The notes under the pieces were generated by a model. It had not been told where the DNA came from and did not search any database. It saw nothing but the letters and a program-made list of their open reading frames with translations. A program made the translations under genes and the position numbers. Shown piece after piece: positions 1 through 64,000 of a DNA stretch of 64,000 bases. The stretch's first letter is position 1. Each line of letters opens with the position of its first letter. This DNA comes from a virus (lineage: Duplodnaviria; Caudoviricetes). The stretch spans positions 96,001-160,000 of the IMG/VR virus record IMGVR_UViG_3300025707_000003; one strand, written 5' to 3'.

Positions 1-2
1 CT

Positions 3-788
3 CTCTTAAAACCGATGGAGGAGAATGATCGAGGTAGCTTTGATAAGAAGCTCGTCTGTATCTTCGCCACCACTGAACCAGAGAAGATGAGAAAGACGGT
101 ATTAAGTCGGTGTGCTCCTGCTTTTATCATTCGTCATGTGGATTCAGAAGAAATCGCTGATCGTTTACAAAAGGTTTGTGAGTGTGAGGGATTCGAGTAT
201 GAGCGTGAAGCATTGGTCTTAATAGCTGACTTTACAGAGGGGCATATTCGAGATGCTTTAAAAGCGATTGAGGGTGTTGCTTCCTCAAATGAAGGCAAGG
301 TGGGTCTACTAGGTGTAAGGTCTTATCTTCATGTGGATCGCAATGATGTAATCTGTCAGCTATTATTGAGTGATAACTCTAAGTCCTTAAGCCTAGTAGA
401 TGAGTTATTACAGTCTACCCCTGTGGGTATTGCTTATGACAGGTTGCAATCAGCGTGTATGTTTGCGATTTCTCTTGGGATGAAAGCGGGCGTACCTCCA
501 CCATATTGGAACAGACCTCTTTTACAAGAGATATGGGATAGGTATGGTATGCCTTTGTTAAGCCTCGCAGACAGTTTAGCGAGTCGCCCGATCAGACCAA
601 CAGGAGGTATGTTTAAGTGCGATTTATTGAAATGGAAGATTGGGGGTATCCAAACCATACAAGTGACTCAAACTTTAGTAGAGAAAAAATCCCTTGTTTC
701 AGAGCCTCAAGTGAATAATACACGATTAAAGAGCCAACTTTCGTTGTCTGAGTTTAGTAAGATGGTAAAAAGAATGGTATCTATCTAA
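3..788 (+). CDS. dnaX: DNA polymerase III gamma/tau (clamp loader) subunit, 5'-truncated by the window
   Basis: The frame is open from base 3 (LLKPMEE, compare DnaX NALLKTLEE). It also contains FATTEPEK..TVLSRC and GHIRDALK sensor motifs. Confidence 0.85.
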   Translation, partial: LLKPMEENDRGSFDKKLVCIFATTEPEKMRKTVLSRCAPAFIIRHVDSEEIADRLQKVCECEGFEYEREALVLIADFTEGHIRDALKAIEGVASSNEGKVGLLGVRSYLHVDRNDVICQLLLSDNSKSLSLVDELLQSTPVGIAYDRLQSACMFAISLGMKAGVPPPYWNRPLLQEIWDRYGMPLLSLADSLASRPIRPTGGMFKCDLLKWKIGGIQTIQVTQTLVEKKSLVSEPQVNNTRLKSQLSLSEFSKMVKRMVSI

Positions 789-809
789 AACCATTCTTTT
801 TACTGTGAG

Positions 810-1334
810 TTGTATATGAGAGAAACTTCGTGGGTTGTCCTTGAGCTTTCAACTAAAGGCGAAGATGAAGCCCTCAAAGGGTCGCTCAAAGATCGAATTG
901 TTTCAAATACTGCTTTTAATGTTGATGATGTCTACATACCTCTAATGGTTCAGAGGTATCATAAACCTATTTGGTTGATGGAGGGTTATATCTTCATTAA
1001 GAGCGGGTATGGAGCTGTAGAGTATTATAGCTTGAAGCAATCTGGTCTTGTAAGAGACATCATCTCACAGCTTGACACTCGTACAGGTCTTATGAGTATG
1101 GGAGTTGTTCCTGACTCAGACCTAAAGAAAATGGTAAAACAAGTTGATAACTTGGGTGGGTCTTTCAAACAAGGAGATTGGGTGCGATTAAAGTCAGGTC
1201 CTTTCAAGAGCTTTGAGGGTGAGGTAGTGATGACTTGGAGAGATGGTGATGTACGAATGTACGCTGTCCATCTCTCTTTTAGAAGTGTAGAAATCGTACA
1301 CACTATAGATTGCCTCTCAATAGAAGGAGCTTAA
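810..1334 (+). CDS. NusG/RfaH-family transcription elongation factor
   Basis: NGN-like N-terminus (WVVL..VYIP..MEGYIFI) and C-terminal KOW motif (FKQGDWVRLKSGPFKSFEGEV). Confidence 0.8.
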   Translation: MYMRETSWVVLELSTKGEDEALKGSLKDRIVSNTAFNVDDVYIPLMVQRYHKPIWLMEGYIFIKSGYGAVEYYSLKQSGLVRDIISQLDTRTGLMSMGVVPDSDLKKMVKQVDNLGGSFKQGDWVRLKSGPFKSFEGEVVMTWRDGDVRMYAVHLSFRSVEIVHTIDCLSIEGA

Positions 1335-1335
1335 A

Positions 1336-1902
1336 ATGGATCAAAAGCTAATGGAGCAGATTTTTTCTGACGCACATGGACTACAAAACTGTCCGACTCC
1401 AAGCTATGTCTCGGATGATCAGGTTGAAAAGATACATTCAATCTTAGAACATATGAGCAAAGTATCTCCAGTAGAAGCCGATATGGTTGAGTTGCATCTA
1501 TTACATGGATTGAGCCAAGCATATCTCGGAAGGATTTTTGGTTATACACAGCCAAATGTCCATTACAGGGTTAATCGAGGGTTAGATAGATTGAGAGTCT
1601 ATGCACAAATTACAATCTATGAGGAAGCTGAACTCAGAAGATTACTGTCTGGGTTCTTTATAGACAATAAAGACATCGAAGTTTTAGTTCTTTTATACAC
1701 CTACTCTAGCCAAAGCTATGTGGCTCGTCTGTTAGGCGACACACAAGGAAAGATCAGATACAGATATTTGAAGTGTTTAAAAGCGATGGAACAATCACCA
1801 AAATTAGATGAAGTGTATAATACCTTTAAAATCATCAGCGAAAATATCACTCTTCTTAGAGTTTTACCCGAAGATGTTGATCGGAAGAGGGTGATCTTAT
1901 GA
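1336..1902 (+). CDS. Sigma-70 region-4-like double HTH protein
   Basis: LSPVEADMVELHLLHGLSQAYLGRIFGYTQPNVHYRVNRG resembles sigma region 4. A second HTH follows (SQSYVARLLGDTQGKIRYRY). Confidence 0.6.
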   Translation: MDQKLMEQIFSDAHGLQNCPTPSYVSDDQVEKIHSILEHMSKVSPVEADMVELHLLHGLSQAYLGRIFGYTQPNVHYRVNRGLDRLRVYAQITIYEEAELRRLLSGFFIDNKDIEVLVLLYTYSSQSYVARLLGDTQGKIRYRYLKCLKAMEQSPKLDEVYNTFKIISENITLLRVLPEDVDRKRVIL

Positions 1903-2150
1903 CCGATAAGATCTTACCTAAAGACATCGTAAAAAGATGGGTCGCAGAAGTGATGACTCAAAAGTACGACATCACGATACACCCTCAAGAGTATCCTTTT
2001 GGAGAAAAGTTCATACGCAATCTACAACGAGAGGATTGGGATGTGAGTATAATTGAAGACCATAAAATTGTGATCACTTCTAATGACCCGATCAAGCTGG
2101 CACACTTAACAATCAAACTTAGGAATCAAGGATTCCTGATAGAGGATTGA
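1899..2150 (+). CDS. Hypothetical protein
   Basis: 83-aa ORF with an ATGA overlap to the previous gene. Confidence 0.7.
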   Translation: MTDKILPKDIVKRWVAEVMTQKYDITIHPQEYPFGEKFIRNLQREDWDVSIIEDHKIVITSNDPIKLAHLTIKLRNQGFLIED

Positions 2151-2153
2151 TTT

Positions 2154-2166
2154 GTAGTTTATCTAT
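2154..2166 (+). promoter_or_regulatory. Class B (putative late) promoter motif RTAGT-N3-TTTAT
   Basis: gtagtttatctat upstream of the SNF2 gene. About 18 similar intergenic copies occur in the window. Confidence 0.55.
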
Positions 2167-2207
2167 TACTGTTAATACTTGTAGATTTAAACTCAAAGGA
2201 GAACACA

Positions 2208-5200
2208 ATGGCTGTAAGAAGAAATCGCATTGTAAAACCGTATAGAGGTAAACTCTATGACATGGTGGTCAAGAACTTTGCTTATGTACCTGTTCTTAAT
2301 GCAAAAGGACAACAAGTAGAAGAGACCGATAAAGACGGTGAACCAATAAAAGGCAAGATCGTCAAGATCAGACGCAAAGAGGTGACTGACTCCTTTGAAA
2401 TATATTACAATATTTGCCTTGTAGACGAATACTTTAAGATGCTTTACGAAAAGTGTCTTAAAGACAGCATCACCCCATCTCCTGGGGAAATACTTGAGGT
2501 TTCAACCCTTAAAAATGATTTCGCTAAGAGTTGGAGGTACTTACTGCAAAAGTACGCTATCAAAGCACCACGAGGTACAAGAGAGCTTGCAACTAAAGTC
2601 GAAGCCCGACTCGCTGTGATTGATGGCAACATCAATCAAGGTCTTACTGCTGTACTTTCAGGTACCGACATCAACATGGTCATAGGGCAACTCAAAGGTG
2701 CCGCAGGTAGTTCAGACTTCAAAAGAACAATCGCCTTTTATGCAGATTACATCAAACAAGCCTTTAATATGCTTGGTTTTAATGTGGTTACAGAAGTTAA
2801 AAGCAATCCTAAGTTTAACATTAGATATGTGCAGTTCTCTGTTGGTGATGAGATCAGCGATTTAATAGCGAACTCAAGTAAGATGGTCGCAGGTGAGATC
2901 GAAAAGGCCGCTAAGTTAAAGAAAATCAGAGATGTGAAGCTCAAATCTTCTTTAATTGAAGAAGGTTATCATGTCGAGACTAGACCTACCTATGTTGATG
3001 GTGGGGTAGCGTATCTCACAGTTGCCTACGATCAGCAAGCCACTAAGATCCCTAAGCCTCGAAGTAAACCTAAAGAACCTGTTTTCTCTAAAAAAGATAA
3101 AGAGGTCATTCTTGCTTTAGAGAGCTTAGTTGAAGAGGAGAGAGTCTACGACATAAGCACTGACCCCAACGATTTTTTCGTTGCCCCTAAGTGTTCAATC
3201 GAAAAGGATGAGAGTGGTAAACCTACTCTTTCTTATGAGCCTGGTGAAGAAGAGAAGAATAAAAGCATTATTCGGCAGATAAAAGAAGCTCAGATTCGTT
3301 CTAAAGAGTTCTCTGTACCTCGATTTAAAGATGGTTTTGGCAGACTCCCTACTGGTGAGCCAGAAGCGGGGTACGACTCAAGAGGTAGACCAAGATTTAA
3401 GTATGTTGTACCTAAATCTCGCCTCAAGTTTTACAACCGAGCAGTTAGACTGTTTGATAAACTCTTACAGTTCAGAGCAATCTGCGACAATAAAGCCGCT
3501 CATAGTAAGGAAGTGTTCAACTACCGACAAGCTATGAAACCTCTTATTAAAGGTGTATATAGCACTGATTTCACTGATAATCTTGGCAACACTTACAAAC
3601 GCTTTAATAACATGGAAGATTTAGCTAAAAAGGTTATTAATAAGCGTAAAAAAGAACAGAAGAAGAGGCTAATTCAGCCTGATATTTCTACCGAGATAAT
3701 CACAGTCGAAAACTACCCCGATTGGGATGGGAAAAAGATTGTCTATTCAGATCGTAAAGTTAAGATTGCTTGCTTCAAGTACCCATCGGGGAACACATTC
3801 AACCCAGTCCACCACAAAGATCTTTTGCAAGAAGCCTTGAACAGAATAAATCTAGGCAGAAATCCCGACCTCGACCCAACTCTCAAAGATAAGGTCTTGA
3901 CTCCTTCATTTAGAGAGATAAAGGGGTCAGAAGGTCTGTCCAAGACTTTCCAACTTACCACTTTGAAAGATTCTAAGGGTAAAGATAAAGAAATCATCAT
4001 AGCAGGTCGGTATGCAGGATATGAAATCGACACTATATTGAACATGGAAGGTCGCTTTATCGAAGGTGGCTATGTCAAAAAAGAGAATGGTCGTACTAAG
4101 AAAGTTGAAACAGATCGTATCGCTTTTGATAGTAAAGGAAATGTGTCCACTCTTGATAAGGTCAAAAAGGGAGACAAATGGGAGTATAAGCAAAGACTCA
4201 TTGAACCTTACATCACAGTCAACCCAAAGACTGGTGTTCTTACTCTAGGTATACCAGGTGAAAACGAGAGTAAGGCTGACCGAAACATTATGAAGGATCT
4301 TGCTGAGAAAGTGACTAGTATTAGTACACTTAATGACCCAAAACTCCCCGATGGGCATAAAGGTCGTAATCCATTCTTTACTTTTTCTCCCGAAGACTTT
4401 GAACTCATTCGTGAGTCTTTAGGTTCTGTAGCTTTAAGTGCTTCTGCTTCTAAGTTCATGGACGAGTATTATGCAAAACTTAGAGCTAAACAGAACGCTC
4501 TTACTGTTGAGAACACTGAGCGTTTCACTCCCGAAGCTCTTGGTGGATTCGTTGCAGAGACTCCTCGTGGTCAGTTCAAGTTAAACAACAAACAAAAAGA
4601 AGCGGCCGCTTGGCTTGAATCATCTGGTATGCAGGGTGTAGTAGCTCTTGATACTGGTGTTGGAAAGACTCTTACCTCTCTTGTTGCAATCAAAAAAGCA
4701 ATCAATGAGGAGATGGAGCAAGGTGGAGATGAACGAAGATTTCTTTATGTTTCACCTAAGAGCCTTGTCGGAAACTTGAAGAAAGAGGTTCTTAGGTTCA
4801 TGGTAGAAGGTGGAGATGACTTTGTTCGTGCAGACGGAGAGGTTGAAAAGACCCCTAATTGGCAAAAACTCGTGCTTGGTCGCATTGATGAAGTGTCTTA
4901 TGAGGACTTTGTTGTAGACTTTAGGGCCTCTGAGGGCATTGATGATATCCTCTTAGACATGGATAATGGCAAACAGATCATTGCGGATACAAGTCGTCTT
5001 GCTCGTGAGAATAAACATCATGGCAAAGAAGCAACCATCACCTATGAAGTTAAGTATAAGAATGGTCGAGAGGTTTCAAGAAAAGAAGTTGATTTTCAAA
5101 TCGGAAACTTGATTGACCCGACTATTGTTCGCACAGCTTCTAGTAGAAACGAGGTAAGGACTGTCCAAGAACTCGTTTCTTATCCTGCTCTTTCACCCTC

Positions 5201-8200
5201 TGAAAAGGATGCAAAGAAGAAAGAACTTGCTAAGTCTCGTAGGGTGTATAACAAACTCAAGAAGGAAGCTAAGGTTAAATCCTCTCCTGCTTTGAATAAA
5301 AAGTACCAAGAGAGATACTATGCTTGCTTCTTTGATGAGATCAATGAGATCTTTGAAAAAGGACAAGGAGGAAAAGATAAAAACTACGCAGTGTCTTCTC
5401 TTGGACATCCTCGTAAAGTTTTCTTAACTGCTTCAGCACTTGATCGTGATCCTGTTGACCTTTATAGGCTCGCTACTCTAGCTAAAGGTAAAGTACCTAC
5501 TAAAAAGAGTGAGAAAGCCTTTGCAGAGAAATACGGTAAGGTTCTTGCAGGTCGTATGGTTGCCCTTAACCCAGACCCCAAACTAAGAGAACAGTTCTAT
5601 AATTGGGTCAAAGAGAACTCTTATTTTGCACCTAAGACAGACATTGCTTATGACAAGATGGGTGTTAACTATCAAGAGGTTTCTCTACCACAACTTCAGA
5701 AACTTAAGTCTCGTACTCTTACTACTCGTATGCCACAAGCCATACAGGAAAAGTACAAAAAGCAGGCTAAATCCATTTCGGGTGAGCTGAAAGCAATGGT
5801 GTCTAAGTATCGTGATCTTAGGCATAAACTTAATGAGTTAAAGGAAAACTCAGGCGACTTATATGATCGGACAAAGAGTAAGCCATACCAAGATCTCACT
5901 AAAGCTACAGCTAAAGTGAAAACAGCTTTAGACCGTCTTATTAAGACATCCTCTGAGGGGATGTTTAAGGCAGATGTAGGGTCTAAAATCTTTAGAGACA
6001 ATAATGAAGAGAAATGCCTCTATTTCAGTTCGAGTAAAAAACTTGCTGAGTCTCTCATTAAAAAGAACAGTAAGATCCGTAGAGATAAGGTCCATGCTCT
6101 TCTTTGGGCTAAAGAAATCATCTTCTATCAAAACGGTAAAGTTGTTGCTGGGGTGGAAGAAGAAGACAACATGGGCTTTGAAGCTTTCGATGCGAAGTAT
6201 ATCGACTCAGGTATCTACAGCAAGGTGGCATCTGAAGAGGAAGACACTGAAACCGAGTCTACTTGGGCTATGGACATCTCAGAGAAGTATGTCGCAGAGA
6301 ACGATAGCCTCGCAACTGCTGTATGTTCTGATAACTACGCTCGTGGTTTTAACTTCCAAACCTTCACTAAAGTCATCCACCTTGATCGTGGTAAAGGGTT
6401 TGATTCTGAACTATTAAAGCAAAGAACTGCTCGTGCTTATCGTGGTGGTCAATCTGAACAAGTAGAAGAAATCTACATTGACGCTACCTTTGCACCAGAC
6501 TCGGAGTCTGAAGGTACTGTCAGCGACAATGCTCGTAGACTCAAAGTGGACCTTAAAAACGCTCTCTCTCTTGAGCGTAGGGAGCTTGAAGAGGGTAAGG
6601 CTTATGTTGTCTATATTTGGTTCAAAGACCCTTCAGACGAGTTAGGTGACGAGTGGTTAAAGACAGACGAGTTTGTATTCAATGCCACAGATGAAACTCT
6701 TGAAGTCAAGCTCAACCAACTCTTCAACAGCATGGGTTATGTTAAGCCTCTTACTGTTGGGGATGAGGGTTATGTTGAAGAAGGGGCTAACGAACCTGTT
6801 AAGCGTTTAGTTCTCCTTGAGGGTACAGACATTAAAGAGAGAGCTACTGTTAAAGATGACTTTGATATGCTATCCATTGATCAGATTAAATCTCTGGTCA
6901 ATGAAGCAGATCAAGATTTCTTCCAAGACATTATTGTTAATGGTTTGAAATCTGACCTCACTAAGCGACTTGATGCTCGTGTTTCTGATACAGGTATTGC
7001 TATTAAAACCCCTGCTATGCTTAGATCTGTTCTTAACCCGACAGAAGAAAATCTATCAAGAGCTGAAAAAGAACTTGAAGAGTATGATGCAAACCCACTC
7101 AGCCATATCACTTTCGACCCAAGTCGTTATGATGACGCTGATATATGGTTGGCTAGCAGATTTAACAGAGATGGTACTAGTCTTACTGAGATGCAGAAGC
7201 AACGCATAGACCTAATGGGGGGTCCTGCTGTTGCAGACTATATTCTGGGAGACACTCAAGCATCAGCTACGACAGGTACATTAAGACTAACGGAGAACAG
7301 ATACATCGAGAGTGGTAACATCGATATTTCTTCTACTGTTATTAATAATAACTATGTTATGGCTAAACCTTGTGCTCCTAGAGGTTTTTCTCCGAGGTTC
7401 TTATTCGCTGAGATTGCCACTGCGAAACGCATGGGGATAAAAGAAATTAAATGTATGGCCGCAGGCAGTCCTGGAAGTGGAAGATATAGTGGTTATGCTG
7501 TATGGCCTAAGTATGGGTTTACATTTTCCATCGATCTTACGGGTCTACTAGGAAATGTACCATTTAGCTCACCTGACCAAGTGTATGTACAAGCTGTAAA
7601 ACAGATAATGGGTGAATATCCAGGTACTGTTGATCTTCAAAAGCTGTTGGTGATCTGTGCTGACATCGTGACTAACAAAGTCAAAGCAAATGATAAAAGA
7701 GCTTATGTAGAAGCGATGCGAGTATGGAAAGAAGCTAAGGCAAATGCTCTCGGTAACCGACCTGTACTCCCTACCAACGAAAAGTGGCAAGTAGGTGATC
7801 GTTTCGTGCTTGATAGCGAGTTTGTAAGAAATAGCTATCCACAGTTGTATAACGAACAGGGGGAGGTTACCGATGTAACTTCCAGTCAAATTAAGGTTCG
7901 ACTTGATAGAGGGACAACTCAGTCAATAAATAAAGACACCGATTGGATCACACAACTTAATCCTCGTCCTGCTGTTGATTTAAGTGCTTCACAGGAAGAG
8001 ATTGAGGCTTATGACAGAAGATCTGCTGAGTACGAGGCAAACATATCTAAACCACCACCACCTAAATCAAAGCGATCCGTTGAGTACACTGTTGCGGTAG
8101 GTGAGAAACTGTGGGGTTTGTACGGTGGTGGTGGGTCGATGACCTTGCATCTTAAAGACGGATCTATTTCCATGAAGATTGCTAACGCTTATCTTAAGAA

Positions 8201-8783
8201 AAAAGCACTTGAAGCGAACCTCGATGTAAACGATTTCCTTAACACCCCATTGGATCTCTTTAATATAGAAGACCCTTGGTGTTGGGAGCAGGAGATTGAC
8301 AAAGTTAAAGTTAAAGGTCAGCCTCTTGATTGGAAAAAGGTCATCGCTCAGTACCCAGAAGCGTTTAAGACTGCATGGTATGCAAATAAGGGGCTTCGTG
8401 ATAGAGTTACTCGTCTTGTAGGTTCTGTTGATGCTTTGGGTGCTTTCATGAAGAAGTATGACTTGATTGACCCTCAAACTGATTACAGAACTCCCCGTCC
8501 AGGTCAAAGATCACTACAAAGTAGGTCTGTTGGTCAAGAGCGTTCTGATAACAGTCAGTACAGTGCTGAAAATGTGCATCAGAGAGTTAAACTTGGTTCA
8601 GAGTTGACCTCTGAACAGGTGTCAGATCGCAAACTTTGGGAAGACTCTCAAGATCCTTGTTTACTTGCTGTTTGGGAACAGTTAAGACTTGAAAACTACG
8701 CAGGGCAAATTGTTGCCGAGTTGATCGAAGGCGAAGAAGATCCCGATCTCATTGAAGCTCAAAGAGCAAGAAAGGATAAATAA
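2208..8783 (+). CDS. Large SNF2-family (SF2) helicase-like protein, 2191 aa
   Basis: Motif I DTGVGKT, Ia VSPKSLV, II FFDEINE, III LTAS, V ARGFNFQ, VI QRTARAYRGGQ. Confidence 0.8.
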   Translation: MAVRRNRIVKPYRGKLYDMVVKNFAYVPVLNAKGQQVEETDKDGEPIKGKIVKIRRKEVTDSFEIYYNICLVDEYFKMLYEKCLKDSITPSPGEILEVSTLKNDFAKSWRYLLQKYAIKAPRGTRELATKVEARLAVIDGNINQGLTAVLSGTDINMVIGQLKGAAGSSDFKRTIAFYADYIKQAFNMLGFNVVTEVKSNPKFNIRYVQFSVGDEISDLIANSSKMVAGEIEKAAKLKKIRDVKLKSSLIEEGYHVETRPTYVDGGVAYLTVAYDQQATKIPKPRSKPKEPVFSKKDKEVILALESLVEEERVYDISTDPNDFFVAPKCSIEKDESGKPTLSYEPGEEEKNKSIIRQIKEAQIRSKEFSVPRFKDGFGRLPTGEPEAGYDSRGRPRFKYVVPKSRLKFYNRAVRLFDKLLQFRAICDNKAAHSKEVFNYRQAMKPLIKGVYSTDFTDNLGNTYKRFNNMEDLAKKVINKRKKEQKKRLIQPDISTEIITVENYPDWDGKKIVYSDRKVKIACFKYPSGNTFNPVHHKDLLQEALNRINLGRNPDLDPTLKDKVLTPSFREIKGSEGLSKTFQLTTLKDSKGKDKEIIIAGRYAGYEIDTILNMEGRFIEGGYVKKENGRTKKVETDRIAFDSKGNVSTLDKVKKGDKWEYKQRLIEPYITVNPKTGVLTLGIPGENESKADRNIMKDLAEKVTSISTLNDPKLPDGHKGRNPFFTFSPEDFELIRESLGSVALSASASKFMDEYYAKLRAKQNALTVENTERFTPEALGGFVAETPRGQFKLNNKQKEAAAWLESSGMQGVVALDTGVGKTLTSLVAIKKAINEEMEQGGDERRFLYVSPKSLVGNLKKEVLRFMVEGGDDFVRADGEVEKTPNWQKLVLGRIDEVSYEDFVVDFRASEGIDDILLDMDNGKQIIADTSRLARENKHHGKEATITYEVKYKNGREVSRKEVDFQIGNLIDPTIVRTASSRNEVRTVQELVSYPALSPSEKDAKKKELAKSRRVYNKLKKEAKVKSSPALNKKYQERYYACFFDEINEIFEKGQGGKDKNYAVSSLGHPRKVFLTASALDRDPVDLYRLATLAKGKVPTKKSEKAFAEKYGKVLAGRMVALNPDPKLREQFYNWVKENSYFAPKTDIAYDKMGVNYQEVSLPQLQKLKSRTLTTRMPQAIQEKYKKQAKSISGELKAMVSKYRDLRHKLNELKENSGDLYDRTKSKPYQDLTKATAKVKTALDRLIKTSSEGMFKADVGSKIFRDNNEEKCLYFSSSKKLAESLIKKNSKIRRDKVHALLWAKEIIFYQNGKVVAGVEEEDNMGFEAFDAKYIDSGIYSKVASEEEDTETESTWAMDISEKYVAENDSLATAVCSDNYARGFNFQTFTKVIHLDRGKGFDSELLKQRTARAYRGGQSEQVEEIYIDATFAPDSESEGTVSDNARRLKVDLKNALSLERRELEEGKAYVVYIWFKDPSDELGDEWLKTDEFVFNATDETLEVKLNQLFNSMGYVKPLTVGDEGYVEEGANEPVKRLVLLEGTDIKERATVKDDFDMLSIDQIKSLVNEADQDFFQDIIVNGLKSDLTKRLDARVSDTGIAIKTPAMLRSVLNPTEENLSRAEKELEEYDANPLSHITFDPSRYDDADIWLASRFNRDGTSLTEMQKQRIDLMGGPAVADYILGDTQASATTGTLRLTENRYIESGNIDISSTVINNNYVMAKPCAPRGFSPRFLFAEIATAKRMGIKEIKCMAAGSPGSGRYSGYAVWPKYGFTFSIDLTGLLGNVPFSSPDQVYVQAVKQIMGEYPGTVDLQKLLVICADIVTNKVKANDKRAYVEAMRVWKEAKANALGNRPVLPTNEKWQVGDRFVLDSEFVRNSYPQLYNEQGEVTDVTSSQIKVRLDRGTTQSINKDTDWITQLNPRPAVDLSASQEEIEAYDRRSAEYEANISKPPPPKSKRSVEYTVAVGEKLWGLYGGGGSMTLHLKDGSISMKIANAYLKKKALEANLDVNDFLNTPLDLFNIEDPWCWEQEIDKVKVKGQPLDWKKVIAQYPEAFKTAWYANKGLRDRVTRLVGSVDALGAFMKKYDLIDPQTDYRTPRPGQRSLQSRSVGQERSDNSQYSAENVHQRVKLGSELTSEQVSDRKLWEDSQDPCLLAVWEQLRLENYAGQIVAELIEGEEDPDLIEAQRARKDK

Positions 8784-8784
8784 T

Positions 8785-9048
8785 ATGGAAGATCTAGCTA
8801 CAATCGAAGAATGGATTGATTACATCAACCAAATCCCCATGATGGAAATGATTAGCCATGCTAAGGTCATCGGATCTGTCTCTTTCGAGGAAAATAGAGG
8901 GGATGAAGGGTACGATGACGAGGACATTATGGTCATCTATCAAGCACTCGCTAAAAGGTTCTTAGAACTCGAAATGCGTGTCCCAGATATGATGGACAAT
9001 GCGTGTGTTAGCTTCAGATCCATTGCAACAGGCATCTTCACTCTGTAA
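8785..9048 (+). CDS. Hypothetical acidic protein
   Basis: ATG 1 nt after the SNF2 stop; internal start within the track ORF 8752..9048. Confidence 0.65.
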   Translation: MEDLATIEEWIDYINQIPMMEMISHAKVIGSVSFEENRGDEGYDDEDIMVIYQALAKRFLELEMRVPDMMDNACVSFRSIATGIFTL

Positions 9049-9055
9049 TGATTGA

Positions 9056-9112
9056 TAATCTCCTTGAGGTGGTATAAATAATCATTACGATGCAACCACA
9101 TCAAGGAGATTA
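9056..9112 (+). promoter_or_regulatory. Hairpin (18-bp stem, 1 mismatch) covering the Shine-Dalgarno of the 9116 gene
   Basis: taatctccttgaggtggt (9056-9073) pairs with accacatcaaggagatta (9095-9112). Confidence 0.6.
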
Positions 9113-9115
9113 CCT

Positions 9116-9313
9116 ATGAACGAGTCCGTCTATCAAGCTCTGAAAATGGCTGAAGAGTATCACTCTCGCAAATATGCCTCAAACCAAGAGCAAGCATACC
9201 CTACGATTACCGACATCTTGGCAACAGCAAGAGATATCTTTGAGTTCATCACTACTCTAAGTGAGGAGGATCTCAATGAAGAGTTTCCATTGGAGGTCGA
9301 TGATATAGTGTAG
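9116..9313 (+). CDS. Hypothetical protein
   Basis: 65-aa ORF with an AAGGAG RBS. Confidence 0.65.
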   Translation: MNESVYQALKMAEEYHSRKYASNQEQAYPTITDILATARDIFEFITTLSEEDLNEEFPLEVDDIV

Positions 9314-9353
9314 TCTTTTTATTACTACCCCTTACTAATAGAGGGTATTGATA

Positions 9354-9689
9354 ATGAACAAGTCGTACACACAGAAGCAAGGTGAGATTAGGGTTTGCTT
9401 AGAAGCAAACTTCAAAGGTTTATCCTACCCTAAGTACATCTTTACTGTCCTGTCTGAGTGTGGCTTCTCATACGATAGAAATCATGACGGTATTGTGTTT
9501 GTTCACAATCAAGATACAAATCTAACTATCTTGATTACTTTAGACCGAAGACAAAAGTGGCATCACCTCATAGCGTATAAACACTCTAAATGGACGCTAA
9601 CCTATGAGGGTGATGTAAAATATCATGTCTTTGGGAATGATGTATTAAAGACAATACGCAGAGCTTATCTGCACTGGTATGGTCTTTAG
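9354..9689 (+). CDS. Hypothetical protein, possible distant paralog of the 54-55 kb trio
   Basis: ORF downstream of the class B motif at 9310-9322. It has an L..CGF core and a C-terminal LKTIRRAYLHW. Confidence 0.65.
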   Translation: MNKSYTQKQGEIRVCLEANFKGLSYPKYIFTVLSECGFSYDRNHDGIVFVHNQDTNLTILITLDRRQKWHHLIAYKHSKWTLTYEGDVKYHVFGNDVLKTIRRAYLHWYGL

Positions 9690-9717
9690 AACTTATGCTA
9701 AATCTAATGACTTCTGA

Positions 9718-10107
9718 TTACTTGTTGAAGTCAGTGCGAACACTACGAGGAATTAAAAGTACTTTGCGAAGAAGCAACTCAAGCTGACGAACTTCACCCC
9801 TACCTTCTCCTTCTACACAAAACAGCTCAAGCTCTGTTAGCCCATTAGAAGCAGTGAAACCAATGAAGTGCTTATAGTCATACTTTATCTCCCAATCGCC
9901 CTCTTCTGCAATTAAGATTTTATTAGACCAACTTTCGATGTAACTAGTGATGTCCTTAAAGTCTCCTCGCTTACGAACATAATAATCACCCTCTGAACCT
10001 TCGTGGATGTGACCCTCAAGCTCAAAAACAAGAGAGGAAGATTGTTTCTCAAGACGAGCGATTCTTAGCTCAAGTTCATTAATTATTTCTGATGCTGATC
10101 TTTTCAT
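9718..10107 (-). CDS. Tag-family protein 1 (MKRSASEIINELELRIARLE) with unknown cargo
   Basis: Shared 20-aa N-terminal tag. It starts 2 nt after tag protein 2. Confidence 0.8.
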   Translation of the reverse strand: MKRSASEIINELELRIARLEKQSSSLVFELEGHIHEGSEGDYYVRKRGDFKDITSYIESWSNKILIAEEGDWEIKYDYKHFIGFTASNGLTELELFCVEGEGRGEVRQLELLLRKVLLIPRSVRTDFNK

Positions 10108-10109
10108 GG

Positions 10110-10793
10110 TTACTTTAACCGTTCTGCTTCTAGGTTGTGATATTGAATAGCCTCTTCAAGAGCGTAAGCGACCCTAGACATTGAACCACTACTCGTTCTG
10201 AGCTTAGATTGTGAACCTCTACCCTCTAAGATTGGCTCTAAAATGTCAGATAACTTATTATAACCCACCGCTAAAACATAAGTAATGATAGAGAAAATAA
10301 CAGTAACACTCGCATATAAAAGCACACCACTCAGCAGGGGAGTCACTACAAAATAAATTTGTTGCAGTATCGCCACCAAAACTAATATCGCAGGAACTCC
10401 CTGAGTAAACTTTCTCAAAGCAACTTCAGAAGGGGACTGATCTCTAGCTAGTTTAAGTTCGGCAGTCGAAACTAGCATATCTAAAGCCAACCCAATACGA
10501 CCTTTCAAAGTCCTCTCCGTTTTCATGATATGATCTTCTAAGATTTGATACTCAGGATCATAATCGTAAATATACACTAGTTGCTTTGCAAGAGTGCTCG
10601 CCCCCTTCATGCTTCTAGTATTAGATACCTTTTTGAGTAAAGCAATAATCTCTCTCATGTAAGGTATCTTATCAAATAACTTTACGAGATTTCTCTTAAC
10701 TGAATCTAGGGAGTCACCCAAAAAAGCTTCTCTTTCAAGATGGGCGATTCTTATCTCAAGTTCATTAATGATTTCTGATGCTCTTCTTCTCAT
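10110..10793 (-). CDS. Tag-family protein 2 with membrane-helix cargo
   Basis: Tag MRRRASEIINELEIRIAHLE. Two hydrophobic stretches lie near the C-terminus. Confidence 0.8.
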   Translation of the reverse strand: MRRRASEIINELEIRIAHLEREAFLGDSLDSVKRNLVKLFDKIPYMREIIALLKKVSNTRSMKGASTLAKQLVYIYDYDPEYQILEDHIMKTERTLKGRIGLALDMLVSTAELKLARDQSPSEVALRKFTQGVPAILVLVAILQQIYFVVTPLLSGVLLYASVTVIFSIITYVLAVGYNKLSDILEPILEGRGSQSKLRTSSGSMSRVAYALEEAIQYHNLEAERLK

Positions 10794-10855
10794 TCTTTGT
10801 CTCCATTTTGGTTAAGGTTAAACAGGTCACTTATGACCAATTATAAATAAACTAT
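10794..10855 (-). promoter_or_regulatory. Tag-family promoter/RBS cassette
   Basis: Minus strand reads atagtttatttat..taagtgacctgtttaaccttaaccaaaatggaga, matching the cassettes at 26000, 27517, 39534 and 51449. Confidence 0.7.
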
Positions 10856-10945
10856 CTATAAAGATCTCATTTGAGTTCCTTTCAAAGTTAGAGAGAACAC
10901 GACATTTGCTAGGTATAAATAAACACATCAAAGGAGGTAGCTCAC

Positions 10946-11515
10946 ATGAGAATAATCGTAGAGGGTCTTATCGGTGTCGGTAAGTCCACATTCACAAAAG
11001 AAGCCAGTAAACACTTTAACCTTACTCCCATGTATGAATCGGTAGGAGATAATCCGTTCCTTGAAAAGTTCTATTCTGACGATCCAAGCCGATGGGCTTA
11101 TACGCTTCAAATGCACTTTCTCTATGACAGGTTCTCAAAACATCTACCAGAAAATACCTTGCTTGATCGTTCAATCTTCGGAGACTCCTGCTTTGCCAAC
11201 CTCTTAAGAGATGATGGAGTCCTTACCGAAGATGAACACAGCTCGTACATGAAGCACTTTGAAATGCTTAAGCCTTATATCCCCCCTGTTGATATTTGTA
11301 TCCACCTCCATGTTAGCGTAGAGCAAGCTATGGATAGGATTTCTAAACGAGGCAGAGAATTTGAGTCGGGTATTGAGGAGTCTTATCTGCACAAGTTACA
11401 GGTTCAAGTCATGCAGATTCCAGATAGACTCCCTAAAGAGACTAAATACATCAAGCTCGATTGGTACGACATGGATGAGGGTCAGAGGCTAGATGTCATA
11501 AGAGGATTGCTTTAA
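10946..11515 (+). CDS. Deoxynucleoside kinase
   Basis: P-loop EGLIGVGKST, YxDPxRW..LQMHFL..R, LDRSIFGD, and KRGREFE lid. Confidence 0.9.
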   Translation: MRIIVEGLIGVGKSTFTKEASKHFNLTPMYESVGDNPFLEKFYSDDPSRWAYTLQMHFLYDRFSKHLPENTLLDRSIFGDSCFANLLRDDGVLTEDEHSSYMKHFEMLKPYIPPVDICIHLHVSVEQAMDRISKRGREFESGIEESYLHKLQVQVMQIPDRLPKETKYIKLDWYDMDEGQRLDVIRGLL

Positions 11516-12303
11516 TCCTCAACCGTCAGTTGTTGCACTAAGTTTGGTAGGTAGTCCTCTGCCCTCTCAGTGGTGTAGTTAAAGCTCTTGGACTCTTGGG
11601 ACGGATTAGGGTCGATGATATACATCGGTTTCCTCATCTGCCTACCTGCTTGAACCACCATATTAGTGATCCCTACAGAGAAGCTAGTGCCGATAAAGAC
11701 CACCATATCTGCTTCCTCTATAGCTTCCATAGCGTCATCTAAGCGATAGTCCTCATGAGAACCATAAAACTCATCGAACCACAGTGCGTGTGCTCTTAAA
11801 GGGATCTCGCATTTAGGACAACAAGGTAAGTCATTCGGGTCTTTGGTCTGCCCAAACTTTTGATAGTCCTCCCAAACCTCGCTCATCGGGATTGAACCTC
11901 TCGGTGAACCATGATCACACCCATGATTGGGACAACGCACTGCGTTGGTTGTGCCATGTATCTCGATGACATTTTGTGAACCCGCCTTGTTATGAAGGTG
12001 ATCCACATTCTGTGTGATGATGTCAAAGGTCTTGCCCTCAGACTCACACCACTCCCCAATCTCCGCTAGGGCTTTATGAGCGTCATTCGGTTCAAGTTCA
12101 AAGACACCTTTGAACTTTTCTAAATACCATTCCCATGCCTTCGCTGGGTTCTTATTGAAGTAGCGTTGTGTGCCTTTCTCAAGGACATCATTAGCCCACA
12201 CAGCATCCTCTCCTGTTCTCCATGCTTGGATTCCCGATGCTGTGCTGATCCCTGCACCTGTGACAACAAGGATGTTGTCCGCTGATTTGATTGCGTTTAG
12301 CAT
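11512..12303 (-). CDS. Sir2/CobB-family NAD-dependent deacylase
   Basis: GAGISTASG, TQNVDHLH, IEIHG catalytic His, Zn-binding Cys pairs, LWFDE and IGTS. Confidence 0.92.
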   Translation of the reverse strand: MLNAIKSADNILVVTGAGISTASGIQAWRTGEDAVWANDVLEKGTQRYFNKNPAKAWEWYLEKFKGVFELEPNDAHKALAEIGEWCESEGKTFDIITQNVDHLHNKAGSQNVIEIHGTTNAVRCPNHGCDHGSPRGSIPMSEVWEDYQKFGQTKDPNDLPCCPKCEIPLRAHALWFDEFYGSHEDYRLDDAMEAIEEADMVVFIGTSFSVGITNMVVQAGRQMRKPMYIIDPNPSQESKSFNYTTERAEDYLPNLVQQLTVED

Positions 12304-12542
12304 GATAGTGTCATTTCCTTTACTGTGTAGCCCTTCTTGAGCTTTTGTGGTGCTTTTTTCTCGAAGTAAGCCCGATCTTTATTGATAGCTTGCCCCCAGT
12401 CGCCAATGCGACCATAACGGACGACCACATCTCCATTTGGGCGACCTGTGGCTTCCCAAAACTTGTAGTGACCATCCTTATGCTCCAGTCGGATTCTGAA
12501 GGTTGGGGATAGGTTGCATTGTGTTATAGCGTCAATAGCCAT
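12297..12542 (-). CDS. Stand-alone WGR-domain protein
   Basis: HYKFWE...VVVRYGRIGDWGQ...QKLKKGY pattern. The true start is at 12542 with an AAGGAG RBS, inside the track ORF 12297..12836. Confidence 0.75.
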   Translation of the reverse strand: MAIDAITQCNLSPTFRIRLEHKDGHYKFWEATGRPNGDVVVRYGRIGDWGQAINKDRAYFEKKAPQKLKKGYTVKEMTLSC

Positions 12543-12552
12543 GTGTTCTCCT

Positions 12553-12876
12553 TTAGTGAGTGATTCGTAGTGTGAGTGCATCGAGCTTTGCGTTCTGCTC
12601 GGCTCGATATGACTCCATGAAAGTAACAAGCAGAGTGGGGTCGCTGAACAGCTTGCGAAGGTGTGACTCTGCGTCCTTCGTGTAGGTGAACTCACCCACA
12701 GGGATTTGTTGTGACCACGCTCCTCGGGCTCCGAGAAAGAGGTTTGCGGTACACCCAAAGATAGTCTGATGGATGACACCAAGCTCGGTGTCAGTGTCAG
12801 ATCCTTTGGCGTAGAAGAACTTACAGCCGTTCTCAAAGTTATCGAAGGTGAGGGTGGTCTTGGTCTTGGTAGCCAT
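12553..12876 (-). CDS. Hypothetical protein
   Basis: 107-aa ORF with a GGAG RBS behind a class A motif. Confidence 0.75.
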   Translation of the reverse strand: MATKTKTTLTFDNFENGCKFFYAKGSDTDTELGVIHQTIFGCTANLFLGARGAWSQQIPVGEFTYTKDAESHLRKLFSDPTLLVTFMESYRAEQNAKLDALTLRITH

Positions 12877-12917
12877 GTCGTTCTCCGTTCGGGGAGTGTT
12901 GGTTGGTGAGGATTGTC

Positions 12918-12949
12918 CCCCTTACATTATGATATAAATAAGGGGTTAC
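12918..12949 (-). promoter_or_regulatory. Class A (putative early) motif with a CCCCTTA-N14-TAAGGGG dyad
   Basis: Minus strand reads gtaaccccttatttatatcataatgtaagggg. Confidence 0.7.
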
Positions 12950-13001
12950 GATTCTAACTTTCCTTTACTTTGCAGGTGTTTATGGTTTTTGTGCGTGTAG
13001 C

Positions 13002-13018
13002 GTAACCCCTTGTTTATA
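13002..13018 (+). promoter_or_regulatory. Class A motif
   Basis: gtaaccccttgtttata upstream of the CNNM gene, divergent from the 12933 copy. Confidence 0.6.
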
Positions 13019-13067
13019 CCCTTACATGAGGATCGAACCTCGCCACCAACTCTTAATGGAGAACCAC

Positions 13068-13997
13068 ATGGTCAGCACACTATCTGCTTTTTTCATCACT
13101 ATCATCGCCTCAGCTATCCACAGTGCGTGGGAAATGGCTGTCGCTTCCTTGTCTAAGGCTGAGGTTAAGTCAGCCTGTAAAAACAAGGTCTTCGGATCTT
13201 GTGCGTTGAGCAAGGTGATGAATGATAAAGAGTCTTTTATTAGCACCAATACCATCTGTAATAACATCGCCAACATCATGGGTAGTGGTGTTGTCGGTAC
13301 GAACGCAGGTATGTGGCTTGGTAGCGAGTATGTTGGTTTGGTGATGGGTATCCTCACTTTCACTATCATCATCTGCTCAGAGATCATCCCTAAAGCGTAT
13401 GGTACGAATAACCCTCTCTTTGTGGGTCGTGTCTTCGCTCCTATGATGGTTTTACTGTCATGGGTACTCACACCTATCAACTGGGTCATAGGAAAGCTCA
13501 CAGCTCGTTTTAAGGGTGCAGAGCCTTCTGCTATCGTAGAGAAGATCTACGAGGGTACTTATAACCTTTCACTCACGACTGTTGAGCAGGTTGGTACTCC
13601 ACGAGTCAACATGACCACTGTCCGAGCAGATGAGCGACTAGAGGACATCAAGCCCTCTCTCTTTGAGAGTCAGCACTCACGACTTGTCGTACTTGGTAAG
13701 AGCCGAGATGATGTAAAGGGTATCATGCTTCTCAAAGACGCTTTCCAAGCTCTTGCTAAGGACGAGAACCCTACTGTCGAAGAGCTTACAAGACCTGTCC
13801 TCAAGGTTGAATCGAACATCTCTTGTGAAGAGATGTTCAAACAGTTCACCACGAACAAGTCTCACCTCGCTGTCATGGTAGATGACTTTGGAGGAACAGA
13901 TGGTGTCGTGAGTCTTGAGGACATCATGGAACTGATGACCCAAACCGAGATCACCGATGAAACAGACGAGCAAGTCTGTATGCGTGAGGTAGGGTAA
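13068..13997 (+). CDS. CNNM/CorC/HlyC-family membrane protein (DUF21 plus CBS pair)
   Basis: SAWEMAVASL, NNIANIMG, CSEIIPKAYG, TPRVNM, HSRLVVLG and VDDFGGTDGVVSLEDIME. The start is placed at the ATG following GGAG. Confidence 0.88.
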   Translation: MVSTLSAFFITIIASAIHSAWEMAVASLSKAEVKSACKNKVFGSCALSKVMNDKESFISTNTICNNIANIMGSGVVGTNAGMWLGSEYVGLVMGILTFTIIICSEIIPKAYGTNNPLFVGRVFAPMMVLLSWVLTPINWVIGKLTARFKGAEPSAIVEKIYEGTYNLSLTTVEQVGTPRVNMTTVRADERLEDIKPSLFESQHSRLVVLGKSRDDVKGIMLLKDAFQALAKDENPTVEELTRPVLKVESNISCEEMFKQFTTNKSHLAVMVDDFGGTDGVVSLEDIMELMTQTEITDETDEQVCMREVG

Positions 13998-14006
13998 TCA
14001 TATAAT
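13998..14006 (+). promoter_or_regulatory. Class C motif ATCATATAA
   Basis: Recurs at 44614, 46838 (AACATATAA), 47862, 52453 and 60573 (minus), always upstream of a gene. Confidence 0.4.
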
Positions 14007-14091
14007 GAAGTTTATAATCACAATTTTCCTGTGGGTGCTAATCACACTCCCTTTAACCCTCTTACTTTACTCAATCTTTTAAGGAGACATT

Positions 14092-14379
14092 ATGTCATTC
14101 CCTCTAACAAAAGAATCTATCAATAAAATCTCTGACTATGGAACAGCGAAAGCGTTCATATCGGCTTTTTCTACACCGAGCCTAATCACAACACCTTCTG
14201 GAATGAGTAACTTTGACTTTATCAAAGTATGGTTTACTTTCTTAGAAAATGCCCCAAAGTCTACTGGTTGGAGAGACATGAAAGAACTGTTTATGAAAAT
14301 ATACAACCACAAAGAACTGTTTATGGAAATATACAACCACAATGCAGATGCTATCGAGGAGGCACTTGGAAATGAATAA
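14092..14379 (+). CDS. Hypothetical protein
   Basis: AAGGAG RBS; contains a 30-bp tandem duplication. Confidence 0.65.
   Translation: MSFPLTKESINKISDYGTAKAFISAFSTPSLITTPSGMSNFDFIKVWFTFLENAPKSTGWRDMKELFMKIYNHKELFMEIYNHNADAIEEALGNE
14281..14340 (+). repeat. 30-bp tandem duplication with 1 mismatch
   Basis: aaagaactgtttatg(a/g)aaatatacaaccac occurs twice. Confidence 0.9.
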
Positions 14380-14824
14380 GCAACAAATCGCAGAGAGCCT
14401 ATGTCGTATCAAGGCACTAAAAGACGCTCTCGATGCAGAGATCAAATCCTTGCGTCAGCATATCCCTGTAGGAGAAAAGATCGAGACACCTCTTGGTGAT
14501 GTTCACCATGTGGATTCATCTCGCACATCATATGATGAAGCAGGTCTACTAGCCGAGCTTAACCGACAGGGCATCGACCCCACAACTATCGGTGAGGTTG
14601 TGGTCAAGGTAGACCGTAAAAAGTTCGCCAAAGCTATCACCAAAGGAGCAATCCCCTCAAACCTTATTGAGGACTACTCTGAGACTAAGCCTGTACCACA
14701 GCTTAAAATCAAGCCTAAGCTAGACGCTCAAAACTTAGGGCGGGATACTCAGAGCCGTGTTGCTTCTTTAACAGGAGGGGCGAACTATGACGAGAGGGTT
14801 CTCGAAAAAAACCTTCAAAGATAG
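14372..14824 (+). CDS. Hypothetical protein
   Basis: ATG after GAGGAGG, overlapping the previous stop. Confidence 0.7.
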   Translation: MNKQQIAESLCRIKALKDALDAEIKSLRQHIPVGEKIETPLGDVHHVDSSRTSYDEAGLLAELNRQGIDPTTIGEVVVKVDRKKFAKAITKGAIPSNLIEDYSETKPVPQLKIKPKLDAQNLGRDTQSRVASLTGGANYDERVLEKNLQR

Positions 14825-14922
14825 TCCTTATAGGGCTGTAGGGTGTGTTGTGGATTAAAAAATTGGGTAAAAGCTCAACCTGTGTTTACAATTTAAATTA
14901 ATGACCTTGAAAGGAGCTTGGT

Positions 14923-15087
14923 ATGCTTGATATAGATGCCTTCATCATTGAACGCCTCAAGAAACAGCAAAGACAAAGAGAACTTGAGGATGAGAGTCGT
15001 AGGATTTGGTTGCCCATACCTCAACCAGAGCTAAAACCAAAAGAAGAGCAAAGAGAACCCAAGAGGGTCATTGAAATACAACTTTAG
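14923..15087 (+). CDS. Small charged protein (54 aa), not in the ORF track
   Basis: AAGGAG RBS; translates as MLDIDAFIIERLKKQQRQRELEDESRRIWLPIPQPELKPKEEQREPKRVIEIQL. Confidence 0.7.
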   Translation: MLDIDAFIIERLKKQQRQRELEDESRRIWLPIPQPELKPKEEQREPKRVIEIQL

Positions 15088-15097
15088 GAGTGATTGA

Positions 15098-15613
15098 GTG
15101 AAGCAACTAATTTTAGTCCGTGGTCTAAGTGGTTCGGGGAAAACAACACTGGCAGAGACAATATGTGGCGAAATTGAAGACCGATTCAAAGTGTCTGCTG
15201 ACGAATTCTTTGTAGACGATAGTGGTGTTTACACATTCAACCATGAAGCACTTAAAGAAGCTCATGGTTGGTGTCAAAAAAAGTGTCTTGAAGCGATGGA
15301 AGACGGTTTTCAAGTCATCGTTGTCCATAACACATTAACTCGTAAATGGGAGTGTGATCCTTACATGGAAATGGCTACAAAGAATGACTACTTGGTACAG
15401 GTTATTAACCTGTACGATGGTGGTCTTTCTGATCGTCAACTGTATGAAAGAGGAACACATAATGTCCCCACTCATGTGATCCAAAGCCAACGCTTTAGGT
15501 GGGAAAATGATGTGTTTCGTGAAAAGCGTCAGAATAATTATAATCAACCTCATTACGAGAAGGGCAGGAATAATCAGCGTGGTTCTTTCCGTAGAAAAGA
15601 CTCACGCTGGTAG
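15098..15613 (+). CDS. AAA_33/NEDD4-BP2-like P-loop kinase
   Basis: LVRGLSGSGKTT, SADEFF, AHGWCQ, VIVVHNT and RGTHNVP. Confidence 0.85.
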   Translation: MKQLILVRGLSGSGKTTLAETICGEIEDRFKVSADEFFVDDSGVYTFNHEALKEAHGWCQKKCLEAMEDGFQVIVVHNTLTRKWECDPYMEMATKNDYLVQVINLYDGGLSDRQLYERGTHNVPTHVIQSQRFRWENDVFREKRQNNYNQPHYEKGRNNQRGSFRRKDSRW

Positions 15614-15619
15614 GCAAAT

Positions 15620-15636
15620 GTAACCCCTAATTTATA
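15620..15636 (+). promoter_or_regulatory. Class A motif
   Basis: gtaacccctaatttata upstream of the 15688 gene. Confidence 0.55.
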
Positions 15637-15687
15637 TAATAATATAAGATTAGATGAAACTAAAAACTAAAAACAAGGGGGGACATT

Positions 15688-16116
15688 ATGAATGACTTTC
15701 GGGTAGGGCATCAACTGTTAGTAGGAAAAACAACGCTGAAGAGCTTGGAGGTCATAGATGTGATCGAGAGGAATAAAGTCTTCAGCGTTGTTGACGAAGA
15801 AAAAAATATAAAAAATGTTCATGTTGATGACGCTTCTCTTTTCTCTTACTTTTCCAACAATATAACTCAACCTGAGACCCAAGACACAGAGGGTCGATTT
15901 ACAGTCGAAGGTGATAAGGACAATAGTCATTATCCAAAATGGGATTGTGGTCAAAAGGTTGAGTTTGAGGTCGAGTTAAAAGGTGCTTCTCTAAAAGTTT
16001 TGGGGTACATAACTCGCAACTTTTGGTCTGGCTACTACCTTTTATCAGAGGTAGGTGTTTCAGTACCTAACAGGTATTGGAAAGTCGCCCACTCTAAGTG
16101 TACTAAAATTGGTTAA
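15688..16116 (+). CDS. Hypothetical protein
   Basis: 142-aa ORF with a GGGGGA RBS. Confidence 0.7.
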   Translation: MNDFRVGHQLLVGKTTLKSLEVIDVIERNKVFSVVDEEKNIKNVHVDDASLFSYFSNNITQPETQDTEGRFTVEGDKDNSHYPKWDCGQKVEFEVELKGASLKVLGYITRNFWSGYYLLSEVGVSVPNRYWKVAHSKCTKIG

Positions 16117-16226
16117 TACCACTCATCACTCTTTAACATCTCTTCCACTTCTTCGGGAGACATTTCGGAGTTGATTATTCCATGTATAGTCATGGAAATA
16201 ACGATTAAAATAAGTAAGGCTAACAT
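16113..16226 (-). CDS. Small membrane peptide (37 aa), not in the ORF track
   Basis: MLALLILIVISMTIHGIINSEMSPEEVEEMLKSDEWY with an AAGGA RBS; overlaps the previous stop. Confidence 0.5.
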   Translation of the reverse strand: MLALLILIVISMTIHGIINSEMSPEEVEEMLKSDEWY

Positions 16227-16651
16227 ATACTGTCCTTATAGTTTTTAATGGCACGATAGCAGTTTGAACGATTTTCGTATCCAAGCATTTTAGATATCTT
16301 CTTATAGGTATAACCCAGTTGTCGAAGATTGTAGGCTACTTGCCCTTTGTGGTGGGATTTGTTCGTAGATATTCCATTCATTTCAGAATATCTACGAATG
16401 TAATTTGTGACTGTCGATGGACAGACACCAAAGTATCGAGCGATGTCTCTTATGCTCATTGTGTTGTAGTATAAGTTAAAAGCCAGTTTATAGTCAGGTT
16501 TGAGTCTTGGGTAGATTAAACTATTAGCGTAAGCATATCTCTTGATGTAGTGTCGTATTGTGCTTTGCTTAACCCCAAAGTGTTCTTCAAGCTGAGGGTA
16601 GCTTATGCCTTGTATGTACATCTGATATGCTTCATAAGCCCAAGATTTCAT
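16220..16651 (-). CDS. Triple-HTH DNA-binding protein
   Basis: Three repeats of the pattern A.LY.G.S..I...G....V..YI.RY. Confidence 0.7.
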   Translation of the reverse strand: MKSWAYEAYQMYIQGISYPQLEEHFGVKQSTIRHYIKRYAYANSLIYPRLKPDYKLAFNLYYNTMSIRDIARYFGVCPSTVTNYIRRYSEMNGISTNKSHHKGQVAYNLRQLGYTYKKISKMLGYENRSNCYRAIKNYKDSIC

Positions 16652-16947
16652 TTTTTGATTACCTCAATACCTAACATCTTCCCATTTAGCTGAGACTGCA
16701 TCTTCTGTAAAAATTGAATGTCCTCATCACTAAGCGTATCCTTTTGTCTCGAAAGATCGCTATGTGAGACTACACAAACACCCTCTCTAATACAGAGGTC
16801 TGTTGCTCTAGTGAGTACTTCAATCCAGACAAGAGTAGTCGTAAACTCCCCGCAATCTTTTTCTATGATGAAGTGAATATGAGGACAGCCTAATCGGGAT
16901 TTTATCTCTAAAGCCCTATTGAGATCAGACACTAGATGCAAGATCAT
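16648..16947 (-). CDS. Hypothetical protein
   Basis: ATG overlaps the amidase TAA (TAATG). Confidence 0.6.
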   Translation of the reverse strand: MILHLVSDLNRALEIKSRLGCPHIHFIIEKDCGEFTTTLVWIEVLTRATDLCIREGVCVVSHSDLSRQKDTLSDEDIQFLQKMQSQLNGKMLGIEVIKK

Positions 16948-17894
16948 TACCCAAATAAAGTATCCCACCAACACGCACAATCCCACTTCTTTTGTGTGAT
17001 GTGGTGGTGTCCGATTACGCCAGTAAAGTTTCTTGTAAGATAACCCTTATCCACCACCCCATGATAGAAATCTCCATCATAAGACTGACCTTCAGACCCA
17101 CAAGGGAACTGATATGGAATGTCCAAAGCAGTACAGAGACTCTTAACTGCTTCCCGAACAGCTATAGCTACATTCGGATCTAAGGAGATAATACGCTTAT
17201 CTCCACGACCAGTGTCATTGGTTGTCTCTTGTACATCATACCCTTTCTTTACATAGTGGTTCTTCCACTTCAAAGAAGGTTGCTGACAAATGTCGATACC
17301 CACCGAGTAAGAGTTAGCCCATCCTCCATGCCAACTCTTGTGGTTGAGGTCGAGATATTGATAAATGGTAGGATTGCCTTCTGGACTCAACCCAATCCCT
17401 GCGTGTGAACTGACTTCTCTATCGGGGCTAGAGAAGATCCTGTGGCAATGATGAGGGTCAAGACCCCCCCAATGCACAACTATGATCGTTGGTTTTCTAC
17501 CCTTACGAGATGAAAAATGCCCAAATCTGTGGAGATCGAGTCCACCTCTTTGGTCGAAGTTGACGATTTCTACTGTAGGGTCGATGTCCACACCAACCCT
17601 ACGATCATTTACCGTCCAATATGCTTGACCGTCTTCAATACGATCAAACTTTTTTAACATCGCAGACCATGTTCCTCGACCCATTTTCCCATCGACTCCA
17701 GAGCCTGCTCCAAAGTTGTCTTCTTGGAACGCTTCGACAGCAAGTGCGAAATCTGTAGAATCGACAGACTTAGCTAAGTTAGGGTATGCTTCGATTGCCG
17801 ACTGAGGGATATTATCCAACCAACCGACAGAGACACTTGCTTTCTTATTATATGAGCAAGCATTGGATCTAGTTTGTATAACTATGGAGGACAT
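16947..17894 (-). CDS. N-acetylmuramoyl-L-alanine amidase with a PG-binding domain (endolysin)
   Basis: AVEAFQ..DGKMGRGTW (PG_binding_1-like), IVVHW, SSHAGIG, SWHGG..NSYSVGIDI and IGHHHITQKKWDC. Confidence 0.85.
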   Translation of the reverse strand: MSSIVIQTRSNACSYNKKASVSVGWLDNIPQSAIEAYPNLAKSVDSTDFALAVEAFQEDNFGAGSGVDGKMGRGTWSAMLKKFDRIEDGQAYWTVNDRRVGVDIDPTVEIVNFDQRGGLDLHRFGHFSSRKGRKPTIIVVHWGGLDPHHCHRIFSSPDREVSSHAGIGLSPEGNPTIYQYLDLNHKSWHGGWANSYSVGIDICQQPSLKWKNHYVKKGYDVQETTNDTGRGDKRIISLDPNVAIAVREAVKSLCTALDIPYQFPCGSEGQSYDGDFYHGVVDKGYLTRNFTGVIGHHHITQKKWDCACWWDTLFG

Positions 17895-17923
17895 TGTTCA
17901 CCTTTCTATTGTGAGTTTCTTTC

Positions 17924-19303
17924 ATGTCGTTATCTTTATTTATACCTACAATAAATGAACTATCATCACTTTTAGTTTTAAGCCATGCGAGTAATGGGGG
18001 TACTGTTCTACTCTCTCGCAACAATAAGATATGGAATAATCTATCTGCAAAGTCGATTATCAATGCTTACCACCCAGAACTACACGCTAGAATCATTCAA
18101 ACTTCATTGTTAGAGTTATGTAAGTCGGGAGATGGGTGTAAACTCGGTGCGTTTATCACTATTTCTCTACTAAGATCTTTTCATCGCCATTACGGTGAAG
18201 TCCACCCTAAGATTACGGATCAAGTTAAGAAGGCAGTTAATCTCGCTGTAAATGCCGTACCTAGATACGAATCCAACCAAGATATATTAAAAGAAATCGG
18301 ACTCCAGAGTGAGCTTGATGGGGAATCCATAGATAAGATCTCCGAAGCTATTTATCTCGCAGGCTCTTTATCTTCTCATGTCTCTCTTGAGAAATGGGAA
18401 GGGAATGGTTGTGAAGTTGTTGAAACCGAATCTTTCCATGCTTCACTAAGAGTACACCATGATAATGAAGCATATCTCAATGGCCCAATGTTCGCTTTAT
18501 TTAGTCGGCCAGTTTTTGAAGTGGATCACATACTAAATGCGATGGAACTCATGGGGTCATTTGAAGGTAGACCACTAGTCATTATAGCCCCTATGGTAGG
18601 TGGTAAAGCCCTACAAGCAATCAAGATGAACAACCATAAAGGAACACTTGAAGTATATGCGTGTGATGCACCGAGAGTGATTTGGGGCAAGGGTTGGTTA
18701 GATGACTTTGCTTCGTTTACTGGAGCTACTGTTGTTGATCAGAAGTATGAAAAGTTTGTACCTGAGTTCTATGGTTCAGCTATTAACTCCGTCCTTAACT
18801 ACACAGAAATGATTACAGACCCTTATGATGACCATGTAGATAAAACAGCAGACCGAGTAGATGAACTCCTTAGAGAAGCTGAAAGTTCACCTCACCCTCA
18901 CACACAAGATCAGTTGAGAAAAAGAGCCAACGCCCTTAATGGTACGCTCGTTCGCTTGAGAGTTGGTGGTCCTACCGAAGCTGAGGCAAGATGGCGTAGA
19001 GGATTAGCCGAAAAAGCCTTGATTTCTATGATGGATGCTAAAGTAAATGGGTATGTCAAAGGAGCAATCCCTACCCTCTATAACATAACCACAGGAAACC
19101 CATATCTTGATCGAGCATTGAAAGCACCTTTTAAAGTCGTATGTCATAACTTAGGTAAGGCTGAGAATGACTCTAGCGTATGGGATATAAAAGAACTCTA
19201 TGAGCCTTTCCCTGTTGGTAGATTGATTGAGTTATTAGACAAATCCATATCAATAGCCACAACTTTAGGTTCTGTGGGTTATATAGTCAGGAGCAAAAAA
19301 TGA
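17924..19303 (+). CDS. Divergent GroEL/Cpn60-like chaperonin
   Basis: SGDG at the GDGTTT position, GRPLVIIAP, LDDFASFTGATVV, QLRKRANALNG..LRVGGPTEAEAR. Confidence 0.75.
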   Translation: MSLSLFIPTINELSSLLVLSHASNGGTVLLSRNNKIWNNLSAKSIINAYHPELHARIIQTSLLELCKSGDGCKLGAFITISLLRSFHRHYGEVHPKITDQVKKAVNLAVNAVPRYESNQDILKEIGLQSELDGESIDKISEAIYLAGSLSSHVSLEKWEGNGCEVVETESFHASLRVHHDNEAYLNGPMFALFSRPVFEVDHILNAMELMGSFEGRPLVIIAPMVGGKALQAIKMNNHKGTLEVYACDAPRVIWGKGWLDDFASFTGATVVDQKYEKFVPEFYGSAINSVLNYTEMITDPYDDHVDKTADRVDELLREAESSPHPHTQDQLRKRANALNGTLVRLRVGGPTEAEARWRRGLAEKALISMMDAKVNGYVKGAIPTLYNITTGNPYLDRALKAPFKVVCHNLGKAENDSSVWDIKELYEPFPVGRLIELLDKSISIATTLGSVGYIVRSKK

Positions 19304-19509
19304 AATGGTATTACTTTTCCCGAAGTGAGGATACTTTGACTTTAGTTCCAAGAAATAAAATGGGTGTAAGACCCAATGACGCACAAAAAGGAGATGAGTA
19401 CACTCCTTGGTATAAGAAGTCTGAACACCATGATGATTCTCATGTTCATGTAAAAGGGATAAATGAACAGGATGCTGAAAGAAGAGCAAAAGAGAGGATC
19501 AAAAAATGA
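19300..19509 (+). CDS. Hypothetical protein
   Basis: ATGA-coupled ORF. Confidence 0.65.
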   Translation: MKWYYFSRSEDTLTLVPRNKMGVRPNDAQKGDEYTPWYKKSEHHDDSHVHVKGINEQDAERRAKERIKK

Positions 19510-20069
19510 TTGAAATAAAGATAGGTGATTGCACCCAAAGACTTAAAGACCTAGAAGATAACTCTGTTGATGCTGTTATCTGCGATCCTCCTTATGGACT
19601 AAAGTTTATGTCAAAAGGTTGGGATGACATAGGAAACGGAAGTCAGCAAAGGGAATGGCATAGAAAGTGGCTTACAGAAGTTCATCGAATCTTAAAACCA
19701 AATGGAGTCCTTAAGGCTTTCAGTGGTTCAAGGACTTTCCATCACTTAATAGCGATGATGGAAGAAATAGGTTTCTCAGATTTGAGTGTTGAAGCCTGGA
19801 GTTACGGAAGTGGATTCCCGAAATCTCATAATGTGAGTAAATCCATAGATAAACACTTAGGTGTAGTGCGAGAGGAGGTGGGTGTTGTTAAAGGAATGGG
19901 CAAACAGAACCCTGAGTGGAATGGTACTGCACAGGGTAGATCTGAAAACTATTTCAAGCCAGAGTATATTCTGACAGCCCCTACATCCCAACTTGCAAAG
20001 CAGTATGAGGGATGGGGTACGGCTCTTAAACCCGCATGGGAAAGTATATGTATTGGGGTTAAAAAATGA
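19506..20069 (+). CDS. DNA N4/N6-methyltransferase, part 1 (catalytic DPPY motif)
   Basis: IGDC..DNSVDAVICDPPYGLKFM..WD, WSYGSGFPKSHN and GWGTALKPAWE. Confidence 0.85.
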   Translation: MIEIKIGDCTQRLKDLEDNSVDAVICDPPYGLKFMSKGWDDIGNGSQQREWHRKWLTEVHRILKPNGVLKAFSGSRTFHHLIAMMEEIGFSDLSVEAWSYGSGFPKSHNVSKSIDKHLGVVREEVGVVKGMGKQNPEWNGTAQGRSENYFKPEYILTAPTSQLAKQYEGWGTALKPAWESICIGVKK

Positions 20070-20722
20070 TCATCACTATCTTGAGGAAACCCCTTGAGGG
20101 TACAGTAGCTGAGAATACTCTGAAACATGGTTGTGGGGCTTTGAATATTGATGCCACTCGCATTGGGAGTTTAGTCCAAGACACCTCTAAAAATGGACGC
20201 TCCCATGAAAGACAAAAAAGCACAGTCTTTCAATCTAACTTTAAAGAAGAATTTGAAGGGAAGACCACCACAGGAAGATGGCCAGCTAACTTTATTCTGA
20301 CCCATAAAGAAGATTGTGAGTTAAGAGGAACTAAAAAAGTTAAAGGGCATAAAGGCTATCCAAATGGTCCAGGTGGTATTTGGTCTAAAGAGTACCAAGA
20401 CAAACACCAAAAAGATCGTAGCCTTACAGATGTGAAAACTGTCAAAGACAATGAAGCGTGGGTGGGTCATGCAGATAAAGATGGGAAAGAAACTATATCT
20501 GATTGGGCTTGTGTAGAGGGTTGCCCTGTTCAAGAGTTAGACGAACTTTCTCTTGCTAATGGTATGCACAGTGCAGGGTACTCAAAGTCACACAACACTA
20601 AACGAATTGAGGGAATGGTGAACTTTGGTGGTGGTGATCTTTTGACCAATGGGGGTCGTTATGGAGATAGTGGAGGAGCTTCTAGGTTTTTTAAACAATT
20701 TAAGAAAGAGAATGACCAATGA
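20066..20722 (+). CDS. DNA methyltransferase, part 2 (middle region)
   Basis: RKPLEGTVAENTLKHGCGALNIDATRI, GRWPAN and GGASRFF, all normally internal to one-piece phage MTases. Confidence 0.8.
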   Translation: MIITILRKPLEGTVAENTLKHGCGALNIDATRIGSLVQDTSKNGRSHERQKSTVFQSNFKEEFEGKTTTGRWPANFILTHKEDCELRGTKKVKGHKGYPNGPGGIWSKEYQDKHQKDRSLTDVKTVKDNEAWVGHADKDGKETISDWACVEGCPVQELDELSLANGMHSAGYSKSHNTKRIEGMVNFGGGDLLTNGGRYGDSGGASRFFKQFKKENDQ

Positions 20723-21435
20723 AAGACATGATTGAATACTTTAAGACAATGATCACACCTCCAGTAGAAGATGCCTGTATTATTGTTGCACACCCACAAG
20801 AAATAGATTTCACAAAATATCTAAAAGTGGAGAAACAAGGAGCAGGTTCAGGGGCAATTATTGATATGAAAGAACCTCTTGCTCATGGAGTGATCTTACT
20901 GTCAGAACCTACGGATGAACAAAGTAAAGAAATATTTAAAATCTTAAAACCTGGTGGTCATGTGATCCTCATCCCCGAAGACATTGGATATAAGGGAGTT
21001 ATTTCCCTTGAAGATACAGGGTTTGAAGTAAGAGATGCGATCTTTGTAGGAGATGGGGAGAGCGATTTCTATTACTGCTCGAAAGCAAGTAGGTCTGAAA
21101 GAGAAGAGGGGCTACCTCCAAAAGACGAAGGTAGATCCAACACACACCCTACTGTCAAGCCTATAGAAATCATGGGGTGGTGTGCTAGAGATATAAAACC
21201 TAACTCTAAAGTAGTAGACCCATTCTTAGGGTCTGGAACTACTGGGATTGCGATGTCTCGTTTAGGGCATGACTTTGTAGGGATTGAATTACAGAAAGAA
21301 TATGCAAAGATCTGTGAGGCTCGGATTAGACATTGGATGCCTATTGGGACTGAGATAGAGTCTGAAGCTCAAGTAGGTAAAGCAGAACCTAAAAAGGGTG
21401 AGCAAGTATCTATATTTGACATCTTTGATTCATAG
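20719..21435 (+). CDS. DNA methyltransferase, part 3 (SAM-binding motif)
   Basis: YCSKASRSERE, HPTVKP, VVDPFLGSGTTGIA and FVGIEL. Confidence 0.85.
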   Translation: MKDMIEYFKTMITPPVEDACIIVAHPQEIDFTKYLKVEKQGAGSGAIIDMKEPLAHGVILLSEPTDEQSKEIFKILKPGGHVILIPEDIGYKGVISLEDTGFEVRDAIFVGDGESDFYYCSKASRSEREEGLPPKDEGRSNTHPTVKPIEIMGWCARDIKPNSKVVDPFLGSGTTGIAMSRLGHDFVGIELQKEYAKICEARIRHWMPIGTEIESEAQVGKAEPKKGEQVSIFDIFDS

Positions 21436-21444
21436 TTTATTTAT
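21432..21444 (+). promoter_or_regulatory. Class B motif upstream of glutamine synthetase
   Basis: atagtttatttat. Confidence 0.55.
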
Positions 21445-21479
21445 TGTGCCTCATTTTTATTTGAGAAAGGAGAGCGTTA

Positions 21480-22502
21480 ATGCTCGCGGAATACATTTGG
21501 ATAGATGGTGGAAACCCAACAGCTAGAGTTAGATCTAAGACCAAGTACATACACGACACGACACCAACCACCGTTGAGAGATTGCCTCTGTGGAACTTTG
21601 ATGGTTCATCTACAATGCAAGCGATCGGCAAATCCTCGGACTGTGTATTAAGACCAGTACGAATTGTCAATGACCCCATTAGAGGAGGGGACAATATCTT
21701 AGTTCTTTGTGAGGTAGAGACTGTTGATGGCGATAAGCACCCCTCTAATACAAGGTCTAAACTTGTTAAATCTCTTGAGTCTTTTAAAGGTCAAGGAGAA
21801 TGGGTTGCTTTTGAACAAGAGTATACTCTGTATAAAGGATCAAGACCTCTAGGATTCCCAAGTGAAAGAAGATTCCCAGCAGACCAAGGCCCATATTATT
21901 GTGGTGTTGGTGCAGATGAAGTATCTGGTAGACCTCTTGTAGAAAAGCACTTAGATATTTGTCTGCAAGCAGGATTGCCTATTACGGGTATTAATGCAGA
22001 AGTCATGCCTGGTCAATGGGAATACCAACTTGGCGGGCCGAACATAGACGCTTTAACAGCGAGTGATCATCTATGGATTTCTAGGTGGCTCTTGTATCGC
22101 ATTGGTGAGGACTTTGACATCACAGCAACTCTTGACCCTAAGCCTGTCGCTGGAGATTGGAATGGGGCGGGTATGCACACCAACTTCTCAACCAAAACCA
22201 TGAGACAAGAAGGTGGCATCGAGGAGATCAACCAAGCTGTTGAAAAGATGTCTCACAGGATTCAAGAACACCTTGATCGCTATGGGGCAGGTTATGAGAT
22301 CAGACTAACAGGTCACCACGAGACTTGTCGTTATGATGAGTTCAAGTGGGGTGTTTCAGATCGTACAGCTTCTGTTCGTATCCCTGTCGAAACGGATAAA
22401 AATGGTTGTGGCTATTTTGAAGACCGAAGACCTAACGCTAACGCAGATCCTTATCTTGTATGTGAAGCATTGATAAGAACGATCTCTGAAACTTGGGAGT
22501 AA
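21480..22502 (+). CDS. glnII: Glutamine synthetase type II
   Basis: AEYIWIDG..RSKT, WNFDGSST, QGPYYCGVGA, NAEVMPGQWEYQ, WNGAGMHTNFS, RLTGHHET and FEDRRP. Confidence 0.95.
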   Translation: MLAEYIWIDGGNPTARVRSKTKYIHDTTPTTVERLPLWNFDGSSTMQAIGKSSDCVLRPVRIVNDPIRGGDNILVLCEVETVDGDKHPSNTRSKLVKSLESFKGQGEWVAFEQEYTLYKGSRPLGFPSERRFPADQGPYYCGVGADEVSGRPLVEKHLDICLQAGLPITGINAEVMPGQWEYQLGGPNIDALTASDHLWISRWLLYRIGEDFDITATLDPKPVAGDWNGAGMHTNFSTKTMRQEGGIEEINQAVEKMSHRIQEHLDRYGAGYEIRLTGHHETCRYDEFKWGVSDRTASVRIPVETDKNGCGYFEDRRPNANADPYLVCEALIRTISETWE

Positions 22503-22505
22503 ACC

Positions 22506-22700
22506 ATGAAAGTTCGTGTGGAATGGGATTTCTCTCAAACAGAGCTAGAAGATACAGAATACGACAAAGCAGTTGAGCAAGCAGGGCTTCCCCATATCGT
22601 CCTTATACCCATAGATGTGGCTTATGAGGATGAAGGTGGGATCTCCGATTGGATCAGTGACAAGTTTGGGTTTACAATCTATGAGTGGTGGGAAGTGTAA
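22506..22700 (+). CDS. Hypothetical protein
   Basis: 64-aa ORF whose TAA stop is part of the class A motif. Confidence 0.65.
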   Translation: MKVRVEWDFSQTELEDTEYDKAVEQAGLPHIVLIPIDVAYEDEGGISDWISDKFGFTIYEWWEV

Positions 22701-22728
22701 CCCCTTATTTATGTCATAGTGTAAGGGG
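22697..22728 (+). promoter_or_regulatory. Class A motif with a CCCCTTA-N14-TAAGGGG dyad
   Basis: gtaaccccttatttatgtcatagtgtaagggg. Confidence 0.7.
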
Positions 22729-22770
22729 CTGAAAACCAACCCCTCAAACTCCCCAAAGGAGAACGCCAAG

Positions 22771-23313
22771 ATGAACCACCTAACCCTCCTCAACACAGTG
22801 AGCTACGCAACCGAAGCTCACAAAAATCAGCAACGCAAGAGTGGCGGAGCCTACATCTGCCACCCAATCAGAATGTCGGCCGCACTTGCAAGTGCAGGGG
22901 TCAACGACCTACTTCCGCTCCAAATCGCCCTCCTCCACGACACCATCGAGGACACTACGGTGACCTACAACGACCTCCTCACAGAGTTTGGACAGGAGGT
23001 CGCAGACGGAGTGGTCGAACTGAGTGATGACAAAGCACTCGACAAAGCCACACGCAAGGCTCTCACCATCACCCACGCCCCACACCTCAGCCGAGCATCC
23101 GCTCTAGTGAAGATCGCAGACAACTGCGACAACTGTAACGGGATCATGGGCGACCACCCTCCCAAAGGGTGGAATCAAGAGAGGATCACAGCCTACGGAG
23201 AGTGGGCAAGGAAGGTAGCAGAGGGAGCTTACAAAGCTCTTAAGAGCGAGGGGGACAGAGAGATCGCCCGAAACCTCGCACGAGGAAGCAAACTCCCAAC
23301 CAACCTCGGCTAA
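22771..23313 (+). CDS. HD-domain hydrolase, RelA/SpoT small alarmone hydrolase (Mesh1-like)
   Basis: AHKNQQRK..YICHP, ALLHDTIEDT, LSDDK and VKIAD..DN. Confidence 0.88.
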   Translation: MNHLTLLNTVSYATEAHKNQQRKSGGAYICHPIRMSAALASAGVNDLLPLQIALLHDTIEDTTVTYNDLLTEFGQEVADGVVELSDDKALDKATRKALTITHAPHLSRASALVKIADNCDNCNGIMGDHPPKGWNQERITAYGEWARKVAEGAYKALKSEGDREIARNLARGSKLPTNLG

Positions 23314-23942
23314 AGAGGAGGGGAGAGAAGGTCAAAGCGATAAAACGCAGACTTGACCCCCACCTCTAAGACCCCACCACTACGCACCAACAACTGAGAG
23401 AAGTTGTTGGGATCATTTACTACATCATAAGTAGCCAACCCACAGATGTAGAATTCGTACCTTGACTCTCTTATCACGATAATCTGAGGTGTGTTTGAGG
23501 AGCTAGGTGTAGGCTTTCTTAACAGTGGGAAATCTCCCATGTTTACTGTCTTGACTCCCACCTCATATCCCGCTGACCTCAAGTCGGGAACATAGTAGTC
23601 ATTAGAGTTCCCTACAGAAAAGTCAACGAACAACTTACCTATGTGTTGTTCCACAGCACACTCACCACCCCAACCAGTCAGGTATCTTTTAGCCAACGAC
23701 TTTGGGTCTTTAAAGTATTGACCCCCCTCTTGTCTTTTCTTCTCGATCACTTTCTTAACGAACGACCTTATTTGAGCCTCTTTATCGGTGCTTAGAGAGA
23801 CTTTTGGGTATGAGTCTAGGTGTTGCCCTACAAAGTGATTGAAGGACGGTTCTATACCCTCTAAGATCTTTGACCTCAATCTTCTTTCACCTTGCAGTTG
23901 AGCAGGTATTCTCGCACATAATGTTGAATAGCCCTCACCCAA
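23310..23942 (-). CDS. Hypothetical protein, possible PD-(D/E)XK fold
   Basis: GECAV....PDL...EVGVKT pattern. The start is uncertain. Confidence 0.45.
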   Translation of the reverse strand: MGEGYSTLCARIPAQLQGERRLRSKILEGIEPSFNHFVGQHLDSYPKVSLSTDKEAQIRSFVKKVIEKKRQEGGQYFKDPKSLAKRYLTGWGGECAVEQHIGKLFVDFSVGNSNDYYVPDLRSAGYEVGVKTVNMGDFPLLRKPTPSSSNTPQIIVIRESRYEFYICGLATYDVVNDPNNFSQLLVRSGGVLEVGVKSAFYRFDLLSPPL

Positions 23943-24238
23943 GACTTAGGTGTCTCTATCTTGTAGTTTGCCCTCATGTATTCATCAACACCTTTAGCTG
24001 TCGTAGGCAAACTAAGATCAATAAAACTTGAGTTCATGTGAGGCATCTCTAAAACAAATCGCCTCAAGTTTTGATATTCAAGCCTCAGCATATCCAAACG
24101 GTATTCCTCACTTGAAGCACAGGAAAAGTGTGTCGGACACTTTATCATCCCTCCTTTTTTGAGAAAAATGTATCCGTCACCTTTACATTTACAGTCTAAC
24201 ATACTGTTCGTGATTTTCATTACTGTCTTTCGTTTCAC
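23876..24238 (-). CDS. Hypothetical protein with Cys motifs
   Basis: GTG start after AGGAGG; CKCKGDG..CPTH. Confidence 0.6.
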   Translation of the reverse strand: MKRKTVMKITNSMLDCKCKGDGYIFLKKGGMIKCPTHFSCASSEEYRLDMLRLEYQNLRRFVLEMPHMNSSFIDLSLPTTAKGVDEYMRANYKIETPKSWVRAIQHYVREYLLNCKVKED

Positions 24239-24299
24239 AAGAAACCTCCTTTTAATAGTTTCTTTATACAACCACTACTTAAAAAGAGAGGAGATTGTT

Positions 24300-24650
24300 A
24301 TGGGAAACTTCTGGGTGAGACCCGATGGGCAGAACACTCTAAAGGGTGTAGAAGATGACCCTACCAATAAACCTGTACTACCTGCGTATCTGATTTTAGA
24401 GTTCTTGTCGAACGATAATCAGAAAGCGAGAGATGACTTTTTGAAACTACTTCCAGGAATGGGTGAAGAAGAACAGTATAGGCTACAAGAAATCTATGCT
24501 TTCAGCACTAAGCCAAAAGACTATCCTCAGATTATTGAGGACAAGTTTCAAAAGGCTATGACTCCTAGAGTCAACATGGGGAACAATCATCTCCCTAAAA
24601 CAGTAAACACATCATCTAACCAACGCACTAAACTTAGAGTGAACCAATAG
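24300..24650 (+). CDS. Hypothetical protein
   Basis: GAGGAG RBS, with a class B motif at 24255-24267. Confidence 0.7.
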   Translation: MGNFWVRPDGQNTLKGVEDDPTNKPVLPAYLILEFLSNDNQKARDDFLKLLPGMGEEEQYRLQEIYAFSTKPKDYPQIIEDKFQKAMTPRVNMGNNHLPKTVNTSSNQRTKLRVNQ

Positions 24651-24689
24651 CTACGACCTCTTTTAAAGAGACCGCAATGGAGAATAAAA

Positions 24690-25601
24690 ATGAGAAGACT
24701 AGCTTCGGAAATACTTAAAGATTTAGAACTAAGGGTAGCTCACCTTGAAAGTGGCTTTCAAGGTGAGTTGAGGAAATCTATTGAGGTTGTCATCGAAAAT
24801 ACTCCCTCAAATATAAGAATTGATCGAGTAGAGTTTCCCAGAACACAGGAAGAGTTTTTAGAGATAGAGGCAAATAATGTGCCCGTTATTTTTTACAACT
24901 GCCCACTTGGAACAAACATGGTCAACCGATTGGAACTGTTCAAGTCTGATTTTAATCCTATGGTAGAGTCTAGGCTTGCAGATAGGAATAAGAAAGACAT
25001 TGGTGGTTTGCTAGAGATTAGTCTCCAAGACCTCTTAAGATCAAACTTTGAGAGGGGTTCTCGATATGTAGGGAAGCACCGTCTGAATACGAGGGCTTTG
25101 AAAAAACTGCTAGGGGTTAATCTTTATGGTAAGGGTCAGATTTTAGAGGGTATGGGAATAAACTCTGCAAATATGTGGTGTGGACCTAAAGGGTGCGTCA
25201 CCCCCCTCCACCTTGATACAATCAACAACTTAGCATGGAATGTGTACGGGCAAAAGACATGGTTCTTGGTAAGTCCAGAGGATATGTACCACAAGGCTTA
25301 CTTAGAATCATTCAAAGAGCCTTATGAAGAGGACTATAAGGGTGATTGGACTAGGAACGATAATGGTCGATCTCCTACCTTTTCAAAGATGACAGAGAAC
25401 CCATTAAAGAGCTTTAATCATTTCCCTATGTCTAGGGGTATAAAGTTCCATAAGGTCGTGTTCAGAGAAAATGAAATGCTGTATCTTCCCGCTTATTGGG
25501 GACACTATGTTAATACTGACTCCGACTCTTTAATGATTAACCATTGGTACGATGAGGTGCCTATAATCCTTAGCTCAACAAGAGTGAAAGGCAATTTGTA
25601 G
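24690..25601 (+). CDS. Tag-family protein 3 with a JmjC/cupin-8 2OG-Fe(II) oxygenase cargo
   Basis: Tag MRRLASEILKDLELRVAHLE; NMWCGPKG..TPLHLD..NL..VYGQKTWFL and EMLYLPAYWGHYV (HxD..H triad). Confidence 0.88.
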   Translation: MRRLASEILKDLELRVAHLESGFQGELRKSIEVVIENTPSNIRIDRVEFPRTQEEFLEIEANNVPVIFYNCPLGTNMVNRLELFKSDFNPMVESRLADRNKKDIGGLLEISLQDLLRSNFERGSRYVGKHRLNTRALKKLLGVNLYGKGQILEGMGINSANMWCGPKGCVTPLHLDTINNLAWNVYGQKTWFLVSPEDMYHKAYLESFKEPYEEDYKGDWTRNDNGRSPTFSKMTENPLKSFNHFPMSRGIKFHKVVFRENEMLYLPAYWGHYVNTDSDSLMINHWYDEVPIILSSTRVKGNL

Positions 25602-25643
25602 TTCGTTTATCGCTTCTCCATAGATGATCTACACAATGGAGAA
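25598..25643 (+). promoter_or_regulatory. Class B motif followed by an SD-occluding hairpin
   Basis: gtagttcgtttat, then ttctccat (25614-21) pairing with atggagaa (25636-43), enclosing tagatgatcta. Confidence 0.55.
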
Positions 25644-25649
25644 TAAAAA

Positions 25650-26000
25650 ATGGCTACAGAGAAATCACAAGACCCAACACAGCTTGATAAACTACCACTT
25701 AAGAGCAAGAAGTTCCTTGCTTATCTGATCGCAGACATCGGGTGGAAAATCCTTATGTTCTATGTGATTTGGGAGTATCAAACTAAGATTGAGCATTATG
25801 CGTTTATGGTTCTCGTCACTATGATCGTAACAAGCGGTTTTATACAGATCGGGTATATCTTAGGTCAAGCCGCTCTTGATAAGTACACTACAGTGGCTGT
25901 CTCGGCTCTTGAGAGAGATGGGGATAAACCTACCCCACCTAAACCAAAGGCTAAAGAAGAACCCGACCCTAATAGCACAGACCCTAACGAGTTCATGTAA
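25650..26000 (+). CDS. Small two-TM membrane protein (holin candidate)
   Basis: Two hydrophobic helices, an SKKF motif before TM1 and a charged tail. Confidence 0.5.
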   Translation: MATEKSQDPTQLDKLPLKSKKFLAYLIADIGWKILMFYVIWEYQTKIEHYAFMVLVTMIVTSGFIQIGYILGQAALDKYTTVAVSALERDGDKPTPPKPKAKEEPDPNSTDPNEFM

Positions 26001-26059
26001 TAGTTTATTTATGAGTGATCTTAAGTGATCTCATTAACCTTAACAAAATGGAGAAAACC
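26000..26059 (+). promoter_or_regulatory. Tag-family promoter/RBS cassette
   Basis: atagtttatttat..taagtgatctcattaaccttaacaaaatggaga. Confidence 0.7.
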
Positions 26060-26728
26060 ATGAGAAGATCAGCAACCGAAGTTATTAAAAACCTTGAGCG
26101 TAGAATCGCAAGGCTCGAAGGAAATATAAACACTCGAAAGACCGCAAGGGGAGATGTCGCTATCGAGACCGCTTCCGAGCGAGACATACAGAAGGCTTGG
26201 CCTAGAGTCACCTATAAAGGCAAAAGCATCCACGCAGACTACAGCAAATGGACTAACTCGGTCGAGAGTTCAGAACTTAGCGAGTATACTGATATTGGTT
26301 TGACGGATGATCTGGGTAATTCTCTGGAAGTTGCAGAAGGTGGACAAGAGGTTTATCTTGGATACAACCAAGAAAAAGATTTCTTTGTGATGGGCTTTGA
26401 TATGAGTTTCTATTCACAAGTAACAGAAGATGAGTGGGATGCTCATGCTGATGCCATGTCCAAATATGAGGACGCAAAGTTTGAAGCGGAGGAATGGAAT
26501 GAGGATGAGCCTGAGCCTTGGGACTTTGAAGGATATAATGAGGACTTTGAGAATGTCGAAGATCCTCGTCATAATGGTCACAGAGGTTGGGCGGCAGTAC
26601 TTTTTAGGGTTGAGAATGGTCGGATTAAGACAGAAGACCCTAAGTTCGGTACTAGTCTTTTTTATGAGATGGATGTACACAAGGGACTTAAGCGTAAGTT
26701 TAATCTCGTTGACCTTCGATTGGGATAA
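26060..26728 (+). CDS. Tag-family protein 4 with acidic cargo
   Basis: MRRSATEVIKNLERRIARLE; the start is reassigned from 26015. Confidence 0.8.
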   Translation: MRRSATEVIKNLERRIARLEGNINTRKTARGDVAIETASERDIQKAWPRVTYKGKSIHADYSKWTNSVESSELSEYTDIGLTDDLGNSLEVAEGGQEVYLGYNQEKDFFVMGFDMSFYSQVTEDEWDAHADAMSKYEDAKFEAEEWNEDEPEPWDFEGYNEDFENVEDPRHNGHRGWAAVLFRVENGRIKTEDPKFGTSLFYEMDVHKGLKRKFNLVDLRLG

Positions 26729-26837
26729 ACCTACCCTCAAACTCTAATAATGTTAGTTATACTCGTTATTAAGTCATCTATTAAAGGTTAAATGACTTAC
26801 TCCTATATGAGTGAACCTCATATCTAGGAGTAAGAAC

Positions 26838-27044
26838 ATGAGTGCTAAATCCTTTGAAGAAGCCGTAAGAACAACTCAACCTGTCATTTATGTAGGAGTT
26901 GAGCGTCAAGAGGCTAAGGGCTTCAATAAAGTAGTCCTCATACAAGAGAATAAAGAAGGGCTACAGACAACCGAACACCACATGACAGGTGATGTCTCTG
27001 TTCAAATGGTGAATGGTGTCTTAAAGGTTTATGTGAAAAGCTAA
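26838..27044 (+). CDS. Hypothetical protein
   Basis: AGGAG RBS, preceded by a degenerate cassette sequence ctcgttattaagtcatct (26762-79). Confidence 0.65.
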   Translation: MSAKSFEEAVRTTQPVIYVGVERQEAKGFNKVVLIQENKEGLQTTEHHMTGDVSVQMVNGVLKVYVKS

Positions 27045-27078
27045 AGCAGATCTGCCGCTATGTCAGATGTGTGTAAAC

Positions 27079-27516
27079 TCAGATGTGTTCCTCAAGCATT
27101 GCAGGGAGACTCCAGATCTCGTCAGAGATTTTGCCTAACTTACGATCACGAAAGCAGAGTCTTTCCAACTTACTTGCGTCTGCGTGATCCATATCCTCAA
27201 GATCAGTTGTGTACACCCGATAAGAGACCTCAGAGACACCCTCATCATCACAGATGCTAAGATCATTATCGTCACAGATCTGTTTGACCCTAGACTCAAA
27301 CTCATTTTGTAGTTCATCCGCTTCCATAAAATAACGGTGTATGAGAGCATGACTCTCTTCCTCTGACCAAACATCATAAATCCACTCATCAGCATCGAAG
27401 TGTCTGTAAGCGTTGCGACTGAGACCAGCCTTCTTACCAGAGGATTTCGTCTTCTTTTCAAGTCTTGCAATTCTCATTTCAAGGTTATTAATGATTTCTG
27501 TTGCTGATTTTCTCAT
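27079..27516 (-). CDS. Tag-family protein 5 with acidic cargo
   Basis: MRKSATEIINNLEMRIARLE; cassette upstream at 27517-27577. Confidence 0.8.
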   Translation of the reverse strand: MRKSATEIINNLEMRIARLEKKTKSSGKKAGLSRNAYRHFDADEWIYDVWSEEESHALIHRYFMEADELQNEFESRVKQICDDNDLSICDDEGVSEVSYRVYTTDLEDMDHADASKLERLCFRDRKLGKISDEIWSLPAMLEEHI

Positions 27517-27573
27517 AAAGGTACTCCATAGGTTTGAGGTTAATAAGATCACTTAATAACGAGAATAGATAAA

Positions 27574-28863
27574 CTACAAAAGATCTGCGGCAATGTCAGA
27601 TAGCGTAGATCTCTCTGACTTATGTAAACTCACACACGCAAATAAAGGTTGACCCAACATACGCTCAATCACATACACAAGACCATTAGATTGCTTTGTG
27701 AGGTAAGGGTGATCAATCTGATAGGGATCACCTAAGAGAACTACTTTAGTTCCCTCAGCCGCTCTTGTGATGATTGATTTGATTTCATGCTTGGTGAGAT
27801 TCTGAGCTTCGTCAATAATCATAAAGGCTTGTTTAAGTGAGCGACCCCTAATGGAGTGGATTGGTTGGATCTCTATCTGATTCTTTTCAAGGAAACCTTC
27901 TTTAGTACCCATCTCTGCACCCATCGGACCAGCGTCCCACATTGGGTTGATCTGATCTAGGTTGTCAAAAAAGCTCTGCATCCAAGGCTCTAGTTTCTCG
28001 GAGAGAGAACCAGGCAAGAACCCGATGCCTTGACCGACATCAACTACAGGTTTAGAGAGTAGGATACGCTGATATGTATGAGCTTGCTCAAGAGCGGCAG
28101 CTAATGCAAGGAAGGTTTTGCCAGTACCTGCTTTACCTAAGAGACACACCAACTCAATGTCGGGATCTAAAAGAGCATCAAGAGAGGCTCTTTGTTCAAG
28201 ATTTCTAGGTTTGGCTTTTTCGGTACGCACTTTGTCTACATTAAAGAGAGATCCCTCTTTGTGTTGGAAAAGATGTTTTTTCTCACCTGGTGCAACAAAC
28301 CAAACATACTGATTTTCATGGAAATCTTCATCAAACTCATGTGGAAGTCTTACAGCACCTTGCCAATATGACTTAACCAATTGATTCATAAACTTTACAT
28401 CAGGTACAAAACCTTTTAACCCTATACCAGAGAGGGTGTCCAGACTTGTGTCCGAAGTGTAGTCAGAAGAATTAACCCCCACAGATTCACATATGATGCG
28501 TAGGTTGATATCTCTTGAAACGAGAGTCAGATCGTATTCGTCTTTGAGGTGAATAGCAGTTTGTAGAATAAGTAAATCTACATACCTAATCTGATTAGCT
28601 CGGTCTAAAGAACTTATGCTGAGTCCTCCTTCGTGTGATACAACTTTAACCTTATCTTCTGTTTGAAGTTTAAGGATAAGATTAGAGGCTTGACGAGCGA
28701 GATGTGCTACATGAGATTTCTCTCGTTTGGGTGTGTCTTTGAGAACATCAAGCTCCATGATTACATAGATTGGGATGAGGACTTCGGTATCATCTTCAAA
28801 AGAGGTCATAGAGGTAGGATCGTGTATTAACACACTAGTATCTAGCAAAACAGCCTTTGTCAT
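27574..28863 (-). CDS. phoH: PIN-PhoH (PhoH2/YlaK-like) ATPase
   Basis: N-terminal PIN (LLDTSVLIHDP..SRDINLRI), GKAGTGKT, RGRSL, IIDEAQN and LGDPYQID. Confidence 0.92.
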   Translation of the reverse strand: MTKAVLLDTSVLIHDPTSMTSFEDDTEVLIPIYVIMELDVLKDTPKREKSHVAHLARQASNLILKLQTEDKVKVVSHEGGLSISSLDRANQIRYVDLLILQTAIHLKDEYDLTLVSRDINLRIICESVGVNSSDYTSDTSLDTLSGIGLKGFVPDVKFMNQLVKSYWQGAVRLPHEFDEDFHENQYVWFVAPGEKKHLFQHKEGSLFNVDKVRTEKAKPRNLEQRASLDALLDPDIELVCLLGKAGTGKTFLALAAALEQAHTYQRILLSKPVVDVGQGIGFLPGSLSEKLEPWMQSFFDNLDQINPMWDAGPMGAEMGTKEGFLEKNQIEIQPIHSIRGRSLKQAFMIIDEAQNLTKHEIKSIITRAAEGTKVVLLGDPYQIDHPYLTKQSNGLVYVIERMLGQPLFACVSLHKSERSTLSDIAADLL

Positions 28864-28922
28864 GTGGACTCCATTCTGAGGGTAATTCTCCTCACCCTAT
28901 AAGCGAAAGGTATCTAAAGAAT

Positions 28923-29372
28923 ATGAAGCAGAAACATATCGAAATCCGAAAACAACAATGCTCTCTAATCGCCTCTGCAAGCACCTGTTGTCGGAGAAAA
29001 GTAGGTTCTGTGATCGTAGACCCACATTCTAATGTTGTTGTTAGTGAAGGATATAATGGACCACCAAGAGGAAGTAGTGGTGCCTTATGTGGTGGGTCTG
29101 ACTGTTTGCGTGATCGGTACAAAGTCAAAAGTGGAACTCAAAATGATGTTGGATGCCATCATGCAGAAATCAACGCAATCTTAAATGCCACTCGAAATGG
29201 TATGTCTACTATGGGTAAGTGGCTCTTCACCTCATGCGATCCATGTCTTATGTGTGCAAAGGCAATTCATCATGCAGGGATTATAAAGGTATATGCTCCT
29301 TTACAAACAGAGGTTCATCAAGAGGGGTTGATGTATTTTAAAAATAATCATGTAGAGACAGAGAGTCTTTAA
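28923..29372 (+). CDS. dCMP deaminase
   Basis: STCCRRKVGSVIV, GYNGPPRG, HAEINAI and DPCLMCAKAI. Confidence 0.92.
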   Translation: MKQKHIEIRKQQCSLIASASTCCRRKVGSVIVDPHSNVVVSEGYNGPPRGSSGALCGGSDCLRDRYKVKSGTQNDVGCHHAEINAILNATRNGMSTMGKWLFTSCDPCLMCAKAIHHAGIIKVYAPLQTEVHQEGLMYFKNNHVETESL

Positions 29373-29430
29373 TAGTTTGTTTATGATACTCGATATGTAG
29401 TGTCAGCTTTTCATTCAAAGGAGATCCTAC

Positions 29431-30492
29431 ATGGACAAAACACAAAGAGAACAACTACTCAAACTCGCTCAGAAAGATCCATCTTTCAAAGCGAAGCTCG
29501 TCAACATTCTTAAAACAGAGAAAATCGCTACTGCACTCAACACTGAAGATGCGGCTGCTTTTGCGGCTTGGGCTAAAATGTCAAACCCACAAGGTATGAG
29601 TGTAAATGAAGTCATTTCATACCTTACTAGAGCAGGTGTTAAAGTACGCCCTCAAGGTGAGTCAAGAGCACCAAATAAAAAAGGGCCTCTTGAGGTAGGT
29701 GAACTTGTAAAAGTTGATCCTTCAAAGTGCATCCACCCCGACAATAAGCGTAATTGTGGTGTGCTTGAGCATACACCAGATAATGAGCAGTATTGTTATG
29801 TCGTTGCTCGAATGGAACCAGCAGACCTTCGTGAACTTTGCACTTACCAAATCTCACCAATCGACACTAAGACTGGAAAAGTTGGAAGTAAGAAATTCGA
29901 GTTCAAAGCAGTTATGCCAGCAAGAGGTATTGCGGGTCTTACCAAGAAACTTGAAAAATCCGAAGCTAAAGGAGATACCACAGCAGTTGATCGTGTGCTT
30001 GGTGAGATGCGTGAAAAAGCTCTTGCACCCCATAATGGACATGGACTTTATCGTGCTTCTTTCAAGGATCTCGCTCACTACAAAAAAGTCATCAGCCAAC
30101 CAAAAGTAGGTGACTTTGTGATGGTATATGAGCGTGGTGGTAAACTCCCTGTGCCTTCTATTCGTAAACAATACGCAGAGAAATCAAATGTTGATCGTAC
30201 ACGCCAAACTCTCCTTAGTGGAGAATTTGATGATCTTGTAGAAGGTGGTCTTTCAGACTACGCTAAGATTTACTATGAGGGTCAAATGAAAGGTGCTGGA
30301 TACAGTCAAAAGGAGGAGTTCTACTTCCTTATGGACACTGTATCTCAAGGATTCACTAATGCTAATCCGACTGTAGGTACTGTGTACTACATCGCTAAAG
30401 CGTCCGATATGCCTTCTGAGAGGGAATGGAAAGATGATCTTCGTGCCCGTCTTAAAGCAGTCGTTGAGGAACACCTCAAAGGAAGCCTCTAA
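29431..30492 (+). CDS. Hypothetical protein, probably late or virion-associated
   Basis: Class B motif at 29372-84; first gene of the block leading to the terminase. Confidence 0.7.
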   Translation: MDKTQREQLLKLAQKDPSFKAKLVNILKTEKIATALNTEDAAAFAAWAKMSNPQGMSVNEVISYLTRAGVKVRPQGESRAPNKKGPLEVGELVKVDPSKCIHPDNKRNCGVLEHTPDNEQYCYVVARMEPADLRELCTYQISPIDTKTGKVGSKKFEFKAVMPARGIAGLTKKLEKSEAKGDTTAVDRVLGEMREKALAPHNGHGLYRASFKDLAHYKKVISQPKVGDFVMVYERGGKLPVPSIRKQYAEKSNVDRTRQTLLSGEFDDLVEGGLSDYAKIYYEGQMKGAGYSQKEEFYFLMDTVSQGFTNANPTVGTVYYIAKASDMPSEREWKDDLRARLKAVVEEHLKGSL

Positions 30493-30519
30493 GACTAGCT
30501 AGTTTTTAATAATCTATTT

Positions 30520-30558
30520 ATACTCTCTCTTTGTATGATTATTAGAAAGAGAGAGTAT
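30520..30558 (+). promoter_or_regulatory. Perfect 13-bp hairpin over the RBS of the 30560 gene
   Basis: atactctctcttt pairs with aaagagagagtat. Confidence 0.65.
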
Positions 30559-30559
30559 T

Positions 30560-31177
30560 ATGACAAAGGCGAACCCTAGAGCAGTAGCTGAACGCTATCT
30601 GCTTATAAAGCAAGCTCGTAGGATCACTGCCAGATCAAAGACAGCAGGTAGGGTTAAAACTGCTGGTGAAGTTCGCTTCATTAAAGATCATGGTGATGAT
30701 TCAAATGCGTGGGCTTGGGGACAACACCCACCTAGCCAACGCATTATGGACTCAAACCATATCTTCAATAAAAAGAGCACGAAGAACATAGCTAAAGTTC
30801 TTCGATCTACTTTATCTTCTCTTGGTCATGCGATGAGTGCATACACTACATTCGCTAAGATCAAGTCGAGGGATATTAGCCCCGATGGTAATCTTGGTGG
30901 TCGTGGGTATATCATGGAGATTAAAGCGATTCGTAGACAATATATGAATGTTGTAGAAGCTCTCTCTGCTATGTCTGATACACTCTATGATGAGATTACT
31001 GCTGACCATTGGAAAGTAGAACAGAGTAAAATGCTCAATCAAGTTATGGAAGAGGTTGAGGATATTAAAGATGACCCAGAAGCATGGGCTGTCGAAGTAG
31101 AAGAAGCACCAAAAGACCCAAAAAATGAGGAACTAACTAGAGACTTTAGTTCGCCTCGACCTCGAAAGGATACCTAA
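30560..31177 (+). CDS. Hypothetical protein, probably virion-associated
   Basis: N-terminus rich in K/R-x-A motifs (KQA, RITA, KTA, KTA). Confidence 0.7.
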   Translation: MTKANPRAVAERYLLIKQARRITARSKTAGRVKTAGEVRFIKDHGDDSNAWAWGQHPPSQRIMDSNHIFNKKSTKNIAKVLRSTLSSLGHAMSAYTTFAKIKSRDISPDGNLGGRGYIMEIKAIRRQYMNVVEALSAMSDTLYDEITADHWKVEQSKMLNQVMEEVEDIKDDPEAWAVEVEEAPKDPKNEELTRDFSSPRPRKDT

Positions 31178-31178
31178 A

Positions 31179-34046
31179 ATGAGTAAGAATAAAAGTCATA
31201 TGCCTAATGGTGGATACACCCTTACTCATGGGTCGAACTATATGATGGATGGATTCCACTTCGACACTGAATATGGTGGAGGACCCCAAGAAAAAGCTCG
31301 GCTACCCGAAGCAAAAGGGTTAGCTGATCTTCCAAGTGGAATGATCCCACTTGACAGTTCTGGTGTCTCGATGATTCCCGATGGAGTAGAACATCAAGCA
31401 GATCTTAATATGGACGAGATCACTCGTGAAGCAACTCAAGATGTGTCTTTAGTAGATCACTCATGGCTCGCTTCACAGCCAGAACCCGACCTAAGTGGTA
31501 TGAACGAGATGGAACAGGTTTATAAAGACCTCGCTGACGGACACATGAATAATGAATCTAATAATCAGCTCAAAGTACTTGAAAAGTCATGGGGTCAAAC
31601 AAGCACTACAGGTCTTGACATTATCCCCAATGAGAATAGACGACACGCTCCATATAGGAATACCTATAGTGATGAGCAATCTAATTTACCTGGTGATGAC
31701 TATCGTGAAGAGATGGAGCGTAACATCCGTAAGCTCGCTTATGGACACCCTATGAATGTCGTACTCTCTGAGGTAGATGAGTCTCAAGTCCTAGAGGTTA
31801 AAATCAAGCTCGCTTCTGAGTACGGTCTACATGGTCGTGTTTATGTTAAAGAAGAACACTTTCCTGGTCTTTTCAATGGTCGGTGGGACGAAGTTATCAA
31901 CAAGCGTTGTGCTACTGCAATGTATATCATCCCTAAAAACAAAGACTGTGCCTTTGATCGCTTCTTAGGTATGCAAGTCGTTAATGAGATCCCTTGGAAA
32001 AAAGCCTCTAAGAATCTACTCCCTAAGTTAGAATCTTATGGCGTTCGTCTTGCATCAGGGTCTGCTAAAACTCGTTTAAAGAAAGCCTTTATTGACCTCC
32101 TTGAAGGTAGGGTCGCTCGACAAGACAAATCAGCGACATGGTTTCCGACACAGATCGACCAATCTAGCCTTATCTCTCTTGACCATGCTCGAAGAGAACT
32201 AGAGGACGCTAGAGAGGAAAACATCTTCGTTGCTTCATATGAAGATGTTGAGCAATCAAAAATAGATAAAAAACTCAATAGGATCGCAAGTCAACTCGTC
32301 AATCAAGGATTTCTTGAGGGTGAGCAGGTAACAGCAGTTGTGGAGTCTAATAGGACAAGCTCAAAGAAGATCGAAAGACTTTATGAGTTAGCGAGTATAC
32401 CTGTGGACTCTAGCTCTTATGATGGTCAAGGCATAGGTGCTAAAACTCATACCCCACATAAAAGCAAGATCGAAGAGAACTTTAAGACTCGCTCTCAACT
32501 GAACCTCGAACAACGACACGCTTCTGCTAAAGATAAAATTGGTCGTATCGTTAAAGCAAGAATGATTACAGCCCAAGAAGCATCTTCGATTTCCTCAAGA
32601 CAAGAAACACCAGAAGATAAAGTTAAAGCAGTATTCAATCATATCGCTAAAAACATCAAAAACCTAGCTTCTACTTATGAAGGTCAAGGTACTGATGTGA
32701 AACTATTGCTCCCTACTAGAAGTGACATTCAGAGCGACTTTAAGACTCGCTCAGAGATCACTATGGAGCAAAGGTTTGCTAGAGCGAAAGATAAGATTGC
32801 TCGCATAGTTAAAGCTGGTCTTATTTCAGCTCAAGAGGCGAACACAGTGATCGCCAAACATAAGACACCTGAAGATAAGGTTCGTGCTGTCTTTAATAGT
32901 ATCGCACACAAGGTAGATGATTACTCTGATTATGAAGGTCATGGTAAGAACGCTTCGTACCATAATATGCGTAAACATCGGACAAACGCAGATGTGTATA
33001 TACCTCAAAAAGGCGTTCGTGAACTCGCTCATAGACAAAAGATGGCTATGGAGCAGTTGTCGAACCTCGTAACCTCTGGATTGATCACTGTTGAAAAAAT
33101 ACAAGAAGTATCTAAAGGCAAAACACCAGAAGATAAGGTCGCCTCTGTACTAAGGTATATCGCAAAACCTATCGAATCGAAAGATTATGATGGTGTGGTT
33201 TCTACGGCACATATCATAACTGCTAGAAACAAACTACCAACCGAGAATGTGAAAGCAACTTCGGTATCTGAGGGCAGGAAGATCGCTTCTAAAGTGGATG
33301 TTTACATCTCAAACGGTCTTATCTCAAAAGAAGATGCTAGTCATGCCTTTACCCTTAAAGGTTCTGAAAAGTTCAAAGAGCTTTATCGCCTTGTCGTTAA
33401 AGGTGCTTCAGCTAAGAAGTCTGACTTCAAAGGTCAAAAGTTTGAAGCTCACATTGCGAAAAGAGCTTCTGCACCAACCAAGACTGCACATGAAGCACAG
33501 TCAGATAAAGTAGCAACATGGCTTCGTCAAAAAATCAGCGAGGGTTCAGCAGGAGAAGAGTTAGATGCCTTACTCCCAGCTCGCTTCTCACAGGACATCT
33601 TGAAATCTCATTCTGATCGTATTGCCTCTGTTAGATCTAAACATGAAGGTCTATCGGGTCATGCTTATGTCGATGCTACTGCCTACATGACAAAAGGAAC
33701 AGACGGATGTGATAAAGGGGCGTTAGTTCATAGGGCTAACCAAATCCCTACTCTTCTCAAGACCTCAAAATGTGGTTCGTGTGTATTCAACACAGATGGG
33801 ACTTGTCAGAAATATAACAAGCTTATCATCGCTTCAGCAGATGAAATCGTTGAAAGTCCTCAGTCTTATCAACAGGAGATGATAAGACTGGCTAATGCAA
33901 GTGATAGTGAGCAAACAGCATCACTATTTGTTAATAACTATGACGCTAATGAGTTTAACTTAACTGCAAGTGATGAGGTGTCTATTGACGATGCCCCTTC
34001 AAATGAACAGTTAGGAGATGTTCTCTTTGGTGGCTTTGAATTATAA
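31179..34046 (+). CDS. 955-aa protein with internal ~70-aa helical repeats, probably structural
   Basis: Repeats of KDKI.RIVKA.LI.AQEA......TPEDKV..VF..IA......YEG; Cys-rich C-terminus. Confidence 0.7.
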   Translation: MSKNKSHMPNGGYTLTHGSNYMMDGFHFDTEYGGGPQEKARLPEAKGLADLPSGMIPLDSSGVSMIPDGVEHQADLNMDEITREATQDVSLVDHSWLASQPEPDLSGMNEMEQVYKDLADGHMNNESNNQLKVLEKSWGQTSTTGLDIIPNENRRHAPYRNTYSDEQSNLPGDDYREEMERNIRKLAYGHPMNVVLSEVDESQVLEVKIKLASEYGLHGRVYVKEEHFPGLFNGRWDEVINKRCATAMYIIPKNKDCAFDRFLGMQVVNEIPWKKASKNLLPKLESYGVRLASGSAKTRLKKAFIDLLEGRVARQDKSATWFPTQIDQSSLISLDHARRELEDAREENIFVASYEDVEQSKIDKKLNRIASQLVNQGFLEGEQVTAVVESNRTSSKKIERLYELASIPVDSSSYDGQGIGAKTHTPHKSKIEENFKTRSQLNLEQRHASAKDKIGRIVKARMITAQEASSISSRQETPEDKVKAVFNHIAKNIKNLASTYEGQGTDVKLLLPTRSDIQSDFKTRSEITMEQRFARAKDKIARIVKAGLISAQEANTVIAKHKTPEDKVRAVFNSIAHKVDDYSDYEGHGKNASYHNMRKHRTNADVYIPQKGVRELAHRQKMAMEQLSNLVTSGLITVEKIQEVSKGKTPEDKVASVLRYIAKPIESKDYDGVVSTAHIITARNKLPTENVKATSVSEGRKIASKVDVYISNGLISKEDASHAFTLKGSEKFKELYRLVVKGASAKKSDFKGQKFEAHIAKRASAPTKTAHEAQSDKVATWLRQKISEGSAGEELDALLPARFSQDILKSHSDRIASVRSKHEGLSGHAYVDATAYMTKGTDGCDKGALVHRANQIPTLLKTSKCGSCVFNTDGTCQKYNKLIIASADEIVESPQSYQQEMIRLANASDSEQTASLFVNNYDANEFNLTASDEVSIDDAPSNEQLGDVLFGGFEL

Positions 34047-34057
34047 GGAGATAAGAT

Positions 34058-34723
34058 ATGCTTTCCTCTTACAGTCGTAGGGTCGTTGCTTCCCCTCAGT
34101 TCAAAATGCTCGTTGCTCATTTAAAGAAGTCCTCTGACCCATCAAAAGGAGAAGCAGGAAATCCCGAACCAATTCGTCAAGTTTTTGAAACACAAGTGAT
34201 CACCACTAATATGGGTACTGCTGTACTTGGTAATATAGACGCAAGCACTAACCAAGTACGCATTAAGGTAGAGACAACTGACTTCGGTAATGAGAATCTC
34301 GGCAACGCTCCACCCTTTTATGATCAAGACATTATTCAAGTTCAAACATCTGGATATATTGATGTTGATCGGATCAATGCCCTTAAAGCAGGAACTCACT
34401 TTGGTCGAGGTGAAGGCGAGAGTGCAGGTAACATCAATGATGTAGCCTCTGATCTCGCTCTCGTTTTAAATGACTCGGTGACCGATATTACTGCGAGTGT
34501 AGACCCCCAAAATCTTAACCATGTTCTTGTGCGTAGTAATGAAGTTTCATCCGCTTTATTTATCAAAGTATATAGCTTCTCTTACTTACTCTTAGCAGGC
34601 ACACCTCCTTTTATTATTGAAGATATGGATGGCAACACCCTTTATGACCCGACAGCTACAGAAGGTGGTGCAGGTGTTCTTTTAGTGCGACCGAATGGTA
34701 TATTACCTATGAATGAGTCCTAA
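34058..34723 (+). CDS. Hypothetical protein, probably virion-associated
   Basis: AAGGAG RBS; lies in the operon upstream of the terminase. Confidence 0.7.
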   Translation: MLSSYSRRVVASPQFKMLVAHLKKSSDPSKGEAGNPEPIRQVFETQVITTNMGTAVLGNIDASTNQVRIKVETTDFGNENLGNAPPFYDQDIIQVQTSGYIDVDRINALKAGTHFGRGEGESAGNINDVASDLALVLNDSVTDITASVDPQNLNHVLVRSNEVSSALFIKVYSFSYLLLAGTPPFIIEDMDGNTLYDPTATEGGAGVLLVRPNGILPMNES

Positions 34724-34741
34724 TAAGTTAAGGAGGTTTAT

Positions 34742-35428
34742 ATGTCAATCCCCATACCAGCGGGTGCTACAAGAGTTCAAGTAGAAGATGAGTATGGTAA
34801 ACTAATTTGGCGAAAGCCCTCCGAAATCCTAGACACCGACACAATACGCATTAACTTTAAGACAGGCGAACCTTACGCTATGTTTGGTAAGCCAGGTCAA
34901 CCAAGTTCTAATAGTGCAAATGTCAAACAAACACCTGTAAATACACCTTATATACATCCATCAAACCCACAGGCAAACATCAATCAACTACAGCAACGCA
35001 AACAAGCGAAACTAAATAGCGATGCTGTATTTGATCAGACAAAGAAAAATGCCGATTCCTCTGAGGTATTGACTAATGTATTAGTTGGTTTAGCAGAAGA
35101 GTCTGCCTCACTTGCTTTTGAAAGAGAAGAAGCAGAGCGTAGGGGTGAATCCACATCTCAGATTTCTCTAAGGAGAGTAAATGCCTTAAAAGCTGTGGGT
35201 GACACTTGGATCAAGAAAAAAGAGATAATGTCGTCTAAATCCTTAGACTTAGAGTCTAAAGCTTTTAGGCAAGTTTTTGGACACATCGCTGAAACATTCC
35301 GTAAAGCGTGTGATGAAGCAGGGGTAAGACCCGAACTAGCAGAGAGTGTTTTTGCTACCTTCGGAAAGATGGTAGATGACCCAGATTGGATGCAAGACGC
35401 TAAAAAGGCTATGGAGCGTGAGAAATAA
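34742..35428 (+). CDS. Putative terminase small subunit
   Basis: Position only: helical protein coupled to TerL by a TAATG overlap. Confidence 0.4.
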   Translation: MSIPIPAGATRVQVEDEYGKLIWRKPSEILDTDTIRINFKTGEPYAMFGKPGQPSSNSANVKQTPVNTPYIHPSNPQANINQLQQRKQAKLNSDAVFDQTKKNADSSEVLTNVLVGLAEESASLAFEREEAERRGESTSQISLRRVNALKAVGDTWIKKKEIMSSKSLDLESKAFRQVFGHIAETFRKACDEAGVRPELAESVFATFGKMVDDPDWMQDAKKAMEREK

Positions 35429-38400
35429 TGAGTTTATCTTCGGTTGCGATCTCTGCAAGTGCTAGGGCAGGTAAGAAATCAGAAAAAGACGCAGACATCA
35501 TAGAATTTGTGGAAGCATCTTGGGGATTAAAGATGACTTTGTTTCCCGTACAAAGGGTAATCCTTAAAGCACATTATGGTCTTGAGCTTGATGATGAAAA
35601 GACATTTGAAATATCTGATTGGACTAGGACCAAAATAGAGACACATACCGAGAAATCATATCTTCGTAAGATATATGAAGATGGTCGTTGCAATATAGGT
35701 GAGGTAATACCTGGGAAACAACGAAGAGAAATGATCCTCTCTATTGGTCGTAGGTCTGGTAAATGTGTGACAGGTGAGACACTCATACCCACAAATAAAG
35801 GATTGGTTCGGATTGACTCTTTAGGTGATCCCAACGGGGATGAAATACAACCACTACAAGTTAATGTCGCACAAGAGTGTGGGACAACCTCTAGGTCGGC
35901 TTATTTTTATAACGGAGGTGTTAAACCTACTAAATACCTAGAGACATTCTGTGGGTACAGGATCGAGGGTACAGGAAATCATCGCATTAAAGTGATGACT
36001 CCCGAATGTAAGATCGAATGGAAGTATCTTGAAGAGATTGAAAATGGTGATGTGGCTTGCATCAATAGATCCAGTCAGCTTTGGTCTAATGACTATGTGG
36101 ATGTAAGTCAGCACCACACTGAAAAAGATCAACCTAAATATCTTGATGAAACTTGGGGAGAGTTATTAGGATTATTAGCAGGTGACGGTCACTGGACAAA
36201 TGAGAAAGCAGTTGGTATAACAGTAGGTGAGAAAGCCTTTGAGCCTTACCTTATGTCTTTATTTCGTAACCTCTTTGGGAAAGTCTCTTATCACCCAGAT
36301 AAGCGTAAGGTTGATGTCGGTCAAGTGTTAGCCTACGGGAAAGACCTAAGAAAGTTCCTCGATAACTTAGGTTGGGTAATCGACTGCACGACTAGAACTA
36401 AAAGTGTTCCACATACAGTCCTTAAATCCCCTATGTCTGTAGTATGTGCTTTCCTTAGAGGACTCTTTGAAACAGATGGTTCGGCTTATGACTCTGCCAT
36501 TACTCTTTCTACTGCTTCTTATCAACTCGCACATGAAGTACAACTTTTATTACTAAATGTCGGAATCGTATCCAATCTCTCTAAAAGCAACCGAGAAGAT
36601 AGAACAGAACATCGAATAAGAGTCAAAGGATCAAAGTCTAAGAGACTTTTCGCTAGACACATAGGGTTCATATCAGAAAGAAAGAAAAAGTGCCTTGAAG
36701 GGGTATTATCAACAGTCTCTTATAGGGGAGGTAATGAAGGAGTACCATTCTTTTACGAGTATGTTGAACGACTAAAGAAGTTCCACCCCTATCTCAAACA
36801 TGACTTAAGTCCTACAACTAAATACACACCCTATTGGAAGATCAAGAAGGTCGCAGACCATTCGGGTTTAAATCAGACCACAAAGTCTCAACTATATAAC
36901 CTCATCGACCGCGATTACTTTTTCGACCCTATCATCAAAGTAGAACAGCGTGAAGCTCATGTCTTTGATCTGAATGTGCCTAATGGATCAATGTTTATCG
37001 GCAATGGGTTCACTAACCATAATACTACGATTTCAGCCTGTATCGCCGCTTATGAAACCTACAAGTTGATCAAAAAAGAAAACCCACAAAAGTTTTATGG
37101 ACTACCCGCAAGTAATAATATCCAAATCATCTCGGTCGCCACAGATAAAGACCAAGCAGGTTTGCTTTACCAAGAAGTATCAGGTCATTATCGCTCCTGT
37201 GCTTTTTTTGGCCCCTACACTGCAAATAATACTCTCTCCTATGCCAGATTCCAAACACCAGCAGATGTAGAGAAGTATGGTAGATACATTGAGAACCAAG
37301 ACGCTAAAGCTACTCTTAAAATCACCTTTAGATCTTGTGTCGCTAAAGGTCTTCGTGGTGCAGGTAATATATGCGTCATTCTTGATGAGGTTGCTCACTT
37401 TACTGAAACGGGTCAATCGGGAGCAGAGGAAGTATATAACGCTGTTGTACCATCGACATCTGCTTATTCAGCTAAAGACCCAGAGAACCCAACGATCCCT
37501 ATTGGTGAAGTAGAGGGTCGTATCATTCTTATCTCTTCACCTTTGGGTAAACAAGGTCTGTTCTATAACCTCTTTATGATTGGTATGGGTGGTGGTCGGG
37601 CAGGAGATAATATCCTCGCTGTCCAAGCACCTACTTGGGAAGTAAATCCCACTGTACCTGCACAAGAGTTCGAGAAGCATTACCTCAAGAATGCGGCAGT
37701 CTTCTTCACAGAGTATGGTGGGGAGTTCACAGACAGAACAAGAGGGTGGATTACTGACGAGCGTGATCTATTATCTTGTATTGACCCTCAGTTAAAACCA
37801 CAAATGGGAGCACCAGCTAGAAAACCGCACTTTATGGGAATCGACTTGGGTCTTGTAGGTGACGGAACCGCAATTGCTATTGGACATCTCGAAGGTGAAG
37901 AAATCGTTGTAGATCTCGTAGCTCAAATTAAAGCAGGAGAGGGTATCTATCACGATAAAGAACGATTGGAGTTTGATGATGTCGCGGATTGGGTACTAGA
38001 GTTTACAAAGAAGTTTTATATTCAAGAGGGAATGTTTGACCAATGGGCAGGGATTCCTTTCCAACAGGCACTTGAAAAGCGAGGTCTAAAAAACCTCAAA
38101 TCTACTAATATGACTAAACAGATCACCTCACAAATGTATCAGAACTTTAAGGACATGATGTGGGATCAAAAGGTCAAACTCTACAATCGACCTAACTATG
38201 AAACAGAAGGACATGAACCGTATATCCAAGAACTCTTAGAGCTTCAACAAACGGTGCATGGTAAACACCTCATAACTGTCGAAGCTCCACAAACTAAAGG
38301 TAAACATGACGATATGTCGGACGCAATTGTACGCATGGCATGGCTCGCCTCTAATAACATCGGCAAAGGGCGATACTTCGCTTCAGGGTCTAAAGGAAGT

Positions 38401-38553
38401 AGACAATTCAGACACCCTATGGCAGGTGGTAAAACCTTTGCTACAGGTGGAAGGTATACAGGTCGAAGTGGGTCTGACGCTAAAAGGGTTGCACCTAAAT
38501 CACCTCGCTATAGCCTAAGAGACTCTATCAATGGTCGCTTTGGGAAAAAGTGA
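35428..38553 (+). CDS. terL: Terminase large subunit containing an intein
   Basis: Walker A GRRSGK|T split by the intein, Walker B VILDEVAH, ILISSP coupling motif, nuclease GIDLG and HDDMSDA. Confidence 0.92.
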   Translation: MSLSSVAISASARAGKKSEKDADIIEFVEASWGLKMTLFPVQRVILKAHYGLELDDEKTFEISDWTRTKIETHTEKSYLRKIYEDGRCNIGEVIPGKQRREMILSIGRRSGKCVTGETLIPTNKGLVRIDSLGDPNGDEIQPLQVNVAQECGTTSRSAYFYNGGVKPTKYLETFCGYRIEGTGNHRIKVMTPECKIEWKYLEEIENGDVACINRSSQLWSNDYVDVSQHHTEKDQPKYLDETWGELLGLLAGDGHWTNEKAVGITVGEKAFEPYLMSLFRNLFGKVSYHPDKRKVDVGQVLAYGKDLRKFLDNLGWVIDCTTRTKSVPHTVLKSPMSVVCAFLRGLFETDGSAYDSAITLSTASYQLAHEVQLLLLNVGIVSNLSKSNREDRTEHRIRVKGSKSKRLFARHIGFISERKKKCLEGVLSTVSYRGGNEGVPFFYEYVERLKKFHPYLKHDLSPTTKYTPYWKIKKVADHSGLNQTTKSQLYNLIDRDYFFDPIIKVEQREAHVFDLNVPNGSMFIGNGFTNHNTTISACIAAYETYKLIKKENPQKFYGLPASNNIQIISVATDKDQAGLLYQEVSGHYRSCAFFGPYTANNTLSYARFQTPADVEKYGRYIENQDAKATLKITFRSCVAKGLRGAGNICVILDEVAHFTETGQSGAEEVYNAVVPSTSAYSAKDPENPTIPIGEVEGRIILISSPLGKQGLFYNLFMIGMGGGRAGDNILAVQAPTWEVNPTVPAQEFEKHYLKNAAVFFTEYGGEFTDRTRGWITDERDLLSCIDPQLKPQMGAPARKPHFMGIDLGLVGDGTAIAIGHLEGEEIVVDLVAQIKAGEGIYHDKERLEFDDVADWVLEFTKKFYIQEGMFDQWAGIPFQQALEKRGLKNLKSTNMTKQITSQMYQNFKDMMWDQKVKLYNRPNYETEGHEPYIQELLELQQTVHGKHLITVEAPQTKGKHDDMSDAIVRMAWLASNNIGKGRYFASGSKGSRQFRHPMAGGKTFATGGRYTGRSGSDAKRVAPKSPRYSLRDSINGRFGKK
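35764..37023 (+). mobile_element. 420-aa intein with a LAGLIDADG homing endonuclease
   Basis: Starts CVTGETLI, ends FIGNGFTNHN followed by Thr(+1). Contains block B TGNHRI and motifs LLGLLAGDG and FLRGLFETDG. Confidence 0.95.
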
Positions 38554-38562
38554 TTACAACGA

Positions 38563-38997
38563 TTAGTAGTTTTCTTGAGCCTCTTTACCCGCTTTGTACT
38601 CATAAAGCAGTTCACTTCGATCAGTCAAACCGACTTTCCATGTGTATTCTAAGTTATTTAAAGAAACACCATTCATGCCCATGTAGTAAACGATTTCTAT
38701 GATAGCTCCGTCCAAGTCTTTGATCATAGACTCTTGGTTGAGGTATCTTGAAAGTATCTCGATGTTAAGGATGAAATTTTCTTTATCTTCTTCCGAACCC
38801 TTTACCATTCTTTCCTTAGCAAAGTTTAAAAGTTGTTTGGTGTATGTATTGCGATGGTCAAGACCCAAGAAATAATCCTCGTGCTTACTCTCCATCATCT
38901 CTAAGAAATGTTTAGGGGTGAGTCTTGCAGACTGACGCTCTAAACGAGCAATCCTCATCTCAAGGTTTCTTATTATTTCTGAAGCTGATCTTTTCAT
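38563..38997 (-). CDS. Tag-family protein 6
   Basis: MKRSASEIIRNLEMRIARLE; the start is reassigned from 39060. Confidence 0.8.
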   Translation of the reverse strand: MKRSASEIIRNLEMRIARLERQSARLTPKHFLEMMESKHEDYFLGLDHRNTYTKQLLNFAKERMVKGSEEDKENFILNIEILSRYLNQESMIKDLDGAIIEIVYYMGMNGVSLNNLEYTWKVGLTDRSELLYEYKAGKEAQENY

Positions 38998-39025
38998 AAG
39001 AGTTTCCCCACTTTGTTTAATGTAA

Positions 39026-39056
39026 CACTTATTGACTATCATAAATAAACTACAAA
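39026..39056 (+). repeat. 31-bp perfect direct repeat, copy 1 (contains a class B motif)
   Basis: cacttattgactatcataaataaactacaaa, identical at 39568-39598. Confidence 0.92.
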
Positions 39057-39098
39057 TCAAATGGGGGGTGCATTTGATGATTGGTGGAAGTCTTAAGA

Positions 39099-39533
39099 CT
39101 ATTCGTTGCTTCTAATTCTTTTAAAGAAGTTAGGGTTCTTCATAATCAAGCTGGCGATCCCTGCTGACTCAATCTCAATTTGATAAGCCACGAGACCAGT
39201 ATCTCGTAAACTTCCACTCTCAACCTCGTAGTCAATGCGACAGTTGAATACAAAATAATCACCTCCACCCATCCAAGACAAATCAAAATCACCAGGCACT
39301 TTTCCTTTAGCTATAATCTGATCCATCATCTTATCTTTGCAGTAAGAGAAAATGGCTTGTAGATCATTTACACCCTTAACAGACTTTTTGAAGTCATCCT
39401 TCTCCATATCATGCTCTACAGATACAACACGAGCATTAAAGGATGAATCATTATCCCAACCTGCCGATTTGTTTTCAAGACGAGCAATACGACCCTCAAG
39501 GTTTCTAATCACTTCACTAGCTGATCTTCTCAT
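39099..39533 (-). CDS. Tag-family protein 7
   Basis: MRRSASEVIRNLEGRIARLE. Confidence 0.8.
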   Translation of the reverse strand: MRRSASEVIRNLEGRIARLENKSAGWDNDSSFNARVVSVEHDMEKDDFKKSVKGVNDLQAIFSYCKDKMMDQIIAKGKVPGDFDLSWMGGGDYFVFNCRIDYEVESGSLRDTGLVAYQIEIESAGIASLIMKNPNFFKRIRSNE

Positions 39534-39567
39534 ATCATTTCTCCATTTGGTTTAGGGTTAAAGAGAT

Positions 39568-39598
39568 CACTTATTGACTATCATAAATAAACTACAAA
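39568..39598 (+). repeat. 31-bp perfect direct repeat, copy 2
   Basis: Identical to 39026-39056. Confidence 0.92.
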
Positions 39599-39628
39599 CT
39601 TTAGGGTTTGTGATGCAGATCTTCTCAT
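39581..39628 (-). pseudogene. 'Empty' tag unit MRRSASQTLKFVVYL*
   Basis: It has an intact class B motif, an ATGGAGA RBS and ATGAGAAGATCTGCATCA, but runs directly into the next cassette and stops after 15 codons. Confidence 0.75.
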
Positions 39629-39645
39629 AATGGTTCTCCATTTGT

Positions 39646-39719
39646 TTAAGAATAAAGAGATCTCCTATGGATAACCTATAAATAAACTATCAATAGTTCT
39701 GGTTCTCCCAAGTCGCTGT
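39646..39719 (+). repeat. 74-bp perfect direct repeat, copy 1
   Basis: ttaagaataaagagatctcctatggataacctataaataaactatcaatagttctggttctcccaagtcgctgt, identical at 40825-40898. Confidence 0.92.
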
Positions 39720-39786
39720 CTTGTATCGCAACCCCCCTAAAAACACAATCAATTCTAGATTCGGGAAAAAGTAGGAGGGGGGGGTA

Positions 39787-40806
39787 TTAACCTTGTGGTC
39801 TCCAAGACCTTATCTGTTGGTTTAACTTTGTTATTAGATCTTTGAAAACGCTTATACTTCTTTCTTTTTTACGCTGATGTATAGGGTCTGATGGTTGTCT
39901 CCTCTCTAACTCTTCGATCTCCTCATTTACTTTACGCTTAACATTTTTTAGACCCTCTGGAGATGTTTCTATTGGGTGTTCAAATGAACCATAACAAGAA
40001 ATTGTTTCCCTCCACCCATGTTGTATTCTATAACCATGCTTAAATAACTTACCATCTCTTCTTTTGGCATAAACTCCCCAACACATAGGGCAAGTACCTT
40101 TATTTTGTTCCTCTAAAGTCTGTTCGGGTTCGGTTTGCGGAGCGAGTCTTAAAAAGTCTTTTGCGTCTTCAACTGCACCCTCTTTGACTGCAAACTTTGT
40201 AATCTTAGTTAGATCAAAGTTCTCTAAATCTAGTTTGTAAGGTGAAATTTTTATCGCCACCTTTTTACCGTTTTTAGAAGTGGTTACTTTTTTGATACCA
40301 ACAAAAGCGTCCTCTAAATAAAACTTCCACCATTCTTTTCTTTTCTCATAAAACATACTGGTCAAAATAATCGAGATACGACCAAAAGTAGGTTTACTTG
40401 GTTTTCTATCTACAAAGTCTACATAGGGGATTGCTTTTTTAATCCTTTCAATCTCTTCTTCGTACTTTTGAAATGCCTCTTCAAATGTAGGGTATTCATC
40501 TACCGATACTAGTATAAAATAAATGCTTTGACCTAGCTTCTCAAAATCCTCAAAGGCAGTCTTGTGTTTGAGATTATCATTTGCATCCTGTGCCTCTTTC
40601 ATTTCAAAGTTAAAGCCTAAAGCTTCAAGCACCTCTTGTAAGATGTTAAAATTACCTTTTTTCGGCATTGGGGTTCTTCTTGAGTGGTTAGCCAAAGCTA
40701 ACATCATACTTTTAGCTTCATTGCTCAATGAAGATGTAGCTTGTTTTTCAAGACGGGCAACTCTCATCTCAAGCTCTCTGATGACTTCACTTGCTGTTCT
40801 TCTCAT
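39787..40806 (-). CDS. Tag-family protein 8 with a C-terminal Cys/His motif
   Basis: MRRTASEVIRELEMRVARLE; TCPMCW..KHGY..CYGS. Confidence 0.8.
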   Translation of the reverse strand: MRRTASEVIRELEMRVARLEKQATSSLSNEAKSMMLALANHSRRTPMPKKGNFNILQEVLEALGFNFEMKEAQDANDNLKHKTAFEDFEKLGQSIYFILVSVDEYPTFEEAFQKYEEEIERIKKAIPYVDFVDRKPSKPTFGRISIILTSMFYEKRKEWWKFYLEDAFVGIKKVTTSKNGKKVAIKISPYKLDLENFDLTKITKFAVKEGAVEDAKDFLRLAPQTEPEQTLEEQNKGTCPMCWGVYAKRRDGKLFKHGYRIQHGWRETISCYGSFEHPIETSPEGLKNVKRKVNEEIEELERRQPSDPIHQRKKERSISVFKDLITKLNQQIRSWRPQG

Positions 40807-40824
40807 AGGTCATTCTCCTGTGGG

Positions 40825-40898
40825 TTAAGAATAAAGAGATCTCCTATGGATAACCTATAAATAAACTATCAATAGTTCTGGTTCTCCCAAGTCGCTGT
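40825..40898 (+). repeat. 74-bp perfect direct repeat, copy 2 (includes the last codons of the 40869 gene)
   Basis: Identical to 39646-39719. Confidence 0.92.
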
Positions 40899-42245
40899 AC
40901 GACCACGCTTCTCCAACGCATCAGATACCGTAGCCTTATCAGAGTCCATAGGGTAAGCACTGTCGGGTGTAACAGGATAAACAGCATCTGCTCTAGCTGT
41001 GTAGGTATCTCTCTGTGGCCAGTAACCATAACGAGTCTCAGGCCATGACACAGGAACTCCCTCAATAGGGAATCTATATCGTATGTCACCACTATCCAAA
41101 TACGCTATGTTGAAATGCTGTTGAAGAACATTACCTCTGTTCGATGGCATATTAACAGCACCACATGAATACCGTTCATTATTAGGTTTAACTATAAAGT
41201 CTTTCTGACTCACAATAGGACTAGGGCCGATCCACACCTCGTAGGAATGTTCCTTACGCCTACCACGATCTTCTTGACTAATCCTACGCTCACTGTCATT
41301 AGGGCCGACTATGATGTCATAAGGTCCATCATAACCTCCCTTAATACCTGTGCCGAAACAAATCGTACAAAGACTGTCTGGTTGCTTCGCATATTTAAGG
41401 GTCTCTTTATTGAAGGAGGTACAATAACAAGGTATCCCTGCTATCCTACGAGTAAATAACTTAACCCGTTCCCCCCCTTGTTCAAGTATCCAGTTATTAC
41501 GCCTTATCCCTTCTCTCCACATATAATCTACACGCTCAAGCTCTCTATCTGAGAAGGGCTTGCAATGCTCTAAAGGGGTTTCATGTAATACGCTTGTTTT
41601 TGGGTCTTCTGCTACTGTCGCTATACGATAGAAATCACGCTTATCTGTACCAAGTCTTAAGCGACTCTCTGGGTCATAAGCAATATAACTTATAGTGACC
41701 ACCGTATTGTCATCTATCGAAGGAGGTAAGCTATCTTCGGTTAAAGTGATGGCATCGGGTTTGGGTCTACCTGTAAAGAATAAAGTAACCTCACCAAACT
41801 CACCAAGCACTCTCGATGTGGGTACGATAACACCGTTAATCATTACCACAACATCTCTTGGTGAATCAGCAGGGTCATTGATGCTATTTTGTCTCGCTAT
41901 CGGGTACTCCACTTGAAACCGATAAGGATCTTCACCTTGATCCCCTTTAGAAATCCACTTGTCTGCTGGGATGACTTCATCATTAACTGCCCATGTGTCT
42001 ATTCGATCTCTGTATATTGTTCCACCGATAGGTGTGATGTTCACCCTACGATAAGGGCCACGATCAGAGTTGCCCGATCTGTATATGTTCACACCACGAA
42101 CAATCCAACCCTCATTTCCATGTAGGATTGATGGGTTATCCCAATGGACATCTATCTCACCCTTAGCGAAAGGGGAGACAGCACTCGTATTTCTTGGTGG
42201 TACAGGCCAAGGACTTCTACTGTCGTACCAACCATGTTGTGCCAT
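40869..42245 (-). CDS. Putative virion structural protein (FN3-like N-terminus, CxC..CxxC motif)
   Basis: IDVHWDNP..GVNIYRS..GPYRRVN and PCYC..LCTICFGTG. Confidence 0.5.
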   Translation of the reverse strand: MAQHGWYDSRSPWPVPPRNTSAVSPFAKGEIDVHWDNPSILHGNEGWIVRGVNIYRSGNSDRGPYRRVNITPIGGTIYRDRIDTWAVNDEVIPADKWISKGDQGEDPYRFQVEYPIARQNSINDPADSPRDVVVMINGVIVPTSRVLGEFGEVTLFFTGRPKPDAITLTEDSLPPSIDDNTVVTISYIAYDPESRLRLGTDKRDFYRIATVAEDPKTSVLHETPLEHCKPFSDRELERVDYMWREGIRRNNWILEQGGERVKLFTRRIAGIPCYCTSFNKETLKYAKQPDSLCTICFGTGIKGGYDGPYDIIVGPNDSERRISQEDRGRRKEHSYEVWIGPSPIVSQKDFIVKPNNERYSCGAVNMPSNRGNVLQQHFNIAYLDSGDIRYRFPIEGVPVSWPETRYGYWPQRDTYTARADAVYPVTPDSAYPMDSDKATVSDALEKRGRTATWENQNY

Positions 42246-42246
42246 A

Positions 42247-42288
42247 ATAATCTCCCATGTAAGCGATATTTACTTATAGGGAGATTAT
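42247..42288 (-). promoter_or_regulatory. 10-bp perfect hairpin over the SD of the 42245 gene
   Basis: ataatctccc pairs with gggagattat. Confidence 0.6.
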
Positions 42289-42315
42289 AAATGACTTATT
42301 ATTCTCTCACTTCAA

Positions 42316-42834
42316 TTAATCATCGCCCTCAAAAGTGATCTCTACCTTTTCTTCTCCACCCTCGTCCTCCGCATCTTGTTTGGGGTCTATCCATTGTTTG
42401 ACGACACCTTTGAGTTTCACTTGCTCTTCAGTCGTAGTTTTAATAACTTTCTCTCCATGAAAAAGAGAAAGTTTGTCAATGACTGCGGATTGAAGCTCAA
42501 ATATTTGTTCTCTTAAAAGTTGCATCTGTATTTGTGCATCTCTCAACCTAGCGATTAATGCTTCCCTATCCCCATTAGCAGACGCAAGTTTATCTTTGAG
42601 TTCTTCTACTTCGGAAGGGTCTCTACCACTAGCGATGGCTAACATAGATGAGATACTGCCTGTGAGCATACCTATGATCCCAATAAGTATATCTCTGTTT
42701 TTCTCTACTATTTCATGCTTCGCTAAGAACCATATCAAACCTATGATCAAGAGCATGAAGACTACAGAAGCCCACCAACCTCTTTTCGCCTTTTCAGATT
42801 GAGTGAACTGTTTATTTGTTTGTTTTTTAGACAT
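42316..42834 (-). CDS. Two-TM membrane protein with a coiled coil
   Basis: Two hydrophobic helices followed by a heptad-rich segment. Confidence 0.65.
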   Translation of the reverse strand: MSKKQTNKQFTQSEKAKRGWWASVVFMLLIIGLIWFLAKHEIVEKNRDILIGIIGMLTGSISSMLAIASGRDPSEVEELKDKLASANGDREALIARLRDAQIQMQLLREQIFELQSAVIDKLSLFHGEKVIKTTTEEQVKLKGVVKQWIDPKQDAEDEGGEEKVEITFEGDD

Positions 42835-42843
42835 CGTAAAACC

Positions 42844-43686
42844 CTAGAACAGATTCTTAAAGAACTCTGAAATGAAAGAAATGAATGCGTCATACTTGGG
42901 CATATGGTAAGGAAGTCCGATCAGAGATCTTGCAACAGGTCTTGTAGATAGTTGAAAAATAATATGAAGCCAGAACAAACACGCTATAAACCCAGCCCTC
43001 CAAAAGACATAGAGAACCCAGTCTTTCAAGACTCTATCTCTTGCTCTTTTCTTAATGTATTTAGGCCCACCTAGTCTTTTTACTTTCTCAGATCCTAGAG
43101 GAGGCTGTAGCGATTCAATGGTTTCACCAACCGCATATATTTCTTGTGGTTCTTTCACCCCTTTAAATTTATACATACCTACACAAGCAAATCGGGTGCT
43201 TTTTGGTGTGTGCATATTCGTTCTGTTTCGAGTGGCTAACATTGCCTCCTTTGTGAGGAGAACTTGACCTTTTTGACAAAGAGACATTGTTCTAGCGGCA
43301 ATGTTTTTTGAGAGTCCTTCAAGTTCGACTCTCTTAGCTCCAGCTCCAACATAGACATCATCTTGTTCTACTTCAATGATTTTACCCCAGTGTATACCGA
43401 TACGAGTATTGATCTTTATTTTTGGTGGGATTGTTTTTTGATAAGCGAGAGCAAAGTTAACTGCATCTACAGGTCGGTCAAAAGACAATAGAAAACCATC
43501 AGAACGATCTATCTCTCTGCCTTCATGCCGATAAACAAGATTTCTAGCCATACGATCATGGATTTGAAACCACTGAGCCGCCACCTTAGCTCCCACCCTT
43601 TGAACGAAAGCAGTAGACCCTATCAAATCTAAGAGAACGATAGCTAAGTATCGTTCTTTCATAGTAATATCATGATCAAAGGGCAT
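42844..43686 (-). CDS. Class III nucleotidyl cyclase with a C-terminal TM segment
   Basis: LLDLIGST, REIDRSDGFLLSF, RIGIHWG, LEGLSKNIAAR and GQVLLT. Confidence 0.82.
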   Translation of the reverse strand: MPFDHDITMKERYLAIVLLDLIGSTAFVQRVGAKVAAQWFQIHDRMARNLVYRHEGREIDRSDGFLLSFDRPVDAVNFALAYQKTIPPKIKINTRIGIHWGKIIEVEQDDVYVGAGAKRVELEGLSKNIAARTMSLCQKGQVLLTKEAMLATRNRTNMHTPKSTRFACVGMYKFKGVKEPQEIYAVGETIESLQPPLGSEKVKRLGGPKYIKKRARDRVLKDWVLYVFWRAGFIACLFWLHIIFQLSTRPVARSLIGLPYHMPKYDAFISFISEFFKNLF

Positions 43687-43690
43687 GGGT

Positions 43691-43897
43691 TTATCTCCAG
43701 AGACTTTTTATGTTCTCACAAGGTGTGTTTAATATCTTATCTGCTAATTCATCATTACAAGTAAAAGCAGGGATATATTCAACACACTGATAAATATGGT
43801 TTTCTGCCTTTTCACAAAGGGTTCTATCTTCATTTGGAATATCTTCACAAGAAACTAATAATCCAAATATACATAAGAGGTATCGTGTGTTTTTCAT
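43691..43897 (-). CDS. Small putative lipoprotein
   Basis: Signal peptide with a lipobox-like LVSC and additional Cys residues. Confidence 0.5.
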   Translation of the reverse strand: MKNTRYLLCIFGLLVSCEDIPNEDRTLCEKAENHIYQCVEYIPAFTCNDELADKILNTPCENIKSLWR

Positions 43898-43899
43898 AA

Positions 43900-44220
43900 T
43901 TAATATCCTATAAAGGCAAACTCTTGCTTTTTAATGACTTCAAGAGGCGAGGAGTCAGTGCGTTTGATAACCCATTGGACAAAGTAAGATCCTGGAATAA
44001 ATCCCGCAGATAACATTTCCCCTACATAGTATTTGCCTGTCTCTTCTTTTACAGGGTATCTTTTTTCAACACCCACTCGCCACTCACCTCTAACTTCATC
44101 TGTACCATAGAACGAATAATAGATTAAGTAAGGATCAAAGCCATTGCCTTGATTGCCGAAGATTTCTACTCTTAAATCATTTGGACCCATTTGGGTTCTT
44201 TGTACAAAGATCACTGACAT
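43900..44220 (-). CDS. Hypothetical beta-rich protein
   Basis: 106-aa ORF in the operon. Confidence 0.65.
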   Translation of the reverse strand: MSVIFVQRTQMGPNDLRVEIFGNQGNGFDPYLIYYSFYGTDEVRGEWRVGVEKRYPVKEETGKYYVGEMLSAGFIPGSYFVQWVIKRTDSSPLEVIKKQEFAFIGY

Positions 44221-44222
44221 AA

Positions 44223-44555
44223 CTATACTACCTCAATAAAAGTGTCTCTTGAGGAAACAGATATGGTTTGCTCTCCGTAAACAAGAGCGTTGTCAGCGAC
44301 CATCTCTGCTTTAAACTCGACAAAGATAGTTTGTCCTAAAACACTATCAGGTATGGTGAAGCGATAAACGAAACGGTGAGCTTGATCTGTGGCTACCATA
44401 GCGTTTGGCCCATCTAAGATTGTTCGCACATCCTCCACATAGTGAAAAAGGGTTGTCTCTACATTCTGTATGTTGAGTGGTTTGAGATCAAATCCAACCC
44501 AAGAAATCTGACAGGGGATTGTATCCCCAATATGTGCGTTAGTGTTATAAATCAT
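44223..44555 (-). CDS. Hypothetical beta-rich protein
   Basis: ATG after GAGGAG; class B motif at 44588-44600. Confidence 0.65.
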   Translation of the reverse strand: MIYNTNAHIGDTIPCQISWVGFDLKPLNIQNVETTLFHYVEDVRTILDGPNAMVATDQAHRFVYRFTIPDSVLGQTIFVEFKAEMVADNALVYGEQTISVSSRDTFIEVV

Positions 44556-44556
44556 G

Positions 44557-44617
44557 TGATGATCTCCTCTCACATATAAAATAAATTATAAATAGACTAT
44601 AAATGAGGAGATCATCA
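44557..44617 (-). promoter_or_regulatory. 13-bp perfect inverted repeat enclosing a class B motif and covering an SD
   Basis: tgatgatctcctc pairs with gaggagatcatca. Confidence 0.65.
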
Positions 44618-44666
44618 TATAAGGGATTAAGTCGTCCTACTAACCTCATTCTTAAGGAGTGCGTTT

Positions 44667-45893
44667 ATGGCTAAAGCCAAATCTAAAGCATCTAAATCTT
44701 CAAAAGTGAAGTCTGCCCTAAAAGGGGTTGATCTCGCAAGTGTCCTCAACGATGCTGAAAAGGGCATGAAAGACTCGGCTCTTGTAGAGCTTGATCTTGA
44801 TTCTCTCTCTAATTCTATGCCCCACATCAGTACAGGATCTGTCGCCCTTGACTACCTCATTGGGGGCAAAGAAAATGCTCAAGGTGTTCGTCCTTGTCCT
44901 GGTATTCCAAGAGGTCGTATAACAAATGTTTATGGTTTGGCTGGTGCAGGTAAAACCACGATTGCTTTACAGACAGCGGCCTCCGTATGTAATGACGAAG
45001 GAGGGACTTGTGTCTATATTGACTGGGAGAATGAGGTTGAACCTAGATACGCTCAAATGCTCGGTGTTCCTGTTACAGATAAGTCTAAGTTCATGCTTCT
45101 CCAACCAGAAACTTTGGAGCAAGGGTTCAAACTCATGGTTAAGTTCGCATCGGCAGGTGTAGATCTTATCGTGGTTGACTCTGTAGGTGCAGGCGTTCCC
45201 GAAAAGATGTTTGCTAAAGAAGCAGGAGAACAAGCCGCAGTTGGTCTTTTGGCTCGTCAATGGTCGCAATTCCTACCCCTGTTCAAGCGTGTTATCGCAG
45301 ATGCTAATACAGGCGTTATCGGTATCTCTCAGTTGCGAGAAGCGATTGGTGGTATGGGTGGATTTGGATCTGGACCTCAGAGAAAACCACAAGGTGGTCA
45401 AGCGTGGAAGTATTATTCATCTCTACAGATTATGCTTCGTGTGGTCGGCAAAGATCGTGGTAAAGAATGGGATGGTCTACAGAACAAGATGATCGAAACT
45501 GTTAAAGGAAATATCGTTCGTGCTACACTCGATAAATGTAAAGTTTCTGACGCTTACAAACACGAGTGTCAGTTTTACCTTATGAATGGGATCGGTGTAG
45601 ACAATGAGCGTACAGTGTTAGACCTTGCGATTTCTGTTGGAGTCGTTAAGAAGGGTGGTGCTTGGTATACATGGGCTGATCCAACCACAGGTAGTGAACA
45701 TAAGGGTCAAGGTCTTGATGGCTTCCGAAAGTTGCTTCCCGATAGTTGGCTAGATTCCATGTTCAATCAAGTTCGTGGTTACCTCACCTCTAAGAAAAAC
45801 GAAGAAGAACCCGAAATGAAGGAAGAGGTATCTAGCAATCTCGGTGAGGATGGTCAAAAAGCTATGGACGAACTTGACGATCTCTTTAAGTAG
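44667..45893 (+). CDS. recA: RecA recombinase
   Basis: ISTGSVALD, PRGRI, GLAGAGKTT, YIDWEN, IVVDSV, ISQLRE, GGQAWKYYSS and KKGGAWY. Confidence 0.93.
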   Translation: MAKAKSKASKSSKVKSALKGVDLASVLNDAEKGMKDSALVELDLDSLSNSMPHISTGSVALDYLIGGKENAQGVRPCPGIPRGRITNVYGLAGAGKTTIALQTAASVCNDEGGTCVYIDWENEVEPRYAQMLGVPVTDKSKFMLLQPETLEQGFKLMVKFASAGVDLIVVDSVGAGVPEKMFAKEAGEQAAVGLLARQWSQFLPLFKRVIADANTGVIGISQLREAIGGMGGFGSGPQRKPQGGQAWKYYSSLQIMLRVVGKDRGKEWDGLQNKMIETVKGNIVRATLDKCKVSDAYKHECQFYLMNGIGVDNERTVLDLAISVGVVKKGGAWYTWADPTTGSEHKGQGLDGFRKLLPDSWLDSMFNQVRGYLTSKKNEEEPEMKEEVSSNLGEDGQKAMDELDDLFK

Positions 45894-45895
45894 CC

Positions 45896-46783
45896 TTAAC
45901 CGTTCGCTTCGAGTACAGTTAAAAGTCCAGAAGTAGTTTTGACTTTATTGATCTTCATTAGGTATTTCACCTCTAGTACTAAAATTACAGCGAAAACGGA
46001 TGAAATCCCTACTGAAGCGATAAGTTTAACTAAAGCTCCATTGGCAGGGGGAGGTAGGATTAGCTCTAAGATAATCTCGATACCTTCTCCTGGCAACATA
46101 GCCACTAAGTTGCTAAATGAAATTGTACCTAAAAGCCCTGCTACGACAGCTTTAAAATCAAAGTCTGCAAACCAATCCCAGATTTGGAAAAAGAGATAAA
46201 TCTTGATGGGTGCAGAAAGAGCTTTAAGGGTTCTTGAAGTTCCAAGAACACCATCAAGGAACTCACCTAGTTTGGTTGTACCTTGTTCTATTTTTGCTAG
46301 TGCAGACTTTACAGAGTCTGGAACATAACTCTTATACTTGTTTATTAAATCTTCCCATCGGTTCTGTTCTTCTAACACCTCTCCAAGAAGACGAAGCAAA
46401 GGTAGCTCTTTTAATATCTTTGTGGATAAACTACTGAGCTTTTTCTTACCCTCTTCAAGAAGGTCACCTAGCTTTTTGTCGATTTGTTTAATCATGGAAA
46501 ACACATTTGTGGCTGTGACCCCTAACATAGATTTAAACTTTTGCCATGCTTGAGGTGCTTTCTTAAACAAAGTAATCAGTTTCTTCACCTTCTTCACTAT
46601 CTTCATAAATGCTTTTCTTTGAGTGAAGTCTTGGCGACTGTTCGCAGTTAAGTGTTTAGCAATAACTTGTATTGCTTCAATGGAAAGATCCGAAGAGGTT
46701 GCCCTCTTCAAGTTCGGACTTTGATCGTAGGCGACTTGACAAGCAATTCTAACCATATGTTGTTGTACTATTCTATCTAACAT
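45896..46783 (-). CDS. Hypothetical protein with hydrophobic C-terminal helices
   Basis: Class B motif at 46824-36. Confidence 0.65.
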   Translation of the reverse strand: MLDRIVQQHMVRIACQVAYDQSPNLKRATSSDLSIEAIQVIAKHLTANSRQDFTQRKAFMKIVKKVKKLITLFKKAPQAWQKFKSMLGVTATNVFSMIKQIDKKLGDLLEEGKKKLSSLSTKILKELPLLRLLGEVLEEQNRWEDLINKYKSYVPDSVKSALAKIEQGTTKLGEFLDGVLGTSRTLKALSAPIKIYLFFQIWDWFADFDFKAVVAGLLGTISFSNLVAMLPGEGIEIILELILPPPANGALVKLIASVGISSVFAVILVLEVKYLMKINKVKTTSGLLTVLEANG

Positions 46784-46789
46784 TTTTTA

Positions 46790-46878
46790 TCCTTAATGCT
46801 CAGTGTCTATTTATTGGGGGGTTATAAAAAGTCTACAAACATATAAGTAGAGGGGTCGTCAACTTTAAGCATTAAGGA
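46790..46878. repeat. 11-bp perfect inverted repeat spanning a divergent intergenic region
   Basis: tccttaatgct (46790-800) pairs with agcattaagga (46868-78). Confidence 0.7.
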
Positions 46879-46886
46879 GGTACAAT

Positions 46887-47861
46887 ATGGGTGAACCGAA
46901 CACCGAAGTATTGGACGATCCCATGAGAAACATATACTGGTCGCACTTAAAAATGATGAGAGCTTGCCCTCAACAATACCTATGGCATAAAGGGCATCCA
47001 GATCACGATCTTGGAGCAGGGAAAGGTAAAAGAAAACCCTTACCCGATGAGTCAAAGGACTCTGAACACCATCAACTTATGGGTACTGTGTTATCCACTG
47101 TGGTTGAAGAAGTCTACGATCATGAACTGTATCGAGATCCTAAAACGATACAGACAAAGATTAAGGACATTGTAGACCAAGCGTTTACCAAAGCAGAGCA
47201 ACGCCATTATGTAATCTGGTCATATATGACTAGAGAAGAAGCGATGGACATCTGCCAAAGAGGTGCTCAGAACTTTCTTGAGATTTTGAAAGAGCATAGA
47301 TTTCTCGGTCCTTACGCTAAGTCCGAGTTGCGTATGACCCCTGCGATGAACAAATACTTTAATGTCTGTGGTATTGCCGACCTCGTATATAGAGATAAAG
47401 AAGGCAAAGTTCATCTTCTTGACGGGAAGAACGCTTCCACTCCGATGAAATATGAGGATGAAGATCAGTTAAGATGGTATGCTCTCTGTTTTAGATTACA
47501 GTATGGGAAAGTACCCGACAGGTTAGGGTTCTTTTATTTTAGGTATCCTAGATCAAACCCCCCTGAAAAACACTTTGCAGATAAAGACGCAGAATGGACT
47601 GGGTTCGTGGAAGTGAAGATCACCGAAGATGATATAAGAAGATTAGGGAAAGAAGCGATAGAGACTAATCGTGCTATCCATAGAGGTGTCTTTGAGCCTA
47701 ACCCTATTCCGAAGCATTGTACTTGGTGTAAGTTCGAGAACATTTGTGAACCTAGACAAGCACAGAAGAAGCGTAATGCGGCGAAGCGTGGTATGGGTAA
47801 AACAAAAACACCCGACCCAACGGAACAAGGTGGTGGGGTTATCAACCTTGATATGAAATGA
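46887..47861 (+). CDS. PD-(D/E)XK (RecB/AddB-like) nuclease
   Basis: YWSHL...CPQQY, G..LST, CGIADLV..LLDGKN, QLRWYA and HCTWCKFENIC. Confidence 0.82.
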   Translation: MGEPNTEVLDDPMRNIYWSHLKMMRACPQQYLWHKGHPDHDLGAGKGKRKPLPDESKDSEHHQLMGTVLSTVVEEVYDHELYRDPKTIQTKIKDIVDQAFTKAEQRHYVIWSYMTREEAMDICQRGAQNFLEILKEHRFLGPYAKSELRMTPAMNKYFNVCGIADLVYRDKEGKVHLLDGKNASTPMKYEDEDQLRWYALCFRLQYGKVPDRLGFFYFRYPRSNPPEKHFADKDAEWTGFVEVKITEDDIRRLGKEAIETNRAIHRGVFEPNPIPKHCTWCKFENICEPRQAQKKRNAAKRGMGKTKTPDPTEQGGGVINLDMK

Positions 47862-47909
47862 ATCATATAAAAGAGGTATCACAAACACACCACTCAAAGG
47901 AGAGTTCAA

Positions 47910-48173
47910 ATGGATCTTGAACAACTGGTTAATAAAAAAATCGACATTGAAAGACGAAGGGAGCGTTTGCTAGGTAAACTAGAAGTCGCTAAGTCAAGTC
48001 TTTTAGAGCTTGATAAGAGGTTAGTCGAAAGGGGTATTAACCCCGACACTCTTGAAGAAGAAATAAATCGCCTTAAAGCTGAAAGGCAAGAGGCAATCAC
48101 TAAACTTAATGAAGCTCTGTTGGATGCAGAGCAAGTCATCACACGCATTGAAAGTCGAGTAGACGGTATATGA
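47910..48173 (+). CDS. Coiled-coil protein
   Basis: Heptad-rich 87-aa ORF with an AAGGAG RBS. Confidence 0.7.
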   Translation: MDLEQLVNKKIDIERRRERLLGKLEVAKSSLLELDKRLVERGINPDTLEEEINRLKAERQEAITKLNEALLDAEQVITRIESRVDGI

Positions 48174-49375
48174 AAATCACAGTATCAGCACAAGATTTAA
48201 AGGAAACTCTCTCAATCGCCCAAAACACATTGGGTGCAAACCAAGACATCACCTCACACTTTATCTTCACCATTGAGAATGCTGGAGTGAGCGTTATGGC
48301 TTGTTCTCCCCCTCGTCAGTTTTCAAAGATCCCTGTCATCGGTGCTACTGTTCAAGACGGAGGTTCTTTTTCTATTGAGGGGAAGCGTTTAATCTCAGCA
48401 ACTAATGTTATGACAGGTGTTGTAGAGATTGAGTATAATGAGGAGGATAAAGAAGTTTCGTTAAAAGGTAGTGAGGGAGAAGCAACTACAATCTCGCTCG
48501 ACCCAGAGTCCTTTCCCCCTTGGGTTGAAAAGTTCGGTCAAGCAACTAAAGTAGGAGAGATTTCTGCTTCCATTCTATATGATACGCTCAATACCAATAG
48601 ACAGTATGTATCACAAGATGATAGTCGTAGACCAGAGCTTGCTATGATCTTGATTGAAGACGGAAAAGCCATTGCCTGTGATGGATTCATGCTTAATATG
48701 TCTCGACATGATGATCTTCAAGGAATGAATGTGAAGGTTCACTATAAGGACATTACACCATTGATGAAGTTCCTCAAGGCGTATGATGGAGGTATGATTG
48801 AGGTTCTTAGTGGAGGACAAGCTACCTTCTTTAAGGCTGAGGACAGTGCTTTATTTGCTGTGATGGACTTGCCATATACTTACCCTCCCATCACACAGCA
48901 ATATGCTGATGCCTTTAACTGGACTCCTCGTAGGGTTTGGATGTTGTCTAAGGAAAACTTTATGAATGGTCTTACCTTCTTATCAGCCTTTGCTGATAAG
49001 ACTAACTTTAAGGTTTCTTTTAAAGACCCAGAAGATGAGGCTTTATTACCTCCAAGTCTTGAGATGAAGTCGTCTAATAGTAAGACTATTTCGTACAATC
49101 TTGAAGTGCCTCTTTTTGAGGACGCTGAGAAGCCACTAGAAGAGATCACAGACCTCTCTCACTTGATGTATGCTACTCGCCTTAAAGAAAAAGGTAAAGG
49201 TGATGACATCGCCACTTTCGATTTTAACTATCTTTCGGTCAAAAAAGCAGTGGAAATATATAATGATAACATCGTCTTTGGATGTTCTCAAGAGGGCAAT
49301 AAAGGTTATATGCTCTTTAAGTCAGACCAAGACTCTGGTGTACAGACTGTTTCTATTATAGGTTGGATGCTTTAA
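48170..49375 (+). CDS. dnaN: DNA polymerase III beta sliding clamp-like protein
   Basis: MKITVSAQDLKETL, PESFPPW, SQDDSRRPELAMI, IACDGFML and FNY; length about 400 aa. Confidence 0.75.
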   Translation: MKITVSAQDLKETLSIAQNTLGANQDITSHFIFTIENAGVSVMACSPPRQFSKIPVIGATVQDGGSFSIEGKRLISATNVMTGVVEIEYNEEDKEVSLKGSEGEATTISLDPESFPPWVEKFGQATKVGEISASILYDTLNTNRQYVSQDDSRRPELAMILIEDGKAIACDGFMLNMSRHDDLQGMNVKVHYKDITPLMKFLKAYDGGMIEVLSGGQATFFKAEDSALFAVMDLPYTYPPITQQYADAFNWTPRRVWMLSKENFMNGLTFLSAFADKTNFKVSFKDPEDEALLPPSLEMKSSNSKTISYNLEVPLFEDAEKPLEEITDLSHLMYATRLKEKGKGDDIATFDFNYLSVKKAVEIYNDNIVFGCSQEGNKGYMLFKSDQDSGVQTVSIIGWML

Positions 49376-49376
49376 T

Positions 49377-49997
49377 GTGATGAATGATCTTGCTTCTCGA
49401 TTTTACCGATTAAAGGCTCTCAAAGAATCGTGTGAGAAACGCATAGACGATCTTGAAAATGAGATCGCTTTCCTTGAGCTTGATAAGGATAAAAAGACAG
49501 AAGCAGGAGTCATTCTCGACACTCTCGCTCAAGATGAAGTAGAGCGTGGTGTCTCGACCTATATATCCCTCTTGGAAGAGGGGTTAAAGGCGATATTCCC
49601 CGAACAAGAGGTAGGGCTAACAGCCGAGATCTCAAAGGTGCGAGGGAAGGTAGCTGTTAACCTCAAGACTACCTTTAAGGGTCAAGATGGGCTTGAGATA
49701 GTAGGGGCTGGTTTAGATGCGTTTGGCGGAGCAGTGACCACTATCCAAAGCCTGTTGTTAAGAATCTCTCTTATCCTTAAAAGAAATCTTAGACCAATAC
49801 TTATTCTTGATGAGACATTTCCTGCTGTGGATGAAAATCGAGTAGAGATCTTAGTCGAGTTTCTAAAAATCCTGTGTCAACGATTGGATATGGATATATT
49901 GTGTATCACACATGACGCAACCATAGCTGATAACTGTGATATAGGATATAAAATATCCCCTAGTAAAAATGGTGCTACCTTAAAGAGAATCAAGTAA
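49377..49997 (+). CDS. SbcC/Rad50-like ABC ATPase, C-terminal half only
   Basis: Coiled coil, signature-like AFGGA, Walker B/D-loop ILDETFPAVD and H-loop CITHD. No Walker A. Confidence 0.78.
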   Translation: MMNDLASRFYRLKALKESCEKRIDDLENEIAFLELDKDKKTEAGVILDTLAQDEVERGVSTYISLLEEGLKAIFPEQEVGLTAEISKVRGKVAVNLKTTFKGQDGLEIVGAGLDAFGGAVTTIQSLLLRISLILKRNLRPILILDETFPAVDENRVEILVEFLKILCQRLDMDILCITHDATIADNCDIGYKISPSKNGATLKRIK

Positions 49998-50398
49998 TGA
50001 AAAAACAAGGATCTATAAGACATAAACTCAAGCAAGTTAAACATCGACTGCTTAAGAAAGCCATACGCAACGGTATGTCGAAGAAGCCTTGTAACTGCAC
50101 TCACTCTGGTCAAGTCAAAGGCAACGCTAACGATCCCCTTTTTTATGTCTGCCTACTAGATGCAGATAAACCTAAAGAGTGGGACGGGGTGATATGTGAT
50201 CCCTCTGTTCCAAACACCTGTCCTTTTTTTAAATCAGAAAAAACAGAACAAGAAATCAAAGAAGATTTCGAGTTAGGGTTTGATAATCTCATCAATGAAG
50301 GAGACATGGGTAATATAGCTAGTAAGTATCCCGATGTAGCCGCACTGTTATGGGTACTTGCAGAGAGCACCGATGAAACTGAGGATGGAAATGATTGA
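49997..50398 (+). CDS. Hypothetical Cys-rich protein
   Basis: PCNCTHS..VCL..ICDP..TCPFF. Confidence 0.65.
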   Translation: MKKQGSIRHKLKQVKHRLLKKAIRNGMSKKPCNCTHSGQVKGNANDPLFYVCLLDADKPKEWDGVICDPSVPNTCPFFKSEKTEQEIKEDFELGFDNLINEGDMGNIASKYPDVAALLWVLAESTDETEDGND

Positions 50399-50825
50399 AA
50401 TAGTAGAACTAAAAGTGAAGGACAAAACACCCTTATTCTTAGAAGTAGATGTACCTCCTAAGTGTATGCCCTTACTCGTAGGTGACCCTAAAGGTGAAAC
50501 CTTACTTAAATGGGTAGAGAAACCATCTAATAGAGAGTCTGTACTTACATGGGGCATAGAAGCCTCTGTAAAGGAAGTTATAGAAGCTATGCTAGGGATT
50601 GCACTAGATCGTAGTGAAAAAGAGCTGTGGGGCATAAAACAAGGCTCATTCACCGATGCTGAACAAAGGTTGAATGAGCTAGGTATAGATGAGGTGATTA
50701 CCACTGATAATGTGGTTCACCCTAAAGACCCCTCTATGTTGGGAACTGTCATTGTAGCAGGAGGGAAATGCTTCCCCGTCATCCACAATGTGAGTCGAGG
50801 AATCTGTGTCTTAGACAAGGATTAG
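50391..50825 (+). CDS. Hypothetical protein
   Basis: ATG after GAGGA, overlapping the previous stop. Confidence 0.6.
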   Translation: MIEIVELKVKDKTPLFLEVDVPPKCMPLLVGDPKGETLLKWVEKPSNRESVLTWGIEASVKEVIEAMLGIALDRSEKELWGIKQGSFTDAEQRLNELGIDEVITTDNVVHPKDPSMLGTVIVAGGKCFPVIHNVSRGICVLDKD

Positions 50826-50848
50826 GTTTTAGTACAGACGAATTGTAG

Positions 50849-51448
50849 TCACCCTCGGAACCTTTTGAACTCTTTAAGGAGTTTATTGAGTTTTCGAGTG
50901 AGTAAGTCAACATCTTCAGAAACACTCCCTGTAGATTTGACTTCAAACCCAACGCTCTTGGCAAAGTCCCAGAAACTATCAGGGATCTCACCACTGTCAC
51001 CTTCGTCCTCAATACTAAGAGTCCATTTACCCGCATAAAAAGATAGGGTGATAAAAATAAATTTAGCGACCTCGTTGTCTACAAGAATCATTGCATAAGA
51101 ATCGAAAGATTCGATAACATCTACAGTGTTCTCACCAAATACATCTTGAAGTTTTAGGAGGATGGACTCTGCTGAGAAAGGGGTTGGGATCATTTCAGCG
51201 GGTATGATGCCACTGATCTGTCCCTTAAACTCAACTTCATCCGAGTCTGCATTCGCTTCGGTTATGTTCCAGCTCACATTTTGAAAAAGCTCTCCAAGTT
51301 CATTTTGAAGTTTAATAGCTATTTCTCTAGGTGAGTCACTCTCATCAAACGAAAAGTTATCCATCAGATCGGTTATACTCGCTGACTTCTCAAGTCGTGC
51401 GATACGACTCTCAAGGTCATTAATAATTTCACTAGCTGATCTTCTCAT
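50849..51448 (-). CDS. Tag-family protein 9 with acidic cargo
   Basis: MRRSASEIINDLESRIARLE; cassette at 51449-51510. Confidence 0.8.
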   Translation of the reverse strand: MRRSASEIINDLESRIARLEKSASITDLMDNFSFDESDSPREIAIKLQNELGELFQNVSWNITEANADSDEVEFKGQISGIIPAEMIPTPFSAESILLKLQDVFGENTVDVIESFDSYAMILVDNEVAKFIFITLSFYAGKWTLSIEDEGDSGEIPDSFWDFAKSVGFEVKSTGSVSEDVDLLTRKLNKLLKEFKRFRG

Positions 51449-51509
51449 AAGGGTTCTCCATTTTGTTTAAGGTTAAAGAGATCACTTATGAGAAGATATA
51501 AAAGAACTA

Positions 51510-52427
51510 TTAAAAGTCGTAAGCTCTACGACCTCTAAAAGCATTTTCGTCTTCAAGAGATTCCTCAATTTCACCATAGTTCTCTTCATACCAATCAAGG
51601 TGTCCAGGTTCATCTACTTTAGACTTCTTGAAGTACGCAAGAACGATAGGCATAATGATCTCTAGGAGAGGTATAGAAGCAAGACCCCACCATGCAGGGT
51701 TCCCAGTTATGCTTACCATTGTTGCAGGAAGAACATAATGTTCGAGTGTTTCTACAATAGCCATTGCGATTGCTAGTAGGACAACCTTAAAGAAACGCTT
51801 AGACCATTTTTTATACCAAATCTCATCTGCGTGTGGATCCCAACCCTTTGACTTGACGATATGGTAAGCGTGTTTGATGATCTCAATAGGGTTGATGACA
51901 TTAAGAGCTTTCTTTAATGCTCTCTCAACAACCTTTTTGTCATGCTCTTGTGCCGCTTCTTGAATGATACGCTTTTTTACTTCGTTAGGTATTGGGCCAT
52001 CATTGGTGTCACCCCAAGTATAACCCTCGTAAAACTCTGGTGACTTGCCTCTCGGAGAGAACCAAGATTGACCATGTTCTCTCTCGCTTTGCCTAAGTTT
52101 AGCACCTGTTTCAAATTCCTCAAAGTCAGCGTCTACTTCAGATTCCATCAGAGCTTCTGCATATTCTGGAGCGATTGCTTCGATAACATCATCCATGAGA
52201 TCATCAACAGGCATAGAGAAAAGGTTAAGATGCCTACGATACTTATCAAGTGGTTCTGCGACATACTTGAGGAAAAGACCTTTTAATGAGTCTGTCATTC
52301 CTGCTTGATATTCCATAGCCGCAACTTTAAGCTCAAGTCCTGCGATACGCTCCATTGTAGCTTGACGATTCATTGATGCTTGCCGATAAGAGCGTCTTGC
52401 TCTACGATAACTGTTATCATGTCTCAT
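51510..52427 (-). CDS. Hypothetical membrane-associated late protein with a tag-like N-terminus
   Basis: MERIAGLELKVAAMEYQA; hydrophobic C-terminal helices; class B motif at 52480-92. Confidence 0.65.
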   Translation of the reverse strand: MRHDNSYRRARRSYRQASMNRQATMERIAGLELKVAAMEYQAGMTDSLKGLFLKYVAEPLDKYRRHLNLFSMPVDDLMDDVIEAIAPEYAEALMESEVDADFEEFETGAKLRQSEREHGQSWFSPRGKSPEFYEGYTWGDTNDGPIPNEVKKRIIQEAAQEHDKKVVERALKKALNVINPIEIIKHAYHIVKSKGWDPHADEIWYKKWSKRFFKVVLLAIAMAIVETLEHYVLPATMVSITGNPAWWGLASIPLLEIIMPIVLAYFKKSKVDEPGHLDWYEENYGEIEESLEDENAFRGRRAYDF

Positions 52428-52494
52428 GGTGGGTTCTCTCCTTTAAAGGGGTATCATATAACGATATCTAAAGATGATTATAAAGGAACTACAA

Positions 52495-53145
52495 ATGATT
52501 TTAGGACTCGACCCCTCACTCAGAAACTTCGGTTGGACTCTCATTCGTGATGACGGACACTTCTTGGATAAAGGCACAATGAAAACCGATGCCAAAACCA
52601 TGTTCGTTGAACGCTACATCACCCTGCGAGAAGGTCTAAGAGAAATCGTACAACAAGTCAGAGCAGACCACCCAGAGGAGACTTTAAGGGTAGGTATAGA
52701 GTCCCCCATATTTAATGACCTTTTCTCAGAGGGGATGTATGGTCTATTCCTATATAGCAATGAAGCACTCATGCTTGAGAAATGCGATACGGTTTATTTG
52801 TCCCCTAATCAAGTAAAAGCCCATGCGGCCGCTTTCCTCAATAGACCCAAAGGTTGGAAGATGGGTAAAGGTGATATGGTAGATGCGGCTAAACAAGCTA
52901 CCGATGGTCAAGGGGCTAAGAGATGGAATAATCACCAAGCAGATGCCTTCTGGGTAGCTAAAGCCAGTAGCAGGTTTTGGCTCTTGGTCGAAGAAGAAAT
53001 CACCGTTGATGATCTCTCGGACTTAGAGCGTAAACACTTTACCTCTTTTGAACGCTATGTGCGTGGAAAGAAAGCTGGTAAAGTGAAGCGTAAAGGGATC
53101 ACACATAAAGAAGATGATCGCTTCTTTAGATGGTCGGAGACTTAA
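52495..53145 (+). CDS. ruvC: RuvC-like Holliday junction resolvase
   Basis: MILGLDPSLRNFGW, VGIESP, SPNQVKA..KGDMV and ADAFWVA. Confidence 0.85.
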   Translation: MILGLDPSLRNFGWTLIRDDGHFLDKGTMKTDAKTMFVERYITLREGLREIVQQVRADHPEETLRVGIESPIFNDLFSEGMYGLFLYSNEALMLEKCDTVYLSPNQVKAHAAAFLNRPKGWKMGKGDMVDAAKQATDGQGAKRWNNHQADAFWVAKASSRFWLLVEEEITVDDLSDLERKHFTSFERYVRGKKAGKVKRKGITHKEDDRFFRWSET

Positions 53146-53459
53146 CCCTCGTCAGCATCTGCTTCTTCATTGAGGATCGCTACCACTGTTCCATCCTCTT
53201 GAATCTGCCAAGGTGAACCTTCTGAAATACCAAGACGATCTCTTGCTCCAGAGACTACCTCCTGTGCCTGTGCTTCATTACGCTCTATCTGAAATGCAAT
53301 ACGAGTCTTACGAAGCTCTAACTGACCAAGCTGATTCAATAACTGATTAGCGTTCTGTCGTAGTTGTGAGATGGTAGACATCTCCTCCTCTGTGAGTGAC
53401 CCCACTTCTACAGGTTGGTTGGTGATTGCTGGCTCTTGGTTTACATTCTCTTCTGACAT
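53142..53459 (-). CDS. Hypothetical coiled-coil protein
   Basis: AGGAG RBS; 105 aa. Confidence 0.7.
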   Translation of the reverse strand: MSEENVNQEPAITNQPVEVGSLTEEEMSTISQLRQNANQLLNQLGQLELRKTRIAFQIERNEAQAQEVVSGARDRLGISEGSPWQIQEDGTVVAILNEEADADEG

Positions 53460-53709
53460 CTTTGTCTCCTGTGCTTTTAAGCATACGGGTGATTTGGCAA
53501 GTCATGTGAAGTAGATCATCTACTTCACATCTCATATCTGAAATTATATTAGCTTGCTCTACTGCTACACTTTCTATTTGTACCACCCCTTTATCTGTTT
53601 CAAACACCTTGTCAACACTTTCTTTTGAACTACTGCCCTCTATACTTAGACCACTCACTAAAAAAAAACTAAAAAAAACCACCATTACTAATAAAACTAA
53701 CTTCTTCAT
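53347..53709 (-). CDS. Hypothetical signal-peptide protein with an uncertain 3' end
   Basis: Hydrophobic N-terminus encoded by poly-T runs; overlaps the next gene by 113 nt. Confidence 0.4.
   Translation of the reverse strand: MKKLVLLVMVVFFSFFLVSGLSIEGSSSKESVDKVFETDKGVVQIESVAVEQANIISDMRCEVDDLLHMTCQITRMLKSTGDKDVRRECKPRASNHQPTCRSGVTHRGGDVYHLTTTTER
53504..53530. repeat. 27-bp palindrome (13-1-13)
   Basis: atgtgaagtagat-c-atctacttcacat. Confidence 0.9.
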
Positions 53710-54011
53710 GGATTCTTACCCTGCTGGCGTAAAACCCATTGATAAATCTCTCGCATCATAGCGTTTTGTTGATTTAAGTCAGCCCTCATCTGCCTCAACT
53801 CTTGGCTGTTAAGTTGGACTTGATTCAAATCCTTCTCAATACGCTCAATCTTACTATCTAACTTCTCCACAACTCTCGCTTGAGACTCCGATTTCTGCTC
53901 CATTAACTTCAAACTAGTACTCATGTTGAACAAATAAATGATTACAGGTATCAGGAAAACAGATAACACCTTAAAACCCCACTCAAGTGCGTTCTTCATA
54001 GACTCGGACAT
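53706..54011 (-). CDS. Single-TM coiled-coil protein
   Basis: N-terminal TM followed by a coiled coil; class B motif at 54064-76. Confidence 0.65.
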   Translation of the reverse strand: MSESMKNALEWGFKVLSVFLIPVIIYLFNMSTSLKLMEQKSESQARVVEKLDSKIERIEKDLNQVQLNSQELRQMRADLNQQNAMMREIYQWVLRQQGKNP

Positions 54012-54075
54012 GGCAATATACTCCTAGATTTTTTTTGCTTCTTATTCACCATACTGACGATATATAAAAAAACTA

Positions 54076-54429
54076 TTACTTTGAACCATCCCACACCCTA
54101 CGAATATCCCCCCATATCGTGTCCAAACCTAACCTAAAAATCGTGTCCGTGTCATCGTTGTCCATTCGATTAACTAAACCAACACGATAACAAATTACAG
54201 TGTCCTTGTTCAGATCTACCAGATAAAGCCTAACAACGACTCCCTCTAGTTGTAGATCAGTCACCTTACTCAATGGAGAATATGAGGTATAGTCTTTCTT
54301 AATAAAACCAGACTCCTCTAACCCTAAGACTAAACTCGTATATCGGTCTTCAATAGAGAGTAAATCAAACTCTAACAAAAAGTTGTGTGACCAGACTCTC
54401 TTTTCGTTTATCTTTTCTGTTATAGACAT
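54076..54429 (-). CDS. Hypothetical protein (paralog trio, member 1)
   Basis: LEESGF core; ends IWGDIRRVW. Confidence 0.6.
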   Translation of the reverse strand: MSITEKINEKRVWSHNFLLEFDLLSIEDRYTSLVLGLEESGFIKKDYTSYSPLSKVTDLQLEGVVVRLYLVDLNKDTVICYRVGLVNRMDNDDTDTIFRLGLDTIWGDIRRVWDGSK

Positions 54430-54519
54430 AAGGCATGGTTTAACCCCCTTCGTCTATAACACCCCAAATCATTTAAGAACTACCACACTTCGGAGAACTT
54501 ACTCGCATATTTAAGCGTC

Positions 54520-54873
54520 TTAATCTGCCTCCCAAGCATTACGAATCATCTCCCACAAATCACATAACTCATCACTACCCAACTCATAGTGCATAGGGAA
54601 GTGGTACATCACCCCATCTCGGACGACTCGTAAAGCCTCATCGTCCATAAGTACCTCCACAACACGACCCTCTCCGTCCGACAACTCAAACCTCTCGTAA
54701 GGTATGACCCTTACGAAACCACGACTCTCAAGTACATCACCTAAAAGCCTACGACAAGTTAAATCAATACCGTCTTCCATGATCTGTTGAAACTCGTTCA
54801 ACATCTCAAAACCTCTCTTAGACCAATCCACTTGTCCATCATCATCATGCTTCTTAAGATACTTGTTCATCAT
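54520..54873 (-). CDS. Hypothetical protein (paralog trio, member 2)
   Basis: LESRGF core; ends LWEMIRNAW. Confidence 0.6.
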   Translation of the reverse strand: MMNKYLKKHDDDGQVDWSKRGFEMLNEFQQIMEDGIDLTCRRLLGDVLESRGFVRVIPYERFELSDGEGRVVEVLMDDEALRVVRDGVMYHFPMHYELGSDELCDLWEMIRNAWEAD

Positions 54874-55238
54874 CTTTTCAAGCCCCCCTCAACCCAAACA
54901 TCCCTTACAGACTGTAAAATCTCCGATACAAAGCCATACATCTCATAGCCTTCTAAGTTGATTTTATGATCCATGAAAAATTCTCCTCGCAGGACCCTCA
55001 AGACAAATGTCTCTCCTTTACCTTGCATCCAAACTACGCAAAGCGAAGATGGACTCATTGGACTTGTGGATTGGTGAACATACACAAGACTTTGATCTTT
55101 CCTTTTCAGCTCAAAAACAAAACCTAACTCACCAAGCAAGTTCTCATAACTATTGCGTATCTGATCTGCATTAACCCTAGTTCCAATAAAAGAACTATTG
55201 GCTACCCGAACTCCATTTTCTTTTACTGTTAATAACAT
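54870..55238 (-). CDS. Hypothetical protein (paralog trio, member 3)
   Basis: LGELGF core; ends ILQSVRDVW. Confidence 0.6.
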   Translation of the reverse strand: MLLTVKENGVRVANSSFIGTRVNADQIRNSYENLLGELGFVFELKRKDQSLVYVHQSTSPMSPSSLCVVWMQGKGETFVLRVLRGEFFMDHKINLEGYEMYGFVSEILQSVRDVWVEGGLKR

Positions 55239-55243
55239 ATGGA

Positions 55244-55274
55244 TCTCCTTTCAAGAGATTATAAATAAGGGGTT
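55244..55274 (+). repeat. 31-bp direct repeat (class A promoter plus RBS), copy 1
   Basis: tctcctttcaagagattataaataaggggtt, identical at 55854-55884. Confidence 0.9.
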
Positions 55275-55292
55275 GTTCCATAGGAGACTTAA

Positions 55293-55820
55293 CTACCCCC
55301 CAATCCTCTTTATTGCACCTAAAACCCTATGATGCTCTTCATCACTTAACTTAAATAGATTGTCAAGCACATCACTTGAAAGACCCTCAAGCCCATAAAG
55401 AGCAATGACCTCCTCTCCTGTCATTTGCGGATTAGAAAAGCACTCTTGCTCGACTCTAACCTTAGACCATCCAAACATCTCCATACACACCTCTTTATGT
55501 GGTCTAAACACCTTAACTTTAGGTTCTACTTTAGGTTCACGCTTAAATGCTGAACCCCAACCATTAAGCTCATGTACCAAGTCGGTGTAGTTCACCTTAG
55601 CCCTCTTCAAAACATGATGATAAAAAGAAATGCTCCCCCAATCACTCATTTCAAAGAACTTCCCGTCATAAGCTCCGCTACCTACCCTCTCTTTTAACCA
55701 ACCATGTATGTGGTTAAAGGTAATATCTGGATATAGGTCTATAAAGTTAGGGTGGATCGTATACACCTTTGCATAAGGCATTATCTGATTTGCATCGTGT
55801 GAGTATCTTATCAAACTCAT
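55293..55820 (-). CDS. Hypothetical protein
   Basis: 175-aa ORF between the 31-bp repeats. Confidence 0.7.
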   Translation of the reverse strand: MSLIRYSHDANQIMPYAKVYTIHPNFIDLYPDITFNHIHGWLKERVGSGAYDGKFFEMSDWGSISFYHHVLKRAKVNYTDLVHELNGWGSAFKREPKVEPKVKVFRPHKEVCMEMFGWSKVRVEQECFSNPQMTGEEVIALYGLEGLSSDVLDNLFKLSDEEHHRVLGAIKRIGG

Positions 55821-55853
55821 ATCGGTTCTCCTTTCAAGAGACTTATATTTAAG

Positions 55854-55886
55854 TCTCCTTTCAAGAGATTATAAATAAGGGGTTAC
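55854..55886 (+). repeat. 31-bp direct repeat, copy 2 (class A promoter plus RBS, minus orientation)
   Basis: Also a partial third copy of tctcctttcaagaga at 55827-55841. Confidence 0.9.
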
Positions 55887-55989
55887 AAACTCGAACCCAA
55901 AAATCACAAACCCAAATAATATACAGAATCACTTATCCAACATCGCTTTTTCAAAAACGCTCATATATAAGACCCCCCCCTCTCTGGAC

Positions 55990-56262
55990 TTAACCTTTAT
56001 ACATAATCTTGTAATCATGCTCCCCCATACGCTTGTATGACTCAATCTGCTCCGCATTCGCTTGCTCTATCTCATCCGAATCTCCCCAAAGAGTTAGCTC
56101 TTTGCCCCAATATCGCCCTAGATTCAAGTATTCAGAAGAAGTCATTTTTAATAAGTCTTCCACAGCTTCCTGTTTGGAGACTGGTAGTTCCAAGCCATGT
56201 CTCTTTATGTATTCTTCACAAGTCATTTGTCTTCCCTGTATTGGTAAAGGTGGTTGAAACAT
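55990..56262 (-). CDS. Hypothetical protein
   Basis: 90-aa ORF downstream of the class A motif at 56400-16. Confidence 0.55.
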   Translation of the reverse strand: MFQPPLPIQGRQMTCEEYIKRHGLELPVSKQEAVEDLLKMTSSEYLNLGRYWGKELTLWGDSDEIEQANAEQIESYKRMGEHDYKIMYKG

Positions 56263-56302
56263 GGTTATAGATCAAGGGATGTCAAATTGTATGCGTTTTC
56301 AA

Positions 56303-56335
56303 TATGGGTTTTCGGGACTCCCCCAAAAACCCATA
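56303..56335. other. Intergenic stem-loop
   Basis: tatgggtttt pairs with aaaacccata (10 bp), with an inner ggg/ccc pair. Confidence 0.5.
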
Positions 56336-56415
56336 GAGTCTTTGATGGGGTTCTGAGAGAATGTTGATTAACCCTGTCTTTGAGGGACGAGAAGACCTTT
56401 ATATTCAAGGGGTTA

Positions 56416-57042
56416 CTACTTCGCATCCGTATCTTCCTTCGGCTCGGTTTTCCCTTTTAGCTCGCTTATTTCTTTTAGGAGCTGATCACGCTCTGCTTTC
56501 AAGTGACTATTATTTTGGTAGTATGCGTTGAGGTGGTTGATCATGGTTTCTTTCGGTACGCCCTTCTTCTTGAGATGGAGGTCTTGAAGGGTAACACTCT
56601 GCCATGTTCCGTTTGGGTTCTGACATTCAGCGAAACAAACTACAGAGACTACCTCTCCTTGCACCACTTCGCCAGTATAGGATCTGTAATAGTATATGTC
56701 TCCTGCTCGTGGTAGGTCAGAGCTTGAGAGCTTGGGGTCGGTGTGTACCTCTTTTGGATGAGGGGTCTTAGTAGGAATGTTTGGTTCGGAAATAGGCTCT
56801 TCGACTGGTTCGGAATTATCTGGTTCCGAAGTCTCACTCCAAACGACAACATCCCCAAAAAGATCTAAGGGGTCTGCTTCGGCTGGGTTTCTAATCATGT
56901 CACCGTCAAGAATAAAGTCTCCGTTCTTAATGCATTGGTCGAGGACCATCTTAAAACGAGCATCGCCCATTCTTTTAACGCCCAACTCCTGCTTCGCTAC
57001 CTCTTTAGCCTTCTTGATCGTCAGCCCTATGAGTGCCTTCAT
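56416..57042 (-). CDS. Hypothetical protein
   Basis: 208-aa ORF whose stop abuts a class A motif. Confidence 0.7.
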   Translation of the reverse strand: MKALIGLTIKKAKEVAKQELGVKRMGDARFKMVLDQCIKNGDFILDGDMIRNPAEADPLDLFGDVVVWSETSEPDNSEPVEEPISEPNIPTKTPHPKEVHTDPKLSSSDLPRAGDIYYYRSYTGEVVQGEVVSVVCFAECQNPNGTWQSVTLQDLHLKKKGVPKETMINHLNAYYQNNSHLKAERDQLLKEISELKGKTEPKEDTDAK

Positions 57043-57356
57043 AGCTCGCCCTCCATACCATCGCCATAGTCGTCATCATCTAGGGCATAGTATTCATCCT
57101 CATCATCGGCACTGTCAAAGTCGAGCATCTCCTCGACCATCTTCTTTAAGATCTGTGCTTTGATCGTTTGGTGGTGGGTTACCTCGACTGAGGAGATGCC
57201 ATAGTGGTGTGCCATGTCCTTGACCTCCTCATAGTTCTCAAGTTCCTCTATGAATGACTTAGCCCATATCTTCGCATCGCTCTCACTTAATCTCTCACTG
57301 TGAGCTTCGGAGATAAGGTCTTGTAGGTGTCCACAGTTATTAGCGTATGTCGTCAT
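57039..57356 (-). CDS. Hypothetical acidic protein
   Basis: ATG 4 nt after the previous stop; the start is reassigned from 57476. Confidence 0.6.
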   Translation of the reverse strand: MTTYANNCGHLQDLISEAHSERLSESDAKIWAKSFIEELENYEEVKDMAHHYGISSVEVTHHQTIKAQILKKMVEEMLDFDSADDEDEYYALDDDDYGDGMEGEL

Positions 57357-57360
57357 ATTA

Positions 57361-57735
57361 CTAGTCTCTACTTTCTTGCCATTCATCATAGCTCGCCATC
57401 GTTTGTATATCCTCATTAAACTGCCTTCGCAAGAGGGAGGTCTTAGTTCGGATAGTTTGGTGATCTCCCCATCCATTTATTTGATTTGGGTCATGATCCT
57501 CACCCCAACCTTGAGGGTTCTCTGATCGTAGGTTGATCCAAGCTCCAAGAGCTGACTCATATTGAGCCACCTCAGTGCTGAACTTACTGACCTCTGCCAC
57601 CCACTCGCTAGGGGTAGGAGGAACATCAAGATCAGCAAAGGCTCGCTCGATCTCTCTCCACTCCCCACGAAAAGGTTGGGGTAGGCTGTTTCGGATGGTG
57701 GCGTATTGTGCTCGTTGTTTTTCTATGGTCGTCAT
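57361..57735 (-). CDS. Hypothetical protein
   Basis: AAGGAGG RBS; class A motif at 57759-75. Confidence 0.72.
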   Translation of the reverse strand: MTTIEKQRAQYATIRNSLPQPFRGEWREIERAFADLDVPPTPSEWVAEVSKFSTEVAQYESALGAWINLRSENPQGWGEDHDPNQINGWGDHQTIRTKTSLLRRQFNEDIQTMASYDEWQESRD

Positions 57736-57774
57736 GTTGACCTCCTTCTACACCTTTATATAAATAAGGGGTTA

Positions 57775-58416
57775 CTACTTCGTATTGCCCTTATGGTGAA
57801 CGATGCAGTCATAGTGTACCTCCACCATAGACCCTACACGCTTGATCTTCTTCACCCCTCGCTCTTCTAGCAACTCGACTCTATAGTAGTTGCGACCCCA
57901 TGCTCCCCCTGCCCCGATGACCTTAGCTCGTGTGCGTTGTCCACCACCACCTGGCGTACCACTGAACACGATCTCATCACCGATCTTGATCTCACTCTTG
58001 TTGGGTCGGTTATCAGAGACCCAGTCCAACCGAACCAACTTGAGGAACCAGTTGCCAAGATGAGCATCGTTATGAGACTGGGGCTTATCGTGTCCTCTCC
58101 ATGTCTGATAAGGGTAGGTTATAGAGTTTGTACAGTTGCCATATAGACTCACTGTAGACGCTCCATCCTTAGCCCATGTCAAGGTGAGGAAGAAGTCGCC
58201 AAACCCCTCCTTTCGGAGTACGAGATCCACCTCACCCGACAACTCAATGGCAGGTTTGGGGATCACCTTAAACCCTATCTCCTCTGCTAGATCAGTGAAG
58301 AGCTTGATGTGTCGGTCATACCACGACTGCATAGACCCTTTGGTCTTGTATGCAGTCTTGTGATGAGGTGTCGGGATCATCTTGCGAACCCCATTGATCT
58401 TCTGAGTTAAGGTCAT
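57775..58416 (-). CDS. Hypothetical protein with a C-terminal SH3/KOW-like segment
   Basis: IKIGDEIVF..RAKVIG..YYRVEL. Confidence 0.7.
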   Translation of the reverse strand: MTLTQKINGVRKMIPTPHHKTAYKTKGSMQSWYDRHIKLFTDLAEEIGFKVIPKPAIELSGEVDLVLRKEGFGDFFLTLTWAKDGASTVSLYGNCTNSITYPYQTWRGHDKPQSHNDAHLGNWFLKLVRLDWVSDNRPNKSEIKIGDEIVFSGTPGGGGQRTRAKVIGAGGAWGRNYYRVELLEERGVKKIKRVGSMVEVHYDCIVHHKGNTK

Positions 58417-58438
58417 TAGCAGTCTCCTTTTATTACAG

Positions 58439-58491
58439 TACCCTATAAATAAGGGGTTACCATTAGGCTGTAACCCCTTATTTATAGGGTA
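58439..58491. promoter_or_regulatory. Back-to-back class A motifs forming a perfect 22-bp inverted repeat
   Basis: taccctataaataaggggttac, 9-nt spacer, gtaaccccttatttatagggta. Confidence 0.85.
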
Positions 58492-58528
58492 ACATCAATC
58501 ACTCTCACTCCCCCAAACGGAGAAAAAA

Positions 58529-59122
58529 ATGACTGCGACACAAACCATATTCTTTATATCAGCACTCGTGTTCGTTGGTACCAGCATCAACGCAGGTAAA
58601 AAGGCTTTTGAGGGCAGGGCTGTTTACCACAGCCAATGCTCAATCAACCCTAATCCTGTGCAGTACCAGGGTCACACTGGGACAGTGAGTGTCCGTAGGT
58701 GGTGGTATGTGGATACTGTCACATTTGCTCAGATCAAGGCTAATAAGGCACAGCATAAAATTTGTGAGAGCGTGAAGGTTCTCATGTCGAGTGAGGCTGA
58801 GGTTGCTGAAGCTGAGAGGCTTCAAGATGTCGCCAATAACTGGATCATCTTCTTCTTCGCTTGGCTTGGTCTGGGTGTCTTGATTGAGCTTGTGAGGGTT
58901 CAGATTGGCAACAGGCGGGAGCGTCTTGACCGACTCAACGCTGAAGCAGAGCGAGATCTTGAAGCATCAGCGAGAACTGAGTTCTGGGTCTCTTATGCGA
59001 CAGCTAAGGAAACTGAGCGACAGAGATCTAAGACAGCTAATGAAGAACGAGCCAGACGAAAGGCTGATAGGGGAGCGACCCTTGAAGCTAAAAGGATTGC
59101 AAACCTAGAGCGTAAGGGATAA
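58529..59122 (+). CDS. Hypothetical two-TM protein with a coiled-coil tail
   Basis: Hydrophobic N-terminus and central helix. Confidence 0.7.
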   Translation: MTATQTIFFISALVFVGTSINAGKKAFEGRAVYHSQCSINPNPVQYQGHTGTVSVRRWWYVDTVTFAQIKANKAQHKICESVKVLMSSEAEVAEAERLQDVANNWIIFFFAWLGLGVLIELVRVQIGNRRERLDRLNAEAERDLEASARTEFWVSYATAKETERQRSKTANEERARRKADRGATLEAKRIANLERKG

Positions 59123-59126
59123 CGAA

Positions 59127-59714
59127 ATGACACTAAGAGAACAAATCCAAACACGAGCCGAGATTCTAGGTCAGTTAGGTGGTCGAGGCACCCTTATGAC
59201 CCAAGAAGAGTATGTACTCGATAAGGGTGCTGAGATGGCTTCTAGTGAGACTTTAACAGAGGAGCAGTACTCGTACCTCAAAATGATCACAGGAATGATT
59301 GAGTGCCTCCCTAAGCAGTGTTTCCATAATGCTCAGATGATGACCCTTGCCGACAGCTACCGAGTCCACCAGAGGGTCAAGTATCACGAGGGCTATGTGT
59401 GGACTGGTTTTATGCCTATCCTCCATGCGTGGATCACCCTTGACGATAAGATTGTTGATGTGACTCTTAGCACTGACCCAGAGTCTACTCAACGCTTCCT
59501 TGCAGGAGATTCGCCACAGGGAGACTTGATGGACAGGGTGCTTGGAGTGATCCCAGATGAGTGGGAATATCTAGGTGTGCCTATGGAGAGTGAGTATGTA
59601 GTTTCCACGATGATGAAGAATCAGGAGTCCCGTTCACTCATCGACAATTGGCAGGACGGATGGCCTCTACTTTCTAAAGTGAGTTCCTCTTTAGATACGA
59701 ATACGAGGTCGTAA
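59127..59714 (+). CDS. Hypothetical protein (KQCFHNA..YHEGY..ILHAW family)
   Basis: Transglutaminase-like C..H pattern. Confidence 0.65.
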   Translation: MTLREQIQTRAEILGQLGGRGTLMTQEEYVLDKGAEMASSETLTEEQYSYLKMITGMIECLPKQCFHNAQMMTLADSYRVHQRVKYHEGYVWTGFMPILHAWITLDDKIVDVTLSTDPESTQRFLAGDSPQGDLMDRVLGVIPDEWEYLGVPMESEYVVSTMMKNQESRSLIDNWQDGWPLLSKVSSSLDTNTRS

Positions 59715-59727
59715 CCCCTTATATAAG
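59711..59727 (+). promoter_or_regulatory. Class A motif overlapping the upstream stop codon
   Basis: gtaaccccttatataag. Confidence 0.6.
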
Positions 59728-59764
59728 AGTAAATATCAATCACCCACTTCTCAACGGAGACAAC

Positions 59765-60199
59765 ATGGTAAACCTACTCTCAACAATCATCATCCTCGAA
59801 GCTTGCAAAGGCTTTGAGACTTATGACGAAACCTTTGATCGTATGATCCCGACAGCAGGTGCAGAGATCAAATCTTTGAGCTTCGATATACACCCCTCTT
59901 ACTTTGAAGATGAGGACTATAACGCCATCGCACCACTCGCACTGAAGGTGGCTACATACGATGTCATCTGTGATCCGAAGGATCGAGAGGCAATCGTGGA
60001 AGCAATCGCCAAAGGCTTTGAGGGTGTGTCGGATCATGTGAAGCTTTTCAGCATCAAGATGACCTCAACCACCAAGACTTTTTGGAACGCTCGTAAGGGT
60101 AAAGCCACCACTCATAAGAGCCACCATCAACCTCAGCTTGTAATCACTTATAGCGAGGACATGAGAATCAACCTCAAGGATCGTGAAACGAACTTCTAA
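59765..60199 (+). CDS. Hypothetical protein
   Basis: CGGAG RBS. Confidence 0.7.
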   Translation: MVNLLSTIIILEACKGFETYDETFDRMIPTAGAEIKSLSFDIHPSYFEDEDYNAIAPLALKVATYDVICDPKDREAIVEAIAKGFEGVSDHVKLFSIKMTSTTKTFWNARKGKATTHKSHHQPQLVITYSEDMRINLKDRETNF

Positions 60200-60252
60200 G
60201 ATGTCGTAGCGTTCAGTGAAGGGTCTAGGCTAGGGTTGCTCCTTTAATGCTC

Positions 60253-60534
60253 TTAGAGGGCAATCTGAGCGTCCTCTTTGACCATTACTAAACGATAGGC
60301 GAACTTGAGCCAATCCTCTGCATTGTTCCCCCCTTGCCACATGAGGAGTTGTACCTGCTTTTCATGTTCTCCCCAGTCAACTAAGGTCTTAGCATTAAAG
60401 GTCATCCATCGATTTCTCAAGTCTCGGTAATGACCTCTTGCTAAGTCTTCCCACATTGGAAGCCAGCTTGAGCGTGTCTCCCTTGACTTACGAAGCAACT
60501 GGATAAGGTCGGTGGTAATCATTTCTCTAGTCAT
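60253..60534 (-). CDS. Hypothetical protein
   Basis: 93-aa ORF; class C motif at 60573-81. Confidence 0.65.
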   Translation of the reverse strand: MTREMITTDLIQLLRKSRETRSSWLPMWEDLARGHYRDLRNRWMTFNAKTLVDWGEHEKQVQLLMWQGGNNAEDWLKFAYRLVMVKEDAQIAL

Positions 60535-60599
60535 TTTAGTGTCCTTGAATCATATTTAAGAGTACCTATTTATTATATGATTTGGGCTACTAAGGACTC

Positions 60600-61142
60600 T
60601 CAATAACTGATGTCTTTATGAGCTGGACTACTCTTATTGATCTTCTTACGACAGATGGGGCCGATAGCTTGCTTTAAGCTCGAAGGGTTAGTGAGGGGGA
60701 GAGCACATCTCGCACACTTGGCTTCACACATGATCTGTAGATTATCGGGCATCTCGAAGTCTTGGTCAGTAGATACTCCTAAGAGCCAGACGAGGGTTTC
60801 GTAGCCGATGTCGAGTCGGGGCTGATTGAGGTTCAGTCCGCATTGGATTCGGAGCGTACCTCTCTCATCGACTGTCCCGATGGTCTGATACACAGGGTCA
60901 TACAAGCTGTTAAGTCCATGTAGGTTAAGGCTCACTTCAACAGGTTCATTGACGGTCTGCCCCTTTAGACGAGTCGCCTTGTAGGTGAGGTGATTGTCCT
61001 TACGCTCGTTGCCGAAGGTGAACACCCAGGACTTGGTTCTCTTGGACGGAAGGGCGACACCGTTATGGTCATGTGTCGCCCCGAAGAAAGGGGCTGTAAG
61101 GTGAGCGAGGAACTCACTAGGTTTTATCTCGACTTGCTTCAT
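60600..61142 (-). CDS. DUF6011-like Zn-finger protein, paralog A
   Basis: CARCALPLTNPSS..AIGPIC; the start is reassigned from 61196. Confidence 0.72.
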   Translation of the reverse strand: MKQVEIKPSEFLAHLTAPFFGATHDHNGVALPSKRTKSWVFTFGNERKDNHLTYKATRLKGQTVNEPVEVSLNLHGLNSLYDPVYQTIGTVDERGTLRIQCGLNLNQPRLDIGYETLVWLLGVSTDQDFEMPDNLQIMCEAKCARCALPLTNPSSLKQAIGPICRKKINKSSPAHKDISY

Positions 61143-61714
61143 GGGTTCTCCTTTTCGATTAGTGCTTCGACCTCTATCAGAGCCTTGTCTACCCATGAGG
61201 GGGTCTCAGTCTCGTTGTGGTCTTTCAGAATGGATAGGTTCTGGTGGAGGTTGTAAGGAAGGAAGCTATAGTGATGTAAGGCTTGTTTCCACTCTTTGAC
61301 CTCCAGTGGAGGAGAGAGGTCAAGGTCGTAAGCCTGATCCTCAAGAAGATCTCTTAACTCATCCTCTCGCTCGTCCTCATCCAAGTTTGGATCAAGGGTA
61401 GCCTTAGCCACTTCCTCATCAAACCATGAGCGTTTGACATCCCAAGGGTACACTCCATCCATGAGACAACACTCGCACAGTTCTGGGTCCGCTTCGTAGT
61501 CGTCATATCCGACCTGAAACATACGCCCTATCCGACCTTCTCCGCCACACTCTTGACACTCTACAGCGTCTGCGTAGGATGAGGATTGGAGGCGAGCCTT
61601 AGCTTCTTCGAGTGAAGCCTTAGCTGACTTCAACTTTTTGAGGTCTTGTTGGATCGCCTCAGTGAGTTGCTCGGAGGTGAAGTTTAGGTCTTGAAGTGAG
61701 GGGTAGTAGCTCAT
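61139..61714 (-). CDS. Hypothetical protein with a CxxCxGxG motif
   Basis: CQECGGEGRI..CECC. Confidence 0.68.
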   Translation of the reverse strand: MSYYPSLQDLNFTSEQLTEAIQQDLKKLKSAKASLEEAKARLQSSSYADAVECQECGGEGRIGRMFQVGYDDYEADPELCECCLMDGVYPWDVKRSWFDEEVAKATLDPNLDEDEREDELRDLLEDQAYDLDLSPPLEVKEWKQALHHYSFLPYNLHQNLSILKDHNETETPSWVDKALIEVEALIEKENP

Positions 61715-61777
61715 GTTGGCTTCTCCATTTGGGAGTGATGGGGTGCGTGATTATTCTGCACCCCTCTTACATAGTCT

Positions 61778-61794
61778 TATAGATAAGGGGTTAC
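61778..61794 (-). promoter_or_regulatory. Class A motif
   Basis: Minus strand reads gtaaccccttatctata. Confidence 0.65.
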
Positions 61795-61956
61795 GACTTC
61801 GTACTTAGCTCACTACAATAGCATCACACCACCCTAGATTTCTCGCCCCAGGGTAGTAGGCATCGAAGTCAAAGGCTCTGCCCGAAGATAGACAAAGCCT
61901 CACGATCTCTTAAATGCCCCTCTAAGAGCCTCCCGACCCCCAACCCACCCTAGCCC

Positions 61957-62481
61957 TTAGACCCCTCGACTTACCTTGCTCGATGAAGCCTTCTTGCGAC
62001 ATACTGGCCCCATGCCATCGTCCACACTGTCTGGGTTGGTGAGCTTCTTAGCACACCGACAGCATTTAGAAGCACCCTTGATCTCAAGAGCGTCTGGAAG
62101 CTCCACCCCATTGTTGAGCTTCGTGATAAGCCACACGAGGGTACGATCTGCCACAGTCTTGCGATCAGCATCTACCACGCTCTTAGGGCTTGCCTTGTAG
62201 AACCCTCTTGGGCTGACCGAGCCGATGAAGCCGAAGTCTGAGGAGTTATCCTTGCCGACCATGAGGTCGATGAGGACAGGGCTTTCAACAGTCCACCCAC
62301 GAGGGCGGCGAGCCTTGAAGGTGAGGTGGGTATCACGCTCGTTGTTGTGGAGCGTGAATGTCCACGCCTTGCTTGAGGTTGATGGGAGAGCCTCGCCCGA
62401 CTCGCTGTGGGTGTCCTTGCCACCGAAAGGGGCGAGGAGAGCTGGAAGGAAGTTGTCGGATGTGATGTTTACTGTGTTCAT
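61957..62481 (-). CDS. DUF6011-like Zn-finger protein, paralog B
   Basis: CCRCAKKLTNPDS..GMGPVC; shares WTFT..N.R..HLT.KA with paralog A. Confidence 0.75.
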   Translation of the reverse strand: MNTVNITSDNFLPALLAPFGGKDTHSESGEALPSTSSKAWTFTLHNNERDTHLTFKARRPRGWTVESPVLIDLMVGKDNSSDFGFIGSVSPRGFYKASPKSVVDADRKTVADRTLVWLITKLNNGVELPDALEIKGASKCCRCAKKLTNPDSVDDGMGPVCRKKASSSKVSRGV

Positions 62482-62521
62482 TTTGTTCTCCGTTTGGGAG
62501 TTAGGGTTGGTGAGGATTGCT

Positions 62522-62553
62522 CCCCTTACACTATCCTATATTTAAGGGGTTAC
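62522..62553 (-). promoter_or_regulatory. Class A motif with a CCCCTTA-N14-TAAGGGG dyad
   Basis: Minus strand reads gtaaccccttaaatataggatagtgtaagggg. Confidence 0.7.
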
Positions 62554-62574
62554 AGCATGGACTAATCGTTGCTC

Positions 62575-63390
62575 TTAGATGTAGCTCTTAGCCTCTACTC
62601 CTGTGGATGACTTGACGATCTTCTCAAGATGATCCATCATGCGAGGTGCGATCTCAAGAGCAGACTTACCACTGATACCGTTAGGCAAGTTATCCCCCTG
62701 TACACCTAATCCGATACCGACTAGTTTGATACCTTGGGCTTGGGCTTGGAGTCTCATTGATTCTAAGTAAGCCTTCTCGTAGTCTTCACCATCAGTGAGG
62801 AAAAAGGCGATCTTATGAGTAGCATTAGATTTAGACACCATGTCGATTGCAGTTTCGGCATAGCAGACGATACTTGTCCCACCACTGCAACGCTTATTAC
62901 GAAGCCTATCAGGATTATCTCGTTGCCATTTATCACCAAGACCTTTGATCATGTTAGCTACAGGCTTGTAGCTTGAACTTGCCATAGGGACATCTCTATC
63001 CCCATAGGTGTACATGACTAGGGCAGAGCTTGAGTCAACCCCGATTGATTGACATGAAGTATGGAGTCCATTTATGAGGCTGATACACTCATTCCAATAG
63101 TTTCCACTAGGAGTAGTATTGCTATAGTTCATGCTGTCGCTCCCATCACAGGCGAAACTGAAAGCCGCTCTCACTTGTGGCTTCTGATACATCTTGATGT
63201 GCCGATCTTTATTCACTTGTCCAGTTCTTACGCTTACAAGCGTATTCACTAAAGCTGTGGAGCGAGTGTTGAGTCTCGCACCTATGAAGTTTTGACCAGC
63301 CTTTTGGTTAGCAACCTCTAAGGCTCTGCGAACCTTATTAGTGCCTCGACCAAGAGCCGAGAGGACTTTGGTGTCATATTGGTTTGGCAT
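62575..63390 (-). CDS. VWA-domain protein (CobT-like)
   Basis: MIDAS DGSDS, GGT and FLTDG, LVGIGLG. Confidence 0.8.
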   Translation of the reverse strand: MPNQYDTKVLSALGRGTNKVRRALEVANQKAGQNFIGARLNTRSTALVNTLVSVRTGQVNKDRHIKMYQKPQVRAAFSFACDGSDSMNYSNTTPSGNYWNECISLINGLHTSCQSIGVDSSSALVMYTYGDRDVPMASSSYKPVANMIKGLGDKWQRDNPDRLRNKRCSGGTSIVCYAETAIDMVSKSNATHKIAFFLTDGEDYEKAYLESMRLQAQAQGIKLVGIGLGVQGDNLPNGISGKSALEIAPRMMDHLEKIVKSSTGVEAKSYI

Positions 63391-63417
63391 TGTCTTTCTC
63401 CTTTCGAGAGTTAATAG

Positions 63418-63434
63418 GATAGATAAGGGGTTAC
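63418..63434 (-). promoter_or_regulatory. Class A motif
   Basis: Minus strand reads gtaaccccttatctatc. Confidence 0.62.
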
Positions 63435-63452
63435 TTCGTACCCCCCAAATGA

Positions 63453-63992
63453 TTAAAGGAACTTCCGATAGATCGGTTTAGATCCATTGGGGATATAAAG
63501 CTCATGGTCTAATTGCTTTTTATTCTTATTGACCTCTTGCTTCATTGCACTATTAGGATCAAGTGCTTTACCCTCACCGTCTAAGAGTCGTTTGATGTCG
63601 TTGAGGCTCATGGGAGACTTACCTGCTTCTTGTTGAGGCTTGCTATCATCCCCTTGCTCATTAGGCTTGTTATCATCCCCTTGCTCATTAGGCTTGGTTG
63701 GGTCTTCACCCTTACCCTTACCTTTACACTTACCCTTGCCTTTACCCTTGCCTTTACCTTTACCATCTTCGGGAGGTGGTTCTTTCAGCATCTTATGAAG
63801 AGCGTTGATGACCTCGACAGCGACATAGACAGGAAGGTGAGCCGAAGACTCCCAATCAGTGTTTTTTGGATTAAGCTCAGACCATATAGGTTTGAGGTAG
63901 TCCACCAAGTCTCTAGCCTCTTGCTTGTACTCAGCATAGACAGCTTTTGACTCATCGGAAACCCAACCCTTCCCACTGTCTCTAAGAGCCAT
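63453..63992 (-). CDS. Hypothetical protein with a low-complexity linker, possibly 5'-truncated by the window
   Basis: GK dipeptide run and KPNEQGDD twice. No RBS in the 8 nt available upstream, and the frame is open to the window edge. Confidence 0.65.
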   Translation of the reverse strand: MALRDSGKGWVSDESKAVYAEYKQEARDLVDYLKPIWSELNPKNTDWESSAHLPVYVAVEVINALHKMLKEPPPEDGKGKGKGKGKGKCKGKGKGEDPTKPNEQGDDNKPNEQGDDSKPQQEAGKSPMSLNDIKRLLDGEGKALDPNSAMKQEVNKNKKQLDHELYIPNGSKPIYRKFL

Positions 63993-64000
63993 GAGAAAGT

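Follow-up and report, generated by a model that had tools for sequence, protein, structure and literature searches.

A class III cyclase that is membrane-anchored and of an unusual subtype is encoded in the window, the 64,000-nt stretch of phage DNA analyzed here (positions 96,001 to 160,000 of IMG/VR record IMGVR_UViG_3300025707_000003). Together with the gene that follows, it forms a cassette in which a cyclase most like a bacterial cGMP synthase is joined by a small conserved membrane protein, and this arrangement suggests that these phages produce a second messenger of their own at the membrane of the host. What is observed is the fold, a conserved set of catalytic residues, the placement in a family, and the linkage of the two genes; from these we lean on balance toward an active cyclase of the XC_0250/TIGR04510 subtype that likely converts GTP to 3′,5′-cGMP, is coupled with a two-transmembrane (2-TM) partner, and raises the level of a cyclic nucleotide in the host.

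Locus and gene content

The source is an uncultured marine giant phage, and the surrounding window is phage-like. Its gene content includes the terminase large subunit, PhoH, a GroEL-like protein, RecA, a sliding clamp, and an exonuclease, and its closest relatives are contigs in IMG/VR that measure 226-376 kb. The cyclase gene belongs to a run of five genes that are tightly packed on the minus strand with intergenic gaps of 2-9 nt. The features of the run are the following:

44587..44605, minus strand: promoter-like word in two copies (TATTTATA, CATTTATA), upstream of the five-gene run
44555-44223, minus strand: 110-aa protein with no assigned function (ATG at 44555; homologs are 110 aa)
44220-43900, minus strand: 106-aa protein with no assigned function (sequence and spacing)
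43897-43691, minus strand: 68-aa Cys-rich lipoprotein (ORF; lipobox; alignment of five homologs)
43686-42844, minus strand: 280-aa class III cyclase, predicted to be tail-anchored (ORF; PF00211, TIGR04510, AlphaFold2, Foldseek)
43069..43665, minus strand: cyclase-homology domain, residues ~8-206 (profile alignment to Rv1900c and Ma1120)
42955..43017, minus strand: single C-terminal TM helix of the cyclase, residues 224-244 (Kyte-Doolittle; model helix 220-248)
42834-42316, minus strand: 172-aa 2-TM partner (ORF, hydropathy, AlphaFold2 secondary structure, linkage)

The range treated by the earlier note (42844-43897) comprises the cyclase ORF and the 68-aa ORF (43691..43897, minus strand). The flanks that it described are both in place, with the lipoprotein (LVS-C17) upstream of the cyclase and the 2-TM protein (42316..42834) downstream.

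The promoter-like word, YATTTATA, occurs 16 times in the window, where 5.1 occurrences are expected; none of 100 shuffles reaches 16. Several located copies sit just upstream of gene starts. After the two copies that precede the run, the next one is found at 42286-42293, past the partner gene.

The genes for the 110-aa and 106-aa proteins (43900..44555) lie head to tail with the lipoprotein gene as members of the run, and their products have no match in Pfam, PHROGs, or PADLOC. The 68-aa protein shows the signal peptide with lipobox (L-V-S-C17) of a lipoprotein, and the lipid-bearing C17 and four further cysteines are invariant in five homologs. The lipoprotein and the two small upstream genes are accessory, since they are found at only 13 and 11 of the 79 phage loci, respectively. 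The lipoprotein thereby loses the place as a core part that it had been given before. A lysis cassette, with the partner as holin and the lipoprotein as o-spanin, is not supported in view of the same low count for the lipoprotein. No T4-type lysozyme was detected in the five related genomes, and no endolysin is found near the cassette; one SLT domain lies 56 kb from the cassette in one of the five genomes.

Fold, active site, and membrane anchor of the cyclase

The cyclase is matched by the Pfam family Guanylate_cyc (PF00211) with an E-value of 9.9e-6, and its 25.7 bits exceed the gathering score of 21.9. A much stronger match is obtained with TIGR04510 (E 2.1e-47, 162 bits), which aligns residues 15-204 with positions 7-204 of the 814-position profile. 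The resemblance to TIGR04510 that the earlier note had proposed therefore holds for the cyclase domain and not for the full-length protein: the 162 bits compare with a full-length cut-off of 400, no TPR region is found with Pfam, and the protein stops at residue 280 after one TM helix.

The AlphaFold2 model of the cyclase (pLDDT 89.7) adopts a cyclase-homology fold. In Foldseek, its top PDB matches are two class III adenylyl cyclases, Ma1120 and Rv1900c, with a probability of 1.0 and a TM-score on the target of 0.84-0.90. The closest solved folds, both mycobacterial, are thus Ma1120 (PDB 4wp8, 5d15) and the catalytic domain of Rv1900c/LipJ (PDB 1ybt, 1ybu). They match the phage cyclase with profile E-values of 2.6e-20 and 2.6e-16 and have the metal-binding Asp pair and the Arg in common with it, whereas the identity is only 22-26% and neither is anchored in the membrane by a C-terminal helix.

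By profile alignment to Rv1900c and Ma1120, the metal ligands are D20 and D63, so that both of the metal-binding aspartates seen in the first reading of the sequence are indeed there. The transition-state pair is formed by N128 and R132, the Asn site being occupied by His in Rv1900c, and R95 falls within an R-I-G-I-H motif. The first base-pocket position is D60, inside the sequence E-I-D-R-S-D-G, where Ma1120 has the adenine-specifying Lys and Rv1900c has Asn. The loop that carries D60 is shorter by one residue. The second base-pocket position is E121, which corresponds to Asp in both Ma1120 and Rv1900c. The Lys that the adenylate type carries four residues ahead of the second metal Asp is missing, and the invariant D60 aligns there. 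Since the Lys of Ma1120 is itself aligned with D60, the adenine-specifying Lys is truly absent, as had been proposed from the EIDRSDG motif.

D20, D60, D63, R95, K118, E121, K127, N128, and R132 are invariant across 64 distinct phage homologs. Because both metal aspartates, Asn128, and Arg132 are among them, the phage cyclase is probably an active enzyme.

The C-terminal TM helix anticipated in the earlier note is found at residues 224-244 by Kyte-Doolittle hydropathy and corresponds to helix 220-248 of the model. The stretch that precedes it is basic, with a net charge of +8 by charge counts, and the tail of ~35 residues that follows it is poorly conserved. Across the 64 phage sequences the TM tail drifts, and hydrophobicity alone is kept. 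As a single hydrophobic helix follows a strongly basic stretch, the cyclase domain should be cytoplasmic and tail-anchored. The subtype label of the first reading is borne out by the PF00211 match, the fold, the TM helix, and the Asp at the Lys position.

Relationship to XC_0250 and the likely product

XC_0250 from X. campestris is an 886-aa protein that combines a cyclase domain with TPRs and is required for cellular cGMP (An et al. 2013, PMC3770947). In vitro, residues 1-220 of this protein turn GTP into cGMP but leave ATP unused, and the adjoining XC_0249 is a cGMP-binding cNMP-GGDEF protein (PMC3770947). A stand-in for XC_0250 was found in a TIGR04510 protein from a Xanthomonadales-group genome, which was reached via the family of a Lysobacterales MAG. 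The ORF (L201:5030-7687) scores 885 bits on TIGR04510. Its product has 885 aa, or 886 if the second metal Asp is numbered residue 71. Its residues at positions 41/71/73/150/157/161 are D, D, F, A, L, and A, compared with D, D, L, A, L, and A published for XC_0250 (PMC3770947). A cNMP_binding+GGDEF gene directly precedes the ORF, just as XC_0249 precedes XC_0250. Such an upstream gene was verified with Pfam at eight of eight bacterial loci tested, namely this one and seven more, and a motif (regex) scan suggests one at ~39 of 110 loci.

Since the length, the published residue positions, and the upstream cNMP_binding+GGDEF gene agree, TIGR04510 is with high probability the family of XC_0250, whose membership is drawn from length, residue positions, and gene context and not from its own sequence. 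With high probability, too, the TIGR04510 domain makes a cyclic mononucleotide that is read by a CNB domain.

The phage domain is 41% identical to the XC_0250-like protein over residues 16-204, and D60, E121, K118, K127, and R132 are common to both. The signature of the TIGR04510 type, EID(K/R)(S/T)DG and GAKxxExEG, runs throughout the bacterial family and is present in the phage cyclase, which also has the K-x-x-x-A-R motif in common with XC_0250 and is of the same cyclase-domain subtype. The two proteins differ in their architecture: XC_0250 is soluble and has a long TPR region, whereas the phage protein has 280 aa, no TPRs, and a C-terminal TM anchor. They also differ in their pairing, which is with a cNMP-binding GGDEF receptor for XC_0250 and with a 2-TM coiled-coil protein for the phage cyclase.

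At the transition-state position, the phage clade has Asn, in place of which Pro, His, or Ala is found in the bacterial family. The motif K-(P/N/H/A)-x-x-A-R of the TIGR04510 family is located ~20 residues before the L157/A161 region and aligns with the transition-state pair of Rv1900c, which we take to be H402/R406. For this reason, the replacement of Asn/Arg by L157/A161 that is given in the XC_0250 paper (PMC3770947) looks like a misalignment.

On the strength of the 41% identity and the base-pocket residues in common with the XC_0250-like protein, our best guess at what the phage cyclase makes is cGMP. Sequence is a poor guide to the base specificity of class III enzymes, and the nearest solved structures are adenylyl cyclases. 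Both points speak for the same enzyme acting as an adenylate or pyrimidine cyclase that makes cAMP, cUMP, or cCMP and, for example, drives CRP-type regulation in the host. A further point in its favor comes from BcPycC, where an Asp and an Arg are among three residues that recognize UTP (PMC11224242); by estimated position they are near the second metal Asp, loosely like D60/R61. We nevertheless regard an adenylate or pyrimidine product as rather unlikely: an invariant Asp replaces the adenine-specifying Lys, the sole characterized family member is inactive on ATP (PMC3770947), and the similarity to PycC is marginal.

The arrangement of XC_0249 is not repeated in the phages, as neither the window nor any of 91 phage loci has a match to the cNMP-GGDEF profile. 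In the five related giant-phage genomes, no cNMP_binding (PF00027), GAF, or GGDEF (PF00990) domain is found, while the control genomes are positive. Two things are new in this analysis: the probable XC_0250/TIGR04510 link, and the outcome that no receiver encoded by the phages was found in the loci and genomes searched.

Distribution and phylogeny

When 1.84 billion representative proteins are scanned in full with HMMER, 5756 relatives of the cyclase appear at E ≤ 1e-3. Those closest to it, a handful of short proteins of 245-291 aa, are aligned over nearly their whole length including the TM helix. The others are bacterial proteins of 640-2300 aa, in which only the cyclase domain is common, at ~40-46% identity. 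In these long forms the domain is fused to TPRs, STAND NTPases (NACHT, AAA_16), Ser/Thr kinases, or TM helices with periplasmic domains; among the latter, PD40 was confirmed with Pfam, and PEGA-like domains were read by eye. In IMG/VR there are 338 relatives of the cyclase, and the best 80 of the 338 reach 58-87% identity along almost the entire length. Among 50,697 GenBank phage records, no relative of the cyclase is found with tblastn and no match to the 10-kb region with megablast. PHROGs has no match for the cyclase, the partner, the lipoprotein, or the two upstream genes. A literature search for class III, adenylate, or guanylate cyclases encoded by phages returned nothing relevant, and no paper describing the cassette was found.

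In a quick maximum-likelihood tree, the short tail-anchored forms all fall on one side of a branch with an SH-aLRT value of 99. All 90 remaining rows, nearly all of them long bacterial forms, are on the other side. In this unrooted tree, the phage clade appears as the sister of the entire sampled bacterial family. As it lies outside the XC_0250 clade, the product assignment is carried across ~41% identity and the deepest split of the tree.

Each of the five related giant-phage genomes, three of which are at least 95% complete, has one cyclase. Within the closest genomes, the cyclase is 71-87% identical, compared with 90-97% for RecA, the exonuclease, the clamp, and a 458-aa neighbor, so it diverges faster than they do.

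The fused bacterial relatives lend some weight to a catalytically silent cyclase-like scaffold, or to a decoy that heterodimerizes with host cyclase-domain proteins and blocks them. Class III domains dimerize, the bacterial relatives include cyclase-NACHT/AAA-TPR and kinase-cyclase fusions, and host proteins such as the STAND/TPR-fused relatives might serve as its targets. Cyclases of this fused kind (NACHT/AAA-TPR, kinase) are grouped as a predicted immune clade in the Pucsar preprint (bioRxiv 10.64898/2026.08.12.744502). A silent protein is nonetheless improbable. Every catalytic residue is invariant in the 64 distinct phage sequences, and the phage clade has the canonical Asn that is missing from many bacterial relatives; an enzyme rather than a decoy is to be expected for these reasons.

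The two-TM partner

The partner gene is the obligate companion of the cyclase gene. A homolog adjoins the cyclase at 73 of 79 phage loci, and the six exceptions are loci whose sequence runs out within ~400 nt past the cyclase gene, which makes the linkage effectively 73 of 73 testable loci. In most pairs the two genes overlap by 4 nt at the stop and start codons. One locus has a 727-nt insertion between them, and at another the gene order is reversed. The pair is kept in at least three different neighborhoods: beside RecA and structural genes as in the window, beside a gene that by eye resembles thyX, and in a third context. The cassette of cyclase and partner is small (~1.4 kb).

The partner consists of a basic N-terminus, two TM helices with a loop of ~10 residues between them, a helix at residues 73-124, and an acidic tail, where the TM helices are taken from hydropathy and charge counts and the long helix from the AlphaFold2 secondary structure. 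This helix of ~50 residues is read as a coiled coil and placed in the cytoplasm. The positive-inside rule puts both it and the cyclase domain on the cytoplasmic side, and the juxtamembrane charges of the two proteins are opposite, basic in the cyclase (net +8) versus acidic in the partner (net -10). In 59 distinct partner sequences, no variation is seen in TM2, in the juxtamembrane segment, or over most of the long helix, and the partner is more conserved than the cyclase. The few names that its 1476 homologs carry in their sources are "hypothetical protein" or evident mis-annotations, and the nearest Atlas clusters are 100% viral.

No nucleotide-binding domain was detected in the partner by searches with Pfam, TIGR04510/NCBIfam, PADLOC, and PDB profiles, and the PDB profile search returned nothing at all. 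Fused (Rosetta-stone) forms among longer proteins were not found either, which is weak evidence. The only short "bacterial" homolog of the cyclase has a small TM and coiled-coil ORF upstream, for which homology to the partner is not detectable.

In SLATT proteins (PF18142 and relatives), as in the partner, two TM helices are followed by a helix, and the gene lies beside that of a nucleotide-making enzyme. Weak matches to SLATT_fungal occur in 13 of 24 partner homologs, beside equally weak matches to unrelated TM families. The best SLATT scores are sub-threshold (E 8.8e-4 in Pfam, 6.6e-3 in NCBIfam), and hhalign against true SLATT sequences gives a probability of 0.3-5%, a weak negative since the SLATT alignment is small. 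SLATT homology of the partner is thus not supported and is kept as a lead only.

Comparison with Pycsar and Pucsar

Pycsar and Pucsar systems resemble the phage cassette in that the gene of a class III-type cyclase adjoins the gene of a small membrane protein. Their effectors are CNBD-TIR proteins or 3-TM pJV1-spdB3 proteins (PMC11224242; bioRxiv 10.64898/2026.08.12.744502). In contrast, the partner has two TM helices and no CNBD, and the phage cyclase is itself membrane-anchored. The carriers also differ, as the phage cassette resides on giant phages (IMG/VR viral contigs) and Pycsar/Pucsar in bacterial defense islands. The best PADLOC PycC match to the cyclase has an E-value of 0.01 and 13.3 bits, compared with 2e-47 for TIGR04510. 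The partner and the neighboring genes match no PADLOC model at E ≤ 1 and hence no Pycsar effector. Membership in Pycsar/Pucsar is rejected on account of the PycC score and of a partner that is of neither effector type, and the kinship with Pycsar implied by the earlier note falls with it.

A related explanation is a phage device that works like Pycsar/Pucsar, where the nucleotide opens a pore formed by the 2-TM partner and serves superinfection exclusion, the abortive killing of co-infecting rivals, or a nucleotide-timed holin. The tight coupling of a cyclase with a small TM protein fits this explanation, as does the partner topology, which is like that of a class II holin (N-in, two TM helices, charged C-terminus). 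Pucsar cyclases make cGMP, which is reported as an antiphage messenger with TM effectors (preprint, bioRxiv 10.64898/2026.08.12.744502). The five related phage genomes that were searched contain no other receiver, and the weak SLATT_fungal matches of the partner homologs are to a 2-TM effector domain of nucleotide-signaling conflict systems. These matches are sub-threshold and resemble those to unrelated TM families, however, and the hhalign, PycC, and PADLOC results given above weigh against the device. So do the 3-TM architecture of the described TM effectors and the missing endolysin near the cassette. We therefore view a device of this kind as doubtful.

Proposed mechanism

The enzyme activity, product, complex, and biological role that we infer may be outlined as follows. 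The phage cyclase would be an XC_0250/TIGR04510-type enzyme that is reduced to the catalytic domain and a C-terminal membrane anchor, and owing to this reduction the catalytic domain would face the cytoplasm at the inner membrane of the host. Class III cyclases act as head-to-tail homodimers. In such a dimer of the phage enzyme, two metal ions bound by D20 and D63 would cyclize the NTP together with Asn128 and Arg132. The likeliest substrate is GTP, yielding 3′,5′-cGMP. The cyclase would be made together with, and most likely be complexed with, the 172-aa partner from the next, translationally coupled gene. The partner may either regulate the cyclase or receive its product. As a result, the cyclic nucleotide would rise in the infected cell and be read by host proteins or by the partner. 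Candidate targets are host signaling, defense, and the timing of membrane events, and the two roles offered in the earlier note, manipulation of host signaling and a co-opted envelope-sensing module, are both candidates. The earlier proposal that the phage makes a cyclic nucleotide appears well supported at the sequence level by the invariant catalytic residues and by the connections of the family, both to an enzyme proven to be a guanylate cyclase and to receptors that bind cNMPs.

A bolder version, which we put forward only tentatively and as unlikely, sees in the pair a self-contained switch owned by the phage. Membrane cGMP would be combined with the partner as a new receiver, a gated pore or regulator that lacks a recognizable nucleotide-binding domain, and the switch would time lysis, superinfection exclusion, or the shut-off of host envelope functions. 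If this version is true, a virus here uses a signaling logic that has until now been seen solely in the anti-phage systems of bacteria.

Significance for phage and bacterial signaling

The family misleadingly named TIGR04510 ("putative peptide modification system cyclase", mod_pep_cyc) gains a functional handle, as it is with high probability the guanylate cyclase family of XC_0250. It is also genomically tied to cNMP-binding GGDEF receptors. If the product of the phage enzyme is cGMP, it may feed the cGMP and c-di-GMP circuits of the host or collide with cGMP-based defense.

Cyclic mononucleotides are housekeeping signals of bacteria and, since Pycsar and Pucsar, anti-phage alarm signals as well. 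The weight of the case made here lies in the hundreds of viral contigs, the invariant catalytic residues, and a membrane partner that is both obligate and highly conserved. With a cyclase spread so widely among uncultured marine giant phages, viruses would turn out to be writers of the cyclic-mononucleotide code as well.

Genes flanking the cassette and composition of the window

Three genes around the cassette of the tail-anchored class III cyclase and its two-TM coiled-coil partner are considered here.

35428-38553, (+) strand: terminase large subunit, 1041 aa
40869-42245, (-) strand: 458-aa protein, encoded just 3' of the cassette
45896-46783, (-) strand: 295-aa protein, encoded upstream

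The 458-aa protein is 96% identical among related phages, a conservation far above that of its neighbors. No match was found in PHROGs, and the sole Pfam match is weak and sub-threshold. Since its gene has a promoter-like word of its own (42286-42293) and the protein contains several cysteine pairs, it may be a virion component or bind zinc. The 295-aa protein evolves fast (67-82% identity among relatives) and has no significant family match; by eye, its C-terminal part is hydrophobic and might form several membrane spans.

The terminase large subunit has a helicase-like N-terminal part and an unusual length. Its homolog on a related 375-kb phage contig (L007:3255-7340) reaches 1361 aa, which suggests an insertion, either an intein or an extra domain. 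In two 2-kb blocks (12001-14000 and 22001-24000) and in the last 8 kb of the window (56001-64000), the G+C content climbs to 0.47-0.49 from about 0.41, suggesting foreign or differently evolving segments.

Bacterial relatives of the cyclase

The bacterial genome collection yielded only one cyclase of the short, tail-anchored form. It is encoded in the MAG "bacterium ARS1290" (locus L116:4646-5798), on a contig that may be phage-derived. It adjoins an unrelated 113-aa ORF in which, by eye, an N-terminal hydrophobic segment is followed by coiled-coil-like sequence, and the pairing of tail-anchored cyclases with a TM/coiled-coil partner may therefore have arisen twice.

For the Xanthomonas campestris guanylate cyclase XC_0250, the catalytic Asn and Arg have been described as "replaced" by L157 and A161, with D41 as a metal ligand (PMC3770947). 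Alignment to the mycobacterial adenylyl cyclases Rv1900c and Ma1120 (A1/A3, bacterial loci L092-L170) places the metal-binding Asp residues at about 28 and 71 and reveals a conserved K-x-x-x-A-R about 20 residues ahead of L157. Judged by these sequences, the published residue assignment seems to be shifted.

Genes of the TIGR04510 family, named "putative peptide modification system cyclase" in NCBIfam, very often have a cNMP_binding+GGDEF gene directly 5', namely at about 39 of the 110 bacterial loci (L092-L201), where this neighbor was Pfam-verified in all eight loci tested and assigned by motif only in the rest.

L201:3795-7687: cNMP_binding+GGDEF gene followed by the TIGR04510-family gene

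This gene order is that of XC_0249/XC_0250, which leads from cGMP to c-di-GMP. By analogy with that arrangement, the NCBIfam name understates what is likely a guanylate cyclase function of the family.
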